NCBI GenBank assembly: GCA_963790025.1 | Contig: CAWBMP010000003.1 | Location: 212,799-276,798, forward strand | Reading direction: 5' to 3' | DNA length: 64,000 nucleotides | From: Nitrospirota bacterium | GTDB taxonomy: Bacteria; Nitrospirota; Thermodesulfovibrionia; Thermodesulfovibrionales; Dissulfurispiraceae | Shown here: positions 1 to 64,000 of the stretch, piece after piece | Position numbering within the stretch: position 1 is the first letter of the stretch | Layout: each line of letters starts with the position of its first letter | Program-made: the position numbers and the translations under genes | Notes under the pieces: model-generated | Database searches by the model: none | Seen by the model: the letters and a program-made list of their open reading frames with translations, nothing else | Told to the model about the DNA's origin: nothing

Positions 1-1965
1 TGCAGAGGTATAGCTATGGTTGATCTTGATGCTGTTGCTGTTGTCGGTTGCGCCGTCCCCAAAGACCCAACTATAGGTACAGATGCCGCCGACAGGGCAG
101 ACAGTAGATGAGGCATCGAAGCTGACGGTATTGGTGCTGCCTGACTGCGCCCAGGTAAAGTTAGGCGTCGGGAAAGTAAGGTGGATGTTGTTTGCATCTC
201 CCGCAAGCTCGATCTTTGCTTTGTATGGAGCATTGCTTTGCGTAGGATTCATGGTTACGACAGCATTATTTACCGTTGATCCCGCAGCATCGACCAGCGT
301 GATTGTATTGCCCGATACCGCAGCTATGTACGTGAAAAGATCGGCTCCTCCACCCCCGGCCCCGGCTATCTTGATCCTTTGTCCTTCGCCAAGACCTGTT
401 CCGTTGGCAACGGTTAGAGTGACAGGGTTAGAAAGCGTCAGGGAGCCGTTCGTAGTAATCTGAGCTGTCCCGCCTCCGTGGCACTGACCGCAGGCCAGAT
501 CCAAATCCACCCAAACCGAATTCTTGCCGGGAAACGTGCTGCCGTCATCAGCAGTGTTGGGAAATATCTGCCCTCCGTTAAATTGGGAGGGTGCAGGGAA
601 AGTAGTATAGGCTGCACTGACACTGATCCTGAAGAGGTGCAATCTGACAGCTTTGCCGTTGTTGGGCCTCACCATGTGGCAGACTTCGCACGAATTACTG
701 TAAAGCGACGTATCAAACGGTGTGCCGGCCGACTGCGGATGGGCGGTATTGGACACAACGATTTCAGTATGACAAACGTCACATGTGACCAGTATCGGCT
801 GGGCGCCGGTTGCAGCCTTGACAGCATCCACAGTCGATTGGTGCGGGTCATGGCATGCAGCAGTACAGCCCAGATTGTTATAGCCGTCATTGAACTGGCT
901 GGCATAGTAAGCCGGATTGTTTATCTGACCGGTGTTTGTCAGTCCGTTGTTGTTCTGTCCTGCAGTGCCGGAGAACCTGCCATGCGGGCTGTTCAGAAAC
1001 TCCTGGGTCACCGGGTAGCCGGCAAAAGCAGGCACATACACCCCATTATTGCCGACAGGCAGGTAGAGAGCAGGAGAAAAGTTGTTGGGTGTTGCAGGGT
1101 TGCCGGCCATATCAACGGTATTCTGGCCGGGCGGGTTCTGGTGGCAGTTATAGCAAAGCGCTGTACCGTCCTGGTTTGAGGGGCCGGGGGCGAAATCGAC
1201 ATCATCGCCCGAGTATTGCGGCGTCACATCATGACAGCGTGTACAGGTAACTCCGTCAAACACCCATGAATTGCCCGTATAGCCAATCTGAGAAGAGACG
1301 GTAGGACCGGGCTGAGCAGCTGTCAGCAATAAAGGGTCCGGGTTGGATTTCAGAATGCCCGGCCTCGGGTTGTAGAGAAAGGTATTGGCTACAGTGATAT
1401 TGTTGGTGGGGCTATTGTATGGAACGAAGGCAGTTGCCGTAACTGCGCCATAGCCTGTAGTGTGGCACTTTGCACACGTATACCCGCTTCCTGGTTGTGT
1501 ACCCTGTGAGTTCAGATATGATCCGTAGATAACATTTGGATTGGCAGCCGTTGACATCCAATCGCCATAAATATAATATAGCGGGGCTTTTGACCCGTCA
1601 GCCATGGTAAGCAATCCATTAAAAAAGTCTATTGCCCTCCCCGACGTGTCGGTCTGATATACCTGCCCGCCTGCCCCTACCCAGTATGCTGCCGACACGC
1701 CTGCCGTGACCTTACGCAGCACGTTCTTGTGTCCTGTCAGGAGATAGCCGGTTTTGTCCGAATCAGGCATTATGTTAGGATTATGGCAGGCCAAACATTG
1801 TTTGTTTGCAGCAGAGGCTTGCGACCAATCCCATCCGCCGTTGCCGTTCGGAACGGCGCCGTCGCCTACGAATGACCACGCCCCGGCAGTGTGAGGCAAC
1901 ATAAGAAGCAACAGTGTGAATGCAATCAGCAATAATAGAACATAAGCACTGGTTTTTCGAATCAT
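1..1965 (-). CDS. Large secreted octaheme cytochrome c with PKD-like domain (3' end runs off window; absent from ORF track)
   Basis: Manual translation from ATG at 1965 (AGGAGG upstream): MIRKTSAYVLLLLIAF... signal peptide; heme motifs CLACH, CAKCH, CTRCH, CYNCH, CTAACH, CDVCH, CEVCH, CGQCH; PKD signature FDASS...YSWVFGDG; open to position 1; paralog of 2091-5591. Confidence 0.9.
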   Translation of the reverse strand, partial: MIRKTSAYVLLLLIAFTLLLLMLPHTAGAWSFVGDGAVPNGNGGWDWSQASAANKQCLACHNPNIMPDSDKTGYLLTGHKNVLRKVTAGVSAAYWVGAGGQVYQTDTSGRAIDFFNGLLTMADGSKAPLYYIYGDWMSTAANPNVIYGSYLNSQGTQPGSGYTCAKCHTTGYGAVTATAFVPYNSPTNNITVANTFLYNPRPGILKSNPDPLLLTAAQPGPTVSSQIGYTGNSWVFDGVTCTRCHDVTPQYSGDDVDFAPGPSNQDGTALCYNCHQNPPGQNTVDMAGNPATPNNFSPALYLPVGNNGVYVPAFAGYPVTQEFLNSPHGRFSGTAGQNNNGLTNTGQINNPAYYASQFNDGYNNLGCTAACHDPHQSTVDAVKAATGAQPILVTCDVCHTEIVVSNTAHPQSAGTPFDTSLYSNSCEVCHMVRPNNGKAVRLHLFRISVSAAYTTFPAPSQFNGGQIFPNTADDGSTFPGKNSVWVDLDLACGQCHGGGTAQITTNGSLTLSNPVTLTVANGTGLGEGQRIKIAGAGGGGADLFTYIAAVSGNTITLVDAAGSTVNNAVVTMNPTQSNAPYKAKIELAGDANNIHLTFPTPNFTWAQSGSTNTVSFDASSTVCPVGGICTYSWVFGDGATDNSNSIKINHSYTSA

Positions 1966-2034
1966 TCGGGTAACCCTCCTCGAACGTTTTACGAAGTATC
2001 GCGTTGTCGAACTTTGCTCACTATTCCAGTATGC

Positions 2035-2067
2035 AAAAAGGCAGGCGGGACGTCCCGCCTGCCTTTT
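2035..2067 (-). terminator. Intrinsic terminator/attenuator between the two octaheme paralogs
   Basis: Palindrome AAAAGGCAGGCGGGACGTCCCGCCTGCCTTTT with U-tract on the minus strand. Confidence 0.75.
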
Positions 2068-2090
2068 GCGCTCATATCAACCTTGTGTTG

Positions 2091-5000
2091 CTAGTTGGAA
2101 GAGCTGATAGCTACTCCTGTTACTGCGCCGGTTGTCACCGGAACAGTGGCCGCCGGGTTTGCAAATGTATACCCCGACTTGGTCACCGTAATAGTATAGG
2201 TGCCTGGCACTACGTTTGTGAAGGTGAAGGCCCCACTGGCGTTGGTGCTGGTGATACCCTTGGTCACGCCACTGAGCTTAAGGGTAAGAGATGCTGCCGA
2301 AAGCGGGGTGCCAGCCAGGTTAGTCACTGTGCCGCTGACCGCGTATTTGGCCGGCACCGTTACCTTCTGGCTGGAGGTTGCGCTTATGCCCGAAACAGTA
2401 GCGGTGTCAACAATCGTAAAGGTGTTGTTTGTAGTATAGGTGTGGGTAAACACACCGCCTGCACTGCCTGTTGAAAGACCGGTGCCGTCACCCCAGTTGA
2501 TGGATACCGAGGAACCTGAGGTTGAGCTGTCTGTCAGGGTAACGGTCGAGCCGGTTACACTGAGAGCAAAGTTGTCGGTGGGAGCGATGTTCACAGCCAC
2601 CGTGCTGGTCTGGAAATCGTACATTTCATTAGTCGTGTCGTAAACCATCAGCTGAACAGTGTACTGATTGGAACCGACGGTTGGAGTGAACACATGCTGA
2701 CCTGAAGTGCTGGTATTAAGGATGCTTGTGTTGTTGGCACCGCTTGCGGGATCACCGAAATTCCAGTCGTACACACAGTTGCCGCTAGGACAGGTCGCGG
2801 AAGAGGCATCGAAGTTTACTGTACCGGTCTTGTCCTGTGTCTGCTGCCAGGTGAATTGGGCTGCAGGAGTACCACTGTGCATGTTCCTTGCGTCTGCTGC
2901 CAGCTCAGTTTTGGATTTGTAAGGAGCATTATTGGTGACGTAATTGGATCCGAAGCTTCCGCCGTGGCACTGGCCGCAAGCCATATCAAGGTCGACCCAG
3001 ACAGCATTGTTATATAACACTGTGGCATCTTTCTTGAATTCCGGTGCGGTTTGTGCGTCTCTATCCATCAGGGTTCCGGCGGGCAAGGCACTCCATGTGC
3101 CGCTGTTCGCGGTACAATTGGCGGAACTGGTATCAGACTGGTACACAACAGGTAAACTCGGAGCATTCTGGACCGGACCGGCATGTACGCTGCACGTTCC
3201 GTTGTAGAACTGGCCCGTTGTCGGGAAGGTACTGTAAGTTGAACTTGAATTGATTCTCCATACATGGACCGGCATCGAATTCTGATTGCCGTTTGCCAAG
3301 GCCTGTGTAGCCATGTGGCAGACTTCGCACGAACCATTGGGATAGAGAGTGGTATCGAACGGAGTACCGGGAGTCTGAGGATGATTAAACGATGCTACCT
3401 GCGGTGTAGCAGTGTCGGTAGCGCCGGTCGAAGCATTGTTCACGTGGCAATCTGCACACGTTTTTCTGATGGCCGCCCCTGCCTGGCTGTCTACAAAGAG
3501 GCTGTTGTGAACATCATGACAGGTGGTGCATGTACCCTGGTAGCCGGACTGAGTTGTGGCTCCACCTACATCATCTCTCCAAGCGTAGCCTGATATGGCA
3601 GTACATTGTGCCTGGGTTGTAATCGGCGAGCCGTTGCTCTGGGTCGTTGCCAGACTGCTGCTGGTGCTGCCCTGGAAGCAGGAGTAGCCTTTGAATATAC
3701 TGTTATATTCTGCTGCCACGGCTGTGCCTGCAGAATCATAAAGATCATTTTCACCAAGGGGGTTCGGCGTAATGGAGCCGTTGCCGGTCTGTGCGCCGAG
3801 GTATCTGGCATGAACGCTGTTCAGGAACGAGTTGCCGAGAACATGGCCGTTGAAGTCGCGGCCTGCTGCTGCCCCGTGGCTGACACCTGTCGGGATTATT
3901 GTCGGATCAAACTGTGATGTTCCGCTTGTTGAACCGCCCTCGGCTGGATACAACTTTGCGATACTCTGGTGGCAGCCGAAGCAGAGATTATTCCTGCCTA
4001 CTCCATCAGCGAGATTGCCCATTCCACTACTTGTAGGATATGTTGAAGGGAAGGACGATGCGGCAATCTGAGCCGCAGTTACCGAAGGAACAGTTGCATT
4101 GTGACATCTTGAGCAGTTGATGCCTTCGAGGTCCCAAGCATAGCCGGCTTTAACAGCACTGGCATAACCTGCGCCGGCGGCAGTGGGCTGTTGCCCAACG
4201 TATCCAGGGGTGCCGACTGACTGCACACCTGGTGTTGCGGCAGTGCCGCCACTAAAGCCGGTCGAATGGCAGTTTGCACAACTGTAATTGCTGCCTGCAA
4301 TAGCAACGCTCGGAAGCGCAGCCATCCAGTCACCATAGATGTAATACATAGGATTCGAGCCGTCCAAAGCACTTCCGGCGGCCCCAAGAACTCCAAATGT
4401 CATCGCATTTGTGCCGTCGGTAGTATAAACAACGCCGTTAGCACCTGCCCACGCGAGGCCGGGTGTGACCTTCCTCAGCATGTTTTTATGGCCGGTCTGA
4501 AGATACGAATCTTTGTATCTGTTGAACGGGCCGTTATACTGCACTAAAGTGCTGTGGCAGTGGAGACAACCATTATCGCCATTTACAGCCTGCTGGGTGA
4601 GGTCAAAAACGACACCCTTGGTAATGGAGGTATCAACAAGCGTAACCTGATATCCCGGACCCATGGGAATCCAGTTGGACCAGGAGCCGCCATTTGCAAG
4701 ACATGCTCCCTGGGTGGTAAGAGTGCTCAGATCAACAGTTGCGCCTGCTGCTGCGGTTACTCCGCCGATTACGGCAGTACTTCCAGTTACAGCCGTTAAG
4801 GCACTGTTAAGCGGTCCGGCGACACCATAAGCATAAACGCAGTTGCCTGAGCTAACAGACCAACCAAATGATGTCGTGGCGTTGGTGCTTGTGGATGGGC
4901 AGGTCGATGAAGTGTAACCAGTCGCTCTCATACTTGTATAGCAGAAACCTGTGTTGGACGCTTGAGTGGTACCTTGCGCCCCAAAAGTCAGAGGATTTCC

Positions 5001-5591
5001 GCTGCCATCCTGTCCCCTGAACTGCCAGCCATAGGCTATACACATGGCCGAAGTGCCGTTAGCTTTATTGTTGACGCCCGTGGCATTGGCTAATACGCCC
5101 CCCAAGGCATTACACATTTGAGAGTCCCTGTCCAGGTTCTTCAAAGAAATGCCGGTTAGAATGTTCCCGCTTCCATCAATTGTCACGCAGGTGCTGCTGC
5201 CCGGTGCGGCATACTTGAGGCCTGATGTGTTGCTTCCTGTCTTTCCGCATACATTGGCCAAAGTGTCGTTGGAAGTGATCGCAGTCACGGAAACAAGCCT
5301 CGCATCGCAATCTCTCTTGGTGAGAATAGTAGGATCAGTAACCATATTGCCGCTAGCGTCTATGCTGAGAACGCATATGCCGTCACTGGGTGCTATCCAG
5401 TTGCTGAATGTAACACCACCAGTTGTCCCGTTAGCATTAGTAGCGGTAAGATGTATGCCGTCAGCGGCTACCACACCATTCTGAACCGCACCGTCACTTT
5501 GGTACATTGCCCCGGCATTTCCTATCATCATAAATGAAGAAATGACAAGGGCAACGATCGACATGAGAATCATCAAACGTTTTTGCTTCAT
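2091..5591 (-). CDS. 1166-aa secreted octaheme cytochrome c with Cys-rich N-region, two PKD-like domains and a C-terminal carboxypeptidase-regulatory-like beta-sandwich
   Basis: Signal peptide; 8 CXXCH (CLHCH, CANCH, CSRCH, CFGCH, CTTCH, CADCH, CEVCH, CGQCH); YDWNFGD and INWGDG PKD motifs; C-terminal VSGTVT...GTYTITVTKSGYTF. Confidence 0.9.
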   Translation of the reverse strand: MKQKRLMILMSIVALVISSFMMIGNAGAMYQSDGAVQNGVVAADGIHLTATNANGTTGGVTFSNWIAPSDGICVLSIDASGNMVTDPTILTKRDCDARLVSVTAITSNDTLANVCGKTGSNTSGLKYAAPGSSTCVTIDGSGNILTGISLKNLDRDSQMCNALGGVLANATGVNNKANGTSAMCIAYGWQFRGQDGSGNPLTFGAQGTTQASNTGFCYTSMRATGYTSSTCPSTSTNATTSFGWSVSSGNCVYAYGVAGPLNSALTAVTGSTAVIGGVTAAAGATVDLSTLTTQGACLANGGSWSNWIPMGPGYQVTLVDTSITKGVVFDLTQQAVNGDNGCLHCHSTLVQYNGPFNRYKDSYLQTGHKNMLRKVTPGLAWAGANGVVYTTDGTNAMTFGVLGAAGSALDGSNPMYYIYGDWMAALPSVAIAGSNYSCANCHSTGFSGGTAATPGVQSVGTPGYVGQQPTAAGAGYASAVKAGYAWDLEGINCSRCHNATVPSVTAAQIAASSFPSTYPTSSGMGNLADGVGRNNLCFGCHQSIAKLYPAEGGSTSGTSQFDPTIIPTGVSHGAAAGRDFNGHVLGNSFLNSVHARYLGAQTGNGSITPNPLGENDLYDSAGTAVAAEYNSIFKGYSCFQGSTSSSLATTQSNGSPITTQAQCTAISGYAWRDDVGGATTQSGYQGTCTTCHDVHNSLFVDSQAGAAIRKTCADCHVNNASTGATDTATPQVASFNHPQTPGTPFDTTLYPNGSCEVCHMATQALANGNQNSMPVHVWRINSSSTYSTFPTTGQFYNGTCSVHAGPVQNAPSLPVVYQSDTSSANCTANSGTWSALPAGTLMDRDAQTAPEFKKDATVLYNNAVWVDLDMACGQCHGGSFGSNYVTNNAPYKSKTELAADARNMHSGTPAAQFTWQQTQDKTGTVNFDASSATCPSGNCVYDWNFGDPASGANNTSILNTSTSGQHVFTPTVGSNQYTVQLMVYDTTNEMYDFQTSTVAVNIAPTDNFALSVTGSTVTLTDSSTSGSSVSINWGDGTGLSTGSAGGVFTHTYTTNNTFTIVDTATVSGISATSSQKVTVPAKYAVSGTVTNLAGTPLSAASLTLKLSGVTKGITSTNASGAFTFTNVVPGTYTITVTKSGYTFANPAATVPVTTGAVTGVAISSSN

Positions 5592-5773
5592 TAAAGCCCC
5601 CTTTTAAATAGGTATTTATACGCAAGTCATATGCAACGCATTGCCTTCTATTTGTTCACTACGTCTTCTCTTTTGAACGACACTCTGTCTTCTGCGATCA
5701 CCTCCTCGTTATTCCAATGCTGCCATGTGGTAATCCTGCTACGCGGTAAAAAATTTGGGGGTACAATATGATT

Positions 5774-5789
5774 AGCATAAACTGTACCA
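5774..5789 (-). promoter_or_regulatory. Sigma-54 (-24/-12) promoter for the octaheme genes
   Basis: Minus strand TGGTACAGTTTATGCT = GG-N10-GC. Confidence 0.65.
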
Positions 5790-6175
5790 AGCCATTGAAA
5801 TGACATATCCAACAGGGGAGCTTTGCTATAACTTATTATTATAAAAGGAGGATTTGTAGATAGTCCGACCGGGGTCCTAATAATGGGTGCACCTTTCCGG
5901 CAGCGCGTAATTGGTGAAATAGCGAGGTCGGGTACAGCAATTTCACGGAAAACGAAAAAGGCAAAGGGTGTCAGGCCAAAACCTGAGGACTGAAGGGCGG
6001 CAGAAAGAACGGCCGCGCTTCATTTTTATATAGAAGACGTCCCAGAAAACTTTTAAGGACGTTCCGCGTTTTCACCGGAAGCTCCGGCCATATCACCAGT
6101 CTTTTTGCTGTTGTGATGCACTTCAATTCCGGATTTTTCCTTATTTTAAAACGAGATAGCTATGGTTAATGATTG

Positions 6176-6191
6176 TGGCACACAGCTTGCT
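6176..6191 (+). promoter_or_regulatory. Sigma-54 (-24/-12) promoter for the OmcE-like gene
   Basis: TGGCACACAGCTTGCT, near-consensus TGGCAC-N5-TTGC. Confidence 0.8.
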
Positions 6192-6357
6192 TCTACAAAG
6201 GATAAGATTTCGGAGATTACCTGCCGGTAAAAAGTTTTAGGAAGTGCCCTTTCTTTAGATGGGGGTCCGAAGAGGGGCGAGAGAAAATCTGCTTTAAGCA
6301 GAATGAAATCAGCAGGAACTGTAAGACTAAAAAATACTGATCTAGGAGGAATTAGCA

Positions 6358-7212
6358 ATGAAGAAACAATTGGTTTTAGTGCTGGCACTGATGCTGGCGA
6401 TGTTTTTGGTAGGTAATGCATATGGTTATACGCCCGGCGCAGGTATTAAGACAAGCCCGCATGACCTCAGTAAGGCAGGCGGCAGCATAGGCAAGCCCTA
6501 CGGCGGGGCAACTGAACAGGCCGGCCTGGACAGAATTTGCGTGTACTGCCATGCCCCTCACCATACGATAAAGCCAAGCGATGCGTCAACTTTAGCTTAT
6601 AGTTATGTGCCGCTATGGAACCATGATTTAACCACACAGACATTTACTATGTATACAAACAATTCTGGTAATGTCTCTGGTGATCCTACCCGCCAGGCTC
6701 CCGGCTCCGGCGGTCAGGTGAATAATCTTGCGGCTACTGCGGGGAGCCCCTCAACGCTTTGCCTCAGCTGCCACGATGGAACAGTAGCAACTGACGCATA
6801 CGGCAACGGAGGCGGTCCCAGCAGTTCAGGCTACGGCAGCTACAACTGGTCGCCTTCCAAAAGTTCCGGCACCCAGTTCATCCAGAATAACGCATACCAG
6901 ATCGGCGCAGGCGGAGACCTTAGCAATCATCATCCCATCGGATTCGACTATATCAAAGCATACAATAACAGCCAGAGCAGCCAAAACGGAGATTACGCAC
7001 TTGCGAACATCAGCACACCCATGGGAACCGGCAGGACAATAGGCCAGCTTCTGTGGAATGCAACATGGAATACTAATAGGACGACTCAGACGGGCGGCAC
7101 TATGGAGTGCACCACATGCCATTCCGTGCACAACAAGGCCAACACCGGCCAGAGACTCCTGTGGGTAGAAGACACAAACAGCGCCTTCTGTATGACCTGT
7201 CACCTTAAATAA
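6358..7212 (+). CDS. omcE: OmcE-like secreted tetraheme cytochrome c (nanowire-type)
   Basis: Signal peptide; motif order HDLS...ICVYCHAPH...PLWN...LCLSCHDG...DLSNHHPIGF...ECTTCHSVH...FCMTCHLK, matching my recollection of Geobacter OmcE; NHL gene downstream. Confidence 0.8.
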   Translation: MKKQLVLVLALMLAMFLVGNAYGYTPGAGIKTSPHDLSKAGGSIGKPYGGATEQAGLDRICVYCHAPHHTIKPSDASTLAYSYVPLWNHDLTTQTFTMYTNNSGNVSGDPTRQAPGSGGQVNNLAATAGSPSTLCLSCHDGTVATDAYGNGGGPSSSGYGSYNWSPSKSSGTQFIQNNAYQIGAGGDLSNHHPIGFDYIKAYNNSQSSQNGDYALANISTPMGTGRTIGQLLWNATWNTNRTTQTGGTMECTTCHSVHNKANTGQRLLWVEDTNSAFCMTCHLK

Positions 7213-7231
7213 GTTTCATCTCTATTCGTAC

Positions 7232-7267
7232 AAAAAGGGGGGGATGGTCAGCCATTCCCCCCTTTTT
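7232..7267 (+). terminator. Intrinsic terminator after the omcE-like gene
   Basis: AAAAAGGGGGGGATGG-TCAG-CCATTCCCCCCTTTTT. Confidence 0.8.
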
Positions 7268-7280
7268 AATGGAAAAACAA

Positions 7281-7372
7281 AAGGAAGTATCTGAGTGTCT
7301 GAGCATCAAAGCAGGGTCTTCAAAAGTCTTTTACTTTAATGCTGTGACACTCTGATACTCTGACACTTCCTT
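7281..7372. repeat. Imperfect palindrome built from degenerate 8-mers
   Basis: AAGGAAGTATCTGAGTGTCTGAGCATC ... GACACTCTGATACTCTGACACTTCCTT. Confidence 0.6.
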
Positions 7373-7468
7373 CTGGTGGTTAAATGATAAAACTGTCAGT
7401 TATGTGGTATTCTAAAATTGTTTCTCCCTGCTATGGAAGAGAACGATATTACGTAAAGAGGTGTTGTA

Positions 7469-8656
7469 ATGAAAAAGCTGTTTATTTTCTGCACAGCATT
7501 TGTGTTTGCCGTGGCGGTCGGTTGCGCCATGCCCGAGAAAAAAGAGGAAACCAAGGTTTTCTACCCGGAACCTCCTGAATTGCCACGCATTCAGTTTCTC
7601 GCGTCGTTTACAGGGTCAAAGGACATTGAGCCCGAGAAGTCGGCCCTGGATGTCTTTCTGACCGGCAAGGAATCGGGCAGACTCCTGCAAAAGCCGTATG
7701 GAGTTGCCATTTACAATGGGAAGATGTATGTCTGCGACACAATGCAGGGCGTTATGATCTTCGATTTTCAGAAGAGGATGTTAAGGCCCCTGCAGGGCGA
7801 CCGCGGGCCCGGCAAGCTGGTGCAGCCGATCAACATCAGCATAGACAGGGCCGGAAATAAATATGTGGCCGACCCTGCCCGCGGACAGGTGGTTGAATAC
7901 GATAAGGACGATTTCTACGTAAGGGCGATCGGGACGCCCGGCGGGTGGAGGCCGGTGGATGCCGCAGTATACGAGGACAGCGTTTATGTGGCCGATATAA
8001 AAAACGCCGAAATAAAGGTGTTTGACAGAGAGACCGGAGCTCCCGTCCGGCAGTTCGGCCAGACAGGAGAACCGAAAGACCGTCTGTCGCTGCCGGCCAA
8101 CATCGCATTTGACCCTGAAGGAGACCTCTATGTTTCGGACATAGGGAGATTTCAGATCGTAAAGTTCGACCGGGACGGCCATGTCAGGGGGACGTTCGGT
8201 GAGCTCGGCTCCGAAGCGGGGCACTTTGCCCGGCCCAAGGGAATCTCTGTCGACCGGAACGGCAATCTGTATGCGGTAGATTCCGCATTCGACGTGGTGC
8301 AGATGTTCGATAAAGATGCGCATCTCCTGCTTTTCTTCGGCAAGGCTGGGACAGGTCCGGGCGACCTCCAGCTCCCCGCAAAGGTCACTGTGGATTACGA
8401 CAACGTAAAGTATTTTGCAAACTATGCAGACCCAAAGTTCGATATCCAACATATAATTATCGTGACGAACCAGATGGGCGACCGCATGGTCAATGTGTAT
8501 GCTTTCGGCAAAGAGAAGGGGAAGAAATACCCCAGCAATGAGGAATTGGAAGCACAGGTAAAAGAGAAGTTCGACAAGCTCAGGAAAGAGCAAGAGGGAA
8601 AAAACAAAGGCAAGGCGGAGGAAGGAACAGACGAGGGCACAAAAAAGTCCGAATAA
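7469..8656 (+). CDS. NHL-repeat beta-propeller lipoprotein
   Basis: Lipobox VAVGC; repeated P-x-x-I/V-x-x-D...YVxD units (PYGVAI, PINISID, PANIAFD, PKGISVD). Confidence 0.9.
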   Translation: MKKLFIFCTAFVFAVAVGCAMPEKKEETKVFYPEPPELPRIQFLASFTGSKDIEPEKSALDVFLTGKESGRLLQKPYGVAIYNGKMYVCDTMQGVMIFDFQKRMLRPLQGDRGPGKLVQPINISIDRAGNKYVADPARGQVVEYDKDDFYVRAIGTPGGWRPVDAAVYEDSVYVADIKNAEIKVFDRETGAPVRQFGQTGEPKDRLSLPANIAFDPEGDLYVSDIGRFQIVKFDRDGHVRGTFGELGSEAGHFARPKGISVDRNGNLYAVDSAFDVVQMFDKDAHLLLFFGKAGTGPGDLQLPAKVTVDYDNVKYFANYADPKFDIQHIIIVTNQMGDRMVNVYAFGKEKGKKYPSNEELEAQVKEKFDKLRKEQEGKNKGKAEEGTDEGTKKSE

Positions 8657-8673
8657 CGGCAGTTTCAAGAACA

Positions 8674-9270
8674 ATGGCAATATGGACAAAAACGGTGTTG
8701 CTGCTCTTCCTTCTGCTCATTGCGGCGGGATGCTCCCGACAGCAAGTGTTGCCTGACCAGTCAGAAAACGTACCGAGCGCGACGAACGGACTATATCGCG
8801 TGTTGGGCTTTTTTATCGATGGATTGACACCGCCTGAAAAGGATAAAGACGCGGGGGGCAAAGTAAGCGCTGAAGCGCCGGGATCGAAGAAAGAGGCGCT
8901 AGGGTACAGGGAACATGGCCCCTATGCAGCTAACCTCTGCGGAGCTTGCCATGTACAGACCGGAAGCAATCAGCTTATTATGCCCGTTGAGGAGCTTTGC
9001 CAGAATTGCCACGTCTTGAATCTCAAAAAGAAAAAGGTCCACGGCCCGGTCGTGACAGGCGGGTGCAAAGTTTGCCATGATCCGCATGCCTCGCCGTACC
9101 GCTTTTTACTTGTGTCCGAATCGAAGGACTTTTGTTATTATTGCCACTCCCGGACGGATATCGAAAAAAGGGAGGTGCACAGGAAAACCGATGTTGGGTG
9201 TACTTATTGTCACGAGGCCCACGCATCAGACAATGAATACTTGCTGCGAACAGAAGAGGTCGGGAAATGA
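8674..9270 (+). CDS. Pentaheme cytochrome c lipoprotein
   Basis: Lipobox IAAGC; CGACH, CQNCH, CKVCH, CYYCH, CTYCH with HGP spacers. Confidence 0.9.
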   Translation: MAIWTKTVLLLFLLLIAAGCSRQQVLPDQSENVPSATNGLYRVLGFFIDGLTPPEKDKDAGGKVSAEAPGSKKEALGYREHGPYAANLCGACHVQTGSNQLIMPVEELCQNCHVLNLKKKKVHGPVVTGGCKVCHDPHASPYRFLLVSESKDFCYYCHSRTDIEKREVHRKTDVGCTYCHEAHASDNEYLLRTEEVGK

Positions 9271-11303
9271 AGCGCATACTGTGGCTTTTCTTTCTGACTG
9301 CGGCAGCGGTTGCGTCCCCCTCCGTTGCCATGTGCGACATGCAGCAGTTCATACCGAGGATCATAGATTACAGCGGGGAGTTCGACATCTATATGCTGCG
9401 TCAGGCAAACGACAATAAAACGACAAGTGCAAGGACATCGACAGTCGATACTTCCGCCATCGAACAGTTCAGGCTTTCTTCGGCCGGGTATATATACCAC
9501 CCGGCATTAATAACGTTTCTCGCGAGCGGATCTTTTGGCCTGCTCCAGGACCAGTTCAAAAACAACGGTACTGCGGCTCCCTGGAGCAACACCGATGCCA
9601 ACGAGTATAACCTGACGCTTCATGTTCTCCCTGAAAAACAGTATTCCCTCGACCTGCTCACCTCGCGTTCGGAGCCTTTTGCGAGTACAGGAGCATTCAC
9701 CAATATTCGGCCGGTCACTTACGTCAACAGTGCGACTTTTTACTATCGTGGAAGTCCCATAAACTTTTCCACCGGCTACACCGATACCAGGACCGTATCT
9801 GACACAACGACAGACTCACGCTTGCTCAACTTTCAGGCCCAACATGGCGTGCAGCACAGCTTCACTTCTGTCGGATATAGCCGCAGCGACAGCACATCCA
9901 GTGCGGGGACCGATTATTCCAGGGACTATTATCTCCTGTCTAATCAGCTGCAGTTCGAGCGGCTGCTCCTGCGCAGCGAGCTCAAGTATGATGACTATAA
10001 TAACAAAGACCTTTTTCAAACCACTGACGGCACCGACAACTCATGGACCGAATATCTGCACCTGAAACTTCCCTGGCGTTTCGAATCGGACCTCACTTAC
10101 AGCCGGACATACAGCGATTCAAAGTCCGTGCCCATCGCCAACTCCGCTGCTTCGGCGCCGCAGAAGCAGTCCAATACGAACGATTCGCTCAATGAGGTTT
10201 TATCGCATCGCCTCGGTGAGAGCCTGTTCACATCATACGCGTACAATGACACTACCAACAAATCTTCGGGTGGACAGTCCGACAACAATAGCAATTCGGT
10301 GAGTGTCTTATACACGAAAAAGATCCCCTGGGGAACATTTACAGCAGGGACCGGCTACACCGTTATGAAGACAGACAATATCGGGTCTGTCATTACGCTG
10401 AACGAGGTACATACGTCAAAGGCCGATGGAATAGATTCCTTCACCCTGCAGCCCGGCTTGATCGACCCTGCTACGATCGTTGTAGATCTCGTCGCACCCG
10501 GGACCGGGATCATCTATCCGTTGGTCAATAACGTAAATTACCTGATCGACCATATCGGCAATACGTTCAGGATCACGGTCCAGTCGTTCTTTCTCTTCCC
10601 TGTCCCCGGGTTTACCCCCAATCCGGACATCAATTTTGCATACACCTATAATGTGACCTATAGAAGCACGCAGGGGACATTCGGCCTCCAGACAAACACC
10701 ATCGCCTACAACGCCGGTCTTGCGCTCTTCGCGAACCTTCTCAACCCATATTATAGCCATCAGCAGTCTGACCAGACCTTGGTGTCGGGTTTTTTTCCGG
10801 GAGAGTTATCGAGCTTTACAGTGGACACGGAGGGCATCGTGGTCCAGAAAGCGCCTTTCAGGCTTTCGACAGAATACCAGAAGTATGACTCCGCAAGCAA
10901 CCCGAGCAGGACCTGGAGGTCGCGGTTCGACTTCTGGGAGAACATGATGCGCTCGCTGTCCCTTTCGGCAGGGGTTTTCTATAACAAGAGCAACTTTTTG
11001 CAGAGCCAGTCCGGTGCCGGACTGACAAGCCCTTATTCCCAAACAGTGCGCGGGGTGAATGTCTCTGTACAGAAAATATTCCCATGGAACCTGAACCTAT
11101 CGGGATCAGGCTATTTTGCGCAAACGACCGGACGCACCGAGTCAAACAACTATTCACTGAACGGGGTGCTAACATGGCGGGTGGGCAGGCTGTCTGTTGA
11201 TTTGCAGACGACATATCAACTCGTTGATTCGGTAATTAGTGGTGCAAAACAAACGACTGCCTCAACCATGTACCTGCTCAGGATACGAAGACAGTTGTTT
11301 TAG
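9267..11303 (+). CDS. Putative outer-membrane beta-barrel protein
   Basis: Signal peptide, alternating S/T/Y/N-rich amphipathic strands, C-terminal Phe (LRIRRQLF); located among cytochrome genes. Confidence 0.75.
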   Translation: MKRILWLFFLTAAAVASPSVAMCDMQQFIPRIIDYSGEFDIYMLRQANDNKTTSARTSTVDTSAIEQFRLSSAGYIYHPALITFLASGSFGLLQDQFKNNGTAAPWSNTDANEYNLTLHVLPEKQYSLDLLTSRSEPFASTGAFTNIRPVTYVNSATFYYRGSPINFSTGYTDTRTVSDTTTDSRLLNFQAQHGVQHSFTSVGYSRSDSTSSAGTDYSRDYYLLSNQLQFERLLLRSELKYDDYNNKDLFQTTDGTDNSWTEYLHLKLPWRFESDLTYSRTYSDSKSVPIANSAASAPQKQSNTNDSLNEVLSHRLGESLFTSYAYNDTTNKSSGGQSDNNSNSVSVLYTKKIPWGTFTAGTGYTVMKTDNIGSVITLNEVHTSKADGIDSFTLQPGLIDPATIVVDLVAPGTGIIYPLVNNVNYLIDHIGNTFRITVQSFFLFPVPGFTPNPDINFAYTYNVTYRSTQGTFGLQTNTIAYNAGLALFANLLNPYYSHQQSDQTLVSGFFPGELSSFTVDTEGIVVQKAPFRLSTEYQKYDSASNPSRTWRSRFDFWENMMRSLSLSAGVFYNKSNFLQSQSGAGLTSPYSQTVRGVNVSVQKIFPWNLNLSGSGYFAQTTGRTESNNYSLNGVLTWRVGRLSVDLQTTYQLVDSVISGAKQTTASTMYLLRIRRQLF

Positions 11304-11355
11304 CGGGTAAACTGCTTCATTTTGTTGGAAGTTTAAATTAAGGAGGAGGAAAAAT

Positions 11356-12411
11356 ATGAGAGCGGTAATTTTGGCGGTTGCACTGGTGCTGTGGGCTTTA
11401 TCGGCGCTCGCGGGCATCACGTTTGCGGAAGAAAAAGAGGTGAAGCCGGAGACGCCTGCGGCTGCGGGGGAAAAGAAACAGCCGGTCAGGCTGTCTCAGG
11501 AGGAAGCCGGAAAGATTGTTGCAGCCAGGGTCAACGGAGTCGACATTATGCTCGATTCGGTGATGGCGATGGCGGCCCAGCTCAGCTCACAACTGCCGGC
11601 TGGTCACGGACCTCACGGTCCCGGCCAGGGGCCTGATATTGAAACAGTTCAGAAAGAGGCGCTCAACAGGCTCATATTGCAGGAACTGGCATATCAAAAG
11701 GCAAAGACAGAGGGTATCCAGGTGGAACAGAGCGCCATCGATGAAGTTTTTATGACGATCAAAGAGAAATCAGGCGGTGCAGATGCATTCAAACAGATCA
11801 TGGCAAATGAAAAGCTGACAGAAGATGCGCTCAGGGGGCAGATTGCAAGGAACCTTGCGATCGAACGCATTTATGCCAGAGAGATACGGGATAAGAACTT
11901 CAGCGTGCCGCAAGACAAAATGAAAGAAGAATACGAGAAAAACAAGGCCCAGTTCATTCAGCGGGAAAAGATCAGCCTTGTCGACGTCGTTCTTTTCCTG
12001 GATGTTGCAGACAAGGGGTCTGCCGCAAAGGCGGAAGAGGTCCTTAAAAAAATAAGTGAAAATAATAATGACCCTACGAAATTGGTCCAGGACGGCACCT
12101 TTGCCGTGAGGGACTATGAGCCGAAGAAAGACAGGGACAAGGAGCTGATCGAGGCGGCAAGAAAGCTGAAACCGGGCGACATTTCTGGTATTATAACTAC
12201 TGGCGACAGCATGCACATAATAAAGCTGATCGATTATAAGCCCGAAAAACAACTTTCGTATGAGGAAGTGAAGTCTCTTATAGAGCGCAAGCTTGCCGCG
12301 GATGAGCAGAACCGGAGGGCAAAGGAATGGTTCGAGGGACTGAAGAAGGATGCGAAGATAGAGGTGCTGGTTCATCCGGCAGACGAAAAGAAAGCCGGGC
12401 AGACGAAATAG
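11356..12411 (+). CDS. SurA/PrsA-type peptidyl-prolyl isomerase chaperone
   Basis: IVAARVNG, LNRLILQEL SurA-N motifs; LKPGDISGIITT...HIIKL rotamase motif; ends LKKDAKIEV. Confidence 0.85.
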   Translation: MRAVILAVALVLWALSALAGITFAEEKEVKPETPAAAGEKKQPVRLSQEEAGKIVAARVNGVDIMLDSVMAMAAQLSSQLPAGHGPHGPGQGPDIETVQKEALNRLILQELAYQKAKTEGIQVEQSAIDEVFMTIKEKSGGADAFKQIMANEKLTEDALRGQIARNLAIERIYAREIRDKNFSVPQDKMKEEYEKNKAQFIQREKISLVDVVLFLDVADKGSAAKAEEVLKKISENNNDPTKLVQDGTFAVRDYEPKKDRDKELIEAARKLKPGDISGIITTGDSMHIIKLIDYKPEKQLSYEEVKSLIERKLAADEQNRRAKEWFEGLKKDAKIEVLVHPADEKKAGQTK

Positions 12412-12441
12412 TATAAACGCAATACGGAGAATACTGACCGG

Positions 12442-13476
12442 ATGACGAAAATAGGAAAAAAGGGTCCTCTCATACTACTTTTTCTGGCCTTTTTAGCTAC
12501 GGCAGGGTGTGCCTCTTCCAAATGGGCGCTCGACAGCCAGGTTTCTGAGAAGCAGCTCTACTGGATGGAGGCGCCAGGGGTGGGAAAGGTCAAGCACTTT
12601 ATGTCCATAAAGGGGTTCGGAGAGACGAACTCTTCGATCCGGACATTTCTCTTCGGCACTGGAAAAAGCGTGCTGGAGCGTCCTGTCGCCTTTGCCTCGG
12701 CCAGTGACGGCAGATTTGCCATTGCCGACGCAGGCGCCCGCTGCGTACATTATTATGTCCCGGCTGAGCAGCGGTATTTGAAGCTGTCGACGCTGGGACA
12801 AGCGGACATTGCTTCTCCAGTGGGTGTTGCGTTCGACGACGAGCTCAGATTGTATATAGCCGATTCTGCACTGGGGAATATCTTCGTTGTCGACAAAAAC
12901 GGGGCCTATGTTTCTTCGATTTCCACTGCACTCGGCGTACCGTTGAAACGGCCCACAGGCCTGGCCTTCGATGTCGACAATAAGCTGCTTTACGCAGTAG
13001 ACACTCTTGCCAACGCGGTCTATGCATTCGATAAAAAAGGCGTGGCCGTATCTTCTTTCGGCCACAGAGGGGACAAGGAGGGAGAGTTTAATTTCCCGAC
13101 GCATCTGTTCTGGTCTCCCGCTGACCTGCTGTATGTCACCGACTCCATGAACTTCAGGATACAGGTGTTCACAACTGCCGGCAAGCTGGTGGCTACCTTC
13201 GGGCACCACGGCGATGGCTCAGGTGATTTTGCCTCTCCGAAAGGGGTGGCTGTCGACAGGAAAGGAGTGATCTATGTCGCTGATATGCTCTTCGATAATA
13301 TCCAGTTGTTCGATGAAAGAGGTACTTTCCTTTTGACCCTCGGCAGTCAGGGTATTGAAGAGGGCGAGTTCTGGCTCCCTTCCGGGCTGTATATGGATGA
13401 TCATGAAACATTGTATGTTTGCGACACCTTTAACGCAAGGGTGCAGGTCTTCAAGATCATGGAGGAATTGCCATGA
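12442..13476 (+). CDS. NHL-repeat beta-propeller lipoprotein
   Basis: Lipobox ATAGC; GEFNFPT, YVTDSMNFRIQVF, FASPKGVAVD repeats. Confidence 0.9.
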   Translation: MTKIGKKGPLILLFLAFLATAGCASSKWALDSQVSEKQLYWMEAPGVGKVKHFMSIKGFGETNSSIRTFLFGTGKSVLERPVAFASASDGRFAIADAGARCVHYYVPAEQRYLKLSTLGQADIASPVGVAFDDELRLYIADSALGNIFVVDKNGAYVSSISTALGVPLKRPTGLAFDVDNKLLYAVDTLANAVYAFDKKGVAVSSFGHRGDKEGEFNFPTHLFWSPADLLYVTDSMNFRIQVFTTAGKLVATFGHHGDGSGDFASPKGVAVDRKGVIYVADMLFDNIQLFDERGTFLLTLGSQGIEEGEFWLPSGLYMDDHETLYVCDTFNARVQVFKIMEELP

Positions 13477-15272
13477 GTACTGATATGGCCGAAGTATTTG
13501 AAACGCGCAAAAGCCGGCAAGCCGGCATAGCTGCAGGCTTTATCACCCTGTCTCTGTGTTTACTGCTATTGTCCCCCGCTTATGGAGCCAGGCCGAGCAT
13601 TATAAGCACCAAACACAACCTTTCCGTATCAGGTCCCGGCGAGATTAAGGCGCTTACCGAGACGCGCATATGCGTGTTCTGCCATACGCCGCATAATGCC
13701 GCCCCAAAGACGCCGCTTTGGAACAAGGCCATTCAGCCGGTGACTTATGTATTATATGAGAGCGCAACGCTCCGCGCAAAGCTGAAGCAGCCCTTTGGCC
13801 CTACACGGCTCTGCCTGAGCTGCCACGACGGGACTGTGGCATTGGGCGCGGTCTTGCAGCCTTCCGGGTCAATAGCGATGACATCGGCAACTATTCCCAC
13901 TGGAAGGGCCTCGTATATCGGGACATATCTGAGGGGAGATCATCCGGTGGCTTTTTCCTATTACGATTCCCTCAGCAACGCGGAAATCAATCCCAGACTG
14001 CCGTCGTCCCTCGTGTTCTATTACGGCGGCACCGTCCACTGCACGACCTGCCACGATCCTCATGAAGACAGGTACAAGTCTCCCGACAAAACGGGGTTTC
14101 TTACCGGTAAGTTCCTGCTTGTGAACAACAGATACACTGCCTTGTGCACAATGTGCCACACAAAAAATGGGTGGAGTGCCGGCACCCACGCATTATCAGG
14201 CGCCCAGATAAACGGGGTGCTGCCGGTTGCGCCCAGAAAATGGCCTGCCTGGATGACTGTGGGCGAGTGGGGGTGTGAGGGCTGCCACGTATCGCATAGC
14301 GGCGGCAGCCAGCAATGGCTTCTTTATAATGCCCGGGAAGAGGACAACTGCTATGCATGCCACAAGGGGAATGTGGCCAAAAAGAACATTTATGCGCAGT
14401 TCCAAAAAAGCTCACACCACGCGGTCGAGTATGCGGCCGACGTCCATAGCCCTGTAGAATCTCCGCTTATGATTACCAACCATGTCGAGTGCGACGACTG
14501 CCATAATCCTCATTCGGTATCGGGCGCCACGGCGAGCGCGCCCTATATCTCCGGACGGCTCACCTGGGTCAGCGGCGTGGATCTTAACGGCGCAGCGGTG
14601 ACTCCGGCTTCATATGAATATCAGATATGCTTTAAATGCCACGCGGATTCTACTCCGTCCATTCTGTTTTCTCCGGGGTACCCCATTCCGCGGGCCATCA
14701 GTACAACAAACCTGAGAACAAAGTTTAATACCATCAACCCGTCATACCACCCGGTTGAGGGGATAGGCAAGGTCATGAGCGTCCCGAGCATCCCCAGTCC
14801 TTATACTCCGACGCTTACCGCGACGAGCTCAATTTATTGCACTGATTGTCATGACAGTGACGAAAGCAGTTCGGCAGGTGGATCGGGCCCAAGGGGGCCT
14901 CACGGCTCGGTCTATCCGCCGATTCTCTTGATGCAGTATACAACGTATGACAATACTATAGAGAGTTTTCAGAATTATGCGCTGTGCTACCGCTGCCACA
15001 ACAGGGACACGGTCCTCTCAAGCCGGAGCTTCAAGAAGCACCAGACGCATGTTATAAACGACCAGGCGCCCTGCTCGGTCTGCCATGACCCTCACGGCGT
15101 GCCGTCTGACGCAGGGGTGACCGGCAGCCATACGCATCTTATCAATTTTAATACCAGCATTGCCAGGCCTGTTTCGGGCCAGGTCTATCCCCTTTATACG
15201 GACAATGGAAATGGGACAGGCAGTTGCACCCTTATCTGCCACGGCATGACGCATGTGAACCTGTCGTATTGA
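13473..15272 (+). CDS. 12-heme cytochrome c with OmcE-like N-terminal module
   Basis: 11 CXXCH plus terminal CTLICH; N-terminus KHNLS...ICVFCHTPHNA...PLWN...LCLSCHDG...DHPVAF parallels 6358-7212. Confidence 0.9.
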   Translation: MSTDMAEVFETRKSRQAGIAAGFITLSLCLLLLSPAYGARPSIISTKHNLSVSGPGEIKALTETRICVFCHTPHNAAPKTPLWNKAIQPVTYVLYESATLRAKLKQPFGPTRLCLSCHDGTVALGAVLQPSGSIAMTSATIPTGRASYIGTYLRGDHPVAFSYYDSLSNAEINPRLPSSLVFYYGGTVHCTTCHDPHEDRYKSPDKTGFLTGKFLLVNNRYTALCTMCHTKNGWSAGTHALSGAQINGVLPVAPRKWPAWMTVGEWGCEGCHVSHSGGSQQWLLYNAREEDNCYACHKGNVAKKNIYAQFQKSSHHAVEYAADVHSPVESPLMITNHVECDDCHNPHSVSGATASAPYISGRLTWVSGVDLNGAAVTPASYEYQICFKCHADSTPSILFSPGYPIPRAISTTNLRTKFNTINPSYHPVEGIGKVMSVPSIPSPYTPTLTATSSIYCTDCHDSDESSSAGGSGPRGPHGSVYPPILLMQYTTYDNTIESFQNYALCYRCHNRDTVLSSRSFKKHQTHVINDQAPCSVCHDPHGVPSDAGVTGSHTHLINFNTSIARPVSGQVYPLYTDNGNGTGSCTLICHGMTHVNLSY

Positions 15273-15327
15273 AGATTAGATGGAACTGTTTGCCGAATAC
15301 TTGCACACATTAAACAAAGGAGTCATT

Positions 15328-16068
15328 ATGAAAAAATCTTTGGTAGTTTTTGCCGCATTGTCTTTTATCGTATTGCCGTTTGCGGGCAGGAGCGCATACG
15401 CCACTTCTGACGGCGCTTCGGCAGCGCAGCCCGCATCACAACCTTCACAGCCGCAGAGACAGGAGGACTCCTCCCTTTCCGGCAAAGTAGTAGAAACCAT
15501 GACCAGCGGCGGTTACACATACGCCCTTATTGAGAAGAACGGCAAAAAAACCTGGGTGGCAGTGCCTGCAACAAAAATATCGGTCGGTCAGCAGGTATCG
15601 TTCAGGCCGGGAGTGGCCATGGGTAATTTTGAGAGCAAGACGCTTAATCGCAAGTTCGACAACATAATTTTTTCTACGGGGCTGCTTGGCCAGGCGCCTA
15701 TGGCCCATGGCACTGAAATTTCTTCGGACAAGCAGACTGCCGGGACCGCTACCGCTAAAAAAATAAAGATAGAGAAGGCCCAGGGGCCGAATGCTTACAC
15801 TATAAATCAGCTCGTCAAAGACAGTGCCAGACTTGACAAGCATCCGGTAATCGTCAGGGGGGAGGTAGTCAAGGTTTCCCAGAAAATAATGGGAAAAAAC
15901 TGGGTCCATATAGTTGACAACAGCGCCACGGACCATCTTGTTGTCACCTCGCAGGATTTGCCCAAGGTGGGAGATGTCGTTACCGTAAGCGGCACTCTTC
16001 ATAGAGATAAGGATTTTGGCAGCGGCTATAAGTATGCGGTGATCATCGAAGATGCGTCGATTAAATAG
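15328..16068 (+). CDS. Exported two-OB-fold protein (NrfJ-related type)
   Basis: ATG 15328 after AAGGAG; signal peptide; GKVVETM...GGYTY...WVA and IMGKNWVH...DKDFGSGYKY motifs. Confidence 0.7.
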   Translation: MKKSLVVFAALSFIVLPFAGRSAYATSDGASAAQPASQPSQPQRQEDSSLSGKVVETMTSGGYTYALIEKNGKKTWVAVPATKISVGQQVSFRPGVAMGNFESKTLNRKFDNIIFSTGLLGQAPMAHGTEISSDKQTAGTATAKKIKIEKAQGPNAYTINQLVKDSARLDKHPVIVRGEVVKVSQKIMGKNWVHIVDNSATDHLVVTSQDLPKVGDVVTVSGTLHRDKDFGSGYKYAVIIEDASIK

Positions 16069-16075
16069 CTCTATT

Positions 16076-16864
16076 CTAAAACTGTTTCATGGCAGGATGA
16101 CATCGTACACAATCGTCCAGGGGAAAGGCGACTCTGAGATGGCAAACTCCACAAGACTCCCCCCTGATCATGTAACTCATCCGCAGGCTTTCAGTCGTCT
16201 TTTTCTTTATGTTGAAAAGATCGGGATGGCAGCTGGAACAATCGAGCCATAACTCGTGTGTCTTATGGGGGAAGATCGCGGAAGATATACCGCTCATCTC
16301 TGCCTGAAGCGTAAGGGTCTTGATGTTGACCAGCTCCTTTTTTCTGTCTGAAAGGCTGTCGGCCGGTTTTATGACGCCATCTTCCAGGGCCCTGGACCAG
16401 TTAATCTCATTGCCGTATTTAGCGGGGGGCAGCGTTTTCTGGAGTGCCCTGAATTTTGTCCATTCAGAGCTTGCATTGAACCCATGGCAACCGGTGCAAT
16501 TTATACCGGTCGCATCTTTTGGAGCAAAAGAAATCTTTCCGTTATGGCAGGTTACGCAGTACTTACCGCCCATCCGTCCGTTGTCGCAGACGATAGGGGT
16601 CTCTTTGGCCCTCATCGAGAACTCAAGCTCATAATGGCAGACCCTGCAGGTATATTTGATCCTGTGTATCCAGTGAGGAAATCTAACGGCCCCCAGGTTT
16701 TCGGCAGCAGAGGCCCCACCCATAAAAATATCGCCATAAGTTTCAGGAGACGGCATTGGGGGGAGTCCAAACATACTCTGCCCAAAGGAGCTACCCGATT
16801 GGGCGCACAATAGTTGCACAGGAAGGACGATAACTGCTAATACGAGGAAAAGAGATTGCTTCAT
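16076..16864 (-). CDS. Hexaheme cytochrome with two c7-type triheme domains
   Basis: FPHWIH..CRVCH, CVTCH, CTGCH; FPHKTH..CSSCH, CGVCH, CVRCH. Confidence 0.9.
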   Translation of the reverse strand: MKQSLFLVLAVIVLPVQLLCAQSGSSFGQSMFGLPPMPSPETYGDIFMGGASAAENLGAVRFPHWIHRIKYTCRVCHYELEFSMRAKETPIVCDNGRMGGKYCVTCHNGKISFAPKDATGINCTGCHGFNASSEWTKFRALQKTLPPAKYGNEINWSRALEDGVIKPADSLSDRKKELVNIKTLTLQAEMSGISSAIFPHKTHELWLDCSSCHPDLFNIKKKTTESLRMSYMIRGESCGVCHLRVAFPLDDCVRCHPAMKQF

Positions 16865-16926
16865 CTTTAATAATTATACATGATTTTGCAGATATGTGTT
16901 GTCCCCACTTTAGGCTCACGCCCTGC

Positions 16927-17568
16927 TTACTTTGGAACGAATACGCCATGCCTGTCGAGTATCTTCCTGAACTCCGTATTCTTCCGGATATTGTTTAGAT
17001 CGGGATCCGTGCGCAGATAATCGTAATCTTTGAAACCAAGCACAAGGGCCTTGTCAAGGTATTCGAGGGCGGGCGCGGACTGCTTCTGAAGGGCATAGAG
17101 TGCAGCAGTATTATAGTACGTAATCGGGTTGTGGGGATTAATTGCCAAAGCCTTGTTAAGGTCATCCTTCGCCTTGTCGAACTTGTTCTGCCGTATGTAT
17201 GCCGCGGCCCTGTCGTTATAAGCCATAACGTACTGCGGATATTGTGCGATTGCTTCAGTGAATTCCCTGATTGCAATATCGTACTCGTGAGAACGCACAT
17301 GTCCTATCCCATTCTGCACATTCCGCAGCGCCTCCTGCGGAATCGCCTCCGGTACATTGCTCCCCTTCTCCGCCGGTGCGGACGGCCGTGCAAGTGAGGA
17401 AGGGGCAGGTACTTTCGGTTGAGTTTTATTGCATCCTGACGAAAGAAACGCGGACTCCAGAAGTGCAGCAGTGACAAGCATAACGGTTGCCGCGTTACGT
17501 ATTCCAAGCATGTATTGCTCCTCCTTGCATATTGTTTTTCGGGAACGCGCATCCATCGCTATCTTCAT
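16927..17568 (-). CDS. TPR-repeat (lipo)protein
   Basis: AYNDRAAAY...ALAINP...YYNTAALY TPR pattern, DPDLNNIR tail; LSSGC lipobox if start is the second Met (about 17511). Confidence 0.85.
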   Translation of the reverse strand: MKIAMDARSRKTICKEEQYMLGIRNAATVMLVTAALLESAFLSSGCNKTQPKVPAPSSLARPSAPAEKGSNVPEAIPQEALRNVQNGIGHVRSHEYDIAIREFTEAIAQYPQYVMAYNDRAAAYIRQNKFDKAKDDLNKALAINPHNPITYYNTAALYALQKQSAPALEYLDKALVLGFKDYDYLRTDPDLNNIRKNTEFRKILDRHGVFVPK

Positions 17569-17885
17569 GGCTTGTCCTTCGATTCAAGCACAAACTTGTA
17601 AAGGGAGCGGCAGTTCTCCAGCCTTTTCAGATATACCTTTTTTGTAATTTCGTCCTGCTTTTCGATAACCGGCCTCAACCTGTCACACCTTTCCACCAAC
17701 TGTGTCAACTGTTCCTTTGTCATGTCCATAGCGTCATCGGTCTGTGAGCATACGGCCTCAAATTCCTTCAGCCATGCATCTTCCGGGCGGGCAATACCGG
17801 GACACAGCAAGGCAGCCGTCAGACTTATGGCCAGCAATATGAGACCGATTGTCCAGGCTGCCTCACTATCCTTCGCTGCCTTCAT
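17565..17885 (-). CDS. Small exported helical protein with Cys residues
   Basis: Signal-like N-terminus; ATGA overlaps with both neighbours. Confidence 0.7.
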   Translation of the reverse strand: MKAAKDSEAAWTIGLILLAISLTAALLCPGIARPEDAWLKEFEAVCSQTDDAMDMTKEQLTQLVERCDRLRPVIEKQDEITKKVYLKRLENCRSLYKFVLESKDKP

Positions 17886-18721
17886 CTCTTCACTCCTTGT
17901 TCGGGTTGCTGTTCAGACGTTTCTTCAACTGGTTTTGAATGGCATCTCTGACAATCAAGCAATGGAAAAGCGACCTTCCCATGGCATACGCCACAGTATT
18001 TGCCCTCAAATATCTCCGGCATGGAGTACTTGGTCAACCCTTTTTTAACTCCTGCGAATATCTCCGGATGGCACAATTCACAACCGTTCCAGACAATATG
18101 TTTCTTGTGTGAAAAAATGATCTGAGGCATGCCCTGGACCTTGGGGTCGAGGGAAAAATCTTTCTGGATTTTGAGCGGCGGTCTCTTCACTGATATTCCC
18201 GGCAGAAAACCAATTGGTTTGATTAACCCATCAGCTTCAGCTTTTTCCCAGTTTATACCGTTACCGAACCGTTCCTTAGGCAGGTTCTCGGCAAACTTGT
18301 TGAAGTCGTATTCTTTTTTTACGTCTTTGCCCAGGGAATGGCATCTCTCACACCTGTTGATATCTTTATGACCATATTCCTTTGAACATGCCTCGAAGAC
18401 CTTCCTGTCCCGCCACTGCATTCTCCCATTATGGCAAGAGCCGCAATAATAGCCTTTCATGTTGTCTTCTGCCCTGATGCCTGTTTCACCGGCCTTCATC
18501 GCAAACGCGATGTCAACATGGCAGAGCCTGCAGGTGAAATTGGACCTGTGAAGCCAGTGGTCAAATACTACAGGGGCCAGATAGGCCTTGACCGAGTAGT
18601 TGTTTATTACCACTCTTCCGTATTCGTAAGGCAAGGGTCTTCTTTTCTTGACGCCTGACTGGGCCAATGCCAGTCCAACAAAAACCAGGCTAAGCACAAT
18701 CATAAAGAACAATTTCTTCAT
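17882..18721 (-). CDS. Hexaheme cytochrome with two c7-type triheme domains (paralog of 16076-16864)
   Basis: FDHWLH..CRLCH, CGSCH, CERCH; FSHKKH..CELCH, CGVCH, CQRCH. Confidence 0.9.
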   Translation of the reverse strand: MKKLFFMIVLSLVFVGLALAQSGVKKRRPLPYEYGRVVINNYSVKAYLAPVVFDHWLHRSNFTCRLCHVDIAFAMKAGETGIRAEDNMKGYYCGSCHNGRMQWRDRKVFEACSKEYGHKDINRCERCHSLGKDVKKEYDFNKFAENLPKERFGNGINWEKAEADGLIKPIGFLPGISVKRPPLKIQKDFSLDPKVQGMPQIIFSHKKHIVWNGCELCHPEIFAGVKKGLTKYSMPEIFEGKYCGVCHGKVAFPLLDCQRCHSKPVEETSEQQPEQGVKR

Positions 18722-18847
18722 TCAGTCCCTCCTCAATGCAAAGGCCTCGTTTGACATCGCCGGCATTCATTAATCCCTAATTATGGAATTCTAACACATT
18801 ATACGTCGCTAAACAATTCTGTTGTCTCACCGAAGGATTGAAGGACA

Positions 18848-20224
18848 TTATTCGAGGCTGAATTTCTTGATTTGATAACGAAGACTATCGTAGCTGACGC
18901 CCAGCAATTTTGCTGCCGCTGTCTTGTTCCCGCTTGTCTTCTTCAGTGCCTGGCTGGTAAGGTTTTTCTCCAGTTCTTCAAGGTCTATGCCTTTATCGGG
19001 AAGCACGAATTCTTCGGAAAAGGCCGCAGCAGGATTTGGCTGCTGGATTATCTCTTTGGGGAGATGCTCCGGCAATATCACATCCGTGCTCTCAAGCACG
19101 ACAATTCGTTCTATAGTATTCCTGAGTTCCCGCACATTCCCGGGCCACCGGTAAGAAACCATGAGTCTTTCCGTTTCCGGGGAAAAACCCGATAACATTG
19201 TTTTGTTGTACTTTGCAGAAAGACGGGAGAGATAATATCTGGCCAGCAGAAGTATGTCCTCCCCTCTGTCCCTCAGTGAAGGCAAATGCATCGAAAAAGC
19301 GTTCAATCTGTAAAAAAGGTCCAGTCGAAATTCTCCCCGATCGACAGCGTCCTGAAGGTCCTTGTTGGTCGTCGATATAATGACGACATCGATCGGGAGT
19401 TCGTCCTTGCCGCCGACACGGCGTACCGATCTTTCCTCGATGACTCTCAGCAATTTGCTCTGGAGGGAAATTTTCATCTCTCCTATTTCATCTAACAGTA
19501 TCGATCCTCCGTCAGCAGTCTCGAAAAGGCCTTTTTTGTCCGTTACAGCATTCGTAAAGGCCCCCTTCTCGGAACCAAAGAGCTCGGCTTCGAGGAGAGT
19601 TTCGGGCAAAGCTGCGCAATTGACGCGTACAAAAGGTGAATAAGCTTCATTGCTGTGCATCTGGCGATGAATATACCGTGCAACGAGTTCCTTGCCCGTA
19701 CCGCTCTCTCCGGTGATCAGAATAGTCGGTACATGTGCCTCTATGAGCTTCCCTGCCTTTGCCTTCAATTCCTGCATACATGTCGAATTGCCGATTATCT
19801 CTTTTTCGAACAGTTCGTGATTGACCTTTCTAAGGTAATTGACCTCGTGCCTGAGCCTGATTTTATCCATAGTGTTGCCGATTACGATTTTCACCTCATC
19901 CATACTGAAGGGTTTGGTGATATAGTCGGCAGCACCCAGTTTCATCGCCTTGACAGCGGTTTCGGCTGTTTCGTCTGCCGTGAGCATCACGACCTCGGCA
20001 GATAGCTTCGCTTTCACTTCCTGGAGCATATCTATTCCGTTCAGTCCAGGCATATTGATATCGAGCATAATAATATCCGGGACGCGGGAGCTTATTTGGG
20101 CCATCACATCCCTGGAACCCGTGTCGGAATAGACTTCATATCCGTCTCCCTTAAGCGCCCTCGACAGCATCATGACAATGAGTTCATCATCATCTACAAG
20201 AAAAATCTTTCCCTTCCTCTTCAT
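18848..20224 (-). CDS. NtrC-family sigma-54-dependent response regulator
   Basis: REC domain (LVDDD, LDINMP), GESGTGKE, GAFTNA, LDEIGE, WPGNVREL, Fis-type HTH. Confidence 0.95.
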   Translation of the reverse strand: MKRKGKIFLVDDDELIVMMLSRALKGDGYEVYSDTGSRDVMAQISSRVPDIIMLDINMPGLNGIDMLQEVKAKLSAEVVMLTADETAETAVKAMKLGAADYITKPFSMDEVKIVIGNTMDKIRLRHEVNYLRKVNHELFEKEIIGNSTCMQELKAKAGKLIEAHVPTILITGESGTGKELVARYIHRQMHSNEAYSPFVRVNCAALPETLLEAELFGSEKGAFTNAVTDKKGLFETADGGSILLDEIGEMKISLQSKLLRVIEERSVRRVGGKDELPIDVVIISTTNKDLQDAVDRGEFRLDLFYRLNAFSMHLPSLRDRGEDILLLARYYLSRLSAKYNKTMLSGFSPETERLMVSYRWPGNVRELRNTIERIVVLESTDVILPEHLPKEIIQQPNPAAAFSEEFVLPDKGIDLEELEKNLTSQALKKTSGNKTAAAKLLGVSYDSLRYQIKKFSLE

Positions 20225-22422
20225 GTCCCAACCTGTATGTAATGCCCGACGGGAATCCTGATAGTAAAGGCAGTGCCGCCGTCAGGCATGTTGTTAACCG
20301 TTATCGTGCCTCGATGTTCTTCAATAAGCCGTTTGGAGATCGCCAATCCCATGCCCGTGCCTTTTGCTTTTGTCGTAAAAAAAGGCTGGAAAACCCTGTT
20401 CATCGCATAAGCATCTATGCCCTTGCCGCTATCTGCAACTTCTATTTTGACTGAAGAAGCCCCCTTTTCATAACTTGTTCTTATTGTAAGCGTGCCGCCA
20501 TTGGGCATCGCCTCGACCGCATTCAGAAATAAATTAACAAACACTTGCTTCATCTGCATGCCGTCCACAAGCACGGGCGGCAGGCCGTCTTCGAAATCCC
20601 TGACAACGGCTATCCCCGATCGGGACGCCATACTGGCCTTGTCCACTGAAAGCTCCAGGGTAGCATCAAGTAAAGAGTTGATATCGACCATACCAAACTG
20701 CGGTTTAGGAGGTCGCGCAAAATTGAGCAGGTCCTTGAGCAGCATTTCTATCCGGCGAATCTCATTGATAACTTTCAAAAGTATCTCGTTTCCATCCTCC
20801 GAACAGGCGCCCTCTGCATGCATCACCTCCATAGACGACTTAATGCCGGCAAGGGGATTTTTTATCTCATGGGCAAGGCCGACCGCAATTTCGGCGACTG
20901 CCTTCATCTGCTCTGCCCGCTGGAGCATTATCTCGGTCTTCCTCCGCTCTGTGATATCGTGAGTCACCGATATAATGCACCGCATCCCGCTATAGTCGAT
21001 GGCTTGCGAGGACCTCAACATAGTCAGGACATTGCCTGATCGCATACGAAGATGGACTTCCTTGTTCCATACTGCTCCCTCCTTCACCAATAGAGTCACC
21101 ATTTCTTCACGCTCGCTGGGATCAGCCCAGATGCCCAACTCCTTTGAAGTTCGTCCTATAACCTCTTCTCTGCTGAAGCCGCTGATCCGCATGAAAGCGT
21201 CGTTTACCTCTATGTACCGTCCCTCATCAATAGTGCTGATCGTAATCCAGTCAGGGCTGGCCCGGAATGCCTTCGAAAATTTTTCCTCAGACAGGCGCAA
21301 GGCCTTTTCCACCTCCTTGCGCTGAGTGATGTCCCGGTCAAAAGCGAGAACATATTTATGCTCGTCAAGCTCAAGCAAGCCAGCACTGATTTCAACAGGG
21401 AAAACAGTGCCATCTTTCCTGACATGGGCTATTTCTTCGTTGATCCATTCTCCCCTGAGCATTCTCGCGATACGGTCAGGCATTTCCCTGGCCACATCAG
21501 GGGTGTCAAGGTCACCCATGCTCATACCCACTAATTCCTCTACGGCATACCCATGCATACTTGTGGCCGCCTTATTTGCGGCCACTATCCGCCCGGCATT
21601 CTCGCCTGTCTCGATTATAAAAATCGCATCATTGGCGCTTTCAAAGAGCATACGGTAGCGTTTCTCGCTCTCTTCCACTTTCTTCATATGGGTGGTGAGA
21701 GCACCTGCCATTTCATTAAAGGAATCGGCAAGCTCTCCGAACTCGTCCTTCAAGGGCTCTATCCGGTAGTCCAGATTGCCGCCCTTCAGTTTTCTGGTTG
21801 CGTCAAGCAATGCCCTGATCGGTCTGGTAAACCCCTTTATAAAGATAAATGCCAAACAAAAGGCGAGCATGGGACTCAGTGCGGCAAGCGTATAAAGAAC
21901 ATTCCTTGTGTGTTGAATGCTTATAACAGACTTGTCCGTCTCCTTTTGAAGACTGCTGGTAGCCAGGGCAATCATAGAGTTGACCTTGCCCACCAATTCT
22001 TCACCTATTTTGTAGGTATTGTCCTCCTCCCTGTCCAGCCTGCCGACGTCTGCCCGCATAGTCAGCACCCGGCTCAGGGCATTTTTATACAGTCCGATCT
22101 GTTGTTCCATGTCCCGCAGCCTCTTAGTCACCACTTCCGTGTGATGGCAGCTAAAACATTTCTGGGATACCTGGTCCATATGCTGCACATCATTTACAAA
22201 GGTATCAACGGTCCTGGCATAACGGGTATTTTTCAAATTTAGATCAGCCTGCACCTTCCTGATTTCTATCAACAGGTGCTCCCTCAGGATTTCGACCTGA
22301 TGAAGCAGGATCAGCCGGTCGAGCAACGCTGTCCCCTTGCTGATAGAAAAGACTATATATATTCCTCCGAGACAAAAAATCATTGCGAAGCAAGTGAGGC
22401 CTATAACAATTCGTTTTTTCAT
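20221..22422 (-). CDS. Sensor histidine kinase with periplasmic CXXCH, HAMP and two PAS domains
   Basis: TM - CFSCH (22144-22158) - TM - HAMP (DEFGELADSFN) - PAS x2 - AHEIKNPL - NAVEA, DSGKG, GTGMGL. Confidence 0.95.
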   Translation of the reverse strand: MKKRIVIGLTCFAMIFCLGGIYIVFSISKGTALLDRLILLHQVEILREHLLIEIRKVQADLNLKNTRYARTVDTFVNDVQHMDQVSQKCFSCHHTEVVTKRLRDMEQQIGLYKNALSRVLTMRADVGRLDREEDNTYKIGEELVGKVNSMIALATSSLQKETDKSVISIQHTRNVLYTLAALSPMLAFCLAFIFIKGFTRPIRALLDATRKLKGGNLDYRIEPLKDEFGELADSFNEMAGALTTHMKKVEESEKRYRMLFESANDAIFIIETGENAGRIVAANKAATSMHGYAVEELVGMSMGDLDTPDVAREMPDRIARMLRGEWINEEIAHVRKDGTVFPVEISAGLLELDEHKYVLAFDRDITQRKEVEKALRLSEEKFSKAFRASPDWITISTIDEGRYIEVNDAFMRISGFSREEVIGRTSKELGIWADPSEREEMVTLLVKEGAVWNKEVHLRMRSGNVLTMLRSSQAIDYSGMRCIISVTHDITERRKTEIMLQRAEQMKAVAEIAVGLAHEIKNPLAGIKSSMEVMHAEGACSEDGNEILLKVINEIRRIEMLLKDLLNFARPPKPQFGMVDINSLLDATLELSVDKASMASRSGIAVVRDFEDGLPPVLVDGMQMKQVFVNLFLNAVEAMPNGGTLTIRTSYEKGASSVKIEVADSGKGIDAYAMNRVFQPFFTTKAKGTGMGLAISKRLIEEHRGTITVNNMPDGGTAFTIRIPVGHYIQVGT

Positions 22423-23330
22423 TTCTTGCCAGCGTAGTCGAAGGTCTGAACGTCAATGCCGAGTTCCCGGGCATATTCGTAAACCGCTTTATAATCATGG
22501 TCGGTAGTTTCGATAAACCTTCTCGCTCCGAACTGCTCGAGAACGTTCTGTCCTTCCGGATCCTTGTACATATCAAGCAATACCTGCTTGAGTTTTTTCT
22601 TAAGTGTTACGTCAAGTCCCTTTCTGACGGCAAGGCCGCTTTCAGGCACCTCGGCAGATCTTTCAAGAATATCCAGTTCGTTCTTTATGCGGCTGTCAGT
22701 GGTTTCAACTTTCTCTAAAACAGTGGTCTTGGTAGCGCCGATATCAGCCTTCCTGGTCAGCACATCATAAATTGCGTCTGTATAAGTTCCAGTGAAGTAA
22801 CCCTCTTTCAGGTATGCCGTGTAGTCCTCTACACCCATTTTTTTGAAATATACCAGAGGCAACAAGTATCCACCAGTCGTTGCTCTGTCCACAAAGGCAA
22901 AACGTTTACCTTTCATGTCCTTTATCGATTTAATTCCGCTGTCCCTTCGCACAATAATAAGACCGCGATACGTAGACCTGCCGCTGAGGTCCTCGGCGCG
23001 CACCAGGACCTCAGCGCCTTCTCTTGCGTGAACAAGCACATAGCTGAAACTCCCCAAAAAAGCCCCGTCAACTTCGGAAGCGCGAAAATTATCGATTATG
23101 CTGCCATAATGGGGCACTACCCGCCAGCGGATCGGCCTGCCGATCCGGGCAGAAAGATAGTCAGAAAGTTGCTGGTACCGGTCCATCTGGGTGAAGATGT
23201 TTTGCTCCGGAATAAGTCCGATAACGATCTCCGGACCTGGCGATACCTTCTTTGCAGAAATATCTTCCCCTTTTTTGCACCCAGGAAGGGCAGAGAGAAT
23301 GAGACAAAGAATAATGATTAATTTTCTCAT
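22419..23330 (-). CDS. PhnD/PtxB-like substrate-binding lipoprotein (no permease or ATPase nearby)
   Basis: True start 23330 (ATGA overlap), lipobox ALPGC; IGLIPEQ, FAFVDRATTGGYLLP. Confidence 0.85.
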   Translation of the reverse strand: MRKLIIILCLILSALPGCKKGEDISAKKVSPGPEIVIGLIPEQNIFTQMDRYQQLSDYLSARIGRPIRWRVVPHYGSIIDNFRASEVDGAFLGSFSYVLVHAREGAEVLVRAEDLSGRSTYRGLIIVRRDSGIKSIKDMKGKRFAFVDRATTGGYLLPLVYFKKMGVEDYTAYLKEGYFTGTYTDAIYDVLTRKADIGATKTTVLEKVETTDSRIKNELDILERSAEVPESGLAVRKGLDVTLKKKLKQVLLDMYKDPEGQNVLEQFGARRFIETTDHDYKAVYEYARELGIDVQTFDYAGKK

Positions 23331-24154
23331 TTTACCATCACGAGCCTGAACCCGAGTGCATGATGGCCGAAATCCGGCGTCAGTGGAACGCGATGAGAAA
23401 CCCTCACACCCAAAGGCCCGTTGCTCCAGCCGCCGCCCCGCATGACGCGATACTCGCCGGGACCCTCGTACACCGGGTTGTACTTCGGAAGCTTGGTATA
23501 TGCTTGTCTGTTGTATACGTCCTCCACCCACTGCCAGACATTGCCGAGCATGTCGTAAAGCCCGTAGCCGTTCGGCAGAAAACTGCCGACAGGAGAAGAA
23601 ACAAGAAACTTGTCATCACAGTTGAAGATAGTCCACTTTTTCCAGCGTGTCTTTGCGCTCAGATCAGCCACATTTGCATATTTACAGGCATCATCAGGGT
23701 TGTTCCCCCAGAAATATATAGTCTTTGTTCCGGCACGCGCGGCATACTCCCACTCGGCCTCGGTCGGCAGCCTGTAAGTCCGCCCGCTTTTTTGTGACAG
23801 CCATTCGGCATAAGCCACTGCATCCTCCCAGGTAACATTCACAACCGGCTGCCTGTCATCATTCAGTGACATACCCTCAAATTTTCCACTATTGTGATCC
23901 GGCCTGAATTTTCTGAACTGCTCATTTGTAACATCGTTCTTACAAATGTAAAAATCATTGACGCATACCTCATGAAGCGGCCTGTCGTTGCTGTCACCGG
24001 CCGGGTCTCCCATTTGATAACAGCCCCCTTTAATAAAAATAAACTCCATTCCTGTGACAGCATTTGTAACCGGGGGTTCAGCATCGGCAGCGGCAGAAAA
24101 TACATGCACGGCAAGGACAAGCACAAAAGCAACCAATGGAGTTTTTAAGGCCAT
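23327..24154 (-). CDS. Exported FGE-sulfatase (SUMF1/EgtB/PvdO) domain protein
   Basis: RLPTEAEWEYAAR, NGYGLYDMLGNVWQW, RGGGW, GFRL. Confidence 0.9.
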   Translation of the reverse strand: MALKTPLVAFVLVLAVHVFSAAADAEPPVTNAVTGMEFIFIKGGCYQMGDPAGDSNDRPLHEVCVNDFYICKNDVTNEQFRKFRPDHNSGKFEGMSLNDDRQPVVNVTWEDAVAYAEWLSQKSGRTYRLPTEAEWEYAARAGTKTIYFWGNNPDDACKYANVADLSAKTRWKKWTIFNCDDKFLVSSPVGSFLPNGYGLYDMLGNVWQWVEDVYNRQAYTKLPKYNPVYEGPGEYRVMRGGGWSNGPLGVRVSHRVPLTPDFGHHALGFRLVMVK

Positions 24155-24218
24155 CTCACGCCTCCTCCCTTGACCCGCAAATTACATACATCAACATACA
24201 AACCTCTTGACCGTAATG

Positions 24219-25220
24219 TCACAGCGGCAAATAAGCCCTGGGATTCAAATCCAGTCCTGCAATGTCGCCTGCAATATAATGATGATATCCGGCAGATGCG
24301 ATCATCGCGGCATTGTCCGTGCAAAGATCAAGTGAGGGCAGAAAAACCCTGGCCTCCCTTTCATCAGCCATCTCTTTGATCTTCTTCCTGAGCCACGAGT
24401 TGGCGGCAACTCCACCTGACAACACTATGTTACGGATGCCTGTTTTTGCTATGGCCCATCGCACCTTTCTCACAAGCACATCCACTACTGCCGACTGAAA
24501 AGAAGCAGCGATATCAGCCAGAAAACCGTGGTCTCCCAGCATTGCAACGTTCTTCCCGACAACCAGTTTTACTGCTGTCTTGAGACCGCTGAAGCTGAAA
24601 TCAAATGATTCTGGCATATATGCACGCGGAAAGTCGAACGCTGCGGTATTTCCCTGACGTGCCAATACGTCTATAAGAGGTCCACCCGGATAACCCAGTC
24701 CCAGGAGCTTTGAAACCTTGTCATAAGCCTCTCCCGCCGCATCATCTCTGGTTCTGCCCAGTTCTTCATATTGACCGAAATCCCGGATAACATATAGGCT
24801 TGTATGTCCCCCTGACGCGATGAGCGACAAGAAAGGAAATCCAGGCTTCTTCTGTTCAAGAAAGGCTGAGAAGATGTGGCCTTCGAGATGGTTCACCGCA
24901 ACAAGAGGAATGTTTCGCGCATACCCCACAGCTTTTGCAAACCCGCACCCTACCAGCAGTGAACCAATCAGGCCGGGACCGCAGCATACTGCAATGGCGG
25001 CAACTGCATCAAAAGAGATGTTTGCAGCGCCGATGGACTCATCGACTACAGGCCATATCATTTCGATATGCCTCCGTGAAGCCAGTTCAGGCACAATTCC
25101 CCCGTACTTTTGGTGTATCTCTGTCTGGGAAGAAACTATGGAAGACAGAACCAACTCACCATCGCTGACTACCGCAGCCGACGTATCGTCACAAGAAGTA
25201 TCAATACCGAGAATGTTCAG
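24219..25220 (-). CDS. tsaD: tRNA threonylcarbamoyltransferase TsaD, probable CTG start
   Basis: In-frame LNILGIDTSCDDTSAAVV upstream of the tracked ORF; GGIVPELASRRH, NHLEGH, SGGHT, DDAAGEAYDK, TDNAAMIA. Confidence 0.95.
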   Translation of the reverse strand: MNILGIDTSCDDTSAAVVSDGELVLSSIVSSQTEIHQKYGGIVPELASRRHIEMIWPVVDESIGAANISFDAVAAIAVCCGPGLIGSLLVGCGFAKAVGYARNIPLVAVNHLEGHIFSAFLEQKKPGFPFLSLIASGGHTSLYVIRDFGQYEELGRTRDDAAGEAYDKVSKLLGLGYPGGPLIDVLARQGNTAAFDFPRAYMPESFDFSFSGLKTAVKLVVGKNVAMLGDHGFLADIAASFQSAVVDVLVRKVRWAIAKTGIRNIVLSGGVAANSWLRKKIKEMADEREARVFLPSLDLCTDNAAMIASAGYHHYIAGDIAGLDLNPRAYLPL

Positions 25221-25223
25221 CCC

Positions 25224-26309
25224 CTATCCTCCTCCTCCATAAGAATGAAGGCCGCTTAGCAGCAAGTTGACGCCGAGGTACGTAAAGACCGTGCTGACAA
25301 ATCCAATAACGGCCATAACCGATATCTTTGTGCCCCTCCATCCCCTCAAAAATCTCGCATGGAGATAAAAAGCATATATAAACCAGGTTATCAGCGACCA
25401 GGTCTCCTTCGGGTCCCAACTCCAGTATTTACCCCAGGCCTGGTCAGCCCAGACAGCGCCAAAAATGAGACCGCCAAGGGTAAAAATCGGAAAGCCCACT
25501 GCAATGCACCTGTAAGTCAGATCATCCAGCAATTCAGGAGATATGGCAAGCGAGATTATTATTCGTCTGAGTATATGGCCGTATTTCCAGATTACGAAGA
25601 TAAACGCAGCGACTGCGGCATAGCTAATGAACGATACCACTCCCGAACTATTCAGGAACGTCGCTTTGAATAAATAACTCTTTATGAAAGATTCGGGTGA
25701 GCCGGCAACCTTGAAGACGAAGAAATCAATGCCCATTGCAACAAGCACGGAAACAAATATGCCGAGGGTAATGGTCCAAAAAAGATAGGGAGCACTCTTC
25801 TTGTTATCTGCAGTAATGATCAGATACATCAATGCCATTGCAAAGGAAATAGCAAATGCTGCATAGGCGGTAAAACTCATAGTCACATGAGCCAAAAGCC
25901 AGTTGCTCTGAAGCGCCGGGATCAGGGGGTGTATGCTCTTATCCATCCCGGATATATCGATAAATGCCAGCGCCATTCCCGCAATCGGAGTTATAAAAGC
26001 ACCGAACGAGCGGTTCTTGTACTTCCATTCTATTACCAGATATCCAAGAATGAGGCACCAGACAAAGAATATCAGGGATTCATAGAGATTTGTAAGGGGA
26101 ATGGCCCTGAGTATCCCCATCCTGCCGATTTCATAAAATTCTTCCCAGCGCATGATGAATGCAATCGTATGCGACAAGAAGCCAACAGCTGTTATCGTTG
26201 TTGCGATAATACCTATGGCAGATTTTTTAAAAGCCAGGTACATGATATAGGCAACCATTGCAAGTATATATGCAATGCTGGCTATACCGAAAAATTGAGA
26301 ACTGTCCAT
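25224..26309 (-). CDS. ccsA: System II cytochrome c synthase CcsA/ResC
   Basis: WADQAWGKYWSWDPKETW WWD domain; LQSNWLLAH; LHSY. Confidence 0.95.
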   Translation of the reverse strand: MDSSQFFGIASIAYILAMVAYIMYLAFKKSAIGIIATTITAVGFLSHTIAFIMRWEEFYEIGRMGILRAIPLTNLYESLIFFVWCLILGYLVIEWKYKNRSFGAFITPIAGMALAFIDISGMDKSIHPLIPALQSNWLLAHVTMSFTAYAAFAISFAMALMYLIITADNKKSAPYLFWTITLGIFVSVLVAMGIDFFVFKVAGSPESFIKSYLFKATFLNSSGVVSFISYAAVAAFIFVIWKYGHILRRIIISLAISPELLDDLTYRCIAVGFPIFTLGGLIFGAVWADQAWGKYWSWDPKETWSLITWFIYAFYLHARFLRGWRGTKISVMAVIGFVSTVFTYLGVNLLLSGLHSYGGGG

Positions 26310-26342
26310 ATAAAACCTCCCTTAACCTCTTACCTTTTACCT

Positions 26343-27761
26343 TTAACCTTGTTTTTTTAGTAACTCTGTTATTTTATCTATCTTCTGTTCAAATGATAAC
26401 TTGTTTTTATTCACTGTCGCGGCGATTACAATCCTTGCGCCGCTTTTCTCATCCCTGAGCCGGACCCATATCCTTGCATGGCCCATGAAGAATGTGGCAT
26501 AGAGACCCAATGCCATAACCAGGCAACCCAGATACACGACCCACACCCCCGGGTCTCTCCTTACCTGCAAGCCCGTATATTGAGCGCCCCAAAGATGTGT
26601 AAACTCCACAGTACCTTCAGTCACCTTCCAAGTCTGGGGGGACCTCACCAGTATCCACTGCCGGTATTTCAGGGAGCCGTGCTCTGTAAATTCAACAAAG
26701 ACTGCCGGGTTAATCATCATGTTTGCATATGTATAGAGCTTACCGGACTCGTCCACCCCGAGGGCAGGACTGAAGTCAACAATTCTGCCGCTTATCTCAG
26801 TGCCGGGAATGGTAAATGATTCTCCGAATTTAAGATTGACCTCTTCTTTTTTCCCGGCAGTCGATGTTACGGTAAATTGAAATATCGCATTCCTGTTCGG
26901 AGCGTAGCCGTAATTGGCCTGATAAAAAGCAATGCCCCTGAAGCGTAATGGGTTATTGACATCTATTTCTTTTCTTACTATTTCTCTGCCCCCCTCCAAA
27001 ATGCTCAGACGGCTCTTGAAGGCCTTGGGGGTGTCCGTATTATCATAAAATTCCGCATTAAATTCGTCGCACCTTATTTCAAACCCGAGGGGGACAGGAG
27101 TGCCATCGCTTTTATAGGCATCTCTGGAGGTGCTCCCTTCCGGCAACTGTAACGATGCATTGAAACCAAAAAACATACCTATAACTGCACCGCCCAGTAT
27201 CAGCAGGATACTTAAGTGAGTGACATAAACGCCGAGCCTGCTGAATCTGCCTTTCTCCGCATATAACTGTACAGCGTTATCTTCCTTCCGGACTGCCGCA
27301 CGAAACCCATATTTCTTCAAGATATCGCCCGCGTGTTCCGAGGCTTTCCCCATTTGCCCTTTTAAAACGATCTCTCTCTTTATCGACATGACCTTCATTT
27401 GTTCAGGAGTAAGCGGCTTTATAGGCTCCCTGACAACTTTCAGTATTTTGGGAAGCCTGTCAATGGAACAGACAACAAGGTTTGCAGTAAAGATAAACAG
27501 AAGCGCCAGGAACCACCATGAACGGTACATATCAGTAAACCCGAGCGCATCCAATACGCGAAAAGCCGCAGGTGCAAGGCCTTCGCCTACGAATTTTGAC
27601 AGCAACTTTATGTTTCGCTCCGGTTCTGTCTGCTGTTCAAGTATAGTGCCCACAACAGAGGTAAGCGCAATTGTGGAGAAAACCACTACCGCAAGCTTTA
27701 TGGATGAGAACAACTTCCAGATCTTGTCGACCAAGCCCTTATTTTCTTTATCGCCGCTCAC
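26343..27761 (-). CDS. resB: System II cytochrome c biogenesis protein ResB/CcsB
   Basis: SSIKLAV...GTILEQ, YRSWWF, THLSILLI, VNNPL, TGLQVRRDPG. Confidence 0.95.
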   Translation of the reverse strand: MSGDKENKGLVDKIWKLFSSIKLAVVVFSTIALTSVVGTILEQQTEPERNIKLLSKFVGEGLAPAAFRVLDALGFTDMYRSWWFLALLFIFTANLVVCSIDRLPKILKVVREPIKPLTPEQMKVMSIKREIVLKGQMGKASEHAGDILKKYGFRAAVRKEDNAVQLYAEKGRFSRLGVYVTHLSILLILGGAVIGMFFGFNASLQLPEGSTSRDAYKSDGTPVPLGFEIRCDEFNAEFYDNTDTPKAFKSRLSILEGGREIVRKEIDVNNPLRFRGIAFYQANYGYAPNRNAIFQFTVTSTAGKKEEVNLKFGESFTIPGTEISGRIVDFSPALGVDESGKLYTYANMMINPAVFVEFTEHGSLKYRQWILVRSPQTWKVTEGTVEFTHLWGAQYTGLQVRRDPGVWVVYLGCLVMALGLYATFFMGHARIWVRLRDEKSGARIVIAATVNKNKLSFEQKIDKITELLKKQG

Positions 27762-27784
27762 TTTTAATCATTACCCCCTTACTG

Positions 27785-29599
27785 TCAGTAAAGAATCGCT
27801 TTAATCGGAATGATCGCGGTAAAAACCGAACCCTTGCCGGCCCTGCTCTCGACTTGAAGACTGCCCCCAAGAATTTCAGCCATTTTCTTTGAGATTATCA
27901 GTCCCAACGACGAATGGGGAGAAGCTATATCTTCGAATAAATGCTCCATTTCATGGCTGCTTAACCCTTTTCCGGTATCGGCGACCGAGATCTCGATATA
28001 CTCCACCCCTTCCTTTAACCTTTCAGTGGCCAATATGGTGATAGTTCCAACACCCGTATTTTTCACTGCATTGCTTGCAAGGTTCAACAGCAGCTTTTTG
28101 AGCAGGGACCTGTCCGTATGCACCATCTTGGTAATAAATACTTCCTGACAATCGACAACCACTTCTATTTCTTTCATGCCTGCAAGTTCCTTCACACTCG
28201 ACGCAATCTCATCAAAGAGCTCGCACAGATTAAACGGTTCAGAGGCAAACACTTGTTTCCCTTGAGTCAATTGGGCATAGTCATGGAGATTATCCACAAG
28301 GAGCAGAAGGGCCTTCGAAGAAGAAAGCATGTCATAGAGCGCCTTTCTGCTCTGATCATTGAGGTGTTTTTCGCTCTTGATCACGCCTTCCGCCGCCCCG
28401 CTAATAGAATATAAAGGGGTCCTTAATTCAGAAGAAATATTTACAAAAGGGGCCGTGGGCACAATTACCGATGACTTGAGGCTTGCCCCCTGCATCGCCT
28501 CCTTAGCCATCAATTCTTCGATCATCGACTCGAAGGCCTTTTTCAACTCGAGCAATTCCCCTTTGTAATCTTTACCCAAATTGATATTATCTAGACCGCC
28601 TTCGGCAACAGCTTTAGTTGCATTTATTAACCTGGCAACCGGCTTTGAAATGAGTTTCGACCCTGAATAAGAGGTCTTAAACACCAGGACGATAATGATC
28701 AAACCGGAGAATATCGCACACAGGACCAAAACAATTATTAACGGCTGCAGAACCTCTTGCTTATCAATCGTTGCAATAAGCCGGAAAGGGGCGTTTTCGA
28801 GTGCAACAACGCAGAAAAACAGGTTATCTCTTAACCGGACCACGTTTCCAGTTTCATTTTTTGGTAAATTGTATTTTACTAGTTTATCGGGAAAACCTTT
28901 TCGCGTCAGGACCAGGTTTCCTTCACTATCGAGCATCTCGATTTTTTCTGTTTTATATACGCCTCTCTCCACGCGCAGAAGTCCGGCAAGCTTGTCATCA
29001 TTTGGAACACCATAAATGAGGCCTATCATATTTTTCTCGTTATCAAAGACAGGAGCCAGGAAAACCACGCGTCTGTCGGCGCCATATAACACACGTACTG
29101 ACGGGGATTGCAATTCTGTTATTGTGCTCGCGACAAAGTCTCTGTCCGACCAGTCACTGCCTATCAGTTCTTTCTGTGTGCTCGAAATAATTGTCCCATT
29201 CTTTAATAAGAGAGCGAACATTTTCCATGGGGAAGAAAGCACCATATCATCAAGCAATCGCAGCGTCGCTGCCCCGGCCGTCTGCCTCATCGCATCAGCT
29301 GCTTCCCTGCGCTTTTTTGTTACAGTTTCAGGGGCCGTATATGTGAAAACTGCCTCTCTGATAATATCGTTTTTTGAAAGATATTCAATGCTCTGTTTTC
29401 CCTGCTCAAACCACATATCAATGGGCAGTTTTTTCTCGGAGACAAGATTTATCAGATGTTCTTCAGGCAAATCCCTGAAAGGGTTCTGGGGACCCAGGTA
29501 ATAAAACCCGGCACAAAAGGCGGAGAACACCATCAGCATGAAAAGGAAGGGGAAAAAAAGCAGTTTAGTCGCAATTTTCTTTAAAAATGGCACTTTCAT
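27785..29599 (-). CDS. Membrane sensor with Cache-like and HAMP domains and a degenerate kinase core
   Basis: Two TMs, HAMP, H-box reads NISSELRTPL (no His), NAVK, DTGKG, G2 box eroded (SSLGL). Confidence 0.85.
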   Translation of the reverse strand: MKVPFLKKIATKLLFFPFLFMLMVFSAFCAGFYYLGPQNPFRDLPEEHLINLVSEKKLPIDMWFEQGKQSIEYLSKNDIIREAVFTYTAPETVTKKRREAADAMRQTAGAATLRLLDDMVLSSPWKMFALLLKNGTIISSTQKELIGSDWSDRDFVASTITELQSPSVRVLYGADRRVVFLAPVFDNEKNMIGLIYGVPNDDKLAGLLRVERGVYKTEKIEMLDSEGNLVLTRKGFPDKLVKYNLPKNETGNVVRLRDNLFFCVVALENAPFRLIATIDKQEVLQPLIIVLVLCAIFSGLIIIVLVFKTSYSGSKLISKPVARLINATKAVAEGGLDNINLGKDYKGELLELKKAFESMIEELMAKEAMQGASLKSSVIVPTAPFVNISSELRTPLYSISGAAEGVIKSEKHLNDQSRKALYDMLSSSKALLLLVDNLHDYAQLTQGKQVFASEPFNLCELFDEIASSVKELAGMKEIEVVVDCQEVFITKMVHTDRSLLKKLLLNLASNAVKNTGVGTITILATERLKEGVEYIEISVADTGKGLSSHEMEHLFEDIASPHSSLGLIISKKMAEILGGSLQVESRAGKGSVFTAIIPIKAILY

Positions 29600-29689
29600 A
29601 TATATCCCAGGTTTTGTCTATTATTAATATTAAAAAACAGCAATATTGTTAAGATTACACTATTATCTACTGATGATGCAATAATGAAG

Positions 29690-31210
29690 CTACAGGGATT
29701 CGAGGGTTTTTATCAATGCCTCAGCCTTTTTCAGCGTTTCGTAATACTCTCTTTCAGGGTCCGAATCCGCAACAATACCTGCTCCAGCCTGGACATAGGC
29801 ATATTTATCTTTGATTACAAAAGACCGTATGATGATATTCAGGTCCATAGCGCCTGAAAACCCGATATATCCAAGAGAGCCGGTATAAGGTCCTCTGGCA
29901 ACAGGCTCAAGTTCGTCGATTATTTCCATACACCTTACTTTCGGCACGCCGGTAATTGTGCCGCCGGGGAATGTGGCCCTTACGAGATCGAAACATGTTT
30001 TATCGCTTTTTAGGAGGCCCTTGATATTTGAGACGATATGCATGACGTGCGAGTAGTCCTCTGTTATCATCAGTTCGTCTACCACGACGCTACCGAACTC
30101 GGATACCCTTCCGATATCATTTCTCTCGAGGTCAATCAGCATTATGTGCTCTGCCCGTTCTTTTTCATTGAGCAGCAAATCCGATCTCATCCTGGCGTCC
30201 TCGGTAACGCCGTGGCCCCGCGGCCTCGTTCCTGCAATCGGCCGCGTTTCAATAATGCGGTCTGTAACCTTAACAAGCCGTTCAGGCGAAGAACTGACAA
30301 CGCTATAGCTGCCGAAATCGGCAAAGGCCGCAAAGGGGGACGGATTTATCCGTCTCAGCATTTTATAAATATCCCAGGGGTTGACAGCATCAACAAATGA
30401 CGAAAGCCTCTGGGAGAGATTCGCCTGAAATATGTCCCCTGCGGCGATGTATTCTTTCGCTTTTCGGACCATGTCCATATAACGGCCCTTGGTCAGCTCA
30501 TACTGCAACCCTGAAGTGCGGAAATGCGGAAGTGCAGAAGCAGACTTCCGCGTTTCCATATTGTGTTGTCCTTCAGTGGCCAATAAGTCCTTCAGCTTAT
30601 AAATTGTCTCATCCGCTTCTTCATAAGCACTGTTCCAATCGATGTCTGCGGCATCCCTGTATCCGGCTTCCGTCTGCCTGGCGCCGGGGGCCATTATAAT
30701 CCATGTCTTCTTTTCAAAATGATCAAAGGCTATTACCCTGTCGGCCATCATAAAATGGACATCCGGAATATGGAGGTCGTCAACGGCGTTTCCAGGAATA
30801 TCTTCCAGATATCTGACAAAATCATATGAAAGCAACCCGATAGCGCCACCCTGGAAAGGAGGAAGTTCAGGGACAGCACGCTGGGGATATGCGGAAACAA
30901 GCTCGCTCAGTCGTTCCAGCGGGGGCCTGAATGAAACGGAACTCTTTTCTTTGTATGCGGAATGGATGTGCACTTCACCGTTTTTGGCTTCGAGCAGCAA
31001 ATATGGTTCAAATGCTATGAATGAATAACGCGCGATTTTGAATGAGCCCCTTACGCTTTCAAGGAGAATGCCACGATGCAGTTGCAGGGATGATGAAAGC
31101 AGTTCATAAAAGAGATAAGGTTCATTATAAGGCACCTCGACAAAGAGCGGCGGGATGCTTCCACTTCCGGCGAGATCCAAAAAATCTGTTTTGGTCAGGT
31201 TTAATTTCAC
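29690..31210 (-). CDS. Anthranilate synthase component I / PabB family chorismate-binding protein
   Basis: PFQGGAIG, GDIFQANLSQR, SSSPERL, RPIAGT, EHIMLIDLERND, GGTITGVPK. Confidence 0.9.
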   Translation of the reverse strand: MKLNLTKTDFLDLAGSGSIPPLFVEVPYNEPYLFYELLSSSLQLHRGILLESVRGSFKIARYSFIAFEPYLLLEAKNGEVHIHSAYKEKSSVSFRPPLERLSELVSAYPQRAVPELPPFQGGAIGLLSYDFVRYLEDIPGNAVDDLHIPDVHFMMADRVIAFDHFEKKTWIIMAPGARQTEAGYRDAADIDWNSAYEEADETIYKLKDLLATEGQHNMETRKSASALPHFRTSGLQYELTKGRYMDMVRKAKEYIAAGDIFQANLSQRLSSFVDAVNPWDIYKMLRRINPSPFAAFADFGSYSVVSSSPERLVKVTDRIIETRPIAGTRPRGHGVTEDARMRSDLLLNEKERAEHIMLIDLERNDIGRVSEFGSVVVDELMITEDYSHVMHIVSNIKGLLKSDKTCFDLVRATFPGGTITGVPKVRCMEIIDELEPVARGPYTGSLGYIGFSGAMDLNIIIRSFVIKDKYAYVQAGAGIVADSDPEREYYETLKKAEALIKTLESL

Positions 31211-31219
31211 TACCTGGTA

Positions 31220-31945
31220 TTACGCGGTCAGCATTTCAAGAGAAATAAGCTCCAACGCCTTTTCCGGGTCCTCCTGCTTTAGTATACCCCTGCCCATTAC
31301 AATGTAGTCTGCTCCGTCCCGCAGCGCCTGTCTGGGGGTTGCCGTCCTCTTCTGATCGTCAGGAGGGACCCAGGACGGTCTGATACCAGGGGTAACTACA
31401 AGAAAATCCTTTCCGCATTGGCGTTTTATCATACCGATTTCATGGGGCGAGGCGACAACGCCGTCAAGACCCGCGTCAAATGCAAGCAGGGCCAGGTTTT
31501 TTACGTGGGTTTTAAGACTGTAATGGATCCCCAGTTCACTCTTAAGGATTTCGGTATCAAGGCTTGTGAGGGCTGTTACACCTATAATCCTTGGTCTCTG
31601 GATGTTTTCCTTCATGCACAACTCGCCAACTGCATCCCTGCACTGCTTCATCATAGCAAGTCCGCCGGAGGCATGAACATTGAACATATACACACCGAGT
31701 CTCACGGCGGCCAGAGCAGCCCTTGTAACAGTATTGGGTATGTCATGGAACTTTAGATCTAGGAAAACCTTCTTGCCTTTTTTCTGTATCTCCCCGACAA
31801 TACCGGGACCTGCAGTGACAAAGAGCTCAAAGCCGACTTTGAATACCGCTGCCTGGTCGCCGAGCCTGTCAACAATATCGAGTGCCTTCCCGGGATCGGA
31901 TACATCGAGTGCCACAATGAGCTTATTTTTCCAGGAGAGTTGCAT
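31220..31945 (-). CDS. pyrF: Orotidine-5'-phosphate decarboxylase
   Basis: LIVALD, FLDLKFHDIPNT, VTPGIR, DDQKR. Confidence 0.97.
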   Translation of the reverse strand: MQLSWKNKLIVALDVSDPGKALDIVDRLGDQAAVFKVGFELFVTAGPGIVGEIQKKGKKVFLDLKFHDIPNTVTRAALAAVRLGVYMFNVHASGGLAMMKQCRDAVGELCMKENIQRPRIIGVTALTSLDTEILKSELGIHYSLKTHVKNLALLAFDAGLDGVVASPHEIGMIKRQCGKDFLVVTPGIRPSWVPPDDQKRTATPRQALRDGADYIVMGRGILKQEDPEKALELISLEMLTA

Positions 31946-32493
31946 TATAATTTCGGTAATGTAATCCCGGTCTGCGCCTGATATTTCCCGGACTTATCCT
32001 TGTATGATGTCCTGCAAACTTCCGCCGCCTGTAAAAAAATCAGCTGTGCAATGCCTTCATTTGCATAAATCTTTGCCGGGAGCGGTGTTGTATTGGATAT
32101 CTCGATCGTGACATACCCCTCCCATTCAGGCTCCAGGGGGGTGACATTGACTACAACACCGCACCGAGCATAGGTTGATTTGCCTAGACATATCACCAGC
32201 ACATCCCTTGGGATTTTGAAATACTCCAGGGAGCTGGCCAGAGCAAAAGAATTCGGCGGCACAATACATACGTCGCCTTTGAAATCGACAAAACTTCTCG
32301 GATCAAATTCTTTGGGGTCTATAACTGTCGAATTAATATTGGTAAAAATCTTGAACTCATCGCCGGTCCGCATATCGTATCCGTAAGAGCTGACGCCGTA
32401 GGAGATGACACCTTCTCTGACCTGAATTTCATGAAACGGTTCAATCATGCCGCGCTGCGCCATATCATGAATCCATCTGTCGTTTTTGACCAT
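31945..32493 (-). CDS. dcd: dCTP deaminase
   Basis: [36 protein letters not shown]. Confidence 0.97.
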
Positions 32494-32561
32494 TTAAGCT
32501 ATTCCTTCCCCGTCAATGTAAGTTATAAAATAGCACAGGGACACAGCGACAAGCAAACATA

Positions 32562-32588
32562 TAAGGAAGGGACCGGCAGGGGCAGGCT
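32562..32588 (+). repeat. Left 27-bp terminal inverted repeat of the cobalamin module
   Basis: TAAGGAAGGGACCGGCAGGGGCAGGCT, exact reverse complement of 39929-39955. Confidence 0.9.
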
Positions 32589-32738
32589 CTTTCTCTGCGC
32601 GCTAAAACTACTTCAGTTGCCATCACTATATTTTCAAATTGCGTTATTCGTGCACATTCTCGGCTGGGGCTCGGCTCACTCACCCGTTCGCGTCCGCAAA
32701 AAATCAAAGATTGTTTTGCGGACCAGTGCTGGCCCCTG

Positions 32739-32939
32739 TCACAGTACACCCGTGCTATCGCTCCGATAAAGAGTCTGCCCCTGAGAGGAAAAGGAGAAGC
32801 TTTTGACCTCAAATGGATAGGAGTAACCCAATAGATCGGCATCATAGGCAGGGCCTTGGTCAACAGCCTGGACCTTCCAAGCAGACAAAAGTAGCAGTCC
32901 CAAGATTATTAAAAAAAGCAGATCGGTATGCTTCTTCAT
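32739..32939 (-). pseudogene. Truncated N-terminus of a secreted alpha/beta hydrolase-like gene
   Basis: MKKHTDLL...AVDQGPAYDADLLGYSYPFEVKSFSFSSQGQTLY, then an abrupt switch into palindromic sequence and stop. Confidence 0.55.
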
Positions 32940-33222
32940 GGAAAGCCTCCCGGATAAGGCGAGGTAATCGCCTAACATTATTTTTTTGCTGTATGCGGTC
33001 TTTTTGATGAATTATAGGGGCGAAGAAGGAGAGTGTCAAGGGTTCAAGTTACTTCCTGTAAGCCTCGACAGTTGCAATTTTCTGAATATGTTTATTTCGC
33101 TAGAAACTATCAAAAAAAGGTATCGCCTGATCCTACTTATACTGGACTGTTTAGGATTCACGCAACTGCACGACAGTTACGACCAGAATTAGTAGCCCGT
33201 CAACACTCGATTCAATACCAAG

Positions 33223-33252
33223 TTGACAAGAGTTCCACTTAAATAGTATAAA
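33223..33252 (+). promoter_or_regulatory. Sigma-70-type promoter for the riboswitch transcript
   Basis: TTGACA-N18-TATAAA immediately upstream of the riboswitch. Confidence 0.6.
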
Positions 33253-33258
33253 AGATAA

Positions 33259-33427
33259 TCTCAAGGTGCCGTAAGGATTAATAGGGAATCCCGTGAGGCG
33301 GAAACGCTGATTCGGGAGCGGGCCCGCCGCTGTAACCGGGGACGAAAGCCGACTGAGCCACTGGAGTTAAACTCTGGGAAGGCCGGCAAGTAGGGCGATC
33401 CGGGAGCCAGAAGACCTGCCTGTGAGA
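33259..33427 (+). ncRNA. Cobalamin riboswitch
   Basis: AGGTGC...TTAATAGGGAA...CCCGCCGCTGTA...GCCACTG...TGGGAAGG...AGCCAGAAGACCTGCC, upstream of B12 uptake genes. Confidence 0.95.
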
Positions 33428-33564
33428 CTCAGTGATATGTTGCTGGTGACGGGACGTTCTTACAGGCAATGCCATAGAATACCTCCCTTTTTCCACTCAA
33501 CATTTCACCCATTACCACTCCTTGCCGTGGCTGGAAGGAAAGAGGATGAAGTAAATCAGGGTGC

Positions 33565-33599
33565 AATCCTCAGGGCATTTTTGCCTTGGGGATTTTTTT
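33565..33599 (+). terminator. Leader terminator downstream of the riboswitch
   Basis: AATCCTCAGGGCA-TTTT-TGCCTTGGGGATT followed by T-tract. Confidence 0.7.
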
Positions 33600-33764
33600 A
33601 TTTTCAGGAGAAAGAGAAAATGAAACAATTACACAATGCTGCTTCACTATTGCCGCTCACCTCTCTTTTTTTACTGTCATTTGGTTTGCTTATTGCGCAA
33701 CTCCGGGACGATAGTGGACTGATCTTGCGATAATTTTTAAGGGTTATACATAAGGAGGTATAAC

Positions 33765-34589
33765 ATGAAGAAGTTAATTGTATCCTTAATGCTTTTTTTA
33801 TTAATCCCCGTAATGGCTCGGGCGGTGGATATCCCCCTGCCTCTCGGCCTCAATGCAACGGCATACGTCATCAAGGCAGAGCGGGACGGCTTGTGGGAAA
33901 AGACTCTGATTGTTCGCTTTCCCGAACAGCGCCGGACTCTTACCACCACTGATGGTTTCGTTGACGCAATGGCTGCCATAAATCACGCTGCCGATCCGTT
34001 GTTATGGGAAAAGCTAAGTAAGGAGTGCACGACGACAGAAAGTTGTAGCGGGAAGGAGTATGTCATGAAGGTTCAGGAAAAGATCGCAAAAGATTTCGGA
34101 CTGAAAAGCACGGAACTGGCGCAGATGGCAACAGCTGCTGATATGGATAACCTTGCAGTCGTCACAAAAGAGTATAAGCCGTTTATTGTTACCGCACTAG
34201 TTACCGCAGGAGCGAAAACGAATGCCATCAGAACCGGCGTTGACGAGGGCAAGAATATTGAGGTAGCGGAGCCGCACGGCACTGTGAATATCATGATCTT
34301 GACCAATGCGCGTCTCACCGATGGGGCTATGGCGCGGGCGATAGTTACTGTAACCGAGGCCAAGACGGCCGCCTTTGAGGATTTGAAGGTTCCTAGCAGT
34401 TACACCAAAACAGTCCAGGCGACTGGAACCGGCACGGACAGCGTCATTGTCGTTTCGGGAACTGCAGGCCCGAAGGCAACCTACACGGGTGGACACAGTC
34501 GGATCGGCGAACTGATCGGCAAAGCGGTTTATGAGGCCGTGGTCGAGGCGCTGGGTAAACAGAACGGATTCAAAAAAGCGGACAGGTGA
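33765..34589 (+). CDS. cbiZ: Adenosylcobinamide amidohydrolase family protein with signal peptide
   Basis: MATAADM, VTAG, GTVNI, VTVTEAKTAA, ATGTGTD; riboswitch context. Confidence 0.85.
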   Translation: MKKLIVSLMLFLLIPVMARAVDIPLPLGLNATAYVIKAERDGLWEKTLIVRFPEQRRTLTTTDGFVDAMAAINHAADPLLWEKLSKECTTTESCSGKEYVMKVQEKIAKDFGLKSTELAQMATAADMDNLAVVTKEYKPFIVTALVTAGAKTNAIRTGVDEGKNIEVAEPHGTVNIMILTNARLTDGAMARAIVTVTEAKTAAFEDLKVPSSYTKTVQATGTGTDSVIVVSGTAGPKATYTGGHSRIGELIGKAVYEAVVEALGKQNGFKKADR

Positions 34590-34752
34590 CTAGATGATGA
34601 ATGTCCTGAAATTATTGTTGTTCAAAGGAAAACGGCGTAGGAATAAGATGTGTGTTTATACTGGTGCCACTACTTAGACTATATCGGAATATGATTTATT
34701 GTTACGCTTTATATGCGCAAGCTATTAAATGTGATTTAATTGCGGGAGACAG

Positions 34753-35586
34753 GTGAAAAAATATAGTGTTCTGCTTGTTTTGCTTTTTAGTCTTAACTCC
34801 TTTCTGTTGACAAATGCTGCAGCCGAAAGTCCAAAACGAATCATTTTGCTCGCACCTAGTATAACGGAGATACTATTCGCCCTGGGGCTGGGCAACAATA
34901 TAGTTGGAGTCTCCAGTTTCTCTGATTATCCTCCAGAGGCAAAAAAGAAGCCGACGGTCGGTGGCATGTCGAACCCTTCGATAGAGGCAGTGATCTCATT
35001 GAAACCCGATATAGTCATCATGGCGCTTGACGGTAACCCGAAAGAATTCGAAGAGAGGCTCCGCTCCCTCAAGATAAAAACCTATGTGTTCAGGGCAAAG
35101 CGGATTTCTGAATTGCCACAAGGTATCAGGGACCTTGGAGCCGCCCTTGGACAAAAAGAAAGAGCGGAGGCGCTGGCGGAGCATATTGAGACAGACATGA
35201 GGGCGATAAGTGTCAAAAGAGGAAACACAAAAAAAAGAAAGATCCTGTTTATTGTTTGGCCCGAACCTCTGATTGTTGCAGGCCCCGGCAGTATAGCGGA
35301 TGATGCGATCACTATCCTAGGCGGACAAAACATCGCAAAGGAAGCAAAGATTGCTTACCCAAAGTTTTCGATAGAAGAAGTCATCAGGAGATCTCCGGAT
35401 GTCATATTCATCGGCAAGGGAGCTGGAATGATGGAAAGACTATCGCAGGGTCTTCTTGAAAAGCTGAATAAGGTCCCGGCTGTGAGAGACAAAAGGGTTT
35501 ATTACGTCGATGATTACCTCTACAGGCTCGGCCCCAGGACCGTAAAGGGAGTCGAGGAACTGGCGCGATACCTGGAGGCACGATGA
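34753..35586 (+). CDS. btuF: Cobalamin ABC transporter substrate-binding protein
   Basis: RIILLAPSITEILFALG, VGVSSFSDYP, LYRLGPR. Confidence 0.9.
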   Translation: MKKYSVLLVLLFSLNSFLLTNAAAESPKRIILLAPSITEILFALGLGNNIVGVSSFSDYPPEAKKKPTVGGMSNPSIEAVISLKPDIVIMALDGNPKEFEERLRSLKIKTYVFRAKRISELPQGIRDLGAALGQKERAEALAEHIETDMRAISVKRGNTKKRKILFIVWPEPLIVAGPGSIADDAITILGGQNIAKEAKIAYPKFSIEEVIRRSPDVIFIGKGAGMMERLSQGLLEKLNKVPAVRDKRVYYVDDYLYRLGPRTVKGVEELARYLEAR

Positions 35587-36545
35587 AGGCGAGGATGGCA
35601 ATTATTGTATTAGTTGCTGTGACTATCTTCTGTCTCTCCGTTGTCGTCGGCCCGCATATTATAAACCCCTTTGCATTGGATGAGATCTCGAAAGAGATTC
35701 TTTTTTCTATCCGAGTGCCGAGAAGCATCGTTGCTGTGCTCATGGGCATGGCGCTCGGTGCGTCTGGTGCGGTACTCCAGGGTATGCTAAGGAATCCGCT
35801 GGCTGACCCGTACGTACTTGGTATCTCCGGCGGAGCGTCCCTAGCAGCCGCATGTGGCATAATTGGGGGATTTTCTTTTCTTGGAACTTTCACTGTACCT
35901 GTACTTTCATTTGGGGGTGCGGTTGTTACTGGAGGAATGGTCGGAATAATAGGCTGGAAGAGAGGAGGTCTTTGGCCTGAGAGACTCCTCCTTGCCGGAG
36001 TTGGCCTCAGTTTCCTTTTTTCCGCTCTTCTCATGCTTCTCATGAGTCTTTCGAGCGATGATGGGCTTAGAAAGGCAATGCTCTGGATTTTCGGAGATCT
36101 CTCAATGTCTGATTGGTCAAAGATGCCTTTTGGCTGTTTCTTTATCGCAATCGGGATTGTGGTCGCAACAATACGCGCAAAAGCTTTGAATGCGCTGATT
36201 CTCGGTGATGAATTTGCACACAGCCTCGGCTTCGCACCGCACCGTGAGAGGGCCTTGCTCTTTGTCTCGGTTGCCCTCATGACTGCTGCATCCGTCTCTC
36301 TTGGCGGCATGATAGGATTTATCGGCCTGCTCGTCCCTCATATTGTGAGGAGCTTTGTAGGCTCTGATAGCAGGCTGCTCATACCTGCGTCTGCTTTTGG
36401 CGGCGGGGCACTTCTCTGTATCGCAGACGTGATCAGTCGGACGATCATGCCTCCCATGGAACTGCCTGCCGGTGTCGTGACGGCAATAATCGGAGCGCCC
36501 TATTTCCTTTACCTGCTTGGAGGTAAGAATGTCCTTACTCGCTAA
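35583..36545 (+). CDS. btuC: Cobalamin ABC transporter permease (FecCD)
   Basis: RNPLADPYVLGISGGA, IGFIGLLVPH, GAPYF. Confidence 0.9.
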   Translation: MKARMAIIVLVAVTIFCLSVVVGPHIINPFALDEISKEILFSIRVPRSIVAVLMGMALGASGAVLQGMLRNPLADPYVLGISGGASLAAACGIIGGFSFLGTFTVPVLSFGGAVVTGGMVGIIGWKRGGLWPERLLLAGVGLSFLFSALLMLLMSLSSDDGLRKAMLWIFGDLSMSDWSKMPFGCFFIAIGIVVATIRAKALNALILGDEFAHSLGFAPHRERALLFVSVALMTAASVSLGGMIGFIGLLVPHIVRSFVGSDSRLLIPASAFGGGALLCIADVISRTIMPPMELPAGVVTAIIGAPYFLYLLGGKNVLTR

Positions 36546-37305
36546 CCCCACGATACTCGAAGCGAAAGGAATAAGTTTCTCTTATGGGAAAGATTCCGAA
36601 TTTATTGAAAACCTATCATTTACTTTAGGAGAAGGAGAATTCATCGGACTTCTTGGTGCAAACGGCTCCGGCAAATCGACAATTCTCAAGCTCGGTACCG
36701 GTATACTGAAGCCTCAGTCAGGCGAACTCAGACTCTGGGGGAAGCCTTTTAGTTCTTACAAAGACCGAGACAGGGCGAAACTCATCAGCTACCTTCCGCA
36801 GGCGCTCGATCTCAGTATCCCATTTAGAATCAGGGAACTCGTAGGCATGGGACTTTATCCCTATGACATCCCTCCTTTGATAAGCATCGACTATGCGCTG
36901 GATATGGTCGGTCTAGGCAACAGGGGAGACTCCTATCTTTCCGATCTGAGCGGCGGAGAAAGAAGGCGGGCTTTTATAGCGATGACCCTTTTACAAGGAG
37001 CAGGGTTACTCCTTCTTGACGAGCCGCTTGCAAATCTGGACATAAAGTATCAGATAGAACTGATCAGACTCCTAATGAGGCTGAGGGACGAGAGGAACAT
37101 ATCGGTCGTCATGGCATTGCACGATATCAATATTGCGATGAGATTTGAGAAAGTAATGGTAATCAAAAGCGGTATGGTGCTCGGCTTCGGCAGCCCAGAC
37201 TCGGTGCTGACCGTACCGGTTATTAATGAGGCCTTTGGCGTGTTGGGCAAAATTAAAAACGCAGGTAAAAGAGAGGCCTACATAAGTTTCGAGGAGAATT
37301 ATTAG
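36529..37305 (+). CDS. btuD: Cobalamin ABC transporter ATPase
   Basis: GANGSGKST, LSGGE, LLLDEP, LHDIN; ATG 36529 after GGAGG. Confidence 0.9.
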   Translation: MSLLANPTILEAKGISFSYGKDSEFIENLSFTLGEGEFIGLLGANGSGKSTILKLGTGILKPQSGELRLWGKPFSSYKDRDRAKLISYLPQALDLSIPFRIRELVGMGLYPYDIPPLISIDYALDMVGLGNRGDSYLSDLSGGERRRAFIAMTLLQGAGLLLLDEPLANLDIKYQIELIRLLMRLRDERNISVVMALHDINIAMRFEKVMVIKSGMVLGFGSPDSVLTVPVINEAFGVLGKIKNAGKREAYISFEENY

Positions 37306-37468
37306 ATATGGTGGAGCTTGCTGTACTCAAGAGTAAGGTGCAGCAATTCGCGCTATATGTCGGCGTTCCTTCATTTCTAATGCATCCGGATAACAGAAAT
37401 GCTTTTGCTATACACTTGCGAACAAATGTTTTACGAATAAAAGAAATATTTAGAATGGAGGCCATTTT

Positions 37469-39448
37469 ATGAGACATGGATGGATACTATTATTCGTACT
37501 GGTTATACTCCTATCACTATGGCAGGAAGTCAAGGCAGAAGAAGTTGCCACACTTCAAGAAGTGGTTGTCACAGCCACAAGATATGATGAAAATACGGCC
37601 GATATCCCCGCCAACGTTTCGATCATAACAGAAAAAGACATTAAGGAGTCGAATGCTCAGAATATCCCCGATCTCCTGAGGAATCAGGTCGGAGTTCTGG
37701 TAAACGATATCACTGGAAGCGGGAGGTTCTACACGGTAGATCTTCGCGGTTTTGGCGAAACGGCCCCACTGAACACTCTGGTGCTTGTAGACGGCAGACG
37801 TATAAACCAGGCTGATCTAAGCGGAGTGGACTGGATGCTTATTCCACTGGAAGATGTAGAAAGGATCGAGATTGTTCGTGGCGCCCAAGGTAGTGTTCTT
37901 TATGGGGATAACGCTGCGGGCGGGGTCATCAACATCATCACTAAAGCAGGACTTGGCGGATTGAAAGCCGGGGCTAATCTAGCAGGAGGCAGCTATGGAA
38001 CCTTCAAGGCTGGTTCGTATGTTTCCGGGAATCTGAAGGACCTATCGCTGCGACTGTCAGGGAATTATCTTACATCCGACGGCTACAGGGACAACAGCAA
38101 AACCGACCATAAAGACACTGATTTTCATACTACCTATTCTGTTAAGGATTTCTTGAAGATAGACTTCAGCGGCGGATATCACTGGGACAATACGGGGCTT
38201 CCCGGGGCACTGACAGATAGTGATTTCGCAGCGGGATTTTCGAGAAAAGCTTCCCAATTCCCAAATGATTTTGCGAAGACTAGTGATTACTATCTTCGGC
38301 TTGTGCCAGAGTTGTATTTTTATGGTAGCGACATTTTCCGACTCGACGCATCTTTCAGAAGAAGGGATGCGCTTTCATTCAGTTCCGGAGACTGGGGGAA
38401 TTTCACAGGAGACAGTGTGATTAAGACTGCTAACGTTTCTCCTCAGGTCATTATAAAAAATACTTTAGGCTCTATGAAAAACAGCGTGACGGCGGGCATT
38501 GACTATCAAAGCGTAGACGAAAACGTCGTTGATGATTCAATCTTCTTCGGGTCGGAATCACTCGGGACCTTCAAGCTGACAGAGGATACTGTGGGGGGGT
38601 ACGTTCACGACGAGCTTGCCATCATCGATGGGTTGATCTTTTCCTCAGGATATAGGCATGAGATTGCGAACTACAGCTTCAACCCCAGCACACCTAGCAA
38701 TATCTCCATGTCGACAGACTCATATTCAGCAGGCATCAATTATACATACTCCAAGCAGTCCTATGTCTATGGAAGTTACTCAAAAAGTTTCAGGTTTCCG
38801 GTTCTTGACGAACTCTATAGCTACATTACCAATACGATAAATACCAACCTTCTCTCTCAGACAGCCGATAATTACGAGATCGGCATCAAACATTCTTTCA
38901 GCGATATATTCTCCGCACATTTAAATGTTTTCAAAATAGTTACAGATCGGGAGATTATTTACAATCCGGTGCTCTACGAGAATGAAAACCTGGATGGTAT
39001 CACTCACAGGGAAGGTGCAGAAATATCCTTTGAATCTAAAGCCACTAATTGGCTTGCGGTAAGGGGCGGATATACATTCTTGAGAGCTAAGATTGCAGGG
39101 GGCATGTTTGATGGAAGCAATGTTCCCAATGTCCCGATGCACAAGGCAACTATGGATTTGGTATGCCATGTCACAAAACAAGCGGACGCAATACTCAATG
39201 GAGTCTATATAGGGGAAAGGCCTTTTATCAGCGACTGGTCAAATAGCTTCAGTAATCAGGACGCGTATGTTCTTTTGAATGCAAAGTTCAATTATCGGTG
39301 GAAGTCTGTCAAGGCGTTTCTGAATATCAATAATCTGACAAACAAAAAATATTCTGAATACGGTGTCATAGGCGGGGTGCCTCTACAAAGGGCTTATTAT
39401 CCATCACCAACTAGGAATTTTCTGCTGGGTCTTTCTTTTGATCTCTAA
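37469..39448 (+). CDS. btuB: TonB-dependent receptor (BtuB-like)
   Basis: TonB box EVVVTATR, LVLVDG, VERIEIVRG..SVLYG.NA.GGVINIIT, NNLTNKKY. Confidence 0.85.
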   Translation: MRHGWILLFVLVILLSLWQEVKAEEVATLQEVVVTATRYDENTADIPANVSIITEKDIKESNAQNIPDLLRNQVGVLVNDITGSGRFYTVDLRGFGETAPLNTLVLVDGRRINQADLSGVDWMLIPLEDVERIEIVRGAQGSVLYGDNAAGGVINIITKAGLGGLKAGANLAGGSYGTFKAGSYVSGNLKDLSLRLSGNYLTSDGYRDNSKTDHKDTDFHTTYSVKDFLKIDFSGGYHWDNTGLPGALTDSDFAAGFSRKASQFPNDFAKTSDYYLRLVPELYFYGSDIFRLDASFRRRDALSFSSGDWGNFTGDSVIKTANVSPQVIIKNTLGSMKNSVTAGIDYQSVDENVVDDSIFFGSESLGTFKLTEDTVGGYVHDELAIIDGLIFSSGYRHEIANYSFNPSTPSNISMSTDSYSAGINYTYSKQSYVYGSYSKSFRFPVLDELYSYITNTINTNLLSQTADNYEIGIKHSFSDIFSAHLNVFKIVTDREIIYNPVLYENENLDGITHREGAEISFESKATNWLAVRGGYTFLRAKIAGGMFDGSNVPNVPMHKATMDLVCHVTKQADAILNGVYIGERPFISDWSNSFSNQDAYVLLNAKFNYRWKSVKAFLNINNLTNKKYSEYGVIGGVPLQRAYYPSPTRNFLLGLSFDL

Positions 39449-39928
39449 AAAAAGGGCAGGTTATTAACAGGAGGTTAATTATGTGCTGGAAAATGCCTTT
39501 GGCTTCTAATCTGGTTGTAATTCAGAACAACGGTAAATTCTGCCCATTTGCGCTGAAAGAGGATGTACCTGAAGGGACTGTCCCCGAGTTTTGGGACTCC
39601 AGTCAGCGGTTTGTTCCGCATGTTTGGGTAAAGAGACCCAGCTTCAATTAATCCTAACTTGTTTCCCGGCATGCCTTTCGACAGCGTTCATTTCCAGTCG
39701 AACTGTCGAGAAAGTTGCGCCTTTCTGAAACTATCGATTGGTCGGTGAAACGAAGGACCGGAAAAAGTCGCCTTTCTCGCTTAATTCTTGGTTTTATCGA
39801 GAACCTACCTCTGAGAAATCTCGGTTGAAAGTGGGTGTGACAATCGTTGAGGCTGACCTTTCGACTTTTTGTGAGCATCCGTGCGTTTCAGAAGAGTACA
39901 GGGTGCTCCCCTCTTTCTGCTATTGATT

Positions 39929-39955
39929 AGCCTGCCCCTGCCGGTCCCTTCCTTA
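39929..39955 (-). repeat. Right 27-bp terminal inverted repeat of the cobalamin module; overlaps the hypF stop codon
   Basis: AGCCTGCCCCTGCCGGTCCCTTCCTTA. Confidence 0.9.
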
Positions 39956-42352
39956 ATCAGACAGCGGCAGCCCCGCCTTCAGCCTCTCTCTTAGCAGGAA
40001 CGCCTGCCCCAAAGATATGCATGCGTCATTACAGGGCACATTAATATTTGTCAGCACATTGAACCCCTGCGACACTAGCCTGTCATAAGTTCTCTCCAAT
40101 ATATAGGAGTTCTGAAAAACACCGCCGCTCAAAGCCACATTCCTGATTCCGCATTCACCGCTGATACGCGCAACAACTGTCGCAATGACTTCAATCACAG
40201 TATTATGAAATCTGGCAGCTATCCGACCTTTTAATTCTCCTCGTTTTATGTCTTCAATTATCTGAAGGACAGTCTTGGAGAAATCGATACTTGAAGGCCC
40301 TTCACCCTCCACAGTAAAGGGATAACTGTCAGAAACACCTTCTTCAATCTCATTTTCCAGCGCTATGGCTGCTTCACCTTCAAAAGTATTCCTGTCACTG
40401 ACACCTGCAAGCGCCGATACCGCATCAAAAAGTCTGCCGGCGCCTGATGATAGCGGCGAAAAGTTCCGGTTGCCGGTCAGCTTAACAATGGCATCGAGCC
40501 GCTGCAGCCCGTATCTATCGATGAAACCGATATCATTGAGAGATTCCATAACAGCAGCTTTAAGGGTTACAGGGTCGTTCAGACAGCGGCCAAATGCCGT
40601 GACAATCGCGCCGATTGCGCTTCTCCAGCATTGCTTGATTGCCATTTCTCCTCCCGGCAAGGGAATATAGCCGAAATGCGCAGCCCTCACAAAACCATCT
40701 TTACCGCATAAAAGGAATTCTCCGCCCCAGAGATTCCCGTCCGTCCCATATCCCGTTCCGTCCAGTGCAATACCAATGACCCTCTCTTTGAGGCCGCTTT
40801 CAGCAAGTATAGCTGCTATATGAGCATAGTGGTGCTGCACGGCATATCCCTTAATTTTTTGCCGCCTCATTTGCTCCAACGCCCATTGTGACGACAAATA
40901 ACCCGGGTGCAGGTCATAGGCAACGGCAACAGGTTGCGACCGGTATACCTGCTTCAGGTTTGTAAGGGTCTCCTCAAAGAAACGCAGCGTTTCGAGGTTT
41001 TCCATATCGCCTATATGCTGGCTTGTTACTGCGTAATTGCCTTTCGTCAGAGTAAAACTGTTCTTTACATCAGCCCCGCATCCGAGCACATCCGGGCCTT
41101 CTTCTTCAAGCAAAACGGGTTGGGGGGCATATCCCCTGGAGCGGCGGATAAAAAAGAATGCAGGACGCCTATAGCCTGCCTTTATCACCGAATCGTCGAC
41201 TCTCATAAAGATGCCTCTGTTATGGAAAAGAAATGCGTCGGCAATGCCGGAAAGCTTGTCCAAGGCTTCGTTGTTATCGATAACGATAGGTTCCTCCGAA
41301 ATGTTTCCGCTCGTCATCACTAATGCGTCAAAGTGAGGAGAAAAAATAGGAGCTGTCCCTATTTTTTCTACAGGCTGATAAAACAAAAGATAGTGAAGCG
41401 GGGTATAGGGCAGCATAAACCCGATATATTTATTTTTCGGTGCAACGCCCCCCGAAAGCCCTTCAGCTGATGTTTCCTGCCTCACGTCCTTTTTTTTCAG
41501 AAGTACTATTGGCCTTCTCATGTCCTTCAACAGCACTTCTTCCTCTTTGGACATTTCGCAGAATTTACGGATAGCAGTGCAGTCGGGGGCCATTAAGGCG
41601 AAAGGTTTGTTGCTCTTCCTCTTTTTATCTCTAAGCAATGCGACTGCCTGTTCATTCGATGCATCGCAGCAGAGATGGAAACCCCCGAGTCCCTTGACCG
41701 CTACAATTGCTCCTTGCCTCAGGAGAGCAATCGTTCCTGATATCGGATTCCCGGCCCTGGCGGCCGCTATATCCACGAACTGCGGATTGCTTACTGTAAG
41801 AGATACCTGTGGTCCGCATATCGGGCAGGCATTAGGCTGGGCATGAAACCTGCGATTCGCGGGGTCATTGTACTCGCTCAGGCATTGAGGGCACATCTTG
41901 AATTCCGCCATAGTCGTATTAGGCCGGTCATACGGCACTCTTTGGGTGATAGAATATCTCGGACCGCAATTTGTGCAGTTGATGAACGGATACAGATGGC
42001 GCCTGTCAAGCGGGTCGAACAATTCTTTCAGGCATGCGTCGCATACGGAGACATCGGGAGAAACGAGTGTGAAACCGCCTCCATCAACGCTGCTGATAAT
42101 GACGAAATCATCGTAGCCTTTTGCCGGGAGTTCCTGAACATCGATACTGTCGATCTTTGACAGCGGTGGTTGCAGTCGCTGAAGGGCATCTATAAATTCA
42201 GCGCTGTTGCAGCCTTCAGCCTCAATCACAACCCCGCCTGACGTATTTTTTATATATCCCTTGATGCCCAAATCTTTTGCTAGATTAAAAACAAAGGGCC
42301 TGAAGCCCACGCCCTGGACGATGCCTTTAACGGATAGAAGGAAACACTTCAT
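39953..42352 (-). CDS. hypF: Hydrogenase maturation carbamoyltransferase HypF
   Basis: GIVQGVGFRPF, CXXC zinc fingers, RRFHAQP, KGLGGFHL, QHHYAH, DGTGYG. Confidence 0.97.
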   Translation of the reverse strand: MKCFLLSVKGIVQGVGFRPFVFNLAKDLGIKGYIKNTSGGVVIEAEGCNSAEFIDALQRLQPPLSKIDSIDVQELPAKGYDDFVIISSVDGGGFTLVSPDVSVCDACLKELFDPLDRRHLYPFINCTNCGPRYSITQRVPYDRPNTTMAEFKMCPQCLSEYNDPANRRFHAQPNACPICGPQVSLTVSNPQFVDIAAARAGNPISGTIALLRQGAIVAVKGLGGFHLCCDASNEQAVALLRDKKRKSNKPFALMAPDCTAIRKFCEMSKEEEVLLKDMRRPIVLLKKKDVRQETSAEGLSGGVAPKNKYIGFMLPYTPLHYLLFYQPVEKIGTAPIFSPHFDALVMTSGNISEEPIVIDNNEALDKLSGIADAFLFHNRGIFMRVDDSVIKAGYRRPAFFFIRRSRGYAPQPVLLEEEGPDVLGCGADVKNSFTLTKGNYAVTSQHIGDMENLETLRFFEETLTNLKQVYRSQPVAVAYDLHPGYLSSQWALEQMRRQKIKGYAVQHHYAHIAAILAESGLKERVIGIALDGTGYGTDGNLWGGEFLLCGKDGFVRAAHFGYIPLPGGEMAIKQCWRSAIGAIVTAFGRCLNDPVTLKAAVMESLNDIGFIDRYGLQRLDAIVKLTGNRNFSPLSSGAGRLFDAVSALAGVSDRNTFEGEAAIALENEIEEGVSDSYPFTVEGEGPSSIDFSKTVLQIIEDIKRGELKGRIAARFHNTVIEVIATVVARISGECGIRNVALSGGVFQNSYILERTYDRLVSQGFNVLTNINVPCNDACISLGQAFLLRERLKAGLPLSD

Positions 42353-42945
42353 CAAATAAATAATTTCATTTGGCGGACAGGTGCGTAGGTCCTGCGGTGA
42401 ATCAGACAGGGGCCATGTTTGTGTAACGCTTCCATGTGCTCCCTTGTGAAATATCCTTTGTGTACATCAAAGCCATACTCCGGATATAGCCGATGGTATT
42501 CAAGCATCGCATGGTCCCTCGCAACTTTTGCAAGTATTGAGGCCGCACTTATTGCGGGGACTCTGTCGTCACCCTTTACAATCGCCTCTATCGGGATATC
42601 AAGAATGGGAGCATGGTTCCCATCAACCAAGACCTTTTGAGGCCTGATCTCCAAACCTTCCACAGCACGTTTCATGGCAAGGAGGGTGGCATGAAGAACA
42701 TTAAGTCTTTCGATTTCTTCCAGACTGGCCTTGCTTATGCACCAGCTCAGTGCGTAAAGCTTTATTTCTTCACTCAGTGCCTCGCGCCTGCCGGCTGTCA
42801 ATTTCTTTGAATCGGCAAGTCCTTCAATGGGACGATCCGGATTCAGGATCACCGCGCCGACATAGACTTCGGCTGCCCCGGATCCACGCCCCGCCTCGTC
42901 TACTCCTGCTATCCTAACCGCCGCATCAACGGCATAAGGATCCAT
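42352..42945 (-). CDS. rnhB: Ribonuclease HII
   Basis: AGVDEAGRG, DSKKL, VDGN, KGD, SAASILAKVARD, HKGY. Confidence 0.95.
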   Translation of the reverse strand: MDPYAVDAAVRIAGVDEAGRGSGAAEVYVGAVILNPDRPIEGLADSKKLTAGRREALSEEIKLYALSWCISKASLEEIERLNVLHATLLAMKRAVEGLEIRPQKVLVDGNHAPILDIPIEAIVKGDDRVPAISAASILAKVARDHAMLEYHRLYPEYGFDVHKGYFTREHMEALHKHGPCLIHRRTYAPVRQMKLFI

Positions 42946-42952
42946 GAAAGCG

Positions 42953-43303
42953 CTATTTTGCTTCCCTGGATTTTTCCCTGATTTTTGCCTCTTTGCCCTT
43001 TTTGTCCCTGATGTAGTAAAGTTTTGCCTTCCTTATACGGCCCCGTTTTATGGTCTCTATCTTGTCTATGGAAGGCGAATGCACAGGGAATATCCTTTCT
43101 ACTCCTACACCGAAAGACATCTTCCGCACCATAAAGGTTTCCCTTACACCGCTGCCTTTGCGGGCGATTACTGTTCCCTCAAATGGCTGGAGCCGCTCTT
43201 TGTCACCTTCTACGACCTTGACATATATCCTGACGGTGTCCCCTATATTAAAATCCGGGACCTCCTTCCTGAAACCTTCCTCAACTGCATGTATCTGATT
43301 CAT
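42953..43303 (-). CDS. rplS: 50S ribosomal protein L19
   Basis: [25 protein letters not shown]. Confidence 0.97.
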
Positions 43304-44069
43304 CTTCTTCCTCCCTGTCTTTGACCACGTATCTATCTGAGCAAAGCTCCTTTAAAGTCTCCTCGTCTTCACGGTCCAAACACGCCTTTTTCAGCAGGTC
43401 GGGTCTCTTGAGCAACGTTTTTCTTATCGCTTCCCTTCTCCTGCTCCTGCAGATTTCCTTATGGTTGCCCGAAAGCAGCACATCAGGGACCCTCATGCCC
43501 ATAAACTCGGGAGGCCTGGTATAATGCGGGTAATCCAGAAGCCCCCACGAAAAAGATTCATCTTTTGCTGAATACTCGTCGCCAAGCACACCAGGGACAA
43601 GACGTGCGATGCTGTCTATTATAACCAATGCGGCCAGCTCTCCTCCAGTTAAAACATAATCGCCAATGGAAAACTCTTCATCAACCAGGGATTCCCGGAC
43701 CCGTTCATCGATTCCTTCATATCTGCCGCATATTAAAACAATCCTCCTGGACTCCTGCGCCAGTAATTCTGCCGTCTTCTGAGTGTACGGCCTGCCTTGA
43801 GGGCTCATAAGAACGGTCAGCCGCTCCAGGCCGTCAGCCTTGATCGACTTCAATGCGTTGTATATCGGCTCTATCTTTAAAACCATGCCTGAGCCGCCCC
43901 CATAAGGGTAATCATCGACCGCTCTGTGCTTGTCGATAGTAAAATCCCTGAGGTTGAAAAGTCTTACGTCGACCAACCCCTTTTGTATCGCCCGTTTAAG
44001 AATGCTTTCCCCCACGTAGGCGGAAAACATTTCCGGAAAGATTGTAATTATATCAAATCCCGCACTCAT
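43281..44069 (-). CDS. trmD: tRNA (guanine-N1)-methyltransferase
   Basis: Start [41 protein letters not shown]. Confidence 0.97.
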
Positions 44070-44075
44070 TTTAAA

Positions 44076-44215
44076 AAGGTAAAGGTAAAGGTAGAGGTAA
44101 AGGTATAGGAAAGGGTGAAGGCAGAGGTAAAGGGAAAAGTCAAGGCAAAGAAAACACAACACAGAATTTAGTCGTTCTAATCTTTAATCTTTACCTCAAC
44201 CTTTACCTCTGCCTT
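44076..44215. repeat. Hexamer (AGGTAA-like) array with 16-bp inverted repeat
   Basis: AAGGCAGAGGTAAAGG 44118-44133 / CCTTTACCTCTGCCTT 44200-44215. Confidence 0.8.
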
Positions 44216-44218
44216 GTT

Positions 44219-44449
44219 TTATTCTAATATCTCAAGGACACATCTTTTTCCTATCTTTGTCCCCGAAGCCCCCAGGATTGTTCTCATTGCACGCGCCGTT
44301 TTTCCCTGTTTACCGATTACCTTGCCAAGATCGGACTGAAACACCCTTAGCTCATATACCGTGGTCTTCTCACCCTCAATTTCAGTCACTTTTACTTCTT
44401 CAGGTTTATCAACCAGTGCTTTAGCCATCGTCTCAATCAATGTCTTCAT
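44219..44449 (-). CDS. khpA: KH-domain RNA-binding protein
   Basis: [19 protein letters not shown]. Confidence 0.95.
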
Positions 44450-44514
44450 CTCTCTCCACCTCCGTATTAGTTTCGCACTGCCCCAAAAAACATTGATTCT
44501 GGTAAACTATGGTG

Positions 44515-44751
44515 TTACATGCCGGCTCTTTGCAAAAGTTTCCTCACGGTATCAGTAGGCTGTGCGCCCTGTTCAATCCAGTGTTTCGCACGCTCAAGAC
44601 TGACCTTGATTTCCGACGGCTCTTTCTTTGGATCATAGGTACCCAAGACTTCGACAAAAGGTCCGTCTCTTCTTGCCCTCGAATCAGCTACTATAATTCT
44701 ATAAAATGGTTTTTTATGTGCCCCCAACCTTGTCAACCGTATCTTAACCAA
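44515..44751 (-). CDS. rpsP: 30S ribosomal protein S16
   Basis: [28 protein letters not shown]. Confidence 0.97.
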
Positions 44752-44999
44752 ATTCCACCTCCAAAATTAATAGACACTCTAAGTTATATTCTACCTTTTT
44801 AAAGACAAAGGAGCAAACTCTCTTGTTTCAAAGGAACAAAAGAAAACTGATTAGTTTACTATATACAAGTCCATGTATGCAAGGCGAAAATTAAATGGAC
44901 AGCCCAAATTCGGATCATGGCAAGTGTAATGACGGATGTGTTTCTGAAGCGTATGAGCGTAAGAGACACATCCGTCATTACATTGTCCTATTACAGTTA

Positions 45000-46322
45000 T
45001 TATAAAGAAAAGCCCTTGGGCAATCGGAACCCTTTTTTCCCTTTAAACATTTTCATCATCTTCTTCATCTCGAGGTATTGCTTGATCAGGCGGTTGACAT
45101 CTGCGGCGGTTGTACCGCTGCCCATGGCGATCCGCTTTCTCCTGCTGCCGTTCATGATGTTATGGTTGCGTCGCTCCTGCGGAGTCATTGAATTGATAAT
45201 GGCCTCTATTTTGACAAACTCCTTCTCATCGACTTTCACATCTTTCATCGCCTTGCCCATGCCCGGGATCATGCCGAGAAGGTTTTCGAGCGGTCCCATG
45301 TTTCGCATTTTTTTGAGCTGGTCCCTGAGGTCTTCAAAAGTGAAGCTTTCCTCCATTATTTTTTTCTGGAGTTTTTCGGCCTCTTTTTGGTCGAATGACT
45401 GCTGGGCCTGTTCTATAAGGGTAAGCACGTCACCCATGCCGAGTATCCTGCTGGCAATCCGGTCAGGATAGAACGGCTCAAGCATATCTATTTTCTCACC
45501 GGCGCCGATAAATTTAATCGGCTTGCCGGTCACGCTCCTGATGGAAAGCGCGGCGCCGCCCCTGGCATCACCGTCCATTTTTGTGAGAATAATACCGTCT
45601 ATCCCGATCTTCTCACTGAAACTCTTTGCCATGTTAACAGCATCCTGACCGGTCATGGCATCTGCAACAAGAAGTACTTCCCGCGGATGGACAGCGCCTT
45701 TTATCCGCAGCAATTCGTTCATCAAGTCCTCATTGATGTGCAATCTGCCGGCGGTATCGAGGATCACAATGTCCCTGCCCTCCAGTTTTGCCTTTTTGAC
45801 CGCATCTTCGCTGACAATAACAGGGTCTTTGATTTCCTTGACGGCAAAAACAGGGACATCAATCTGCCTGCCGAGTGTTACGAGCTGGTCAATTGCAGCA
45901 GGCCTCTGGAGGTCCGCAGCAACAAGCATCGGCCTCCTGCCCTCTTTTTTAAAAAACCGGGCAAGCTTGGCTGCTGTTGTTGTCTTGCCCGAACCCTGAA
46001 GGCCGATCATCATCACTATGGTTGGGGGATTCGGAGCAAGTAATATACGGCTATTGGAAGCGCCGAGGAGTTCGCAGAGAGAGTCATGCACTATTTTGAT
46101 TACCTGCTGTCCGGGCGAGAGGCTTTCAAGTACCTCTTTTCCTACGGCCCTCTCGCGTATGTGCTGGATAAAATCCTTAACAACCTTGAAATTCACATCG
46201 GCTTCGAGCAGGGCAAGACGAATTTCCTTGAGCGCCGCATCAACATCTTCTTCTTTAAGAAGTCCTCTGCCTTTTAATTTATTGAATATGGAATCAAGTT
46301 TTTCGCTCAGCGATTCGAACAT
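45000..46322 (-). CDS. ffh: Signal recognition particle protein
   Basis: [29 protein letters not shown] domain. Confidence 0.98.
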
Positions 46323-46378
46323 TCCAGGTTCCGCCTATTTTAAAAATTTACGTATCATGACTCAAACCTCCAACTTCT

Positions 46379-46891
46379 TTACAAAAGAGGTTCTATCTCT
46401 TTGGAGAGGGTGTCAGTGAAGTCGGGACTCAGCCCTATATGCCTGTTTCTGATCTTCCCCTGCTTATCTATAATAAAGCTTGTCGGAATACTGATCACCT
46501 GATATTGACTGCTCACCTTGCCGTCGTTAAGCAGCACCGGATAATGTATATCGAACTCTTTTACAAAATTGCCCACTGCCGACACGGCAGTGGGTCCTTC
46601 GTCTATTGCTATGGCCAGCACCACAAAACCTTTATCCTTGTATTTTTCATAAACAGATCTTATCTTCGGCGCCGCCTCCTGACACGGAGGACACCATGAC
46701 GCAAAAAATTCGACCATGACTACTTTGCCCATGTAATCATTAAGGCCTGCCCTGTCACCTTTTAAAGATGAAAGAATAAAGGAAGGAGCAGCATCGTTAC
46801 TGCTGACAGCCGCTTCCTTTTCTTTCCTTGAGCAAGATAAAAAAGATGCAACTGCAAGTAATACTAAAACAAAATAAAACCCCTTTTTCAT
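46379..46891 (-). CDS. TlpA/ResA-like thiol-disulfide reductase lipoprotein
   Basis: Lipobox FLSC; FFASWCPPC; IPTSFIIDKQG. Confidence 0.9.
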   Translation of the reverse strand: MKKGFYFVLVLLAVASFLSCSRKEKEAAVSSNDAAPSFILSSLKGDRAGLNDYMGKVVMVEFFASWCPPCQEAAPKIRSVYEKYKDKGFVVLAIAIDEGPTAVSAVGNFVKEFDIHYPVLLNDGKVSSQYQVISIPTSFIIDKQGKIRNRHIGLSPDFTDTLSKEIEPLL

Positions 46892-47223
46892 TAACTTGCA
46901 ATAAGGGAGTCTATTTTCGCTTTAAGCTGGGGCTTGGGTACAGCTCCCACCACCTGGTCAACTTTCTGGCCGTCTTTGAAAAACATGATTGTAGGGATAC
47001 CCATTATCTTGTACTTACTCGCCACTTCAGGGTTTTCATCGGTATTCAACTTCCCCACTTTTACCTTGCCCGCATATTCCTTTGCCAATTCTTCAACTGC
47101 CGGAGCTATCATCCTGCATGGGCCGCACCATACCGCCCAGAAATCAACCATCACCAGACCGCTAGACTGCACAACTTCTTTGTCCCACACCGCACTTGTA
47201 AGATCCACAATTCCTTCAGCCAT
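46891..47223 (-). CDS. trxA: Thioredoxin
   Basis: DFWAVWCGPC, IMGIPT. Confidence 0.97.
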   Translation of the reverse strand: MAEGIVDLTSAVWDKEVVQSSGLVMVDFWAVWCGPCRMIAPAVEELAKEYAGKVKVGKLNTDENPEVASKYKIMGIPTIMFFKDGQKVDQVVGAVPKPQLKAKIDSLIAS

Positions 47224-47707
47224 AAATCCTCCTGCTTTTTAGGGTAAAATCTAAAAAATCCGTCAAGGTAATTATAGTTTTAAAAACAGTTCATTGTCAA
47301 TTTTACAGGCAAAAATCTACCTTAGGGCATATCGACCTTTATTGCTACTGATATATTGACCTCCCGCAGGTGTTCGTTGTTTAAACTTAGTATAGCAGGT
47401 TTCTAATGCCTTTCTTCTCAATCATCTTGCTCGTGCCCTGTATTTGTCTGCGTACAACTTTTTTATACTGGATGTGCTAAAGCATGGATCGACCCGTCAA
47501 AAAAAAATTCACGGACTATACGTCACATTGGTAAAGAAGATTTTATGCTTGCCAGTAAAAAGATTCAGTTACCTTGAAAAAATAAAATAACTTTGCCATT
47601 ATTTTTACCCGTTACACCTGAAAATCATATAGAGGGCACCTCCTGAGCATATCTTTTTTGAGGTATGCTCAAGGAAAGAGACCAATCTAACCTTTGGGAG
47701 GTGCCGT

Positions 47708-48727
47708 ATGAAATTGTACACAGCTTTTGATCTTCATTCAAACAATTCGTATTTGGGGATCATTGATGAGAATGGCAAGAGGATATTTAAAAAGAAGCTT
47801 GCGAATGATTCGGCAGCGATAAAGGAAACACTTATGCCTTTCAAAGCAGATATTGAAGGGATTGTCGTGGAGTCAACGTATAATTGGTATTGGCTTGTTG
47901 ATCTGCTTAAAGAAGAGGAATACAAAGTACATTTAGCGAACCCAGCGAAGATTCAGCAGTATTCCGGATTGAAGTACTCTGACGATAAGCACGATGCATT
48001 CTGGCTTGCAGAGATGCTGCGGCTAGGCATACTGCCCAAGGGATATATTTATCCGAAAGAAGAACGACCGATACGTGATCTGCTGAGGAAGAGGAGTCAC
48101 TTAGTGAGATTACGGACAGCGCTCATTGTCAGTCTCCAAAACATTGTCGCACGGAATCTTGGTAGCAAGCTCAAGGCAAATGATATAAGAATTTTAACGA
48201 CGGACCGGGTAGCCCCTCTATTTCAGGAGAATGAGGATCTTGCACTAGCCGGTAAAGTAAGCAAGGAAGCCATAGACTTCATGACCAGGCAGATCAAATC
48301 TATGGAGGCCACTATCGATGAAAGGATACACTTAAGCAAACCCTATGAACGTCTATTGAGTCTTCCTGGGGTTGGGAAAATCCTTGCATTTACGATCATG
48401 CTGGAAACCGGTCCTATTGAGCGATTCCAGAAAGTGGGCAACTACGTATCGTATTGCAGGAAGGTTCCCAGCGCGAGGTTCAGCAACGATAAGAAAAAGG
48501 GTGCTGGCAATAGAAAAAATGGGAACAAGTATCTTGCATGGGCTTTTTCAGAGGCTTCGGATCATGCGCGGCTTTTTGATGCTGACTGTCGAAAATATTA
48601 CCAGCGCAAGCTGCAGAAGACGAACGCCGCGGTAGCGCACAATGCTCTTGCTCATAAGCTGGCAAGGGCGGCTTATTACATCATTAGGGATGATGTTGTA
48701 TTTATGCGGGACAAAGCATTTGTATAG
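47708..48727 (+). CDS. IS110 DEDD recombinase/transposase
   Basis: AFDLH, VEST, SDKHDA (DEDD RuvC-like); LPGVG; RFSNDK Ser region; GNKYL. Confidence 0.95.
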   Translation: MKLYTAFDLHSNNSYLGIIDENGKRIFKKKLANDSAAIKETLMPFKADIEGIVVESTYNWYWLVDLLKEEEYKVHLANPAKIQQYSGLKYSDDKHDAFWLAEMLRLGILPKGYIYPKEERPIRDLLRKRSHLVRLRTALIVSLQNIVARNLGSKLKANDIRILTTDRVAPLFQENEDLALAGKVSKEAIDFMTRQIKSMEATIDERIHLSKPYERLLSLPGVGKILAFTIMLETGPIERFQKVGNYVSYCRKVPSARFSNDKKKGAGNRKNGNKYLAWAFSEASDHARLFDADCRKYYQRKLQKTNAAVAHNALAHKLARAAYYIIRDDVVFMRDKAFV

Positions 48728-48731
48728 AGCT

Positions 48732-48997
48732 CTGGAGGGACGGTGAACCTGCGAGTTATTTGGCAAAACCAAGCACCTGAATGGCAGACCGTTTCCTCCA
48801 GTCACATAAAAGTTATCGGCGTCTTTACTGTCCGCGTCGGGAGCCAGTTACGGTTGGCTAATAACCATGCTATCTGAGATAAAAAAAATGGACCCGGCCC
48901 GGGACCGAAGGTTTTCTGGACCGCTTAAAGGCGGAAAGGGTCTGCCTCGCAGTATAGCCTTTGGGGCATGATCTTAATCCTGATGGGTGATTGGTGC
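48732..48997 (+). ncRNA. Putative bridge RNA / seekRNA of the IS1111-type element
   Basis: Two stem-enclosed internal loops whose segments match the target (GTTAT, CACCTGA) and the donor junction (TTTTC, ATGGGTGA); boundaries approximate. Confidence 0.75.
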
Positions 48998-49251
48998 AGT
49001 GAAGACTGACACATTAAAGTAAAAGAAGAAACGGCACTGGTTATGGACGTTGATAACTTGGAGCAATGAAGACAAGAACACTTTTCTTGTGATAGTAATA
49101 TTTTGTCTATTGACATGTGCCCTCTATATGGGTGCCCTCTATATGGGTGATAACAAACACATTTTTCTATTGATTAAATCCGCGGATTACTGGTAGAAAT
49201 ATATGAAGTTGGTAGAGACAGAAATTGAGATAGTGGGACGGGAACAGAGGA

Positions 49252-49267
49252 AAATGGGATGTGTCCC
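49252..49267 (+). repeat. 16-bp inverted repeat, left copy
   Basis: AAATGGGATGTGTCCC, exact reverse complement of 50830-50845. Confidence 0.8.
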
Positions 49268-49334
49268 TGATTTTTCCAAATAATTGGTAATAATACCTTG
49301 CATCAGTTCATTTGGTTATAGTATTTTATTTCCA

Positions 49335-50687
49335 ATGAAGCTCTTTGCATTGCAATTGGCGCTTTTCAGTCTTCTCTTTTCGGCTGGCCTATCCATTGCA
49401 GCCGACAAGCCTGCCAAGAGAATAGACAACTACATCGCAGTTTTTGATCTTGAAACAAACGAGGCCGTCGAAAAAGGCATCTCTTTTCCGTTATCGGAAA
49501 GCGTTCGTCGTGAACTTGTCTTATCGGGAAAGTATGAAGTGATAGATCGCGGGAATATGAATAAGATTCTGGGTGAGCAGAAATTTCAGTTATCGGGATG
49601 TGTCTCGGGCCAGTGCGTAGTTGAGGCTGGACAGGTGCTTGGGGTAGGGAAAATAATTGCAGGATCGGTCAGCAAGCTGGGCGGCACATACTACTTGTCA
49701 TTGTCACTTATCAATGTTCAGACGGGAAAGATCGAGAACATTTCTGAAGACAAGTGCAAGTGTGAAGTAGACGACCTGATAGATTCGAGCAAAAGACTTG
49801 CAAGGAGACTTTTGGGCGAGAAGGTGGAAGACGCCCTCCAACAGACAACAGCGATCTCTGGCACCTACAGAAAACAAGGGACAGCTTCTGCATCTGCCGG
49901 GGCCGCGCCTGCATACACAGACCCGGCAAAAGGTATGGAGTTTGTATTTGTCAAAGGCGGCTGTTATAAAATGGGCAACACGTTTGACGATAAGTTCAAA
50001 AACGAAGGCATACCGGTTCACGAAGTCTGTGTCAATGACTTCTACATGGGCAAATATGATGTTACCGTAGGGGATTTTAGGTGGTTTGTTGATGATACCG
50101 GGTATATTACCGAGGCTGAAAAGGGTTACGGATGTTACTACTGGACAGGGAGTCAATGGTACAGGGACAGCTACCATAATTGGCATGATCCCGGCTTTAG
50201 GCAGCAAGAGCGTGAACCTGTGGTTTGTGTATCCTGGAATGATGCTCAGGTATTTGCGAGTTGGATGCAGAAGAAGAGCGGCAAGGCTGTGCGCCTTCCA
50301 ACAGAAGCCGAATGGGAATATGCAGCGAGGAGCGGCGGCAAGCAAGAGAAATATGCCGGTGGCAATAACGTAGACAGCGTGGCATGGTATGGAGGGAACT
50401 CTGGCATGAGAACTCATCCGGTAGGGCAGAAGCAGCCCAACGGATTGGGACTATACGATATGAGCGGTAACGTATGGAAATGGATGCTGGACTGGTACGA
50501 GGAGAGTTATTACAGTAGCAGCCCGAGAAACGATCCTCCAGGACCTTCGATGGGTACCTATCGTGTGGTTCGTGGTGGCGGTTTTCGTGAGAATACGCAA
50601 GGAGGCGTGAGGACAGCCTTTCGTTTCTGGAACAGCCCCGACGATAGCTTAGCCAACCACGGGTTTCGTTTGGTGTTGGTAAAGTAA
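49335..50687 (+). CDS. Exported protein: CsgG/TolB-N-like domain fused to an FGE-sulfatase domain
   Basis: IAVFDL...EVIDRGNMNKILGEQKFQLSGC...GQVLGV; RLPTEAEWEYAAR, GLYDMSGNVW, GFRL. Confidence 0.85.
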   Translation: MKLFALQLALFSLLFSAGLSIAADKPAKRIDNYIAVFDLETNEAVEKGISFPLSESVRRELVLSGKYEVIDRGNMNKILGEQKFQLSGCVSGQCVVEAGQVLGVGKIIAGSVSKLGGTYYLSLSLINVQTGKIENISEDKCKCEVDDLIDSSKRLARRLLGEKVEDALQQTTAISGTYRKQGTASASAGAAPAYTDPAKGMEFVFVKGGCYKMGNTFDDKFKNEGIPVHEVCVNDFYMGKYDVTVGDFRWFVDDTGYITEAEKGYGCYYWTGSQWYRDSYHNWHDPGFRQQEREPVVCVSWNDAQVFASWMQKKSGKAVRLPTEAEWEYAARSGGKQEKYAGGNNVDSVAWYGGNSGMRTHPVGQKQPNGLGLYDMSGNVWKWMLDWYEESYYSSSPRNDPPGPSMGTYRVVRGGGFRENTQGGVRTAFRFWNSPDDSLANHGFRLVLVK

Positions 50688-50829
50688 TGTATGTTTTGAA
50701 CTACCACAGCTTGCTTAAATAAAGACGTTTGTTCGGATTCAGTCGATCGTAACCGTTCTATAGTGGCTAATCCTCACACTATACGACGCACAGTAATTTT
50801 ATGATTGCGTAATAAAAATAAAAATAATG

Positions 50830-50845
50830 GGGACACATCCCATTT
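50830..50845 (-). repeat. 16-bp inverted repeat, right copy
   Basis: GGGACACATCCCATTT. Confidence 0.8.
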
Positions 50846-51066
50846 ATTTCACTGTAGACGCTCTCATTCCCAATAAGGCACCGGACTAGCATAGAACGAC
50901 GGCATATTTATTCTAATGATTATGCTTTGTACTCTGCAGGATTATCCGCATGTTCATAGGCGTTTATTTCTGTGAGACATCGTACATCTAAGACAATAAT
51001 TAATATTTTGGGAACAGACATCCTCTGCCGTTCAAAAAAGGGTCACTGTCGGCAACGAAACACAGA

Positions 51067-51921
51067 TTATTCGCCCACTTCGGAAGGCACAGATTTTCCC
51101 GACAGCCAGTCAGTAATCGCGTTGACAGCCTTATCCTCGACGCCAATATAACCGTGATGCGACATTGGGCCGCACGGATCTGTCATTCCCGAGGATTTTC
51201 CGGAGACTTTGGGACCGTCTTCGGGCGATGAGCCGCCGAGGACCTCGACGAAATCGACTTTAGGGCTGCCTTTCAATCGTCTTACGAGAGAAAAGGCTTC
51301 CCCTAATGGTGTTGATGAACACCCGTCGTTGTAATGATGCATCAAAAGCACGGGTATCGATATCTTTTCCAGAGGTAACCCTCCGATAAACTGAGATCCC
51401 ATTGTCGATGTCAGGACAACGCCTTTTAGCGCCTCATCTTTCAGAACCGTGGCAAGATACGCCACAGAAATAGTCCCTCTGCTAGTCCCAACAAGAAAGA
51501 AGGAATCAAGCTTCTTTTCCTTTAAAGATTCGATAATCTTTCTGATGTCTTGGGCATGTTCTGACGATTCTCGGAAATTATCTGACATGCCATCTTCATG
51601 GTCAGAAGGCACATCTACGATCGCAACGATGAATCCTTTTTTGACGAATACCGGAGATGTTCTGACCAGAAAGTTTGCGCCGAGAGTAATATGTCCGTTA
51701 TGAACTGAAAATTGTCCTTTTCCATAACTCCCCGGGAAAATGAGAAGGGTCCCTTTCGGTGCTGTTTCGGGAGTTTGAATCATAACCCTGACAGTCACGC
51801 CAGGCCTGGTTTCAATTTTTTGAATGCTCTGTTCAGCCTCAGCCGGATCTTTTAGTAGAAATGTGATAGTGACGGCAATGGCCAGAAGTAACAGATACCC
51901 TACGATCGATTTGCTTTTCAT
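51067..51921 (-). CDS. Exported alpha/beta hydrolase
   Basis: Signal peptide, LVGTSRGT nucleophile elbow, HHYNDGC, HHGYIG. Confidence 0.85.
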   Translation of the reverse strand: MKSKSIVGYLLLLAIAVTITFLLKDPAEAEQSIQKIETRPGVTVRVMIQTPETAPKGTLLIFPGSYGKGQFSVHNGHITLGANFLVRTSPVFVKKGFIVAIVDVPSDHEDGMSDNFRESSEHAQDIRKIIESLKEKKLDSFFLVGTSRGTISVAYLATVLKDEALKGVVLTSTMGSQFIGGLPLEKISIPVLLMHHYNDGCSSTPLGEAFSLVRRLKGSPKVDFVEVLGGSSPEDGPKVSGKSSGMTDPCGPMSHHGYIGVEDKAVNAITDWLSGKSVPSEVGE

Positions 51922-52159
51922 TGTACGTTACATTATCTCTTAGAATATCTATATTAGGCAACGGGAAATATCAGGGGTCAGGCATACATCTGACAGATTC
52001 AATTCTTGCATTCGTAAAGATTTCCGATCGAAACATACAGCCTCTGACAGCATGATAGCTATGCGGGTTCCTGTGAGGATCTGATCCGGCTAATACCTTA
52101 ACCCGCGATAAGAAAATAGTTAACCGGAATGAAAATCCCTGATATAATCTTATCATGAA

Positions 52160-53350
52160 ATGCCTATAGCTCTTTTTGAAGAAAGAAGTCGAAATATTTC
52201 TATGGTTAGTGAAGTTATGATTGAATTTGCGGAGATGAGCGGTCTCTCACCAACAGGGCCCTCTCCTCAGCGATACTTATGGACCGATGCCTTTGCTGTC
52301 TGCAACTTCCTCGATCTTTATCGCAAAACGAGAGATGATCATTACATGCATCTCGCATCGCTCCTAATTGACCAGGTGCATGCGGTACTGGGTCGACACC
52401 GTATCGATGACTCACGTGCCGGCTGGATCAGCGGCCTTGATGAGCTGGAGGGAGCGAGACACCCGACAAAGGGTGGACTGAGGATCGGTAAAGAGATGAA
52501 CGAGCGAGGGCCGGCGGATCCCTTTGATGAGCGATTGGAATGGGATCGCGACGGGCAGTATTATCATTACCTGACACAATGGATGCACTCTCTCGATTGC
52601 ATGAGCCGGGTCACCGGGGATCCGACCTTCAACAGGTGGGCAAGAGAGCTTGCAAAAACAGCCCATGCAAAATTCACCTACGTCTTCCCAAGCGTAAGAG
52701 AAAAACGCATATACTGGAAGATGAGTATAGATCTTTCGTATCCGCTCGTATTGTCCATGGGCCATCACGATCCTCTTGACGGACTGATCACCTACAGCGA
52801 ACTTCAGGCCGTTGCGGGAAAATATCCTGAGCGGTCGCCAGATCTCAGCGCCGAGATTGCCGACATGAGCCTGATTTGTGAGGGGAAAAGCTGGGCCACT
52901 GATGACGACCTTGGTATTGGCGGTCTTTTGACCGGCGCTTACAGAATGGCACAGCTAATTGTTGCAGACAGCTTCATTCGACCTGATCTTCTCGATACTG
53001 TTCTGGAAGATGCCCTGACAGGTTTAGACTATTTTGCGACAAAATCCCCTTTGAAACTCCCCGCCGATTACCGAATAGCATTTCGGGAACTGGGCTTGTC
53101 GATCGGATTACAGGCCATTGGTAGAATGCAGGGGGTGCTTCAGCAATATCCAGGCGACTTCAAGAAGAAACCTCTTGTGCATTCGCGTGTCCAAAGCATT
53201 ATGAGATATGCCCAACTGAGTGAACAGATCAATACATTTTGGCTTGATAGTAAGAACAGAGAATCCGACAGTTGGACGGACCATCACAACATCAATATGG
53301 TGATGCTTGCTACCAGCCTGTCTCCCGATGGATATCTCTCGCCTCTATGA
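52160..53350 (+). CDS. Conserved hypothetical protein
   Basis: 396-aa ORF with RYLWTDAFAVCNF, DGQYYHYLT, HHDPLDG motifs; function not assignable. Confidence 0.75.
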   Translation: MPIALFEERSRNISMVSEVMIEFAEMSGLSPTGPSPQRYLWTDAFAVCNFLDLYRKTRDDHYMHLASLLIDQVHAVLGRHRIDDSRAGWISGLDELEGARHPTKGGLRIGKEMNERGPADPFDERLEWDRDGQYYHYLTQWMHSLDCMSRVTGDPTFNRWARELAKTAHAKFTYVFPSVREKRIYWKMSIDLSYPLVLSMGHHDPLDGLITYSELQAVAGKYPERSPDLSAEIADMSLICEGKSWATDDDLGIGGLLTGAYRMAQLIVADSFIRPDLLDTVLEDALTGLDYFATKSPLKLPADYRIAFRELGLSIGLQAIGRMQGVLQQYPGDFKKKPLVHSRVQSIMRYAQLSEQINTFWLDSKNRESDSWTDHHNINMVMLATSLSPDGYLSPL

Positions 53351-53501
53351 GTCATTTCGCTGCCTGAGTTTGTTATGTATAGCACCTGAGCGTGTCGCGC
53401 TGTGATGAACATCGGAATACGCACTCACCTGAGGCATTGCGCCGAGAATGTTTTGTTGGTGACTAATTTGCAGACCCCGGCGCAACGATCGGATTTACTT
53501 A

Positions 53502-54340
53502 CTATCTCCCGTGCAGAATGTCCATCCACCTGATGGCCTCAGTGTCGCTGATCTTGCCCAAATAGACTTGAGTCGTCTTGAGGTCCTGATGTCTCAGAAT
53601 AACTTTGGAGATAATCTCCAGCGGTACTCCGTTCCTACTTGCATATGTTGCCGAGTGCCGACGCAGATCGTGGGGTGCTATCTTTATGTTCAGCTTCTTT
53701 CCCAGTCCGGCAACTATGTTCCTGGCCGCAGTGTAGCAGAGGGGGAATACCCTGTCATCAGGTGACAATTGCTTCGTTTGTATGTATTCAGACAGCCGGG
53801 TGGCAATATGCTCCGGCATGAAGGCAACTTTTCATCTCTCCCTGACTTAGGCTCTTGGATTATGAGTTTCCTGCCTGAGACATCGTAAGCTCTGAGGTTT
53901 AGAACTTCGCCAATTCTCAGCCCACAGCGGGCCTGAAGCTCCAGGATGAGTCGATCCCTGATGTTTCGAGAATTGAAGATCAGCTCATCAACCGTTTCCT
54001 TGTCCAGGATTTTTGGGGGCCGGTGGTAGACGTTCTTGAAGGTCTTGAATAACACGCCGGCATTGCAAGGATTTTTGATATTCAGATTAGACGCTTCAAT
54101 GACATAATTGAAAAACGCCTTCACCTGAACGTATCGCAGATGGCGAGTAGCTCTACTCAGACCTTCTGTACAATCTTCAAGGAACTTGCCAATGTCCTCT
54201 GACGAGATGGACGCTACCTCATATTCCGAAAACTTTAGCCTAAACTGTTCCAGAAAGTTTCTGTAACTCTTCAGAGTGCTTTTCTTTACGCTGCTCTTCT
54301 GATGCTGATTGAAGAGTTCTATTGCTTTTTGAATGATCAT
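53502..54340 (-). pseudogene. Tyrosine recombinase/integrase split by a frameshift near 53830
   Basis: N-part GLRIGE, PKSG; C-part PHDLRRHSAT, LRHQDLKTTQVY; one extra base restores ...GRDE-x-VAFMPEH. Confidence 0.85.
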
Positions 54341-54650
54341 GGGTCACCTCCTCGCAGTTGGTAGTGATTGCCGGGGTCTGCATAATTTCATTGTATGGCA
54401 TAATCAAGCCAATTACGTTAGGAAGTGCGATTAGTAATGAAACGAAGGATGACTTTGGAAGCGTCTACCTGACAATCATCAAAGCCGACGATGACACGAT
54501 TTTGATAATTTTTAAAAATAACTACCAAAATCGCTTTATTTGTAACTACTTATACTTCACACCCCCATCAATCTGCGATGACTGCGGGATACTAAAACAA
54601 ATCTTAGTCAGATCAAGCTCGACTTCCCTTGGCGGCCTCTCCTGCACGGT

Positions 54651-55409
54651 TCATTCCTTTGCCGTCCTGGCGAAAGCGGCTTGAGCACCCTCATGGATTT
54701 CCTGCGGTGTCAGGTCCTTGATATGAGTGGCAAGCATCCAGCTGTAACCAAAGGGATCTTGCACGGTACTGACGCGGTCCCCCCAGAACATGTCCTGGAC
54801 AGGCATCCGGGCCTCGGCGCCTGCGTCAAGGGCTATTCGGAAAGCCTCATCCACGTTCTCGATATAAAGATAAAAGCTGACCGGAGAACCGCCGATGGTT
54901 TCCGCGCTTTTACAGGGCTGCTGCGGGTTCTCCTCCCCCATCATGATGATCGAGTTGCCGATCCGGAGCGCGGCGTGCATGACCCCTTTGCCGTCGGGCC
55001 CCGGCATGGCGTACCGCTCTTGAGCGCCAAAGGCCCGTTTGTAGAATTCAATGGCCTTTCGGGCATCCTTGAACACTAATATCGGTGTGACGCTGTGATA
55101 GTCTTCCGGTATCGCTTTTGTCGTCATTAATTTAGCTCTTGCGTTGTCCAGCCCCGTTTTCATTTCCTGCCATGAGTTTTCGATTCCCAATTTCAACTCT
55201 TCCCATGCCGGAGCGCTCGCTTCTTTAAGTTCTTTAATTTTGTTTTGCACTTGTTCCTTCTCCTTATCCCATGTTTCGAACAGGCCGCTGTATTTGATCT
55301 TGGCTTCGTCTTTCATCTTGTCAGCTTTGGCCTTTAATTCATCGATTTTTGCGCTCCATTCCCTGAGTTGCATGTCCAGTTTGCGTATGTACTCTTCCTT
55401 TTTTTCCAT
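54651..55409 (-). CDS. Coiled-coil (sll1863-like) domain fused to a VOC/PhnB-like glyoxalase domain
   Basis: ATG 55409 after AGGAGA; EYIRKL..QLREWSAKIDEL; internal MTTKAIPEDYHSVTP...DMFWGDR...DPFGYSW. Confidence 0.8.
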   Translation of the reverse strand: MEKKEEYIRKLDMQLREWSAKIDELKAKADKMKDEAKIKYSGLFETWDKEKEQVQNKIKELKEASAPAWEELKLGIENSWQEMKTGLDNARAKLMTTKAIPEDYHSVTPILVFKDARKAIEFYKRAFGAQERYAMPGPDGKGVMHAALRIGNSIIMMGEENPQQPCKSAETIGGSPVSFYLYIENVDEAFRIALDAGAEARMPVQDMFWGDRVSTVQDPFGYSWMLATHIKDLTPQEIHEGAQAAFARTAKE

Positions 55410-55895
55410 ATGTTCTCCTATTGATTTGGTTTTACATAGTTTGTTGCACTCCCTCGCCGTACCTGACGCTACCACTAAGTTTCGGTCCTGAGGCTCAATG
55501 GCACAACACTTTGACGCACTTGTGTTAAACCATATTTATGAACTTAAGTGCTTACTTACATTGTAAAGCAAATAAAAACCATGTCAACGGGCGGGCGCAG
55601 AAAAAGATGGATTGCACCATGGAAAGATAAAAGCGCTGCAGTGGTGGGCTTGGGTGTCAGGCTTGCATACGGGTTCATGGGGGTCAGGCTTGCATATGTG
55701 CATTTATTCACCTCCTCAAAAAATTATCAATAGTACTTCACACAATTGTTACAAGACCGGCCACTGCGATGTATTGTGAGTTATTCAGCTTTATGAAAGG
55801 TCGGGCCTCGGCGTTACTCTGCCCGTAAATCTAGAATTTTTATCGAAAGCCACACTTGTGATGTTCTGTACGGCCATTTCAAAAAGTACAATTAA

Positions 55896-56486
55896 TCAAC
55901 CAACGAGAATAAGTCCGCTCACAGTTCCTGTCGATGTCCGTTCGTGCGCGCCGCTCTTCTTCGCATCCTCGGTCCATCCAGCTGTATTTATCAGCTCCGC
56001 TACATTCACGCCAAAGCCGGACATGGACGGACGTGAGAGGTGGGGATTTCGGCAGTCGCCTTCACCCGATACTACGCGACAATCGGCATGAGAGGAACAA
56101 AAGAATTGCTTGCAGGAGCCCCCGGCAAATGCCTTCGAATTGGCATATCCCAGCTGTTTTGCAGCAAGTTCTACAGAAGCTACGATCTCATGCAGCAGCC
56201 GCATTATGTCTTCGCGCTCACTCAGAAGTATTTCCATCGGCACGTCTATCTTAACGACGATCGCGTGTTCGATCGTTTTAATCCACTCACGGAACATGGA
56301 TGGTCCGGCTACATGCGGAGGGCAGCTCTTTGAGCGACCGTAGCCTTCACAAGCTGTTTGCCTGCAAATGTCCGGCAGCCGGTCATCGACAATAATATCC
56401 CTGGTTGAGACCACCCTCGCATCGGTAGCCCCCGAAGAGACTGCCAATTCAAGCAGAGATTCCAATTTTGATTGAGTCTCGTTCAT
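55896..56486 (-). CDS. DUF2284-like Cys-rich metal-binding protein
   Basis: C..C..YG.S.SCPP, GSCK..C, C..P..RPSM.G.GVNV. Confidence 0.75.
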   Translation of the reverse strand: MNETQSKLESLLELAVSSGATDARVVSTRDIIVDDRLPDICRQTACEGYGRSKSCPPHVAGPSMFREWIKTIEHAIVVKIDVPMEILLSEREDIMRLLHEIVASVELAAKQLGYANSKAFAGGSCKQFFCSSHADCRVVSGEGDCRNPHLSRPSMSGFGVNVAELINTAGWTEDAKKSGAHERTSTGTVSGLILVG

Positions 56487-56660
56487 TGTCGTTTTTCTCC
56501 CGGTCAACTTGTACGAATGTGTATTTTGGATCATTCGTGTCGGGCTTCAAAATGTCTATTATACACTTTTTTAAGTATTCCCATCTGGATGTTAGAAATC
56601 ATACCACAGCCGGCGATTCCTAATCCTGCATGGTTCTTGTCATGCATTAAGGACGAAATG

Positions 56661-57506
56661 CTAAAAACCTTTTGTCTTCTTATTGAACAGGGTACACTCG
56701 CTGCAGCGCTTGGAGTTGCAAATACGGGATATGCCCTGATGACACAGGGCGAAATCGTATTTGAGGGGGTCTTCCGGGTCTATAGTTTTAAGAGCTTCCG
56801 TTATTTCAACCGCCATTTTCCAATCCTGTGCCGATCTCCGCGTAAAACCCAGGCACTTCGAAATGCGCGCAATATGTACGTCCAGCGGGATAACGAGTTT
56901 ATTTTTCGGAATCTTACTCCATATGCCGAAATCGATGTCCCTGTCCCGTATCATCCATCGCAAAAACATATTCATTCGCTTGCATGCGCTTCCACGCGAA
57001 GGCGAAGGGAAAAACTGATGAAGCCCTCCCCTCTTTGCAGAGTCTCCATATACTGCCGCCGTATCGATGCCCAGCAGTGTATCAATAAGCCCTGCCAGCC
57101 CGGTTTCTATGGAAGAATCACTTTCTTTGTAGTGTTGTTTAAAAATAGCCTCAAGGCTGCCGTTTTTTTTAAGCGCTTTGCTTAAAACATAAATGAGCCC
57201 GATAATATCGTCGTTCCTGTTAAAGCGATACTGCAATCCGGCAAATATGTTTCGGTCCTTCCGGATACTAAAATGAAGCAGAAAGTCATAAGGACCTTGA
57301 CCCATTTTGCTCAAGAGCGATTTAATCACCGGCTTGAAGAGTTCCACCTTGCCATAAGCAAAACACGCGGAGATGAAGCCGCTCACTTCGATGTCTTCAG
57401 GTCTTGAGTACTGATGAGGCAATTCTATAGGGTCATGGGCGATACGGCCCTTGAAATCGTAGTCGCTATAGAGCCTGTCGAGTTCAGCTTTTAGCGATTG
57501 TGTCAT
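56661..57506 (-). CDS. TIGR02757/DUF2400 family protein
   Basis: DPIELPH, SACKRMNMFLRWM, IPLDVH, DPLKYDFAL. Confidence 0.9.
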   Translation of the reverse strand: MTQSLKAELDRLYSDYDFKGRIAHDPIELPHQYSRPEDIEVSGFISACFAYGKVELFKPVIKSLLSKMGQGPYDFLLHFSIRKDRNIFAGLQYRFNRNDDIIGLIYVLSKALKKNGSLEAIFKQHYKESDSSIETGLAGLIDTLLGIDTAAVYGDSAKRGGLHQFFPSPSRGSACKRMNMFLRWMIRDRDIDFGIWSKIPKNKLVIPLDVHIARISKCLGFTRRSAQDWKMAVEITEALKTIDPEDPLKYDFALCHQGISRICNSKRCSECTLFNKKTKGF

Positions 57507-59635
57507 ATGCCAAAAAGTATTTCCCGGTCATCCATATCTATCTTGTCAATTCTTACGGTCAGTCTTTTTCCGAGGCTGAATTTCTTTTTTTTGTGAATAC
57601 CGTAAAGGCTCATTTCTTTTTCATCGTACCGGTAGAAATCATCAGTCATGTATGAAATGTGCAGTAACCCATCGACATAATAATCTTTCAGCCGCACCCT
57701 TAGACCATGCGGCATAACCGATACGACAGTGCCCTCGAATTCCTCTCCAACCTTATCTCGCATGAGCCATACCCTCATGGCCCTTAAAACCGCCCGCTCC
57801 GACTCGTCTGCCTGCCGCTCAGTTTTAGACGAAGTAAATGCAATATCAGGCAGAATCGACTCCATCTCTTTCGTCTGCCTGTCGCTGAACTGCTTCTTTT
57901 CCAACACCGCCCTTAAAATTCTGTGGACTACAAGGTCAGGATACCTTCTGATCGGTGAGGTGAAATGAGTGTAGGAGGCGGAGGCAAGTCCGAAATGCCC
58001 GACATTAACAGGAGAATAGCGAGCCTGTTTCAGACTCCTCAATATCATGTGGTTGAGGATATCCTCTTCCGGTTTGCCGCTTATTTGCCTGAGCAACCCA
58101 GGAAAATCACGCGGTTTTAATCCTTTATTACTCCTGATAATCCCCAGGGTATTCATCATTTTCACGATATTTTCGAGTTTCAAAGGGTCCGGCTCCTCAT
58201 GCACCCGGTAAAGAAACGGAATATTCAGTCCTTCAACATATTCAGCAACCGCCTCGTTTGCGGCGATCATAAATTCCTCTATGATCATGTGGGCAAAATT
58301 CCTCTCCGTTTTTATAATCGCTTCAAGGTTTCCCTGTATATCAAGTACTACCTCCGGTTCAGGAAGATCAAAATCAAGGCTGCCGCGCTTGAGCCTTTTC
58401 TGTTTAAGCGCATTGCACAGGTCCCCCATAAAACCGAACTCATCGAGAAGATGGCTGTAGCGGCTGCGCTCTTCCCGGTCCCCGTCAACAAGGATTTTCC
58501 TGACCGATGTATAGGTCATCCGTTCGTCGCTCTTGATAAGGCTTGGATAGAACCGGACCGCTTTCATGTCCGGCCGCATATCACGCTTATCGGAACGGTT
58601 GTCAAACTCCATTTCGACGGTAAAAGCAAGCCGTTCCACTCCCGGTTTCAAACTGCACAGGTCTTCGGACAGCTCCTGCGGGAGCATGGGTATGACCCTG
58701 TCAGGGAAGTACACGCTCGTACCCCTTTTACGTGCCTCCAAATCAATTGGGTCATTCCATCGCACATAATATCCAACATCCGCTATATGTACCCACAGGC
58801 GGTAACCCCCTTCTATTCTTTCTATGGACACTGCATCATCGAAATCCTTTGCCTTTTCCCCGTCAATAGTCACTGTCGGGAGATGGCGCAAATCCGTCCT
58901 TTTCCGGGATTTTGATCTTTCCGTGCGTTCTTCCTGTGACCGTTGATGGAGATCCCGTGCCTCTTGCAGCACTTCTGCGGGGAATCTTCGCTGAAGGTTC
59001 ATTTCATCTATAACAAGTTCCACTTCATCCAAAGGAGATTCAGGTTTTTTGAGGACTTTTACGACACGCCCTGCAGGGGGACGTTTATCAGTAGGATAAC
59101 TCACTATTTCGGCAATGACACTGTCGCCATTCTTTGCTTTCCCGGCATCCCGCGGTGCAACATACAGGTCAAACGGCACAGACCTGTTTTTTGGTTTTAT
59201 GTAGGATGCTGCTCTTCCGGCTTCGAATGTTCCGCTTATTCTCGTATGTGTACGCTCGAGCACCCGTATTATCCTGCCCTCACGACGGCGCCGGTCCTCA
59301 ATACGGACCATGACCCGATCGTTGTTCATCGCCCCGAGAGTCGCCCGGGCAGGTATGAAGATGTCCCGTTCTCCCGGCTGCTCGGAGATTACGAATCCGT
59401 AACCATCGCGATGGGCCTCGAAATATCCTGTTGCAAGATTCATCTCACCGGAGGACCCATATAACCCGTTTCTTGTTCTTACAATGGTCCCATCGCCTGA
59501 CATTTCTTTCAGCAGTCGTTTGAGTTTTCGTCTTTCAGGGGGTGAGAGGGCCAACATAAAAACAATATCGTTGAACCTGAGCGGCTTGGTGACATTGTTT
59601 TGAAAAAATGCTGTTAAAGACTCTCTTGTCATCAT
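57503..59635 (-). CDS. rnr: Ribonuclease R
   Basis: TIDGEKAKDFDDA, HIADV, IEEFMIAAN, YTHFTSPIRRYPD, C-terminal S1. Confidence 0.97.
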   Translation of the reverse strand: MMTRESLTAFFQNNVTKPLRFNDIVFMLALSPPERRKLKRLLKEMSGDGTIVRTRNGLYGSSGEMNLATGYFEAHRDGYGFVISEQPGERDIFIPARATLGAMNNDRVMVRIEDRRRREGRIIRVLERTHTRISGTFEAGRAASYIKPKNRSVPFDLYVAPRDAGKAKNGDSVIAEIVSYPTDKRPPAGRVVKVLKKPESPLDEVELVIDEMNLQRRFPAEVLQEARDLHQRSQEERTERSKSRKRTDLRHLPTVTIDGEKAKDFDDAVSIERIEGGYRLWVHIADVGYYVRWNDPIDLEARKRGTSVYFPDRVIPMLPQELSEDLCSLKPGVERLAFTVEMEFDNRSDKRDMRPDMKAVRFYPSLIKSDERMTYTSVRKILVDGDREERSRYSHLLDEFGFMGDLCNALKQKRLKRGSLDFDLPEPEVVLDIQGNLEAIIKTERNFAHMIIEEFMIAANEAVAEYVEGLNIPFLYRVHEEPDPLKLENIVKMMNTLGIIRSNKGLKPRDFPGLLRQISGKPEEDILNHMILRSLKQARYSPVNVGHFGLASASYTHFTSPIRRYPDLVVHRILRAVLEKKQFSDRQTKEMESILPDIAFTSSKTERQADESERAVLRAMRVWLMRDKVGEEFEGTVVSVMPHGLRVRLKDYYVDGLLHISYMTDDFYRYDEKEMSLYGIHKKKKFSLGKRLTVRIDKIDMDDREILFGI

Positions 59636-59701
59636 TTAGAGATTCCAGTAATTACTTATTCACTCATTTACTTTTAGAATTTGTTGTTTGGGATTCAGGA
59701 A

Positions 59702-60694
59702 TTATTCGGCTTTCTCCGGGGCTTCTTCGGGAGACACAGGTTCCCCAGGCTGGACCGGGGCAGGCTGCTTTGAAATGACAGGTGAACCGGATGATGGGAA
59801 AACGAGATTCACTACTTGACCATCGGCGCCGAGATTTTCAAAAGATTTACCGTCAAAAAGAATCCTCGCCCCTGCAGCGTTTCCCACTGTGAGAGCGACA
59901 GATTCATCGGCCCCGAAGCTGACAGTGTCACCCTCATTCAAAGTCATCTGCTTATTTTCTTTACCGTCTATAACAACTCTTAGCCAGACTCTATCAGTAG
60001 CATCAATCCTGAGTTCATGTTTCTTTTTGGATGAAGCGCTTTTTTCATCATGGGATTGCGACTTTGCCGGGGAAGAAGGGGGAACCTGCAGACCTTTCAC
60101 AACCTCGCTGCTATCGTGGAGCAATGGCAGAACAGAAGGAGTTTGAGGAGTTTGAGAAACAAGAGGAGGCCCCGCCTGAGGGACCTGTGCAGTCTGCACA
60201 TTCCGTGCAGGAGAAGGCGGCGGGACACTTTTCATTACAGGCATAATAAAGTATATGCCCGCGGCAATGGCAACTATGGGAAGGACCCACAATATTTTGA
60301 GAGGGAACGCTTTTTGATTGGTAGAAAATTTTAGTCCAGATGAGAGCAATATATCAACGTCAACCTGGTCGCCCCCACCTTTAAAGGTATCGAGGTCTTC
60401 AATTACCTCTTTAGACAAAACAGCCACCTCTTTTCCGTAAGGAATGCCTTTTTCTTTAGCGCCTTTTTTGTCCCGTAGATATTTCTCATACGGCTCAACT
60501 GCGATATCAAATGGGATGCCGAGAAATTCCGCATACTCTCTTATGTATCCCCTTGTATACACCTCAACGGGAAGCTTATCGAACTCGTCCTCTTCTATGG
60601 ACCTTAGATACATACTCTTAATACGGGTCACTTCAGCAATCTCGCGGAGTTCTTTGCCGAGTTCGTTTCTTCGTTCTTTTAAGAAATTAGACAT
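59702..60694 (-). CDS. rodZ: RodZ-like HTH/DUF4115 membrane protein
   Basis: N-terminal HTH (TRI..YL.SIEE..LP..Y.RGYIREYA), one TM, C-terminal WLRV..DG..GNA. Confidence 0.85.
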   Translation of the reverse strand: MSNFLKERRNELGKELREIAEVTRIKSMYLRSIEEDEFDKLPVEVYTRGYIREYAEFLGIPFDIAVEPYEKYLRDKKGAKEKGIPYGKEVAVLSKEVIEDLDTFKGGGDQVDVDILLSSGLKFSTNQKAFPLKILWVLPIVAIAAGIYFIMPVMKSVPPPSPARNVQTAQVPQAGPPLVSQTPQTPSVLPLLHDSSEVVKGLQVPPSSPAKSQSHDEKSASSKKKHELRIDATDRVWLRVVIDGKENKQMTLNEGDTVSFGADESVALTVGNAAGARILFDGKSFENLGADGQVVNLVFPSSGSPVISKQPAPVQPGEPVSPEEAPEKAE

Positions 60695-60742
60695 ATTTGT
60701 AAGATAGCATATTTTTTCAATAAATATAAAGATATAAACAAG

Positions 60743-60829
60743 TTAGGCCATAGGCCACAGGCTATAGGCGATAGGTTATAGGAAAGAAAACTATAACCTA
60801 CGGCCCACGACCTATAACCTATTGCCTAT
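60743..60829. repeat. Heptamer (TAGG-containing) palindromic array
   Basis: ATAGGCGATAGGTTATAGG 60764-60782 versus CCTATAACCTATTGCCTAT 60811-60829 (18/19 complementary). Confidence 0.75.
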
Positions 60830-61948
60830 TTTTTTTTCATATATTCTGTACTTCTTGTACAACAACCCGCCTAACATTTCGATGATTCTTTTCACGGGTA
60901 CGTTATCCTCAAGAATCCAGGAAAACTCTAAATTCGTGTATCCGCCCCTCACCTTAATGTAATTAACTCCGTTAGTAAAGAGCAGTGCATCAAGCCCCTG
61001 GCTCCTGTATCCCGGCTTTACTCCGTAAAGAAGGACCCTGAGCGCGGTGATTTTTCTTGAGTAATACAGCGCTTTCAGGAGAGTAACAGGCGTCAGCCTG
61101 CCATGCATGTGCTTTAACACTGAATTAAAGTCGGGGAGGAGTCCTAAAAAACCGACAGCTCTCCTGCTTTTCCGCTATCATAATGAATTCAGGTATAATT
61201 AAAGGCTTCAGTCTGCCAGCGCTATATGAGAGTTCTTCATCAGAGATAGGAATAAATCCCCAGTTGTCTTTCCATGCCGAGTTATAAATATGTTGAAATG
61301 TCTGCATGTCAGCCATAAAATTTTTCATGTCTATCGGCCTTACCGTAATCCCTTTTCTTTCCGCCAGCGAGGCGACCCTTAGTACCTTTTCAGGAAGGTC
61401 GCCGCTAAAAATATAATTATAGGCGTAGAGGTCTTTGGCTTTTGACATGCCCCAGCCTTCCAGCAACTCATTATAATAAGGCGGGTTATAGGGCATCATA
61501 AGCACTGGCGCACTATCAAATCCTTCAATTAGAAATCCGCACTCATCATTGGTCGAGAAATTCATGGGTCCCCTTAGCGTATCCATGCCCCTTTCCCTTA
61601 ATTCATCGTAAACAATTTTCAGGAGCGAATCCGCTACACGTGGATCATGAATGCTCTCAAAGAAGCCGAAAAATCCTGTGCGCTCCTTATGATAGTTATT
61701 ATGTTCGGGGTTGATAATGGAAACGATGCGTCCGGCAGGCACTCCGTTTTTGAAGGCCAGAAAAAATTTGACTTCCGCCTTTCTTAAAAAAGGATTCCGT
61801 ACGGAGTAGTGGGTTTTCATGTCCCGCACCAACTGGGGTACATAAAAGGGTCCTTCGCATAAAGCGAAAGAGGGAACTTTATGAAGGCATTGAGGTCACG
61901 TCTCGTCCTTGCCTCTCTGACCTCAACTGCGGGCCCGGGGACACTCAT
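60812..61948 (-). CDS. Double-GNAT N-acyltransferase, bacterial ceramide synthase (bCerS)-like; frameshifts near 61844 and 61160
   Basis: Reconstructed MSV...DLNAFIKFPLSLYAKDPFYVPQL, GFFGFFES, GPMNFSTN, YNPPYY, NWGFIP, LPDFN, SWILEDN. Confidence 0.75.
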
Positions 61949-63137
61949 TATATCAGTCCGATTGCTTTCCCGACCTTCTTAAACGCTTCAAGCACCCGTG
62001 CAAGCTGCTCCGCCGTGTGCGTGGCCATATAGCTTGTCCTGATGAGTGCCTTACCCGCAGGCACAGCAGGAGAGACAGCGACATTGGCAAACACGCCTTC
62101 CTCCTGAAGCATAATCGCCATGCGGAAGGCGGTTTCGTCCTCTTTGACTATAATAGGTATTATTGGCGTCTCACTGGGTCCTACTTCGAATCCGAGAGCT
62201 TGAAAGCCCTGCATCATTGCGCGGGTGTTTTTCCAGAGCATCTCTCTGCGCTCGGGTTCGTTCTCGATAATGTCGAGAGCCGCACTGACTGCCGCAACAG
62301 AGGCCGGCGGAGGACTTGCACTGAAAATCAGGGCCCTGCCGAAGTGCTTGATATAATGTATAACATCGTCATCCCCGGCAATAAACCCTCCGATAGAGGC
62401 AAGTGACTTGCTGTATGTGCCCATAACCAGGTCCACCTTATTTTCCATGCCGAAGTGTTCCGCGGTCCCCCGTCCTGTCTTGCCGAGAACGCCGATTCCG
62501 TGTGCATCATCTACCATTATGCGGGCACTGTAATTATCTGATATTTTCACTACCTCCGGAAGGTTGGTAATGTCCCCTTCCATACTGAACACTCCATCAA
62601 CAACCAAAAGCTTCCCCCGTCCGTTATTTTCGGAGAATACCCTTTCCAGGTCAGCCATATCGTTATGCTTGAAACGCCTGACCTCGCCGTAAGATAATTT
62701 GCAGCCGTCTACGATGCTGGCATGGTCCATTTTATCGATGATTACGACATCATCCTTACCGACCAGTGCCGATATGACACCCAGATTCACCTGAAAACCG
62801 GTCGAGAACACGAGCGCCGCGTCCCGCTTCATAAAGCGGGCAAGCTTCTCTTCAAGCTTTACATGGATATCCAGAGTACCGTTCAGAAAACGGGAACCAG
62901 CGCATCCCGTACCGTACTTTTTTATCGCCTCTATCGCGGCCTCTTTTACTTTCGGTGATTTGTGAGCCCCAGGTAATTATTCGAACCCACCATGATCATC
63001 TTCCTGCCGTTTATGATCACTTCGGGGTCCTGGGCGCTTTCTATGACTCTGAAAAATCGATAAAGTCCCATCTTCTGCAGTGTCCTGGCGGTTGTAAACT
63101 TATAACATTTTTCAAATATATCGGTCGTTTCGGTCAT
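61948..63137 (-). CDS. Alpha-oxoamine synthase, serine palmitoyltransferase-like; frameshift near 62955
   Basis: [11 protein letters not shown](P)[39 protein letters not shown]. Confidence 0.85.
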
Positions 63138-64000
63138 AGCCACCGGTGGATCCTGTACCAATCAGCTGTCCACCTTGCTCCTTCCTTGATTTTTACCATA
63201 GGCACAAATTTCAGCCTATCTGCTGCCTTTGATGCATCGCATATCCAGTCTGAATGTTTCAGTTCCCTGATCTTATCAGCATTAATAATAGACGATTCCC
63301 CGGACCGTTCCGAGATCACTCCTGCGAAGTACATAAGGCATCGCGGATTCTGGTTTATTGGCCGCTTCTGAATTGCATCGCCTATTGCATCGATGACATC
63401 ATCAGAGGAGTAAATAACACCATCAGACATAAAAAAAATCTCTCCCTCCGCATTTTTTTCCAACGCAGACAGTATTATACCATTTATCAAGTCCTCAATA
63501 TATATAAAAGAATAACGGCATTTGCCCCAAACAGGCGCTATCCCCGATTTCAGCATCTTGAAAAATACAAGCATGTCCCTGTCCCTGGGCCCATATACGG
63601 CAGGAGGCCTGATAATCACCACAGGTATATCGCAGCTGCTCCCCAACACTAATTTCTCTCCTTCCAGCTTGGACCGCCCGTAGAGCGAAACCGGGGCCGT
63701 TGCACAATCTTCTTTCAGCGGGGCACCCCCTGTGCTTGGCCCCGCGGCAGCGAGACTGCTAATATAAACAAAGCGTTTAATACCTTTATTTTTTTCGAGT
63801 ACGGCCGTCAGTATATTTTCGGTGCCTTTTACATTTGCATTGATAAAATCCGCTTCAGAACATGCCTTAGTCAAGCCCGCAAGATGGAAGACATAATCGA
63901 CACCTTCCACAGCCTCGTACAAGGATTCCTTTTCGATACAGTCGCCCTGGACCAGCCGGACATTAAGGTCTTCCAGATAGTTCAGCTTCGAAGTGTTCCT
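63134..64000 (-). CDS. NAD-dependent epimerase/dehydratase (extended SDR), 5'-partial
   Basis: [26 protein letters not shown]; frame open to the window end. Confidence 0.9.

Follow-up and report, generated by a model that had tools for sequence, protein, structure and literature searches.

Eight co-oriented genes between positions 6358 and 16068 of a 64-kb window (the whole stretch of DNA analysed, 64,000 nucleotides) probably represent the omcE/Uet-type outer-membrane cytochrome system as carried by a Nitrospirota bacterium, with a tetrahaem subunit that would polymerise as an OmcE-type filament. The original prediction overstated the implied novelty of the locus: omcE-type clusters have been published before, Nitrospirota ones included (PMC13712944 sections 7 and 8), and the 12-haem partner occurs in 87 of 301 sampled Nitrospirota genomes, so the locus is a further member of a known system. 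Two features of this system recur among related loci, namely a layout in which the subunit gene stands apart from the tightly packed machinery operon that follows it, and a largest cytochrome that always opens with a subunit-like module, which yields a concrete hypothesis for nanowire anchoring or nucleation.

The locus and its host

The open reading frames (ORFs), haem motifs and lipoboxes are present as originally described, as are two ATGA overlaps (9267-9270 and 13473-13476). The lipobox-like N-termini (7469-8656, 8674-9270 and 12442-13476) were read from the sequence by eye, and the tetrahaem and 12-haem proteins carry plain signal peptides ending in AYG. An exact-sequence cluster look-up gave no named match. 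The comparison sample comprised 78 related loci with OmcE-like genes, 34 of them at least 15 kb long. The cluster and its presumed control elements are:

6176..6190, + strand: sigma-54 type promoter motif TGGCAC-N5-TTGC, 168 nt upstream of the subunit gene
6358..7212, + strand: OmcE-like tetrahaem cytochrome, putative filament subunit (284 aa, four CxxCH)
7232..7267, + strand: intrinsic-terminator-like hairpin followed by T5, directly after the subunit gene
7469..8656, + strand: NHL beta-propeller lipoprotein 1 (NHL1), UetH/I-like (Pfam NHL E=4e-11; lipobox ...VGC)
8674..9270, + strand: pentahaem lipoprotein cytochrome (five CxxCH, 10 His; lipobox ...AGC)
9267..11303, + strand: putative outer-membrane beta-barrel, UetC-like, 678 aa (iterated HMM family)
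11356..12411, + strand: SurA-like periplasmic chaperone/parvulin prolyl isomerase, UetB-like (Pfam Rotamase_2 E=2e-16, SurA_N_3 E=5e-12)
12442..13476, + strand: NHL beta-propeller lipoprotein 2 (NHL2; Pfam NHL E=6e-24; lipobox ...AGC)
13473..15272, + strand: 12-haem cytochrome, UetJ orthologue (11 CxxCH and one CxxxCH, CTLICH)
15328..16068 (ORF opens at 15280), + strand: exported NrfJ-like protein (language-model look-up)

The host had been predicted to lie outside Geobacter, and ffh places it as a Dissulfurispiraceae-like Nitrospirota, the best named matches of Ffh being 92% identical and labelled Dissulfurispiraceae or Nitrospirae. Its genome contains dsrA above the family cut-off, and the host reads as a sulfur-metabolising Nitrospirota; elsewhere the genome also encodes a classical MtrB/PioB-type porin with a decahaem partner. 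Taken alone, the locus adds little beyond a dsr-carrying Dissulfurispiraceae-like Nitrospirota that combines an omcE/Uet system with a classical MtrB-type conduit. The combination marks the host as a candidate to exchange electrons with minerals or with partner cells in sulfidic sediments or the subsurface. The cluster is surrounded by further redox and regulatory genes:

2091..5591, - strand: 1166-aa cytochrome with eight CxxCH and a C-terminal CarboxypepD_reg, divergent from the subunit gene
16076..16864, - strand: hexahaem cytochrome with two c7-type trihaem domains (TIGR04257 nanowire_3heme E=6.5e-30, six CxxCH)
17882..18721, - strand: second hexahaem c7-type cytochrome (TIGR04257 E=6.5e-31, six CxxCH)
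18848-20224, - strand: sigma-54-dependent response regulator (NCBIfam AtoC/NtrC-type E=3e-128, under the equivalog cut-off)
20221-22422, - strand: PAS histidine kinase (NCBIfam AtoS-type E=3e-92, under the equivalog cut-off)
25224-27761: ResB and CcsB

The first hexahaem cytochrome (16076-16864) is likely to be a periplasmic carrier. In the closest loci (L002, L003, L005 and L007), the gene immediately before the subunit gene, on its strand, encodes a homologue of the 1166-aa cytochrome, and a conserved 13-haem cytochrome of approximately 450 aa is encoded approximately 9 kb upstream, outside the window.

The tetrahaem subunit, its expression and the machinery genes

Filament structures of OmcE proteins have been solved for G. 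sulfurreducens (PDB 7TFS) and for WTL bundles of D. soudanensis (PDB 9YUQ) (PMC13712944). Comparison of the 6358-7212 product with OmcE identified it as a homologue over its full length (7tfs_A, phmmer E=1.3e-13, query 16-284, chain 14-232; 9yuq_N, E=1.5e-8), and residue-by-residue alignment to 7tfs_A agreed with the predicted OmcE motif order, each haem motif falling on the same motif of 7tfs. Among 30 family representatives, the motifs C61/C64/H65, C135/C138/H139, C251/C254/H255 and C278/C281/H282 and the distal histidines H35, H68, H192 and H258 are invariant or almost so, in line with the published description of the OmcE family, which names four CxxCH motifs and four additional histidines as haem ligands (PMC13712944 section 7). 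By sequence, the 284-aa protein is a true OmcE homologue that retains all eight histidines serving as haem ligands. It belongs to a long-loop subfamily with insertions, and no other free-standing gene with strong OmcE likeness was found in the 3.45-Mb genome. An AlphaFold2 model computed with the haem left out was poor (mean pLDDT 47.4, pTM 0.38), and a Foldseek search of the PDB with this model returned nothing at E≤0.001, only rows with E>9.

Only two OmcE homologues have been observed as filaments (PMC13712944), and the same genes could instead encode a porin–cytochrome conduit that lacks a long filament, in which the 12-haem protein would be a wire within the barrel and the tetrahaem protein, as a monomer or small oligomer, a surface cap or shuttle, possibly serving electron uptake as in the cathode-oxidising Tenderiales (Uet). 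The available part of the Uet work proposes such a conduit for the same parts list (bioRxiv 10.1101/2022.05.06.490989; PMC10734462), and similarity to decahaem wires of the DmsE/MtrA type is seen in two of the proteins, the 12-haem cytochrome in its middle part (TIGR03508, E=3e-12) and the pentahaem lipoprotein (E=8e-11), each under the family cut-off. We nevertheless consider a conduit of this kind unlikely, as all eight ligand histidines of polymerising OmcE are retained, the genome already has its MtrB/PioB-type porin and decahaem partner, and the separate promoter, strong ribosome site and terminator of the tetrahaem gene suit a bulk structural subunit.

The last of these arguments is grounded in the sequence around the subunit gene, which has an AGGAGG ribosome site. 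The sigma-54 motif at 6176 is the sole exact match in the window (0.11 expected; 10 of 100 shuffles contained at least one), and in the related loci 5 of 98 OmcE-like genes have the same exact motif in the 400 nt before them, compared with 0.19 expected. We infer that it acts as the subunit gene's own sigma-54 promoter, for which the regulator pair at 18848-22422 would be candidate controllers. The subunit gene had also been predicted to be separately terminated, and the hairpin that follows it is indeed strong (-30 kcal/mol compared with a shuffle mean of -14.8; z -5.7; 0 of 200 shuffles as stable), although it is absent from the list of a consensus terminator scan. Rfam gave nothing credible in 5500-7500; across the whole window, its one gathering-level match is a cobalamin riboswitch. 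A look-up of RNA runs covering 6200-16100 returned none. In the related loci, the gap between the subunit gene and the next gene has a median of 104 nt and encloses a terminator-like hairpin in 18 of 56 cases; in 42 of 44 loci, spacing sets the subunit gene off from the machinery genes, which are themselves closely packed. The separation of subunit gene and machinery is therefore supported as a design that recurs elsewhere.

Conservation of the machinery genes is uneven. NHL1 orthologues adjoin OmcE-like genes in 51 of the 78 loci, and relatives of the pentahaem protein, which matches Paired_CXXCH_1 at E=3e-24, are found in 41. NHL2 is separated from the 12-haem gene by no more than 15 nt in 33 of 35 loci and overlaps it by ATGA in 14 of 35, a spacing from which NHL2 is read as translationally coupled to the 12-haem gene. 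The SurA-like and NrfJ-like genes are accessories, present in 8 and 5 of the 78 loci, respectively; the former occupies the same position in one other Nitrospirota locus (L004), and relatives of the latter always lie on the opposite strand. The 15280-16068 ORF, originally predicted to be an OB-fold protein, has no Pfam or NCBIfam match and was named 'NrfJ family protein' (0.96) by the language-model Atlas look-up; 15328 is its likelier start, with an AAAGGAG site and a signal peptide.

For the 678-aa protein (9267-11303), the iterated HMM family includes 47 ORFs of the 78 loci, Geobacter-type loci among them (L033, L037 and L063). The protein has a signal peptide, one Cys and a C-terminus ...RRQLF, in which R675 is invariant and the terminal RxF is the consensus. 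The 31-sequence family profile showed a period-2 hydrophobic moment (z +5.75), and the nearest named Atlas clusters are porin families, at just 0.85-0.89. For the single sequence, alternating hydrophobicity gave z 0.94 and the moment test z 0.38; tests of this kind on single sequences have no power, since a TonB-receptor positive control also failed the moment test (z 0.46). Pfam gave no hit to the protein and no family common to more than one of 31 members; a PDB search with the family profile found nothing but OmpT (E=0.013), and hhalign assigned the family 1% against the genome's own MtrB-like porin and 1.5% against a TonB receptor. On indirect evidence of this kind, the protein is taken as a putative outer-membrane beta-barrel.

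The cluster might also be a periplasmic or outer-membrane-anchored redox module that serves something soluble (sulfur or metal species, for example) rather than solids, in a host that carries dsrA and is sulfur-metabolising; periplasmic respiratory systems, too, can include NrfJ-like proteins and c7-type cytochromes. This seems very improbable: none of the eight proteins showed a catalytic domain in Pfam and NCBIfam searches, the set of parts matches that associated with the solved extracellular OmcE filaments, and export of a large protein that ends in an aromatic residue points to a route across the outer membrane.

By analogy, the cluster could serve as a dedicated assembly machine for an OmcE-type nanowire, with roles of the propellers, chaperone and NrfJ-like protein assigned solely from other systems; in the literature searched, we found no omcE-cluster accessory gene with an experimentally tested role. 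Driven by a sigma-54 promoter of its own, with transcription mostly ending at the terminator, the subunit gene would yield a surplus of subunit, which would be exported by Sec and loaded with haem by the nearby ResB/CcsB. The barrel, the two propeller lipoproteins and the SurA-like chaperone would aid its passage across the outer membrane, and outside the cell it would polymerise head to tail, each subunit donating a histidine ligand to a haem of its neighbour, as in the solved OmcE filaments. Electrons would come from the periplasmic c7-type hexahaem cytochromes and reach the filament by way of the pentahaem and 12-haem cytochromes, although their flow could serve either export (to minerals or partners) or uptake.

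The OmcE-like module of the 12-haem cytochrome

The 12-haem protein is closer to G. sulfurreducens OmcE than is the subunit itself, its N-terminus matching 7tfs_A at E=4e-23 compared with 1.3e-13 for the subunit, and it also matches 9yuq_N (E=3.5e-18, residues 31-231, chain 10-218). Family-level comparison gave a probability of 100 (hhalign, E=1.4e-55) between the OmcE and 12-haem families and E=1.1e-51 for the 12-haem family profile against 7tfs; against OmcS (6ef8), the profile had a weak partial match (E=4e-5). On this alignment evidence, approximately the first 200 residues (about 36-231) are a complete OmcE-like module. The module is present in 39 of 39 12-haem orthologues examined, including those of Geobacter-type loci, and all 39 fall on one side of a single branch of the tree (one clade; SH-aLRT 92.7). 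Over 28 aligned orthologues, the 11 CxxCH and one CxxxCH are kept, and the family has 12 haem motifs and 13 further histidines conserved at 90% or more, one histidine above its own haem need and thus equal to the 2n+1 count that the authors of a 2026 mBio paper ask of an anchor (PMC13712944).

The same authors report that no filament base or adaptor protein is encoded in omcE operons (PMC13712944). Tentatively, and with the balance of probability still against it, the 12-haem (UetJ-type) cytochrome might be this missing component. Its N-terminal domain, an ancient subunit paralogue with all eight ligand histidines kept, would dock the first free subunit by the filament's own histidine-to-haem exchange; the remaining eight haems would lead toward the periplasm, probably via the barrel, and the translationally coupled NHL lipoprotein would hold the protein at the membrane. 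In the available part of their text, the Uet authors suggest that UetJ and UetA 'may interact', and a 2026 preprint on peat applies the label 'OmcE-like' to some proteins with 8-13 haems in a figure legend. If true, an adaptor role would explain how the filament begins or ends, a question raised by the mBio authors.

Separately, we considered whether the 12-haem protein might be three fused OmcE modules. Residues 232-400 scored 97% over 133 columns against the OmcE family in hhalign; this is unproven, and hhalign cannot discriminate it because unrelated paired-CxxCH families (pentahaem, 13-haem) score 95-99% on the same targets.

Comparison with known systems

With MtrAB/PioAB, the locus shares a paired-CxxCH multihaem cytochrome beside an outer-membrane protein of approximately 700 aa. 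It differs in that its barrel family has no PF11854 match and scores only the 1% noted above against the genome's MtrB-like protein, and in that Mtr systems have neither NHL lipoproteins nor an OmcE-like subunit. The osc cluster of G. sulfurreducens, as far as the available part of its description goes (Shen et al. 2025; PMC13194489), includes a prolyl-isomerase chaperone (OscH), channel-/propeller-like proteins (OscD-G) and the subunit paralogues OmcT and OscC. The likeness is an analogy of logic drawn from descriptions, a filament subunit with a chaperone and channel/propeller proteins, whereas the OmcS subunit is hexahaem and without sequence similarity to OmcE (PMC9473688); no OmcS-type subunit was found in the window.

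The undecahaem electron transfer (uet) cluster of 'Ca. Tenderia electrophaga' and Gallionella is closer. The accessible part of its description (bioRxiv 10.1101/2022.05.06.490989; PMC10734462) lists a tetrahaem cytochrome (UetA), a prolyl isomerase (UetB), a barrel (UetC), NHL proteins (UetH/I) and a cytochrome with 11-12 haem motifs (UetJ). Both clusters combine a tetrahaem protein, a prolyl isomerase, a putative barrel, two NHL proteins and an 11-12-haem cytochrome, with c7-type trihaem domains nearby. Compared with that partial account, the c7-type cytochromes here are hexahaem and on the other strand, the cupredoxin (UetF) is absent, and a pentahaem lipoprotein replaces trihaem genes inside the operon. 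This correspondence rests on the parts list and on the Uet-like loci L054, L074 and L076 rather than on Tenderia sequences.

The published minimal omcE cluster of Desulfuromonadia has the same parts list (PMC13712944 section 8), and all six of its parts are present here and orthologous to those of Geobacter-type loci, the barrel being putative. Shared are the tetrahaem subunit with four CxxCH and four distal histidines, two beta-propeller lipoproteins, two multihaem cytochromes and a large putative barrel, with orthologues in L033, L037 and L063. Apart from its Nitrospirota host, the present locus differs in having a subunit of 284 aa, compared with 218-232, with loop insertions; a SurA-like gene between the barrel and NHL2, and an added NrfJ-like gene; a 13-haem gene upstream, as opposed to adjoining the 12-haem gene; no glycosyltransferase block following; and a divergently placed giant cytochrome. 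The proposed comparison of its neighbours with Geobacter-type loci showed that they are conserved partners of OmcE-like genes there too. A core of subunit, NHL1, barrel, NHL2 and 12-haem cytochrome is complete in 22 of the 34 loci of at least 15 kb and in 28 of all 78, from 12 named phyla and including Geobacter L033, the free subunit of which matches 9yuq at 5e-25. In this sample, the omcE/Uet system is thus a single conserved cassette spanning at least 12 named phyla.

An omcE-type cluster in a Nitrospirota host

The original prediction described an OmcE-type nanowire gene followed by a dedicated assembly cassette. All eight co-oriented ORFs that it listed were found in the window, and the motif counts, domains, partial ATGA coupling and hairpin are present as reported, confirming the observation:

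6358-7212 (+), OmcE-like tetrahaem cytochrome of 284 aa (4 CxxCH), the candidate filament subunit
7232-7267, terminator-like hairpin followed by T5, right after the subunit gene
7469-8656 (+), first NHL-repeat protein (NHL1)
8674-9270 (+), pentahaem lipoprotein (5 CxxCH)
9267-11303 (+), ~680-aa protein, likely a barrel; overlaps the preceding gene at 9267-9270
11356-12411 (+), SurA-like protein with SurA_N and parvulin-type rotamase domains
12442-13476 (+), second NHL-repeat protein (NHL2)
13473-15272 (+), 12-haem cytochrome (11 CxxCH and 1 CxxxCH); overlaps the preceding gene at 13473-13476
15328-16068 (+), exported NrfJ-like protein, a putative OB-fold protein in the original prediction; its ORF opens at 15280

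The NHL and SurA-type domains were assigned with Pfam, and no Pfam or NCBIfam family was found for 9267-11303 or 15280-16068. Reading the sequences by eye, we noted lipobox-like N termini in three proteins and ordinary signal peptides on both OmcE-like proteins, the subunit and the 12-haem cytochrome. The hairpin (-30 kcal/mol, z -5.7) was matched in stability by 0 of 200 shuffles.

The claimed kinship of the subunit to OmcE was borne out by a full-length match to 7tfs_A, the G. sulfurreducens OmcE filament chain (E=1.3e-13), and by a match to 9yuq_N, the D. soudanensis chain (E=1.5e-8). Alignment of 30 family representatives revealed that the four CxxCH motifs and H35, H68, H192 and H258 are invariant; OmcE homologues have been reported to conserve those motifs and further histidines (PMC13712944, section 7). 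The family is large: of 2703 candidates from a word-indexed search, 1076 proteins scored E<=0.001, and an exhaustive search gave 2329 cluster representatives. The window subunit falls within a long-loop subclade together with Desulfobulbia, Myxococcales, Binatia and Acidobacteriota MAG sequences (SH-aLRT 97) and carries five short insertions; its seven N-x-S/T sequons lie mostly within loops inserted with respect to the rest of the family. Glycosyltransferase genes, which adjoin the published Geobacter-type loci (PMC13712944), are absent next to the window cluster. In the host genome (3.45 Mb, 98.8% complete) the subunit gene is the sole free-standing strong OmcE-like gene.

The host, predicted not to be a Geobacter, is indeed none: the window Ffh is 92% identical to proteins labelled Dissulfurispiraceae bacterium and Nitrospirae bacterium, Dissulfurispiraceae are placed in Thermodesulfovibrionales, Nitrospirota, and the genome encodes a DsrA above the curated cut-off. 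The omcE/Uet-type identity of the cluster in a non-Geobacter host is firm.

A subunit-like module in the 12-haem cytochrome

Residues ~36-231 of the 12-haem cytochrome, an orthologue of UetJ, form a complete OmcE-like module that matches 7tfs_A at E=4e-23 and 9yuq_N at E=3.5e-18 (chain residues 10-218), and BLASTP relates the protein to the window's own subunit at E=1e-15. The relationship also holds between families: hhalign aligned the OmcE and 12-haem families with probability 100 and E=1.4e-55, the 12-haem profile matches 7tfs at E=1.1e-51, and the 12-haem protein of the Geobacter-type locus L033 contains such a module too (7tfs, E=6.6e-29, full length). H-N-L-S and CxFCHTPH motifs open 39 of the 39 orthologues examined. 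When a tree was built from 136 modules, one branch (SH-aLRT 92.7) set apart all 39 N-terminal modules, joined only by two fragments of the 12-haem gene family. From this grouping, the N-terminal module is an old paralogue of the subunit and does not stem from a recent fusion.

In the 12-haem family the 12 haem motifs are retained, along with ten further histidines that are invariant and three conserved at 93-96%; in one sequence Met replaces one of those three. Further OmcE-like repeats were sought in the C-terminal part of the protein, where scores were indistinguishable from controls. As a separate observation, 7tfs gives a stronger match to the N-terminal module than to the free subunit of the same locus, both in the window (4e-23 versus 1.3e-13; 13473-15272 and 6358-7212) and in L033 (6.6e-29 versus 1e-15; L033:16449-18122 and L033:9908-10591); the fused module may evolve at a lower rate, or G. 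sulfurreducens OmcE may be nearer to the N-terminal-module clade. OmcE units are also found fused in a single chain, as seen in P0136, a cluster representative from the exhaustive search: this protein of 1450 aa with 15 CxxCH has two or more clear OmcE-like modules in tandem, and its H-D-[LF]-S, PLWN-like and HP[LV]G motifs each recur.

With its subunit-like N terminus, the 12-haem cytochrome is a candidate for the base of the filament, and this is the one lead worth pursuing from the window cluster. An anchor or tip cytochrome resembling OmcE has been called for (PMC13712944, Discussion). The base reading is partly anticipated in accessible portions of two preprints: the Uet authors state that UetJ and UetA 'may interact' (10.1101/2022.05.06.490989), and a figure legend in a peat study labels some 8-13-haem proteins 'OmcE-like' (10.64898/2026.05.27.727921).

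Gene order, packing and the barrel across related loci

One genome per species was scanned with a degenerate pattern, which yielded at least 584 confirmed relatives; 78 loci (L001-L078) were kept among the matches listed, and their ORFs were searched with the window proteins and then with iterated HMMs. The recurrent order is subunit, NHL1, pentahaem lipoprotein, ~680-aa protein, NHL2 and 12-haem cytochrome. All five parts of the core are present in 22 of the 34 loci that span 15 kb or more and in 28 of the 78 kept among the matches listed, including Geobacter L033, whose free subunit matches 9yuq at 5e-25. These 28 loci come from 12 named phyla, against five, Nitrospirota included, reported for omcE clusters (PMC13712944). 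The barrel family occurs in 47/78 loci, the SurA-like gene in 8/78 (in Nitrospirota locus L004 at the identical position as in the window) and the NrfJ-like last gene in 5/78. Among the matches listed, MAGs assigned to 19 named phyla hold OmcE-like genes that have one or more NHL neighbours. Both phylum counts use names given by the submitters, and some MAGs may be mis-binned.

The terminator had been predicted to give an excess of subunit over machinery. Across related loci, the gap from the subunit gene to the next has a median of 104 nt (<=15 nt in 2/44 gaps), and the machinery genes are tightly packed, the NHL2-to-12-haem gap being <=15 nt in 33/35 loci with an ATGA overlap in 14/35. Terminator-like hairpins (dG <= -12 kcal/mol plus a T run) lie 3' of the subunit gene in 18/56 gaps (mean dG -6.2 versus -1.3 for shuffles). 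Together, the spacing, packing and hairpins suggest that subunit excess would be a recurrent design. An exact TGGCAC-N5-TTGC motif (6176-6190), the only one in the window (0.11 expected), lies 168 nt upstream of the subunit gene; across the loci, it precedes 5 of 98 OmcE-like genes (0.19 expected), accounting for half of the 10 exact matches. A sigma-54-dependent response regulator and a kinase are encoded 2.8 kb downstream of the cluster.

The 9267-11303 protein has a signal peptide, one cysteine and a C terminus ending in RRQLF, and its family shares an invariant Arg and a terminal RxF. Tests on single sequences had no power; a 31-sequence profile revealed period-2 amphipathicity (z +5.75) and depleted helical periodicity (z -3.49). 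Sequence searches returned no Pfam or PDB match and no relation to the host's MtrB-like porin, and the nearest Atlas names are porin families, at only 0.85-0.89. The barrel of the omcE and Uet papers (PMC13712944; 10.1101/2022.05.06.490989) has the same position and family. Overall, the protein is likely an outer-membrane barrel.

Surroundings of the cluster and relation to known systems

The cytochrome island extends beyond 6358-16068:

2091-5591 (-), 8-haem, 1166-aa cytochrome, divergent from the subunit gene
Left edge of the window, spanning it, cytochrome with a PKD domain
G000:C3:208399-209751 (L085:14400-15752) in the host genome, 450-aa, 13-CxxCH cytochrome, ~9 kb upstream of the subunit gene and beyond the window
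Downstream of the cluster, two c7-type hexahaem cytochromes
Downstream of the cluster, a sigma-54 regulator pair, tsaD, ccsB and resB

In the closest loci, the 8-haem homologue lies directly upstream of the subunit gene on the same strand, whereas in the window it is divergent. The 13-haem cytochrome is orthologous (E=9e-171, 5e-168) to a ~450-aa neighbour of the 12-haem gene in two of the closest loci, L002 and L007, occurs also in Geobacter-type L033, L037 and L063, and is followed by genes for a 7-haem cytochrome, a 4-haem cytochrome and a HAMP protein; the system thus reaches past the window.

The genes tsaD, ccsB and resB (24219-27761) are ~8 kb away from the cluster; trmD and ffh (43281-46322) are ~27 kb away. 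The Desulfuromonadia omcE cluster is reported to have resB/ccsB on one side and tRNA-modification/ffh genes on the other (PMC13712944, section 8), a likeness that may reflect chance or a need for haem maturation. Elsewhere in the host genome, a classical porin-cytochrome pair (G000:C2:169297-172441; L090:4298-7441) combines a 720-aa MtrB/PioB-family porin (PF11854, E=6e-71) with an adjoining 323-aa, 10-CxxCH cytochrome. This pair, unrelated to the cluster, forms a second outer-membrane conduit. The window also contains a cobalamin riboswitch (RF00174, 109.7 bits, 33247-33438, +) preceding genes for a CbiS-like protein, a btuF/C/D-like transporter and a TonB-dependent receptor (33765-39448). 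Downstream of ffh and far from the cluster lie an IS110-family transposase gene (47708-48727, +) and a short tyrosine-recombinase-like ORF (53714-54340, -).

The function of the cluster, namely filament formation, the direction of electron flow and the accessory roles, is an inference. The cluster type is already known, and the window cluster is ordinary within Nitrospirota: the 12-haem profile matches 22/68 species genomes and 13/24 genera of the host's family (E<=1e-20), and 87/301 genomes and 61/128 genera of sampled Nitrospirota (E<=1e-60). Related clusters are reported from Acidobacteriota and Verrucomicrobiota in the accessible part of a preprint (10.64898/2026.05.27.727921). As far as the accessible text of its descriptions goes (bioRxiv 10.1101/2022.05.06.490989; PMC10734462), the uet cluster of Tenderiales is of the same kind as the window cluster, with tetrahaem UetA, isomerase UetB, barrel UetC, NHL proteins UetH/I and undecahaem UetJ.

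Follow-up and report, generated by a model that had tools for sequence, protein, structure and literature searches.

The window analyzed, a 64,000-nucleotide stretch of Nitrospirota (Dissulfurispiraceae) DNA, contains a 7,394-bp segment in which a cobalamin riboswitch and the genes cbiZ-btuFCD-btuB are enclosed by an exact 27-bp inverted repeat (Table 1). The enclosed genes are transcribed from the plus strand and their neighbors trpE, pyrF, dcd, hypF, rnhB and trmD from the minus strand. A Pfam scan of all 38 open reading frames (ORFs) of at least 50 amino acids that overlap positions 32562-39955 matched a family in the five operon genes only and revealed no transposase or recombinase. An earlier, sequence-only reading had described this anatomy, and we reproduced it: TAAGGAAGGGACCGGCAGGGGCAGGCT marks the left end and its exact reverse complement the right, the unit runs antiparallel to its neighbors, and its interior is free of transposases. 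That reading also assigned the hypF stop codon to the right repeat copy, correctly, as the limits of the hypF ORF make its TAA the final three nucleotides of that copy. The hypF C-terminus (LPLSD, then the stop) is identical to those read in genomes G007, G005 and G009. On the other side, dcd shares 79-86% nucleotide identity with same-genus genomes, window positions 32022-32560 align by blastn with positions 1-556 of locus L016, and all same-genus loci read retain the motif AAAATA(G/A)CA.AG in the spacer upstream of dcd. The segment was not distinct from its surroundings in base composition.

Table 1. Features of the 7.4-kb segment and its borders, in window coordinates.
Feature	Position	Strand	Evidence or remark
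dcd (dCTP deaminase), first native gene left of the insertion	31945..32493	-	PF22769 DCD, 120.5 bits
Native spacer upstream of dcd	32494..32561	.	Conserved with empty-site genome G007 up to 32560
Left 27-mer, outer arm (head) of A-type repeat	32562..32588	+	Equals family consensus
Near-complete A-type hairpin MITE-like element	32562..32783	+	Positions 1-222 of ~236-nt reference copy; last 15 nt absent
Chimeric 79-codon ORF	32739..32978	-	Codons 1-70, alpha/beta-hydrolase 5' end; last 9 codons and stop from MITE
12-nt microhomology junction AGTCTGCCCCTG	32772..32783	.	Common to MITE right arm and native hydrolase gene
Predicted sigma-70-like consensus promoter of hydrolase fragment	33011..33039	-	TTGACA-17-TATAAT, 12/12, pattern match only
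Operon core common to relatives at other loci	33205..39450	+	Leader and riboswitch to btuB stop; homology limits
Cobalamin riboswitch aptamer	33247..33438	+	RF00174, 109.7 bits (gathering score 31.5), full model 1-189
cbiZ (adenosylcobinamide amidohydrolase)	33765..34589	+	PF01955, 174 bits
btuF-like periplasmic binding protein	34753..35586	+	PF01497 (Peripla_BP_2), 123 bits; top NCBIfam BtuF 141 bits, cut-off 234 not reached
btuC-like permease	35583..36545	+	PF01032 (FecCD), 291 bits; top NCBIfam BtuC 237 bits, cut-off 461 not reached
btuD-like ABC ATPase	36517..37305	+	PF00005 (ABC_tran), 94 bits
btuB-like TonB-dependent outer-membrane receptor	37469..39448	+	Plug and beta-barrel domains; TonB-B12 second-best NCBIfam, below cut-off
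Right inner margin, non-coding	39449..39878	.	No Pfam or Rfam match
Fragment of related second repeat (B type)	39879..39928	-	Spacer tail AATC, then AATAG and ~45 nt of B arm
Right 27-mer	39929..39955	-	Positions 211-236 of reference MITE; last 3 nt are hypF stop codon
hypF, first native gene on the right	39953..42355	-	Pfam HypF domains

Riboswitch-controlled btuB-btuFCD-cbiZ operons for corrinoid salvage are known from comparative genomics of B12 regulons and of CbiZ. The enclosed genes follow this plan, with a cobalamin riboswitch leader upstream, CbiZ, a BtuF/BtuC/BtuD-type importer and a TonB-dependent receptor that are all codirectional, and no functional difference is apparent at the level of sequence. 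Every Pfam family in the operon scored above its cut-off; the window transporters fell below the NCBIfam equivalog cut-offs for BtuF, BtuC, BtuD and TonB-B12, so their substrate specificity is assigned from context. The operon appears to be an ordinary unit for corrinoid import and remodeling: BtuB would carry corrinoids over the outer membrane and BtuFCD over the inner membrane, and CbiZ would cleave adenosylcobinamide. The B12 riboswitch would shut the operon off, probably via a predicted terminator-like hairpin at 33565-33594 (terminator scan) that would serve as its expression platform. Homology to the operon copies of relatives (G006:C2, G008:C2, G012:C22 and G012:C217, the two G012 contigs being short, at 6.3 and 3.9 kb, and possibly mis-binned) begins at 33205-33208 and stops at 39411-39435, and a contig of run X2 diverges from the window at 39450. 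Only the core is therefore shared; the relatives' copies are at other loci, without either margin or arm, and the G008 copy lies directly upstream of a TonB-receptor-exbBD-tonB cluster. The copies in G006, G008 and G012 are 89-93% identical to the window operon, as compared to 66-86% for the flanking housekeeping genes. Outside the family Dissulfurispiraceae, the closest BtuB among the matches listed was at most 38% identical.

The sequence-only reading had also advised a search for an empty hypF-dcd site with a single TA. Near-empty sites do exist: same-genus genome G007 has 6 nt in place of window positions 32561-39954, and in same-genus genome G009 about 90 bp separate dcd from hypF. All 7,394 bp are absent from both, which establishes the segment as a genuine insertion. 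A TA is present at each outer end of the unit, but the sites of G007, G005 and G009 yielded no clean single-TA reconstruction. Unrelated cargo occupies the hypF-dcd junction in G002, G004, G006 and G008, and a 390-bp filler does so in G005, none of them with the repeat. This site acquires DNA without help from a MITE.

We searched for the origin of the 27-mer in the genomes of relatives. At up to three mismatches, TAAGGAAGGGACCGGCAGGGGCAGGCT matched the two ends of the segment and nothing in each of 100 shuffles. The corresponding 26-mer, at the same threshold, was present five times in this genome and in 1-31 copies in each of eight of the nine other same-genus genomes (all except G009), and was absent from all 31 genomes of other genera; a reversed 26-mer gave no match. 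The repeat is therefore limited to this genus among the genomes compared (10 same-genus and 31 of other genera). In G008 alone, the exact 26-mer occurred five times and the exact 27-mer at five fetched places. The left 27-mer heads an element that aligned with six copies in G005 and one in G006, with local alignments to loci L024, L025 and L026. With an nhmmer score of 211, it is the sole near-full copy in this genome, the others being fragments. Elements of this A type measure about 236 bp in G005 and about 190 bp in G008, their terminal inverted-repeat arms span about 28-40 nt, and the window copy had no Pfam or Rfam match. In 17 two-armed elements, the arms differed at a mean of 1.06 of 28 nt within an element versus 3.06 between elements, and private variants were present in both arms of the element; the window pair is identical at 27 of 27 positions. 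Units are often paired as A-B double hairpins with termini TAAGGAAGG/CCTTCCTTA. Complete A copies mostly have one AAGGAAGG-type and one AAT-type end; on visual inspection, the AAGGAAGG-type terminus was at both ends in just two of about 13 complete copies, L026 and L039. Neither L026 nor L039 showed a target duplication, and comparisons of filled and empty sites were highly diverged. Single or truncated arms adjoining unrelated DNA are common in G008, where the fetched flanks of 14 out of 20 occurrences lacked an A-type partner arm. In this genome the repeats cluster (C4:189274/190080 and C4:326185/327511-327682), and they supply the stop codons of hypF and, at C4:326185, bioB.

Bacterial MITEs are miniature inverted-repeat elements that form hairpins, such as Correia/nemis, ERIC and RUP. 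The A-type repeat resembles them: it is a short non-coding element of about 190-240 bp with long inverted repeats (about 40 nt) at its termini, is dispersed in both orientations in numbers that vary from 0 to 31 across sister species, and sits in intergenic spacers, where it can supply stop codons. Thus, the suspicion of the sequence-only reading that the segment ends in MITEs held: the 27-mers are MITE terminal repeats. Two observations had been named there as contrary to a mobile unit, namely a high-copy 27-mer dispersed in random orientation and relatives with the B12 genes at this site but not the 27-mer; the 27-mer proved to be dispersed in both orientations, and the genes were not at this site in the relatives. 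Unlike typical MITEs, the A-type repeat had neither a matching IS or transposase within the DNA examined nor a clear target duplication; it also stands apart in the covariation of arms within an element, the frequent A-B double hairpins and the many single arms. Bacterial MITEs are the subject of a general review (PMC10969869). The two-hairpin family is undescribed, yet ordinary in kind.

In REPINs, which are associated with RAYT transposases, paired inverted arms form a hairpin and single arms are decay products. The window family likewise has paired inverted arms and single arms, and the genome has 11 matches to Y1-transposase-like (Y1_Tnp) genes. Unlike REPINs, however, the A arms are not small palindromes themselves, the A-type elements are far longer, and the Y1-like genes are multi-copy, with no A arm within 1.5 kb of any of the 11.

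The two inner junctions differ in their makeup. Gene debris, reported at both inner margins by the sequence-only reading, is present at the left, as 70 codons of an alpha/beta-hydrolase, but the right holds repeat fragments and no recognizable gene debris. The chimeric ORF at the left is identical by BLASTP at 59 of 70 residues (84%) to residues 1-70 of a 353-aa alpha/beta-hydrolase in G012, and tblastn found no full-length copy of the hydrolase in this genome. When MITE copies and the window were compared with the orthologous hydrolase genes of G012, G003 and G004, AGTCTGCCCCTG proved native to the gene in all three. This native overlap, together with the retention of no more than residues 1-70 of 353, identifies the left junction as a fusion through microhomology. 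The 12 nt also form a direct repeat (11/12) with 39929-39940, and the putative hydrolase promoter is now directed through the MITE toward dcd. The right margin contains a dispersed repeat of about 85 nt (39667-39750) with blastn matches at C5:23514, C5:1997 and C2:704676, as well as in G008:C1 (93%) and G004. The adjacent B fragment aligned with B elements of G005 and G008, and an identical AATCAATAGCAG is found within a standard A-B unit of G008. The arrangement of an arm followed by AATAG occurs only in this genome among the 10 same-genus genomes.

The reading that we favor, with about even confidence, is that the operon landed inside a resident MITE and was not carried by it: illegitimate recombination would have inserted about 7.15 kb of patchwork DNA and so divided the MITE in two. 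A single A-type copy of about 236 bp would have inserted into the short stretch that separates the hypF stop codon from the dcd promoter, forming most of a permissive spacer there, and would have supplied both 27-mers as its two terminal arms. Later, patchwork chromosomal DNA (the 70 hydrolase codons and promoter, the riboswitch-cbiZ-btuFCD-btuB operon and a tail of repeat debris) would have entered the element 27 nt from its right end, one junction forming via the 12 nt shared by MITE arm and hydrolase gene. The arms would then bound the cargo because it landed in the MITE, not because they moved it. We infer this sequence of events and the mode of recombination; at the left junction, the joining of a truncated gene to the MITE through microhomology points to illegitimate recombination into MITE DNA. 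Consistent with a split element, the left part comprises positions 1-222 and the right part 211-236 of the reference, so that removal of the cargo would leave one element with an overlap of at most 12 nt. The likeness of arms within elements and the perfect match of the window pair, the decay of the family in this genome, the lack of a cognate transposase in the DNA examined, the abundance of single or truncated arms in G008, the restriction of shared homology to the operon core and the repeat-free or near-empty sites of relatives all count in its favor.

Against a split element, the required AAGGAAGG-type terminus at both ends is a minority form, no strain was seen with an unsplit MITE at the site, and arm identity is weak proof of common origin because both arms equal the family consensus. 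Furthermore, the single arms C4:189274 and C4:190080 also end exactly after 27 nt, and this boundary is thus recurrent. The AATC-AATAG and B arm at the right correspond to a normal A-B spacer and partner. The right end might accordingly be a distinct A-B unit that has lost part of its interior and is placed head-to-head with the left unit; the 222/211 fit would then be coincidental. A quite unlikely scenario builds on this: two resident units, an A element next to dcd and an A-B double unit next to hypF, would both have had their heads outward and received the cargo between their tails, with loss of the A tail, of most of B and, from the second A, of the interior and the inner arm. Two heads do suggest two units when complete copies mostly have unlike ends, the spacer mirrors the standard one, and repeats cluster in this genome. 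Yet about four events are needed versus two, the arm-then-AATAG arrangement is unique among the 10 same-genus genomes, and the correspondence of the left truncation (position 210-222) with the right arm length (27 nt, about position 210) would be a coincidence of roughly 5-10% by a rough estimate with uniform breakpoints.

The sequence-only reading had instead proposed a non-autonomous element mobilized in trans, which we consider unlikely. The operon would have been captured elsewhere between two repeat heads, and a transposase recognizing TAAGGAAGG...GGCT ends would have brought the unit to the hypF stop codon, as in MITE-bounded composite structures. Such composites, in the sections consulted of the reports, include a 439-bp MITE pair flanking the blaPER-1 integron in Acinetobacter johnsonii (PMC3934969) and TIME-COMPs assembled from Tn3-derived miniature elements (PMC4133298, PMC13367494). 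As described there, they share with the window several kb of transposase-free genes between outward-facing miniature-element ends, but have two whole copies and evidence of mobilization; the window has two exact outward-facing 27-nt arms yet only one near-complete element, the other end being a bare arm. It also has a microhomology fusion at one inner junction, no informative duplication, and a housekeeping-type nutrient operon in place of a resistance gene. In support of transposition, the outer ends match the insertion limits relative to G007 within 1-6 nt, both ends match the consensus arm exactly and point outward, as a composite requires, the right end resembles the head of a standard A-B unit, and the higher identity of the operon than of its flanks fits recent movement between lineages. 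TA, at each outer end here, also precedes (A/T)GGAAGG, on visual inspection, in 17 of the 25 other head ends, but may belong to the element and would equally be left by a MITE alone. The reconstructed empty site did not match relatives cleanly, and the relatives' operon copies lack the margins and arms. We found no further copy of the unit or its inner joints: none in 41 genomes searched with the whole region, no right-junction pattern elsewhere among the 10 same-genus genomes, and only plain repeats at four metagenome loci with the exact 26-mer. No ORF lay between arm pairs in the G008 or metagenome loci. The DNA examined yielded no autonomous IS with these ends: the termini of the IS630-type genes in G005 and G006 are not the same, and the Y1-like genes lack a nearby A arm. 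Mobilization in trans was, therefore, not borne out. It is most improbable that the repeats are crossover sites that invert the operon, as their exactness and the opposite orientation of genes and GC skew relative to the flanks might suggest. The riboswitch, the likely promoter region and all five genes are inside, so flipping would leave expression unchanged; skew merely follows gene orientation, no recombinase was detected by Pfam in the 38 ORFs, and contigs of four runs (which drop rare forms) had no strand-changing joint. Inversion would also leave the insertion itself unexplained.

The locus presents an accessory nutrient operon that interrupts a conserved string of housekeeping genes in an uncultured Nitrospirota lineage, and documents a two-hairpin MITE family whose arms mark rearrangement breakpoints. 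It also offers a caution for annotation: a gene block inserted into a MITE resembles a transposon, so flanking perfect inverted repeats are not by themselves proof of one. A rather doubtful extension is that hairpin repeats in this genus serve for gene capture and as landing pads, with arms as preferred breakpoints, and that the operon-loaded element, both of its consensus ends still intact, is a natural cargo MITE, movable by a putative transposase and spreading nutrient-uptake operons among Dissulfurispiraceae. This would explain the single arms adjoining unrelated DNA, the supplied stop codons and the microhomology junction. In the parts consulted of the reports cited above (PMC3934969, PMC4133298, PMC13367494), gene mobilization by MITEs has been recorded chiefly for resistance genes of clinical bacteria. 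Movement of loaded MITEs, if real, would widen that range to metabolic operons of environmental bacteria.

The 27-bp inverted repeats noted in the sequence-only reading are exact and are the only two matches to this motif in the window at up to 3 mismatches; none was recovered in each of 100 shuffles. As that reading had also described, the right copy supplies the hypF stop codon (its final three nucleotides are TAA) and the enclosed unit runs opposite to its neighbors. The riboswitch, a terminator-like hairpin and the five enclosed genes are all on the plus strand, while the genes outside the segment (trpE, pyrF and dcd to the left; hypF, rnhB and trmD to the right) are all on the minus strand. 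A Pfam scan of all 38 open reading frames (ORFs) of at least 50 amino acids overlapping the segment returned matches for the five operon genes only and no transposase or recombinase, in agreement with the absence of a transposase stated in the earlier reading. GC content did not differ between the segment and its flanks. The best NCBIfam matches of the transporter proteins were to BtuF and BtuC, with TonB-B12 second best, all of them below the equivalog cut-offs. Judged from these families and their context, the operon is probably an ordinary corrinoid salvage unit.

Features of the repeat-bounded segment in window coordinates
Feature	Position	Strand	Basis or remark
Left 27-mer, TAAGGAAGGGACCGGCAGGGGCAGGCT	32562-32588	+	Direct sequence match
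Right 27-mer, exact reverse complement of left 27-mer	39929-39955	-	Direct sequence match
Cobalamin riboswitch	33247-33438	+	109.7 bits; sole Rfam match at gathering level in 64 kb
Terminator-like hairpin	33565-33594	+	Pattern scan
Enclosed genes in order: cbiZ, BtuF-type binding protein, FecCD/BtuC-type permease, ABC ATPase, TonB-dependent receptor		+	

The 27-mer belongs to a larger repeat. An alignment of six copies from the relative G005 and one from G006 identified positions 32562-32783 as a copy of a non-coding element of ~236 bp (hereafter A; ~190 bp in G008), with terminal inverted repeats of ~40 nt whose outer portion is the 27-mer. Among 17 two-armed copies, the arms differ on average by 1.06 of 28 nt within an element and by 3.06 between elements, and the private variants of an element occur in both its arms. 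The source genome (G000) carries 5 copies of the 27-mer at up to 3 mismatches (2 forward, 3 reverse) and 11 at up to 7 mismatches, against 1 for a reversed control. Of the A elements in G000, the window copy alone is nearly complete (nhmmer score 211); the remaining copies are fragments. A controlled search of 41 genomes for a 26-nt core at up to 3 mismatches found it in 8 of the 9 other same-genus genomes, at 1 to 31 copies each (31 in G008, of which 5 are exact, and 12 in G006), and gave no match in the 31 genomes of other genera; the controls gave none. The sequence-only reading had named as its counterexample a high-copy dispersed repeat in random orientation, with relatives carrying the B12 genes at the same site but not the repeat. 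The family is indeed dispersed in both orientations; the operon copies of relatives lie elsewhere, not at hypF-dcd. Rfam returned no match on the left margin, including the A copy, and a chance-level match alone (E 0.72) on the right. Apart from a cognate transposase and a demonstrated duplication of the target, A has the features by which bacterial MITEs are described.

Related to A is a second repeat (B) with the arm form CAGGAGAAGGGGAGCAC, and the two often form one double hairpin of the order TAAGGAAGG-A-AAT..AATAG-B-CCTTCCTTA. At two loci, one in G008 (C2:422600-424000) and one in a metagenome, A copies are interrupted at an identical internal point by a shared sequence, GAGGCTGTAGGAAAAGTCC..., which opens an ORF resembling by eye a transposase N-terminus; this insert may be an insertion sequence (IS) targeting the center of the repeat. 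Elsewhere in G000 (C4:326185-327730), the bioB stop codon is overlapped by a single A arm of 61 nt. Between this arm and a full but degenerate A element, whose arms carry different variants, lie bioB and an acylphosphatase gene, a second block of genes with pieces of the repeat on either side. Two other single A arms of G000 (C4:189274-189300 and C4:190080-190106) lie 806 bp apart, and both are followed by T-runs.

The segment is an insertion, and the junction that holds it is variable. G007 is homologous to the window up to 32560 and again from 39955, the two stretches being 6 nt apart in that genome, and only ~90 bp separate the dcd start from the hypF stop in G009, which provides the near-empty sites sought as counterparts of the insertion. 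Besides these two, the same-genus junctions comprise one with an unrelated 390-bp filler (G005), four with 2.5-12 kb of unrelated gene cargo (a chemoreceptor gene in G006; two GGDEF/EAL genes in G008; isoamylase, TauE and aldolase genes in G002; 12 kb of sugar-phosphate genes in G004) and two split between separate contigs with other neighbors (G001 and G003). The junction (window 32494-32561 and 39955 onward) thus differs in each same-genus genome read, and no repeat, tRNA or integrase accounting for this fast turnover was found at the junction loci (L016-L021 and L106-L110). A short motif upstream of dcd is conserved at all junction loci, with divergence beginning ~20-30 nt past it, and the hypF product ends in LPLSD-stop in G005, G007 and G009, as in the window. 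The A repeat is absent from the junction in G002 and G004-G008, which were scanned; the stretches of G001, G003 and G009 were read only.

At the left junction, a minus-strand ORF (32739-32978) corresponds to the first 70 of the 353 residues of an alpha/beta-hydrolase (59/70 identical) whose gene is full-length in G012, G003 and G004 and has no other copy in G000. The native hydrolase gene contains AGAGTCTGCCCCTG, similar to the MITE right arm ACAGCCTGCCCCTG, and the window passes from MITE to hydrolase sequence inside this patch. The left MITE piece therefore corresponds to reference positions 1-222, with the last 15 nt missing; the right 27-mer aligns to positions 211-236. The cargo (32784-39928) lies between 12-nt direct repeats, 11/12 identical. 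A donor locus pairing the hydrolase with the operon was not found; the G003 hydrolase is ~3.6 kb from a TonB-receptor orthologue and the orientation differs. The truncated hydrolase gene retains a predicted promoter with 12 of 12 sigma-70 consensus positions (33011-33039, minus strand) that would read through the MITE towards dcd-pyrF-trpE and may have replaced read-through from hypF.

Inward of the right 27-mer are AATC and then AATAG with ~45 nt of B arm. AAT..AATAG-B follows the outer end of the other A arm at five exact-pattern places in G008 and G005, one of which has the same AATCAATAG as the window. The arm-then-AATAG-B arrangement is unique to the window among 10 same-genus genomes, and a recurrent "arm plus B" element type was rejected on this basis. 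The right margin also carries an ~85-nt repeat (39667-39750) without an Rfam match, with copies at C5:23514, C5:1997 and C2:704676 and in G008 (93%) and G004 (86%). In one public run, possibly from the source sample, a 438-nt contig spans the right junction with 100% identity over 39608-40045.

The most economical account of this arrangement, to which we give an even chance, involves two events. A lone A element would have inserted into the hypF-dcd spacer, and illegitimate recombination would later have brought patchwork DNA into it at a point 27 nt from the right end. Such a split element accounts for the exactness of the arms, for outer ends that coincide with the limits of the empty site, for the missing transposase, for the gene truncated at the junction and for two MITE pieces that complement each other almost perfectly; it is also in keeping with the uptake of DNA at this junction, with no repeat involved, in sister species. 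Against it, a AAGGAAGG-type terminus at both ends is in the minority (2 of ~13 elements, by eye). Furthermore, the right end resembles the head of an internally deleted A-B unit of the standard type, and the two single arms 806 bp apart in G000 likewise end after exactly 27 nt. This shared boundary makes position 27 a candidate for a preferred breakpoint or for a module limit. Two resident repeat units with cargo between them would be another source of the arrangement, which we regard as quite improbable.

The sequence-only reading had proposed a MITE-bounded cargo element mobilized in trans. The MITE ends, the insertion itself and the lack of a transposase stood; no second unit or IS with these ends was found, and we consider it unlikely that the loaded unit transposed. 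A possible TA duplication cannot separate transposition in trans from a split element because a MITE alone would leave the same mark. MITE-bounded composite structures (PMC3934969, PMC4133298, PMC13367494) are similar in arrangement, but the segment has only one near-complete element to its two outward-facing 27-nt arms. The searches gave no further example of the unit or its junctions in the 41 genomes, in the 10 same-genus genomes (right junction) or at four metagenome loci, which were retrieved with the exact 26-mer among the matches listed and are all ordinary repeat copies. Nor was there an IS bearing A-arm ends among the families searched. DDE_3 was absent from G000, G007 and G008, and the IS630-type genes found in G005 and G006 end in sequences unrelated to A arms; the distance of 39 bp between one of them and a MITE copy was judged a coincidence. 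Among the 11 Y1_Tnp-like matches of G000 are groups of near-identical genes of ~300 codons, four copies of one type and three of a second, which are IS200-like or RAYT-like, multi-copy and extended far at the C-terminus; no A arm lies within 1.5 kb of any of the 11 matches. That the segment is invertible, as its exact inverted ends might suggest, is hardly credible. Contigs of four runs contained no hypF-dcd joint, circle or strand change at the repeats, but contigs cannot show rare forms and so bear on neither excision nor inversion. Inversion between the repeats was rejected on logic as the source of the odd right junction, because a crossover inside the repeats leaves the inner neighbor of each arm inner.

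Relatives share only positions 33205-39450 with the segment, at different loci. The operon is 89-93% identical to the window in G006 (C2, contig start), 93% in G008 (C2, contig end) and 89-91% (C22) and 85% (C217) in G012, whose operon contigs, of only 6.3 and 3.9 kb, are possibly mis-binned. Identity of the flanking pyrF-dcd and hypF is 72-86% within the genus and 66-71% against G012. In G008, btuB is directly followed by the orthologue of a TonB-receptor-exbB-exbD-tonB cluster, pointing to a possible ancestral position of the operon. In G000 this cluster occupies C3:67.7-71.6 kb of a second cobalamin-riboswitch locus (C3:65637-71610), where it is preceded by the riboswitch, the gene of a Cys-rich small protein and that of CbiM. 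The presence of the operon at other loci in relatives indicates that it is accessory and has changed place or host. What is new here is a MITE family undescribed as judged by the absence of Rfam matches, together with what would be a clear case of an operon lodged in a MITE at a variable junction.

What the first reader, a model, noticed from the sequence alone, without database searches (positions are those of the whole stretch)
47611..49160. IS1111-type bridge recombinase with guides readable directly from the sequence
Seen: removing the element at the shared TGA gives target GTTACACC-TGA-TAACAAA and donor junction TATATGGG-TGA-AAATCATA. Downstream of the recombinase, hairpin 48732-48801 holds an internal loop with GTTATT (48755-48760, pairs with GATAAC with one wobble) and CACCTGA (48774-48780, identical to the left target). 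A second loop has GTTTTC (48911-48916, pairs with GAAAAT) and ATGGGTGA (48983-48990, identical to the left donor). All four register on the GA core. Known: IS110/IS1111 elements use such non-coding RNAs. Inference: an intact, reprogrammable RNA-guided recombinase with GA core and an unusually long insert within the donor loop.
Basis: partly seen in the sequence, partly recalled or inferred. Interest (0 to 1): 0.8.

Follow-up and report, generated by a model that had tools for sequence, protein, structure and literature searches.

The report
IS1111-type insertion sequence with guide RNA
This is a jumping gene of a known RNA-guided type (IS110/IS1111 family) whose guide RNA can be read from the sequence; it is a new member of that type, and its RNA carries an extra, unexplained third guide-like loop.

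Summary
Window 47619-49149 is a single-copy, 1529-bp IS110-family element of the IS1111 type. It has a 339-aa DEDD recombinase, 15-bp subterminal inverted repeats and a roughly 420-nt non-coding region 3' of the gene.

The hairpin 48733-48800 is a target-binding loop. Across about 60 related elements, its two arms change together with the left and right flanks (0 of 10,000 permutations reach the observed match). A donor-binding domain (RDG 48910-48916, LDG 48983-48989) is conserved across the whole family.

Three points need correcting:
- The shared core is TG, not GA. Seven relatives share only TG between their two junctions. The following A and the next base behave as handshake-like guide positions.
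- The "long insert" in the donor loop is a conserved multi-branch domain, and IS1111 donor loops are already reported to be multi-loops.
- That domain holds a third, target-loop-like internal loop (48832-48902). Its core and its -1 base track the target. I found no description of such a loop.

Whether this copy is still active is unproven. A 15-nt right-end duplication removes the junction promoter that 31 of 51 relatives can form, and the right guide pairs with only 5 nt plus a wobble.

The scan earlier noted a two-loop bridge RNA in an IS110-group element of another genome (e1-2596275), not this family.

The parts
47613..47618 (+). Left target flank (LT). CACC 47615-18 matches the left target guide; the two outer bases do not.
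   Evidence: 4 of 6 variable positions match. Across the family the mean is 4.23 for own flanks against 2.11 for other elements' flanks.
47619..47620 (+). Core dinucleotide TG, left copy.
   Evidence: TG is the only sequence shared by both junctions in 7 relatives; the core is TG in both loops in 25 of 28 distinct elements, and is AG or CG in both loops of L021 and L038.
47621..47707 (+). Left end (right donor arm, RD, AAAATCAT...) with the left subterminal inverted repeat at 47626-47640. TG plus AAAAT gives a 7-nt extension before the repeat.
   Evidence: 15 of 15 complementary. (left end conserved family-wide as TGA-TAATCATAT...). The 7-bp left extension of IS1111 elements is stated in PMC11187229 section 7.
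47708..48727 (+). Recombinase gene, 339 aa (DEDD RuvC-like domain plus Tnp domain).
   Evidence: D8, E55, D93, D96 and S259 are conserved.
48733..48800 (+). Target-binding loop hairpin. Outer stem 48733-43 with 48789-800; GAACC 48745-49; right target guide arm 48750-60 (pairing part 48755-60); inner hairpin 48761-71; left target guide plus core 48772-79; handshake-like AA 48780-81; closing GG 48783-84.
   Evidence: (all 11 outer-stem pairs show compensatory changes). for guide-flank covariation.
48825..48830 (+). 5' strand of a long-range helix (TTACTG) that closes the donor domain. Its partner is 48997-49002 (CAGTGA).
   Evidence: helix 4 has 6 pairs, 3 with changes on both sides, and 93.7% of cells paired. 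A local hairpin 48997-49010 is an alternative pairing.
48832..48902 (+). Third, target-loop-like internal loop ('loop 2'). Stem 48832-41 with 48893-902; GAGCC; 5' arm 48846-54; inner hairpin 48855-67; 3' arm GCTATC plus TG 48869-76; closing GG 48890-91.
   Evidence: a loop-2 pattern was parsed in 66 of 67 elements that have a target loop; L042 was missed and L007 mis-parsed. (stem: 8 of 11 pairs compensatory). (the base next to the core matches target -1 in 95% of elements against 42% for other elements' flanks).
48903..48996 (+). Donor-binding part. Right donor guide GGTTTTC 48910-16; TGG 48917-19; hairpin A 48920-35; variable hairpin B 48936-75; left donor guide ATGGG plus TG 48983-89; handshake-like AT 48990-91; TGG 48992-94.
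49110..49115 (+). TTGACA, the -35 half of the junction promoter that forms on circularisation.
   Evidence: TTGACA, 17-18 nt, GATAAT spans the computed circle junction in 31 of 51 relatives. It does not in the window.
49117..49147 (+). Right end: a tandem 15-nt duplication of the right subterminal inverted repeat (49117-31 and 49132-46), ending in GGG.
   Evidence: D5, I3, I5; the same kind of duplication is in L003, L007, L008, L014 and L067, while L004-L006 have a single copy.
49148..49149 (+). Core dinucleotide TG, right copy.
49150..49154 (+). Right target flank (RT) ATAAC, paired by the right target guide. The G of the core can add a G-U wobble.
   Evidence: 5 of 8 positions match; the family mean is 5.96 against 3.53.

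Best explanation
Window 47619-49149 is one copy of an insertion sequence of the IS110 family, of the IS1111 type.

Parts shown here:
- A 339-aa DEDD/Ser recombinase gene.
- A structured non-coding RNA region of about 270 nt downstream of the gene, on the same strand. Its first hairpin is a target-binding loop. The 5' arm is complementary to the top strand to the right of the insertion point. The 3' arm is identical to the top strand to the left of the insertion point plus the core TG.
- A second, multi-branch domain that carries the donor guides for the joined element ends (...ATGGG-TG-AAAATC...).

Mechanism inferred from IS621 and ISEc11:
- The element excises as a circle. The recombinase-RNA complex then pairs the RNA loops with both strands of the target and of the circle junction, and exchanges strands at TG, without a target duplication.
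- The two bases after the core in each loop match the partner DNA: the target loop matches the element's left end, and the donor loop matches the right flank. They most likely act as handshake guides after strand exchange.

A third loop, built like the target loop, sits inside the donor domain. It copies only the core and the base before it, and its role is unknown.

This copy sits at a partly matching site (CACC-TG-ATAAC) and may be weakly active or inactive.
For: Protein.
- Pfam PF01548 (61.1 bits, cut-off 29) and PF02371 (49.4 bits, cut-off 21.3).
- NCBIfam NF033542, 'IS110 family RNA-guided transposase', 169.5 bits against a cut-off of 140.
- D8, E55, D93 and D96 are conserved in 74-75 of 75 aligned relatives; S259 is S in 72 and T in 3. 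S259 aligns with the Ser of the SG motif of ISCro4.

Anatomy.
- 15 of 15 subterminal inverted repeats.
- Non-coding DNA: 87 nt between the core and the start codon, against about 420 nt after the stop codon.

Target loop.
- The same scaffold is in 66 of 79 related loci.
- Left guide against left flank: mean 4.23 of 6 for own flanks, 2.11 for other elements' flanks, n=43 sites.
- Right guide against right flank: 5.96 of 8 against 3.53, n=50. In both tests 0 of 10,000 permutations reach the observed sum, also with one site per guide and without the largest target group.

Donor guides are conserved family-wide.

Core.
- TG follows the right end in 38 of 50 distinct right junctions, and TGA closes 39 of 43 left junctions.
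- 7 elements share only TG between their junctions.
- The core changes to AG (L021) or CG (L038) in both loops together.

Handshake-like bases.
- The first base after the core in the donor loop matches RT +3 in 95% of elements against 24% for other elements' flanks; the second matches RT +4 in 59% against 20%. n=22, and 0 of 10,000 permutations reach the observed sum.
- In the target loop, the two bases after the core match RD +3 and +4 in 19 of 23 elements. The window is the one AA/AA pair.

RNA structure.
- 95.6% of cells are paired, against 86.6% in shuffles and 30-46% when the partners are slid.
- 29 of 48 pairs have compensatory changes.
- Frequent G-U pairs fit the + strand.

The guide order (top-strand complement 5' of the bottom-strand complement) is that of IS1111 seekRNAs (PMC11187229 section 9).
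Against: - No RNA or mobility evidence. No RNA run is listed, and no match reached an Rfam family's gathering score.
- No empty site was found. The intergenic flank is not conserved in 9 congeners.
- There is only one full copy in the genome.
- The window's own guide match is weaker than the family mean (left 4 of 6, right 5 of 8). 125 TG sites in the genome score better, and two identical 11-mers are unoccupied.
- The 15-nt right-end duplication and the GAAAAT -10 variant mean no junction promoter forms from the outer end.
- The C-terminal motif is C-R-x-V-x5-S-N, not the G-x2-P-x4-S/T-G described for the family.
- 8 relatives with TGA at the left junction (plus L005, whose left junction is CGA) have CG or TA instead of TG at the right junction. 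A simple two-strand exchange within a shared TG does not explain this.
- The register of the right guide relative to the core differs by one base between guide groups.
Confidence: 0.85

Rival explanations
1. The element is of this kind, but this copy is an immobile relic. It arrived by transfer, inserted once at a second-best site and can no longer express recombinase and RNA from a circle.
For: - Single full copy.
- No -35/-10 pair across the computed junction, unlike 31 of 51 relatives.
- The -10 hexamer is GAAAAT instead of GATAAT.
- The right guide pairs only 5 nt plus a wobble.
- No perfect target exists in the genome; the best site scores 12 of 14.
Against: - The ORF is open, all family-invariant residues are kept, and only 6 positions depart from a consensus of 85% or more.
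- All RNA helices are intact.
- The left-end change (T to A at +4) is matched by the target-loop base 48781, which suggests selection after that change.
- The inner repeat copy could serve as the end and would give TTGACA, 18 nt, GAAAAT (read).
- A promoter-like site in the left flank (47574-47602) reads into the element.
Confidence: 0.3
2. One reading: the crossover core is GA, and all four guides register on it.
For: In the window, and in 25 of 43 relatives with both junctions read, both junctions read TGA, so GA is shared there too.
Against: - 7 relatives have left TGA but right TGC or TGT.
- The A covaries as a guide position with the partner DNA, not as a fixed core.
- When the core varies (AG in L021, CG in L038), the base that changes is the one before G.
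Confidence: 0.05
3. The guide matches are chance, and site choice is made by the protein alone.
For: For this window alone the target match has a chance level of about 0.2-0.5%, which is not overwhelming.
Against: Family-wide covariation of both arms with both flanks: 0 of 10,000 permutations reach the observed match. Published reprogramming of IS1111 seekRNAs (PMC11187229 section 10, passages seen).
Confidence: 0.02
4. Loop 2 is a decaying duplicate of the target loop with no function of its own.
For: It has the same scaffold as the target loop. Its arms match the flanks only weakly beyond the core: 5' arm 4.20 of 8 for own flanks against 3.37 for others', and 3' arm positions -2 to -6 near background.
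Against: - A loop-2 pattern was parsed in 66 of 67 elements, and a matching loop was seen by eye in a 45%-identical betaproteobacterial relative.
- The stem shows 8 of 11 compensatory pairs.
- The GAGCC, TGG, CCA and TG motifs are kept.
- The base next to the core tracks the target as tightly as in the true target loop (0.95 against 0.42). It equals the target loop's -1 base in 95% of 61 elements.
- The loop-2 core switches to AG together with the other loops in L021. In L038, however, loop 2 keeps TG while the other two loops have CG.
Confidence: 0.25

Closest known systems
IS1111-family elements with seekRNA: ISEc11, ISPa11, ISKpn4 (Siddiquee et al. 2024, PMC11187229; sections 6, 9 and 13 read, passages of 7, 8, 10, 12 and 14 seen)
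   Same: - DEDD recombinase of 330-350 aa (ISEc11 is 339 aa, as here).
- Subterminal inverted repeats and a 7-nt left extension.
- The long non-coding region lies 3' of the gene.
- The guide hairpin starts just after the stop codon.
- The top-strand-complement segment lies 5' of the bottom-strand-complement segment.
- ISEc11 inserts right after a TG (review table in PMC13604230, passage seen).
   Different: - The non-coding region is about twice as long: about 420 nt against 205 nt deleted in the ISEc11 construct.
- The RNA has three guide-type loops.
- The C-terminal motif is S-N instead of S/T-G.
- The protein is too distant for tblastn to find the common enterobacterial IS1111 members among plasmids: the best plasmid hit is 49% identical, and all 343 records are under 60%.
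IS621 bridge RNA (IS110 group; Durrant et al. 2024, PMC11208160, section 12 and passages; Hiraizumi et al. 2024, PMC11208158, passages)
   Same: - Two loops, each reading both strands of one DNA.
- A 2-nt core present in target, donor and both loops.
- Dinucleotide handshake guides next to the core.
- A junction promoter formed on the circle.
- IS1111 donor-binding nucleotides are reported to lie in a multi-loop.
   Different: - The RNA lies 3' of the gene, not 5'.
- The order of the arms is reversed.
- The core is TG, not CT.
- The handshake-like bases extend the bottom-strand-pairing arms (LTG and LDG) and match the bases 3' of the core. In IS621 they extend RTG and RDG and match the bases 5' of the core.
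- There is a third loop.
IS4321/IS5075 (IS1111 family; insert into terminal repeats of Tn21-type transposons; known to me only from the titles in reference lists and from recall)
   Same: Many relatives of this element insert into one repeated motif that ends in GACCCC. This recalls terminal repeats of Tn3-family transposons; that likeness is recalled, not tested.
   Different: The window's own lineage has different guides and sits in an ordinary intergenic region.

Membership tests
IS110 family RNA-guided recombinases | N-terminal DEDD RuvC-like domain (PF01548) plus C-terminal Tnp domain (PF02371) | tested here: met
   both are above Pfam's cut-offs. NF033542 scores 169.5 bits against 140.
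IS110 family RNA-guided recombinases | Catalytic D-E-D-D residues and the C-terminal nucleophile Ser | tested here: met
   D8, E55, D93 and D96 are in 74-75 of 75 relatives; S259 is S in 72 and T in 3. It aligns with the Ser of the SG motif of ISCro4.
IS110 family RNA-guided recombinases | C-terminal motif G-x2-P-x4-S/T-G (PMC11187229 section 6) | tested here: not met
   the clade has C250-R251-x-V253-x5-S259-N260. The G is replaced by R (75 of 75), P is present in 27 of 75, and the final G is replaced by N (73 of 75). The Ser itself is kept.
IS1111 group | Subterminal inverted repeats of 7-17 bp | tested here: met
   15 nt, 100% complementary (47626-40 with 49131-45).
IS1111 group | The longer non-coding region lies downstream of the recombinase gene | tested here: met
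   87 nt between the core and the start codon, against about 420 nt after the stop codon.
IS1111 group | Recombinase groups with IS1111-type recombinases in a tree | not tested
Of solved structures, only ISCro4 was hit, at E 0.0015.
IS1111 group | Insertion without target-site duplication at a specific site | tested here: inconclusive
   No empty site was found. The flanks of relatives fit one continuous guide-specified target that shares only the core.
Bridge RNA / seekRNA | An internal loop whose two arms pair with opposite strands of the target on either side of the core and covary with it | tested here: met
Bridge RNA / seekRNA | A second loop that pairs with the joined element ends (donor) | tested here: met
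   the guides are conserved and complementary or identical to the conserved ends. Covariation is limited because the ends hardly vary. The core covaries in L021 and L038.
Bridge RNA / seekRNA | The RNA is expressed and bound by the recombinase | not testable with these tools
   No RNA run holds the region. No match reached an Rfam family's gathering score.

The most novel reading that the evidence does not exclude
This clade of IS1111-type elements uses a three-loop guide RNA. Besides the target and donor loops, it has a third recombinase-binding loop nested in the donor domain. That loop reads only the core and the base before it, and weakly the first bases after it. It acts as a separate checkpoint or handshake module, for example for excision or for strand transfer between junctions. 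This would be an architecture not described for bridge RNAs or seekRNAs.
Probability: 0.3. Interest if true: 0.65.

Novelty: new member of a known kind. Interest (0 to 1): 0.4.

Why it matters
As it stands, this adds a well-annotated IS1111-type element from an uncultured Nitrospirota lineage. Its guides, core, handshake-like bases and ends can all be read off the DNA, and about 60 relatives show natural retargeting on one scaffold. That is a useful comparative set for designing guides for 3'-RNA bridge recombinases.

The third loop could matter more. If it is functional, it shows that these RNAs can carry more than two DNA-reading modules. That bears on how excision and directionality are controlled and on guide engineering.

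The junction asymmetry could also matter. Eight relatives keep TG at the left junction but have CG or TA at the right. This fits a preprint's claim that integration goes mainly through one strand (10.1101/2025.10.25.684509; abstract and discussion read). I did not test that.

Tried and rejected
- Rfam 15 scan of 47300-49500: only one sub-threshold snoRNA match (E 0.47).
- Empty site: the left flank beyond the thioredoxin gene is not conserved in 40 relatives' genomes, and the right flank is absent from the 9 congener loci.
- Sequencing runs: no RNA holder is listed. The one DNA holder (X1) gave only short contigs identical to the window, one of which bridges the left junction. There was no empty-site or circle joint.
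- Locating ends by inverted repeats alone failed for many distant loci. I used the conserved end motifs instead.
- Two regexes for the right end and the left donor guide missed close relatives and were rewritten.
- Loop 2 as a donor loop, as a junction-specific loop (left target guide plus right donor guide), or as a reader of more distant flank positions: no supporting signal in a position-by-position scan of -16 to +18.
- Plasmid search for characterised IS1111 members: none is close enough. The best hit is 49% identical. The 32%-identical Alteromonas element has a different non-coding region.
- Literature searches for a third or additional loop in bridge RNAs found nothing relevant. Figures and the supplements of PMC11208160 and PMC11187229 were not seen and may show such loops.
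- Earlier scan notes: nothing on this family.
Full report
**1. What is there**

The ORF 47708-48727 (+) encodes a 339-aa protein.
- It carries Pfam PF01548 (DEDD_Tnp_IS110) and PF02371, both above cut-off.
- It passes NCBIfam NF033542, 'IS110 family RNA-guided transposase', at 169.5 bits against a cut-off of 140.
- In an alignment of 75 translations, D8, E55, D93 and D96 are in 74-75 of 75. These 75 are the ones open for at least 325 aa, out of 80 (79 related loci plus the window). S259 is S in 72 and T in 3.
- S259 aligns with the Ser of the SG motif of the only solved relative found, ISCro4 (9t56, E 0.0015).
- The clade's motif is C-R-x-V-x5-S-N, not the published G-x2-P-x4-S/T-G (PMC11187229 section 6).

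The element ends.
- A perfect 15-nt subterminal inverted repeat lies at 47626-40 and 49131-45. The right copy is tandemly duplicated (49117-31 and 49132-46).
- Non-coding DNA is 87 nt between the core and the start codon, and about 420 nt after the stop codon.
- The genome holds one full copy, plus a 36-nt right-end-like fragment on another contig.

**2. Relatives**

A scan of one genome per species found 323 stretches encoding relatives. The best 80 were kept as 79 loci, at 57-87% identity. They come from Nitrospirota/Thermodesulfovibrionales and Desulfobacterota, with a few from other phyla.

The left end (TGA-TAATCATAT...GGCACC) and the right end (GGTGCC...AATGGG-TG) are conserved throughout.

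**3. Target-binding loop**

In 66 of 79 loci, and in the window, the DNA just after the stop codon has one scaffold. Its order is: outer stem; GAACC; about 11 variable nt; TGG-loop-CCA; 6-7 variable nt plus TGA; TTGG; outer stem. The 13 loci without it have another or a disrupted 3' region.

The junctions were anchored on the conserved end motifs, not on the guides.
- The 6 variable nt of the 3' arm match the 6 nt left of the junction: mean 4.23 for own flanks against 2.11 for other elements' flanks (43 distinct sites).
- The reverse complement of the 5' arm matches the right flank: 5.96 of 8 against 3.53 (50 sites).
- In each test 0 of 10,000 permutations reach the observed sum. The same holds with one site per guide (32 and 34 sites) and without the large group of ACC-type guides (23 sites).
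- Rows without a readable flank (contig ends, or end motif not found) were dropped before counting.

Close relatives show retargeting on an almost identical scaffold: L003, L004/L006, L007 and L008.

The arm order is that reported for IS1111 seekRNAs.

The window itself matches 4 of 6 on the left and 5 of 8 on the right, which is below the family mean.

**4. Donor-binding domain**

The arm GGTTTTC-TGG (48910-19) pairs with the left end GAAAATC, with one G-U. ATGGG-TG (48983-89) is identical to the right end plus core. Both are followed by the same TGG signposts as in the target loop, and both motifs are conserved in nearly all relatives.

Between them lie a hairpin with compensatory changes and a variable hairpin.

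RNAalifold on 43 sequences gives a structure with these properties:
- 95.6% of cells are paired, against 86.6% in shuffles and 30-46% when the partners are slid.
- 29 of 48 pairs change on both sides.

A long-range helix (48825-30 with 48997-49002) closes the whole domain.

So the 'long insert' is a conserved multi-branch domain. Durrant et al. already note that donor-binding nucleotides of many IS1111 RNAs lie in a multi-loop (PMC11208160 section 12).

**5. Core and handshake-like bases**

Junction counts:
- Of 50 distinct right junctions, 38 have TG after the terminal GGG, 6 have CG, 4 have TA and 2 have AG.
- Of 43 distinct left junctions, 39 end in TGA.
- Seven elements have left TGA and right TGC or TGT, so only TG is shared.

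The core is TG in both loops in 25 of 28 distinct elements. It is AG in both loops of L021 and CG in both loops of L038.

The bases after the core behave as guide positions.
- In the donor loop, the first base after the core matches right-flank position +3 in 95% of elements (24% for other elements' flanks). The second matches +4 in 59% (20%). n=22, and 0 of 10,000 permutations reach the observed sum.
- In the target loop, the two bases after the core match the element's left end at +3 and +4 in 19 of 23 elements.
- The window has AA where the family has AT, and its left end has AA where the family has AT.

Against a simple picture: 8 relatives with TGA at the left junction (plus L005, whose left junction is CGA) have CG or TA at the right junction. 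A preprint reports predominantly top-strand integration for another IS110 element (10.1101/2025.10.25.684509; abstract and discussion read). That could give such an asymmetry, but I did not test it.

The register of the right guide also differs by one base between guide groups.

**6. A third loop**

Between the long-range helix and the donor arm lies a hairpin at 48832-48902 with the target-loop scaffold: stem, GAGCC, arm, TGG-loop-CCA, arm plus TG, then GG and stem.
- A loop-2 pattern was parsed in 66 of 67 elements that have a target loop; L042 was missed and L007 mis-parsed. A matching loop was seen by eye in a 45%-identical Paraburkholderia plasmid element.
- Its stem has 8 of 11 compensatory pairs.
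- The base before its TG equals the target loop's -1 base in 95% of 61 distinct elements (40% between elements). It equals the flank's -1 base in 95% of 37 (42%), or 88% of 48 in the wider set.
- Its core is AG in L021, like that element's other loops. In L038 it stays TG while the other two loops have CG.
- Other positions match the flanks weakly. The 5' arm scores 4.20 of 8 against 3.37 between elements.
- No other flank position from -16 to +18 gives a signal.

I found no description of such a loop in the text of the papers searched. Figures and supplements were not seen.

**7. State of this copy**

In 31 of 51 relatives the computed circle junction carries TTGACA, 17-18 nt, GATAAT. In the window it does not, because of the 15-nt duplication and a GAAAAT hexamer. 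Using the inner repeat as the end would restore the spacing.

The same kind of right-end duplication occurs in L003, L007, L008, L014 and L067.

A promoter-like site in the left flank reads into the element.

No perfect target exists in the genome. The best site scores 12 of 14, and 744 of 442,368 TG sites score at least as well as the occupied one. Two identical CACC-TG-ATAAC 11-mers are unoccupied, where 1.7 are expected by chance.

No RNA or circle evidence could be had.

**8. Verdict**

This is a new member of a known kind, with one feature (the third loop) that deserves a bench test.

Noticed in passing
window 48832-48902, and the same place in L003-L081: A third internal loop with the target-loop scaffold lies inside the donor domain. 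Only its core and its -1 base covary tightly with the target.
   Followed up: yes
window 49117-49146; L003, L007, L008, L014, L067: The right subterminal repeat is tandemly duplicated (14-22 nt) in several separate lineages, while their close relatives have a single copy. The junction between the copies reads like right end plus TG plus the interior of the repeat. This suggests recombination at the TG inside the repeat.
   Followed up: partly
G000:C5:75047-75083 (L002, about 1495-1540): A solo fragment of about 30 nt resembles 1.5 right-end repeats. It is followed by TGA and a flank (ATAACCAACAC) similar to the window's right flank. It may be a footprint or a deletion remnant of a second copy.
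   Followed up: partly
L016-L018, L046-L051, L057 and other loci with ACC-type guides: Many relatives, in different genomes, sit in one repeated motif (...GAGCCAAGAG-GAGACT-TG-ACCCC...). Read on the other strand it starts with four G, like terminal repeats of Tn3-family transposons (recalled, not tested).
   Followed up: no
L004-L007, L009, L022, L045, L055, L058, L060: The right junction has CG or TA where the left junction and both RNA loops have TG. L060 and L062/L063 have the same flanks but differ (CG against TG).
   Followed up: partly
G000:C2:38851-39999, C4:206819-207967, C4:511423-512571, C4:1311511-1312659; also C2:338667-339815: The same genome holds another IS110-family element in four equally scoring copies, a fifth distinct one, and two split copies. 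None is related closely enough to match the window's element as DNA.
   Followed up: no
window 47574-47602: A sigma-70-like site (TTGAAA, 17 nt, CATTAT, with TG before the second hexamer) lies in the host flank about 20 nt upstream of the insertion point and points into the element.
   Followed up: no
window 48783-48799 with 48930-48946: A 17-nt stretch of the target-loop 3' stem is 88% complementary to the stretch spanning the 3' strand of hairpin A and the start of hairpin B. One position differs in a compensatory way between the window and L003. It may be an alternative pairing or a trace of loop duplication.
   Followed up: no
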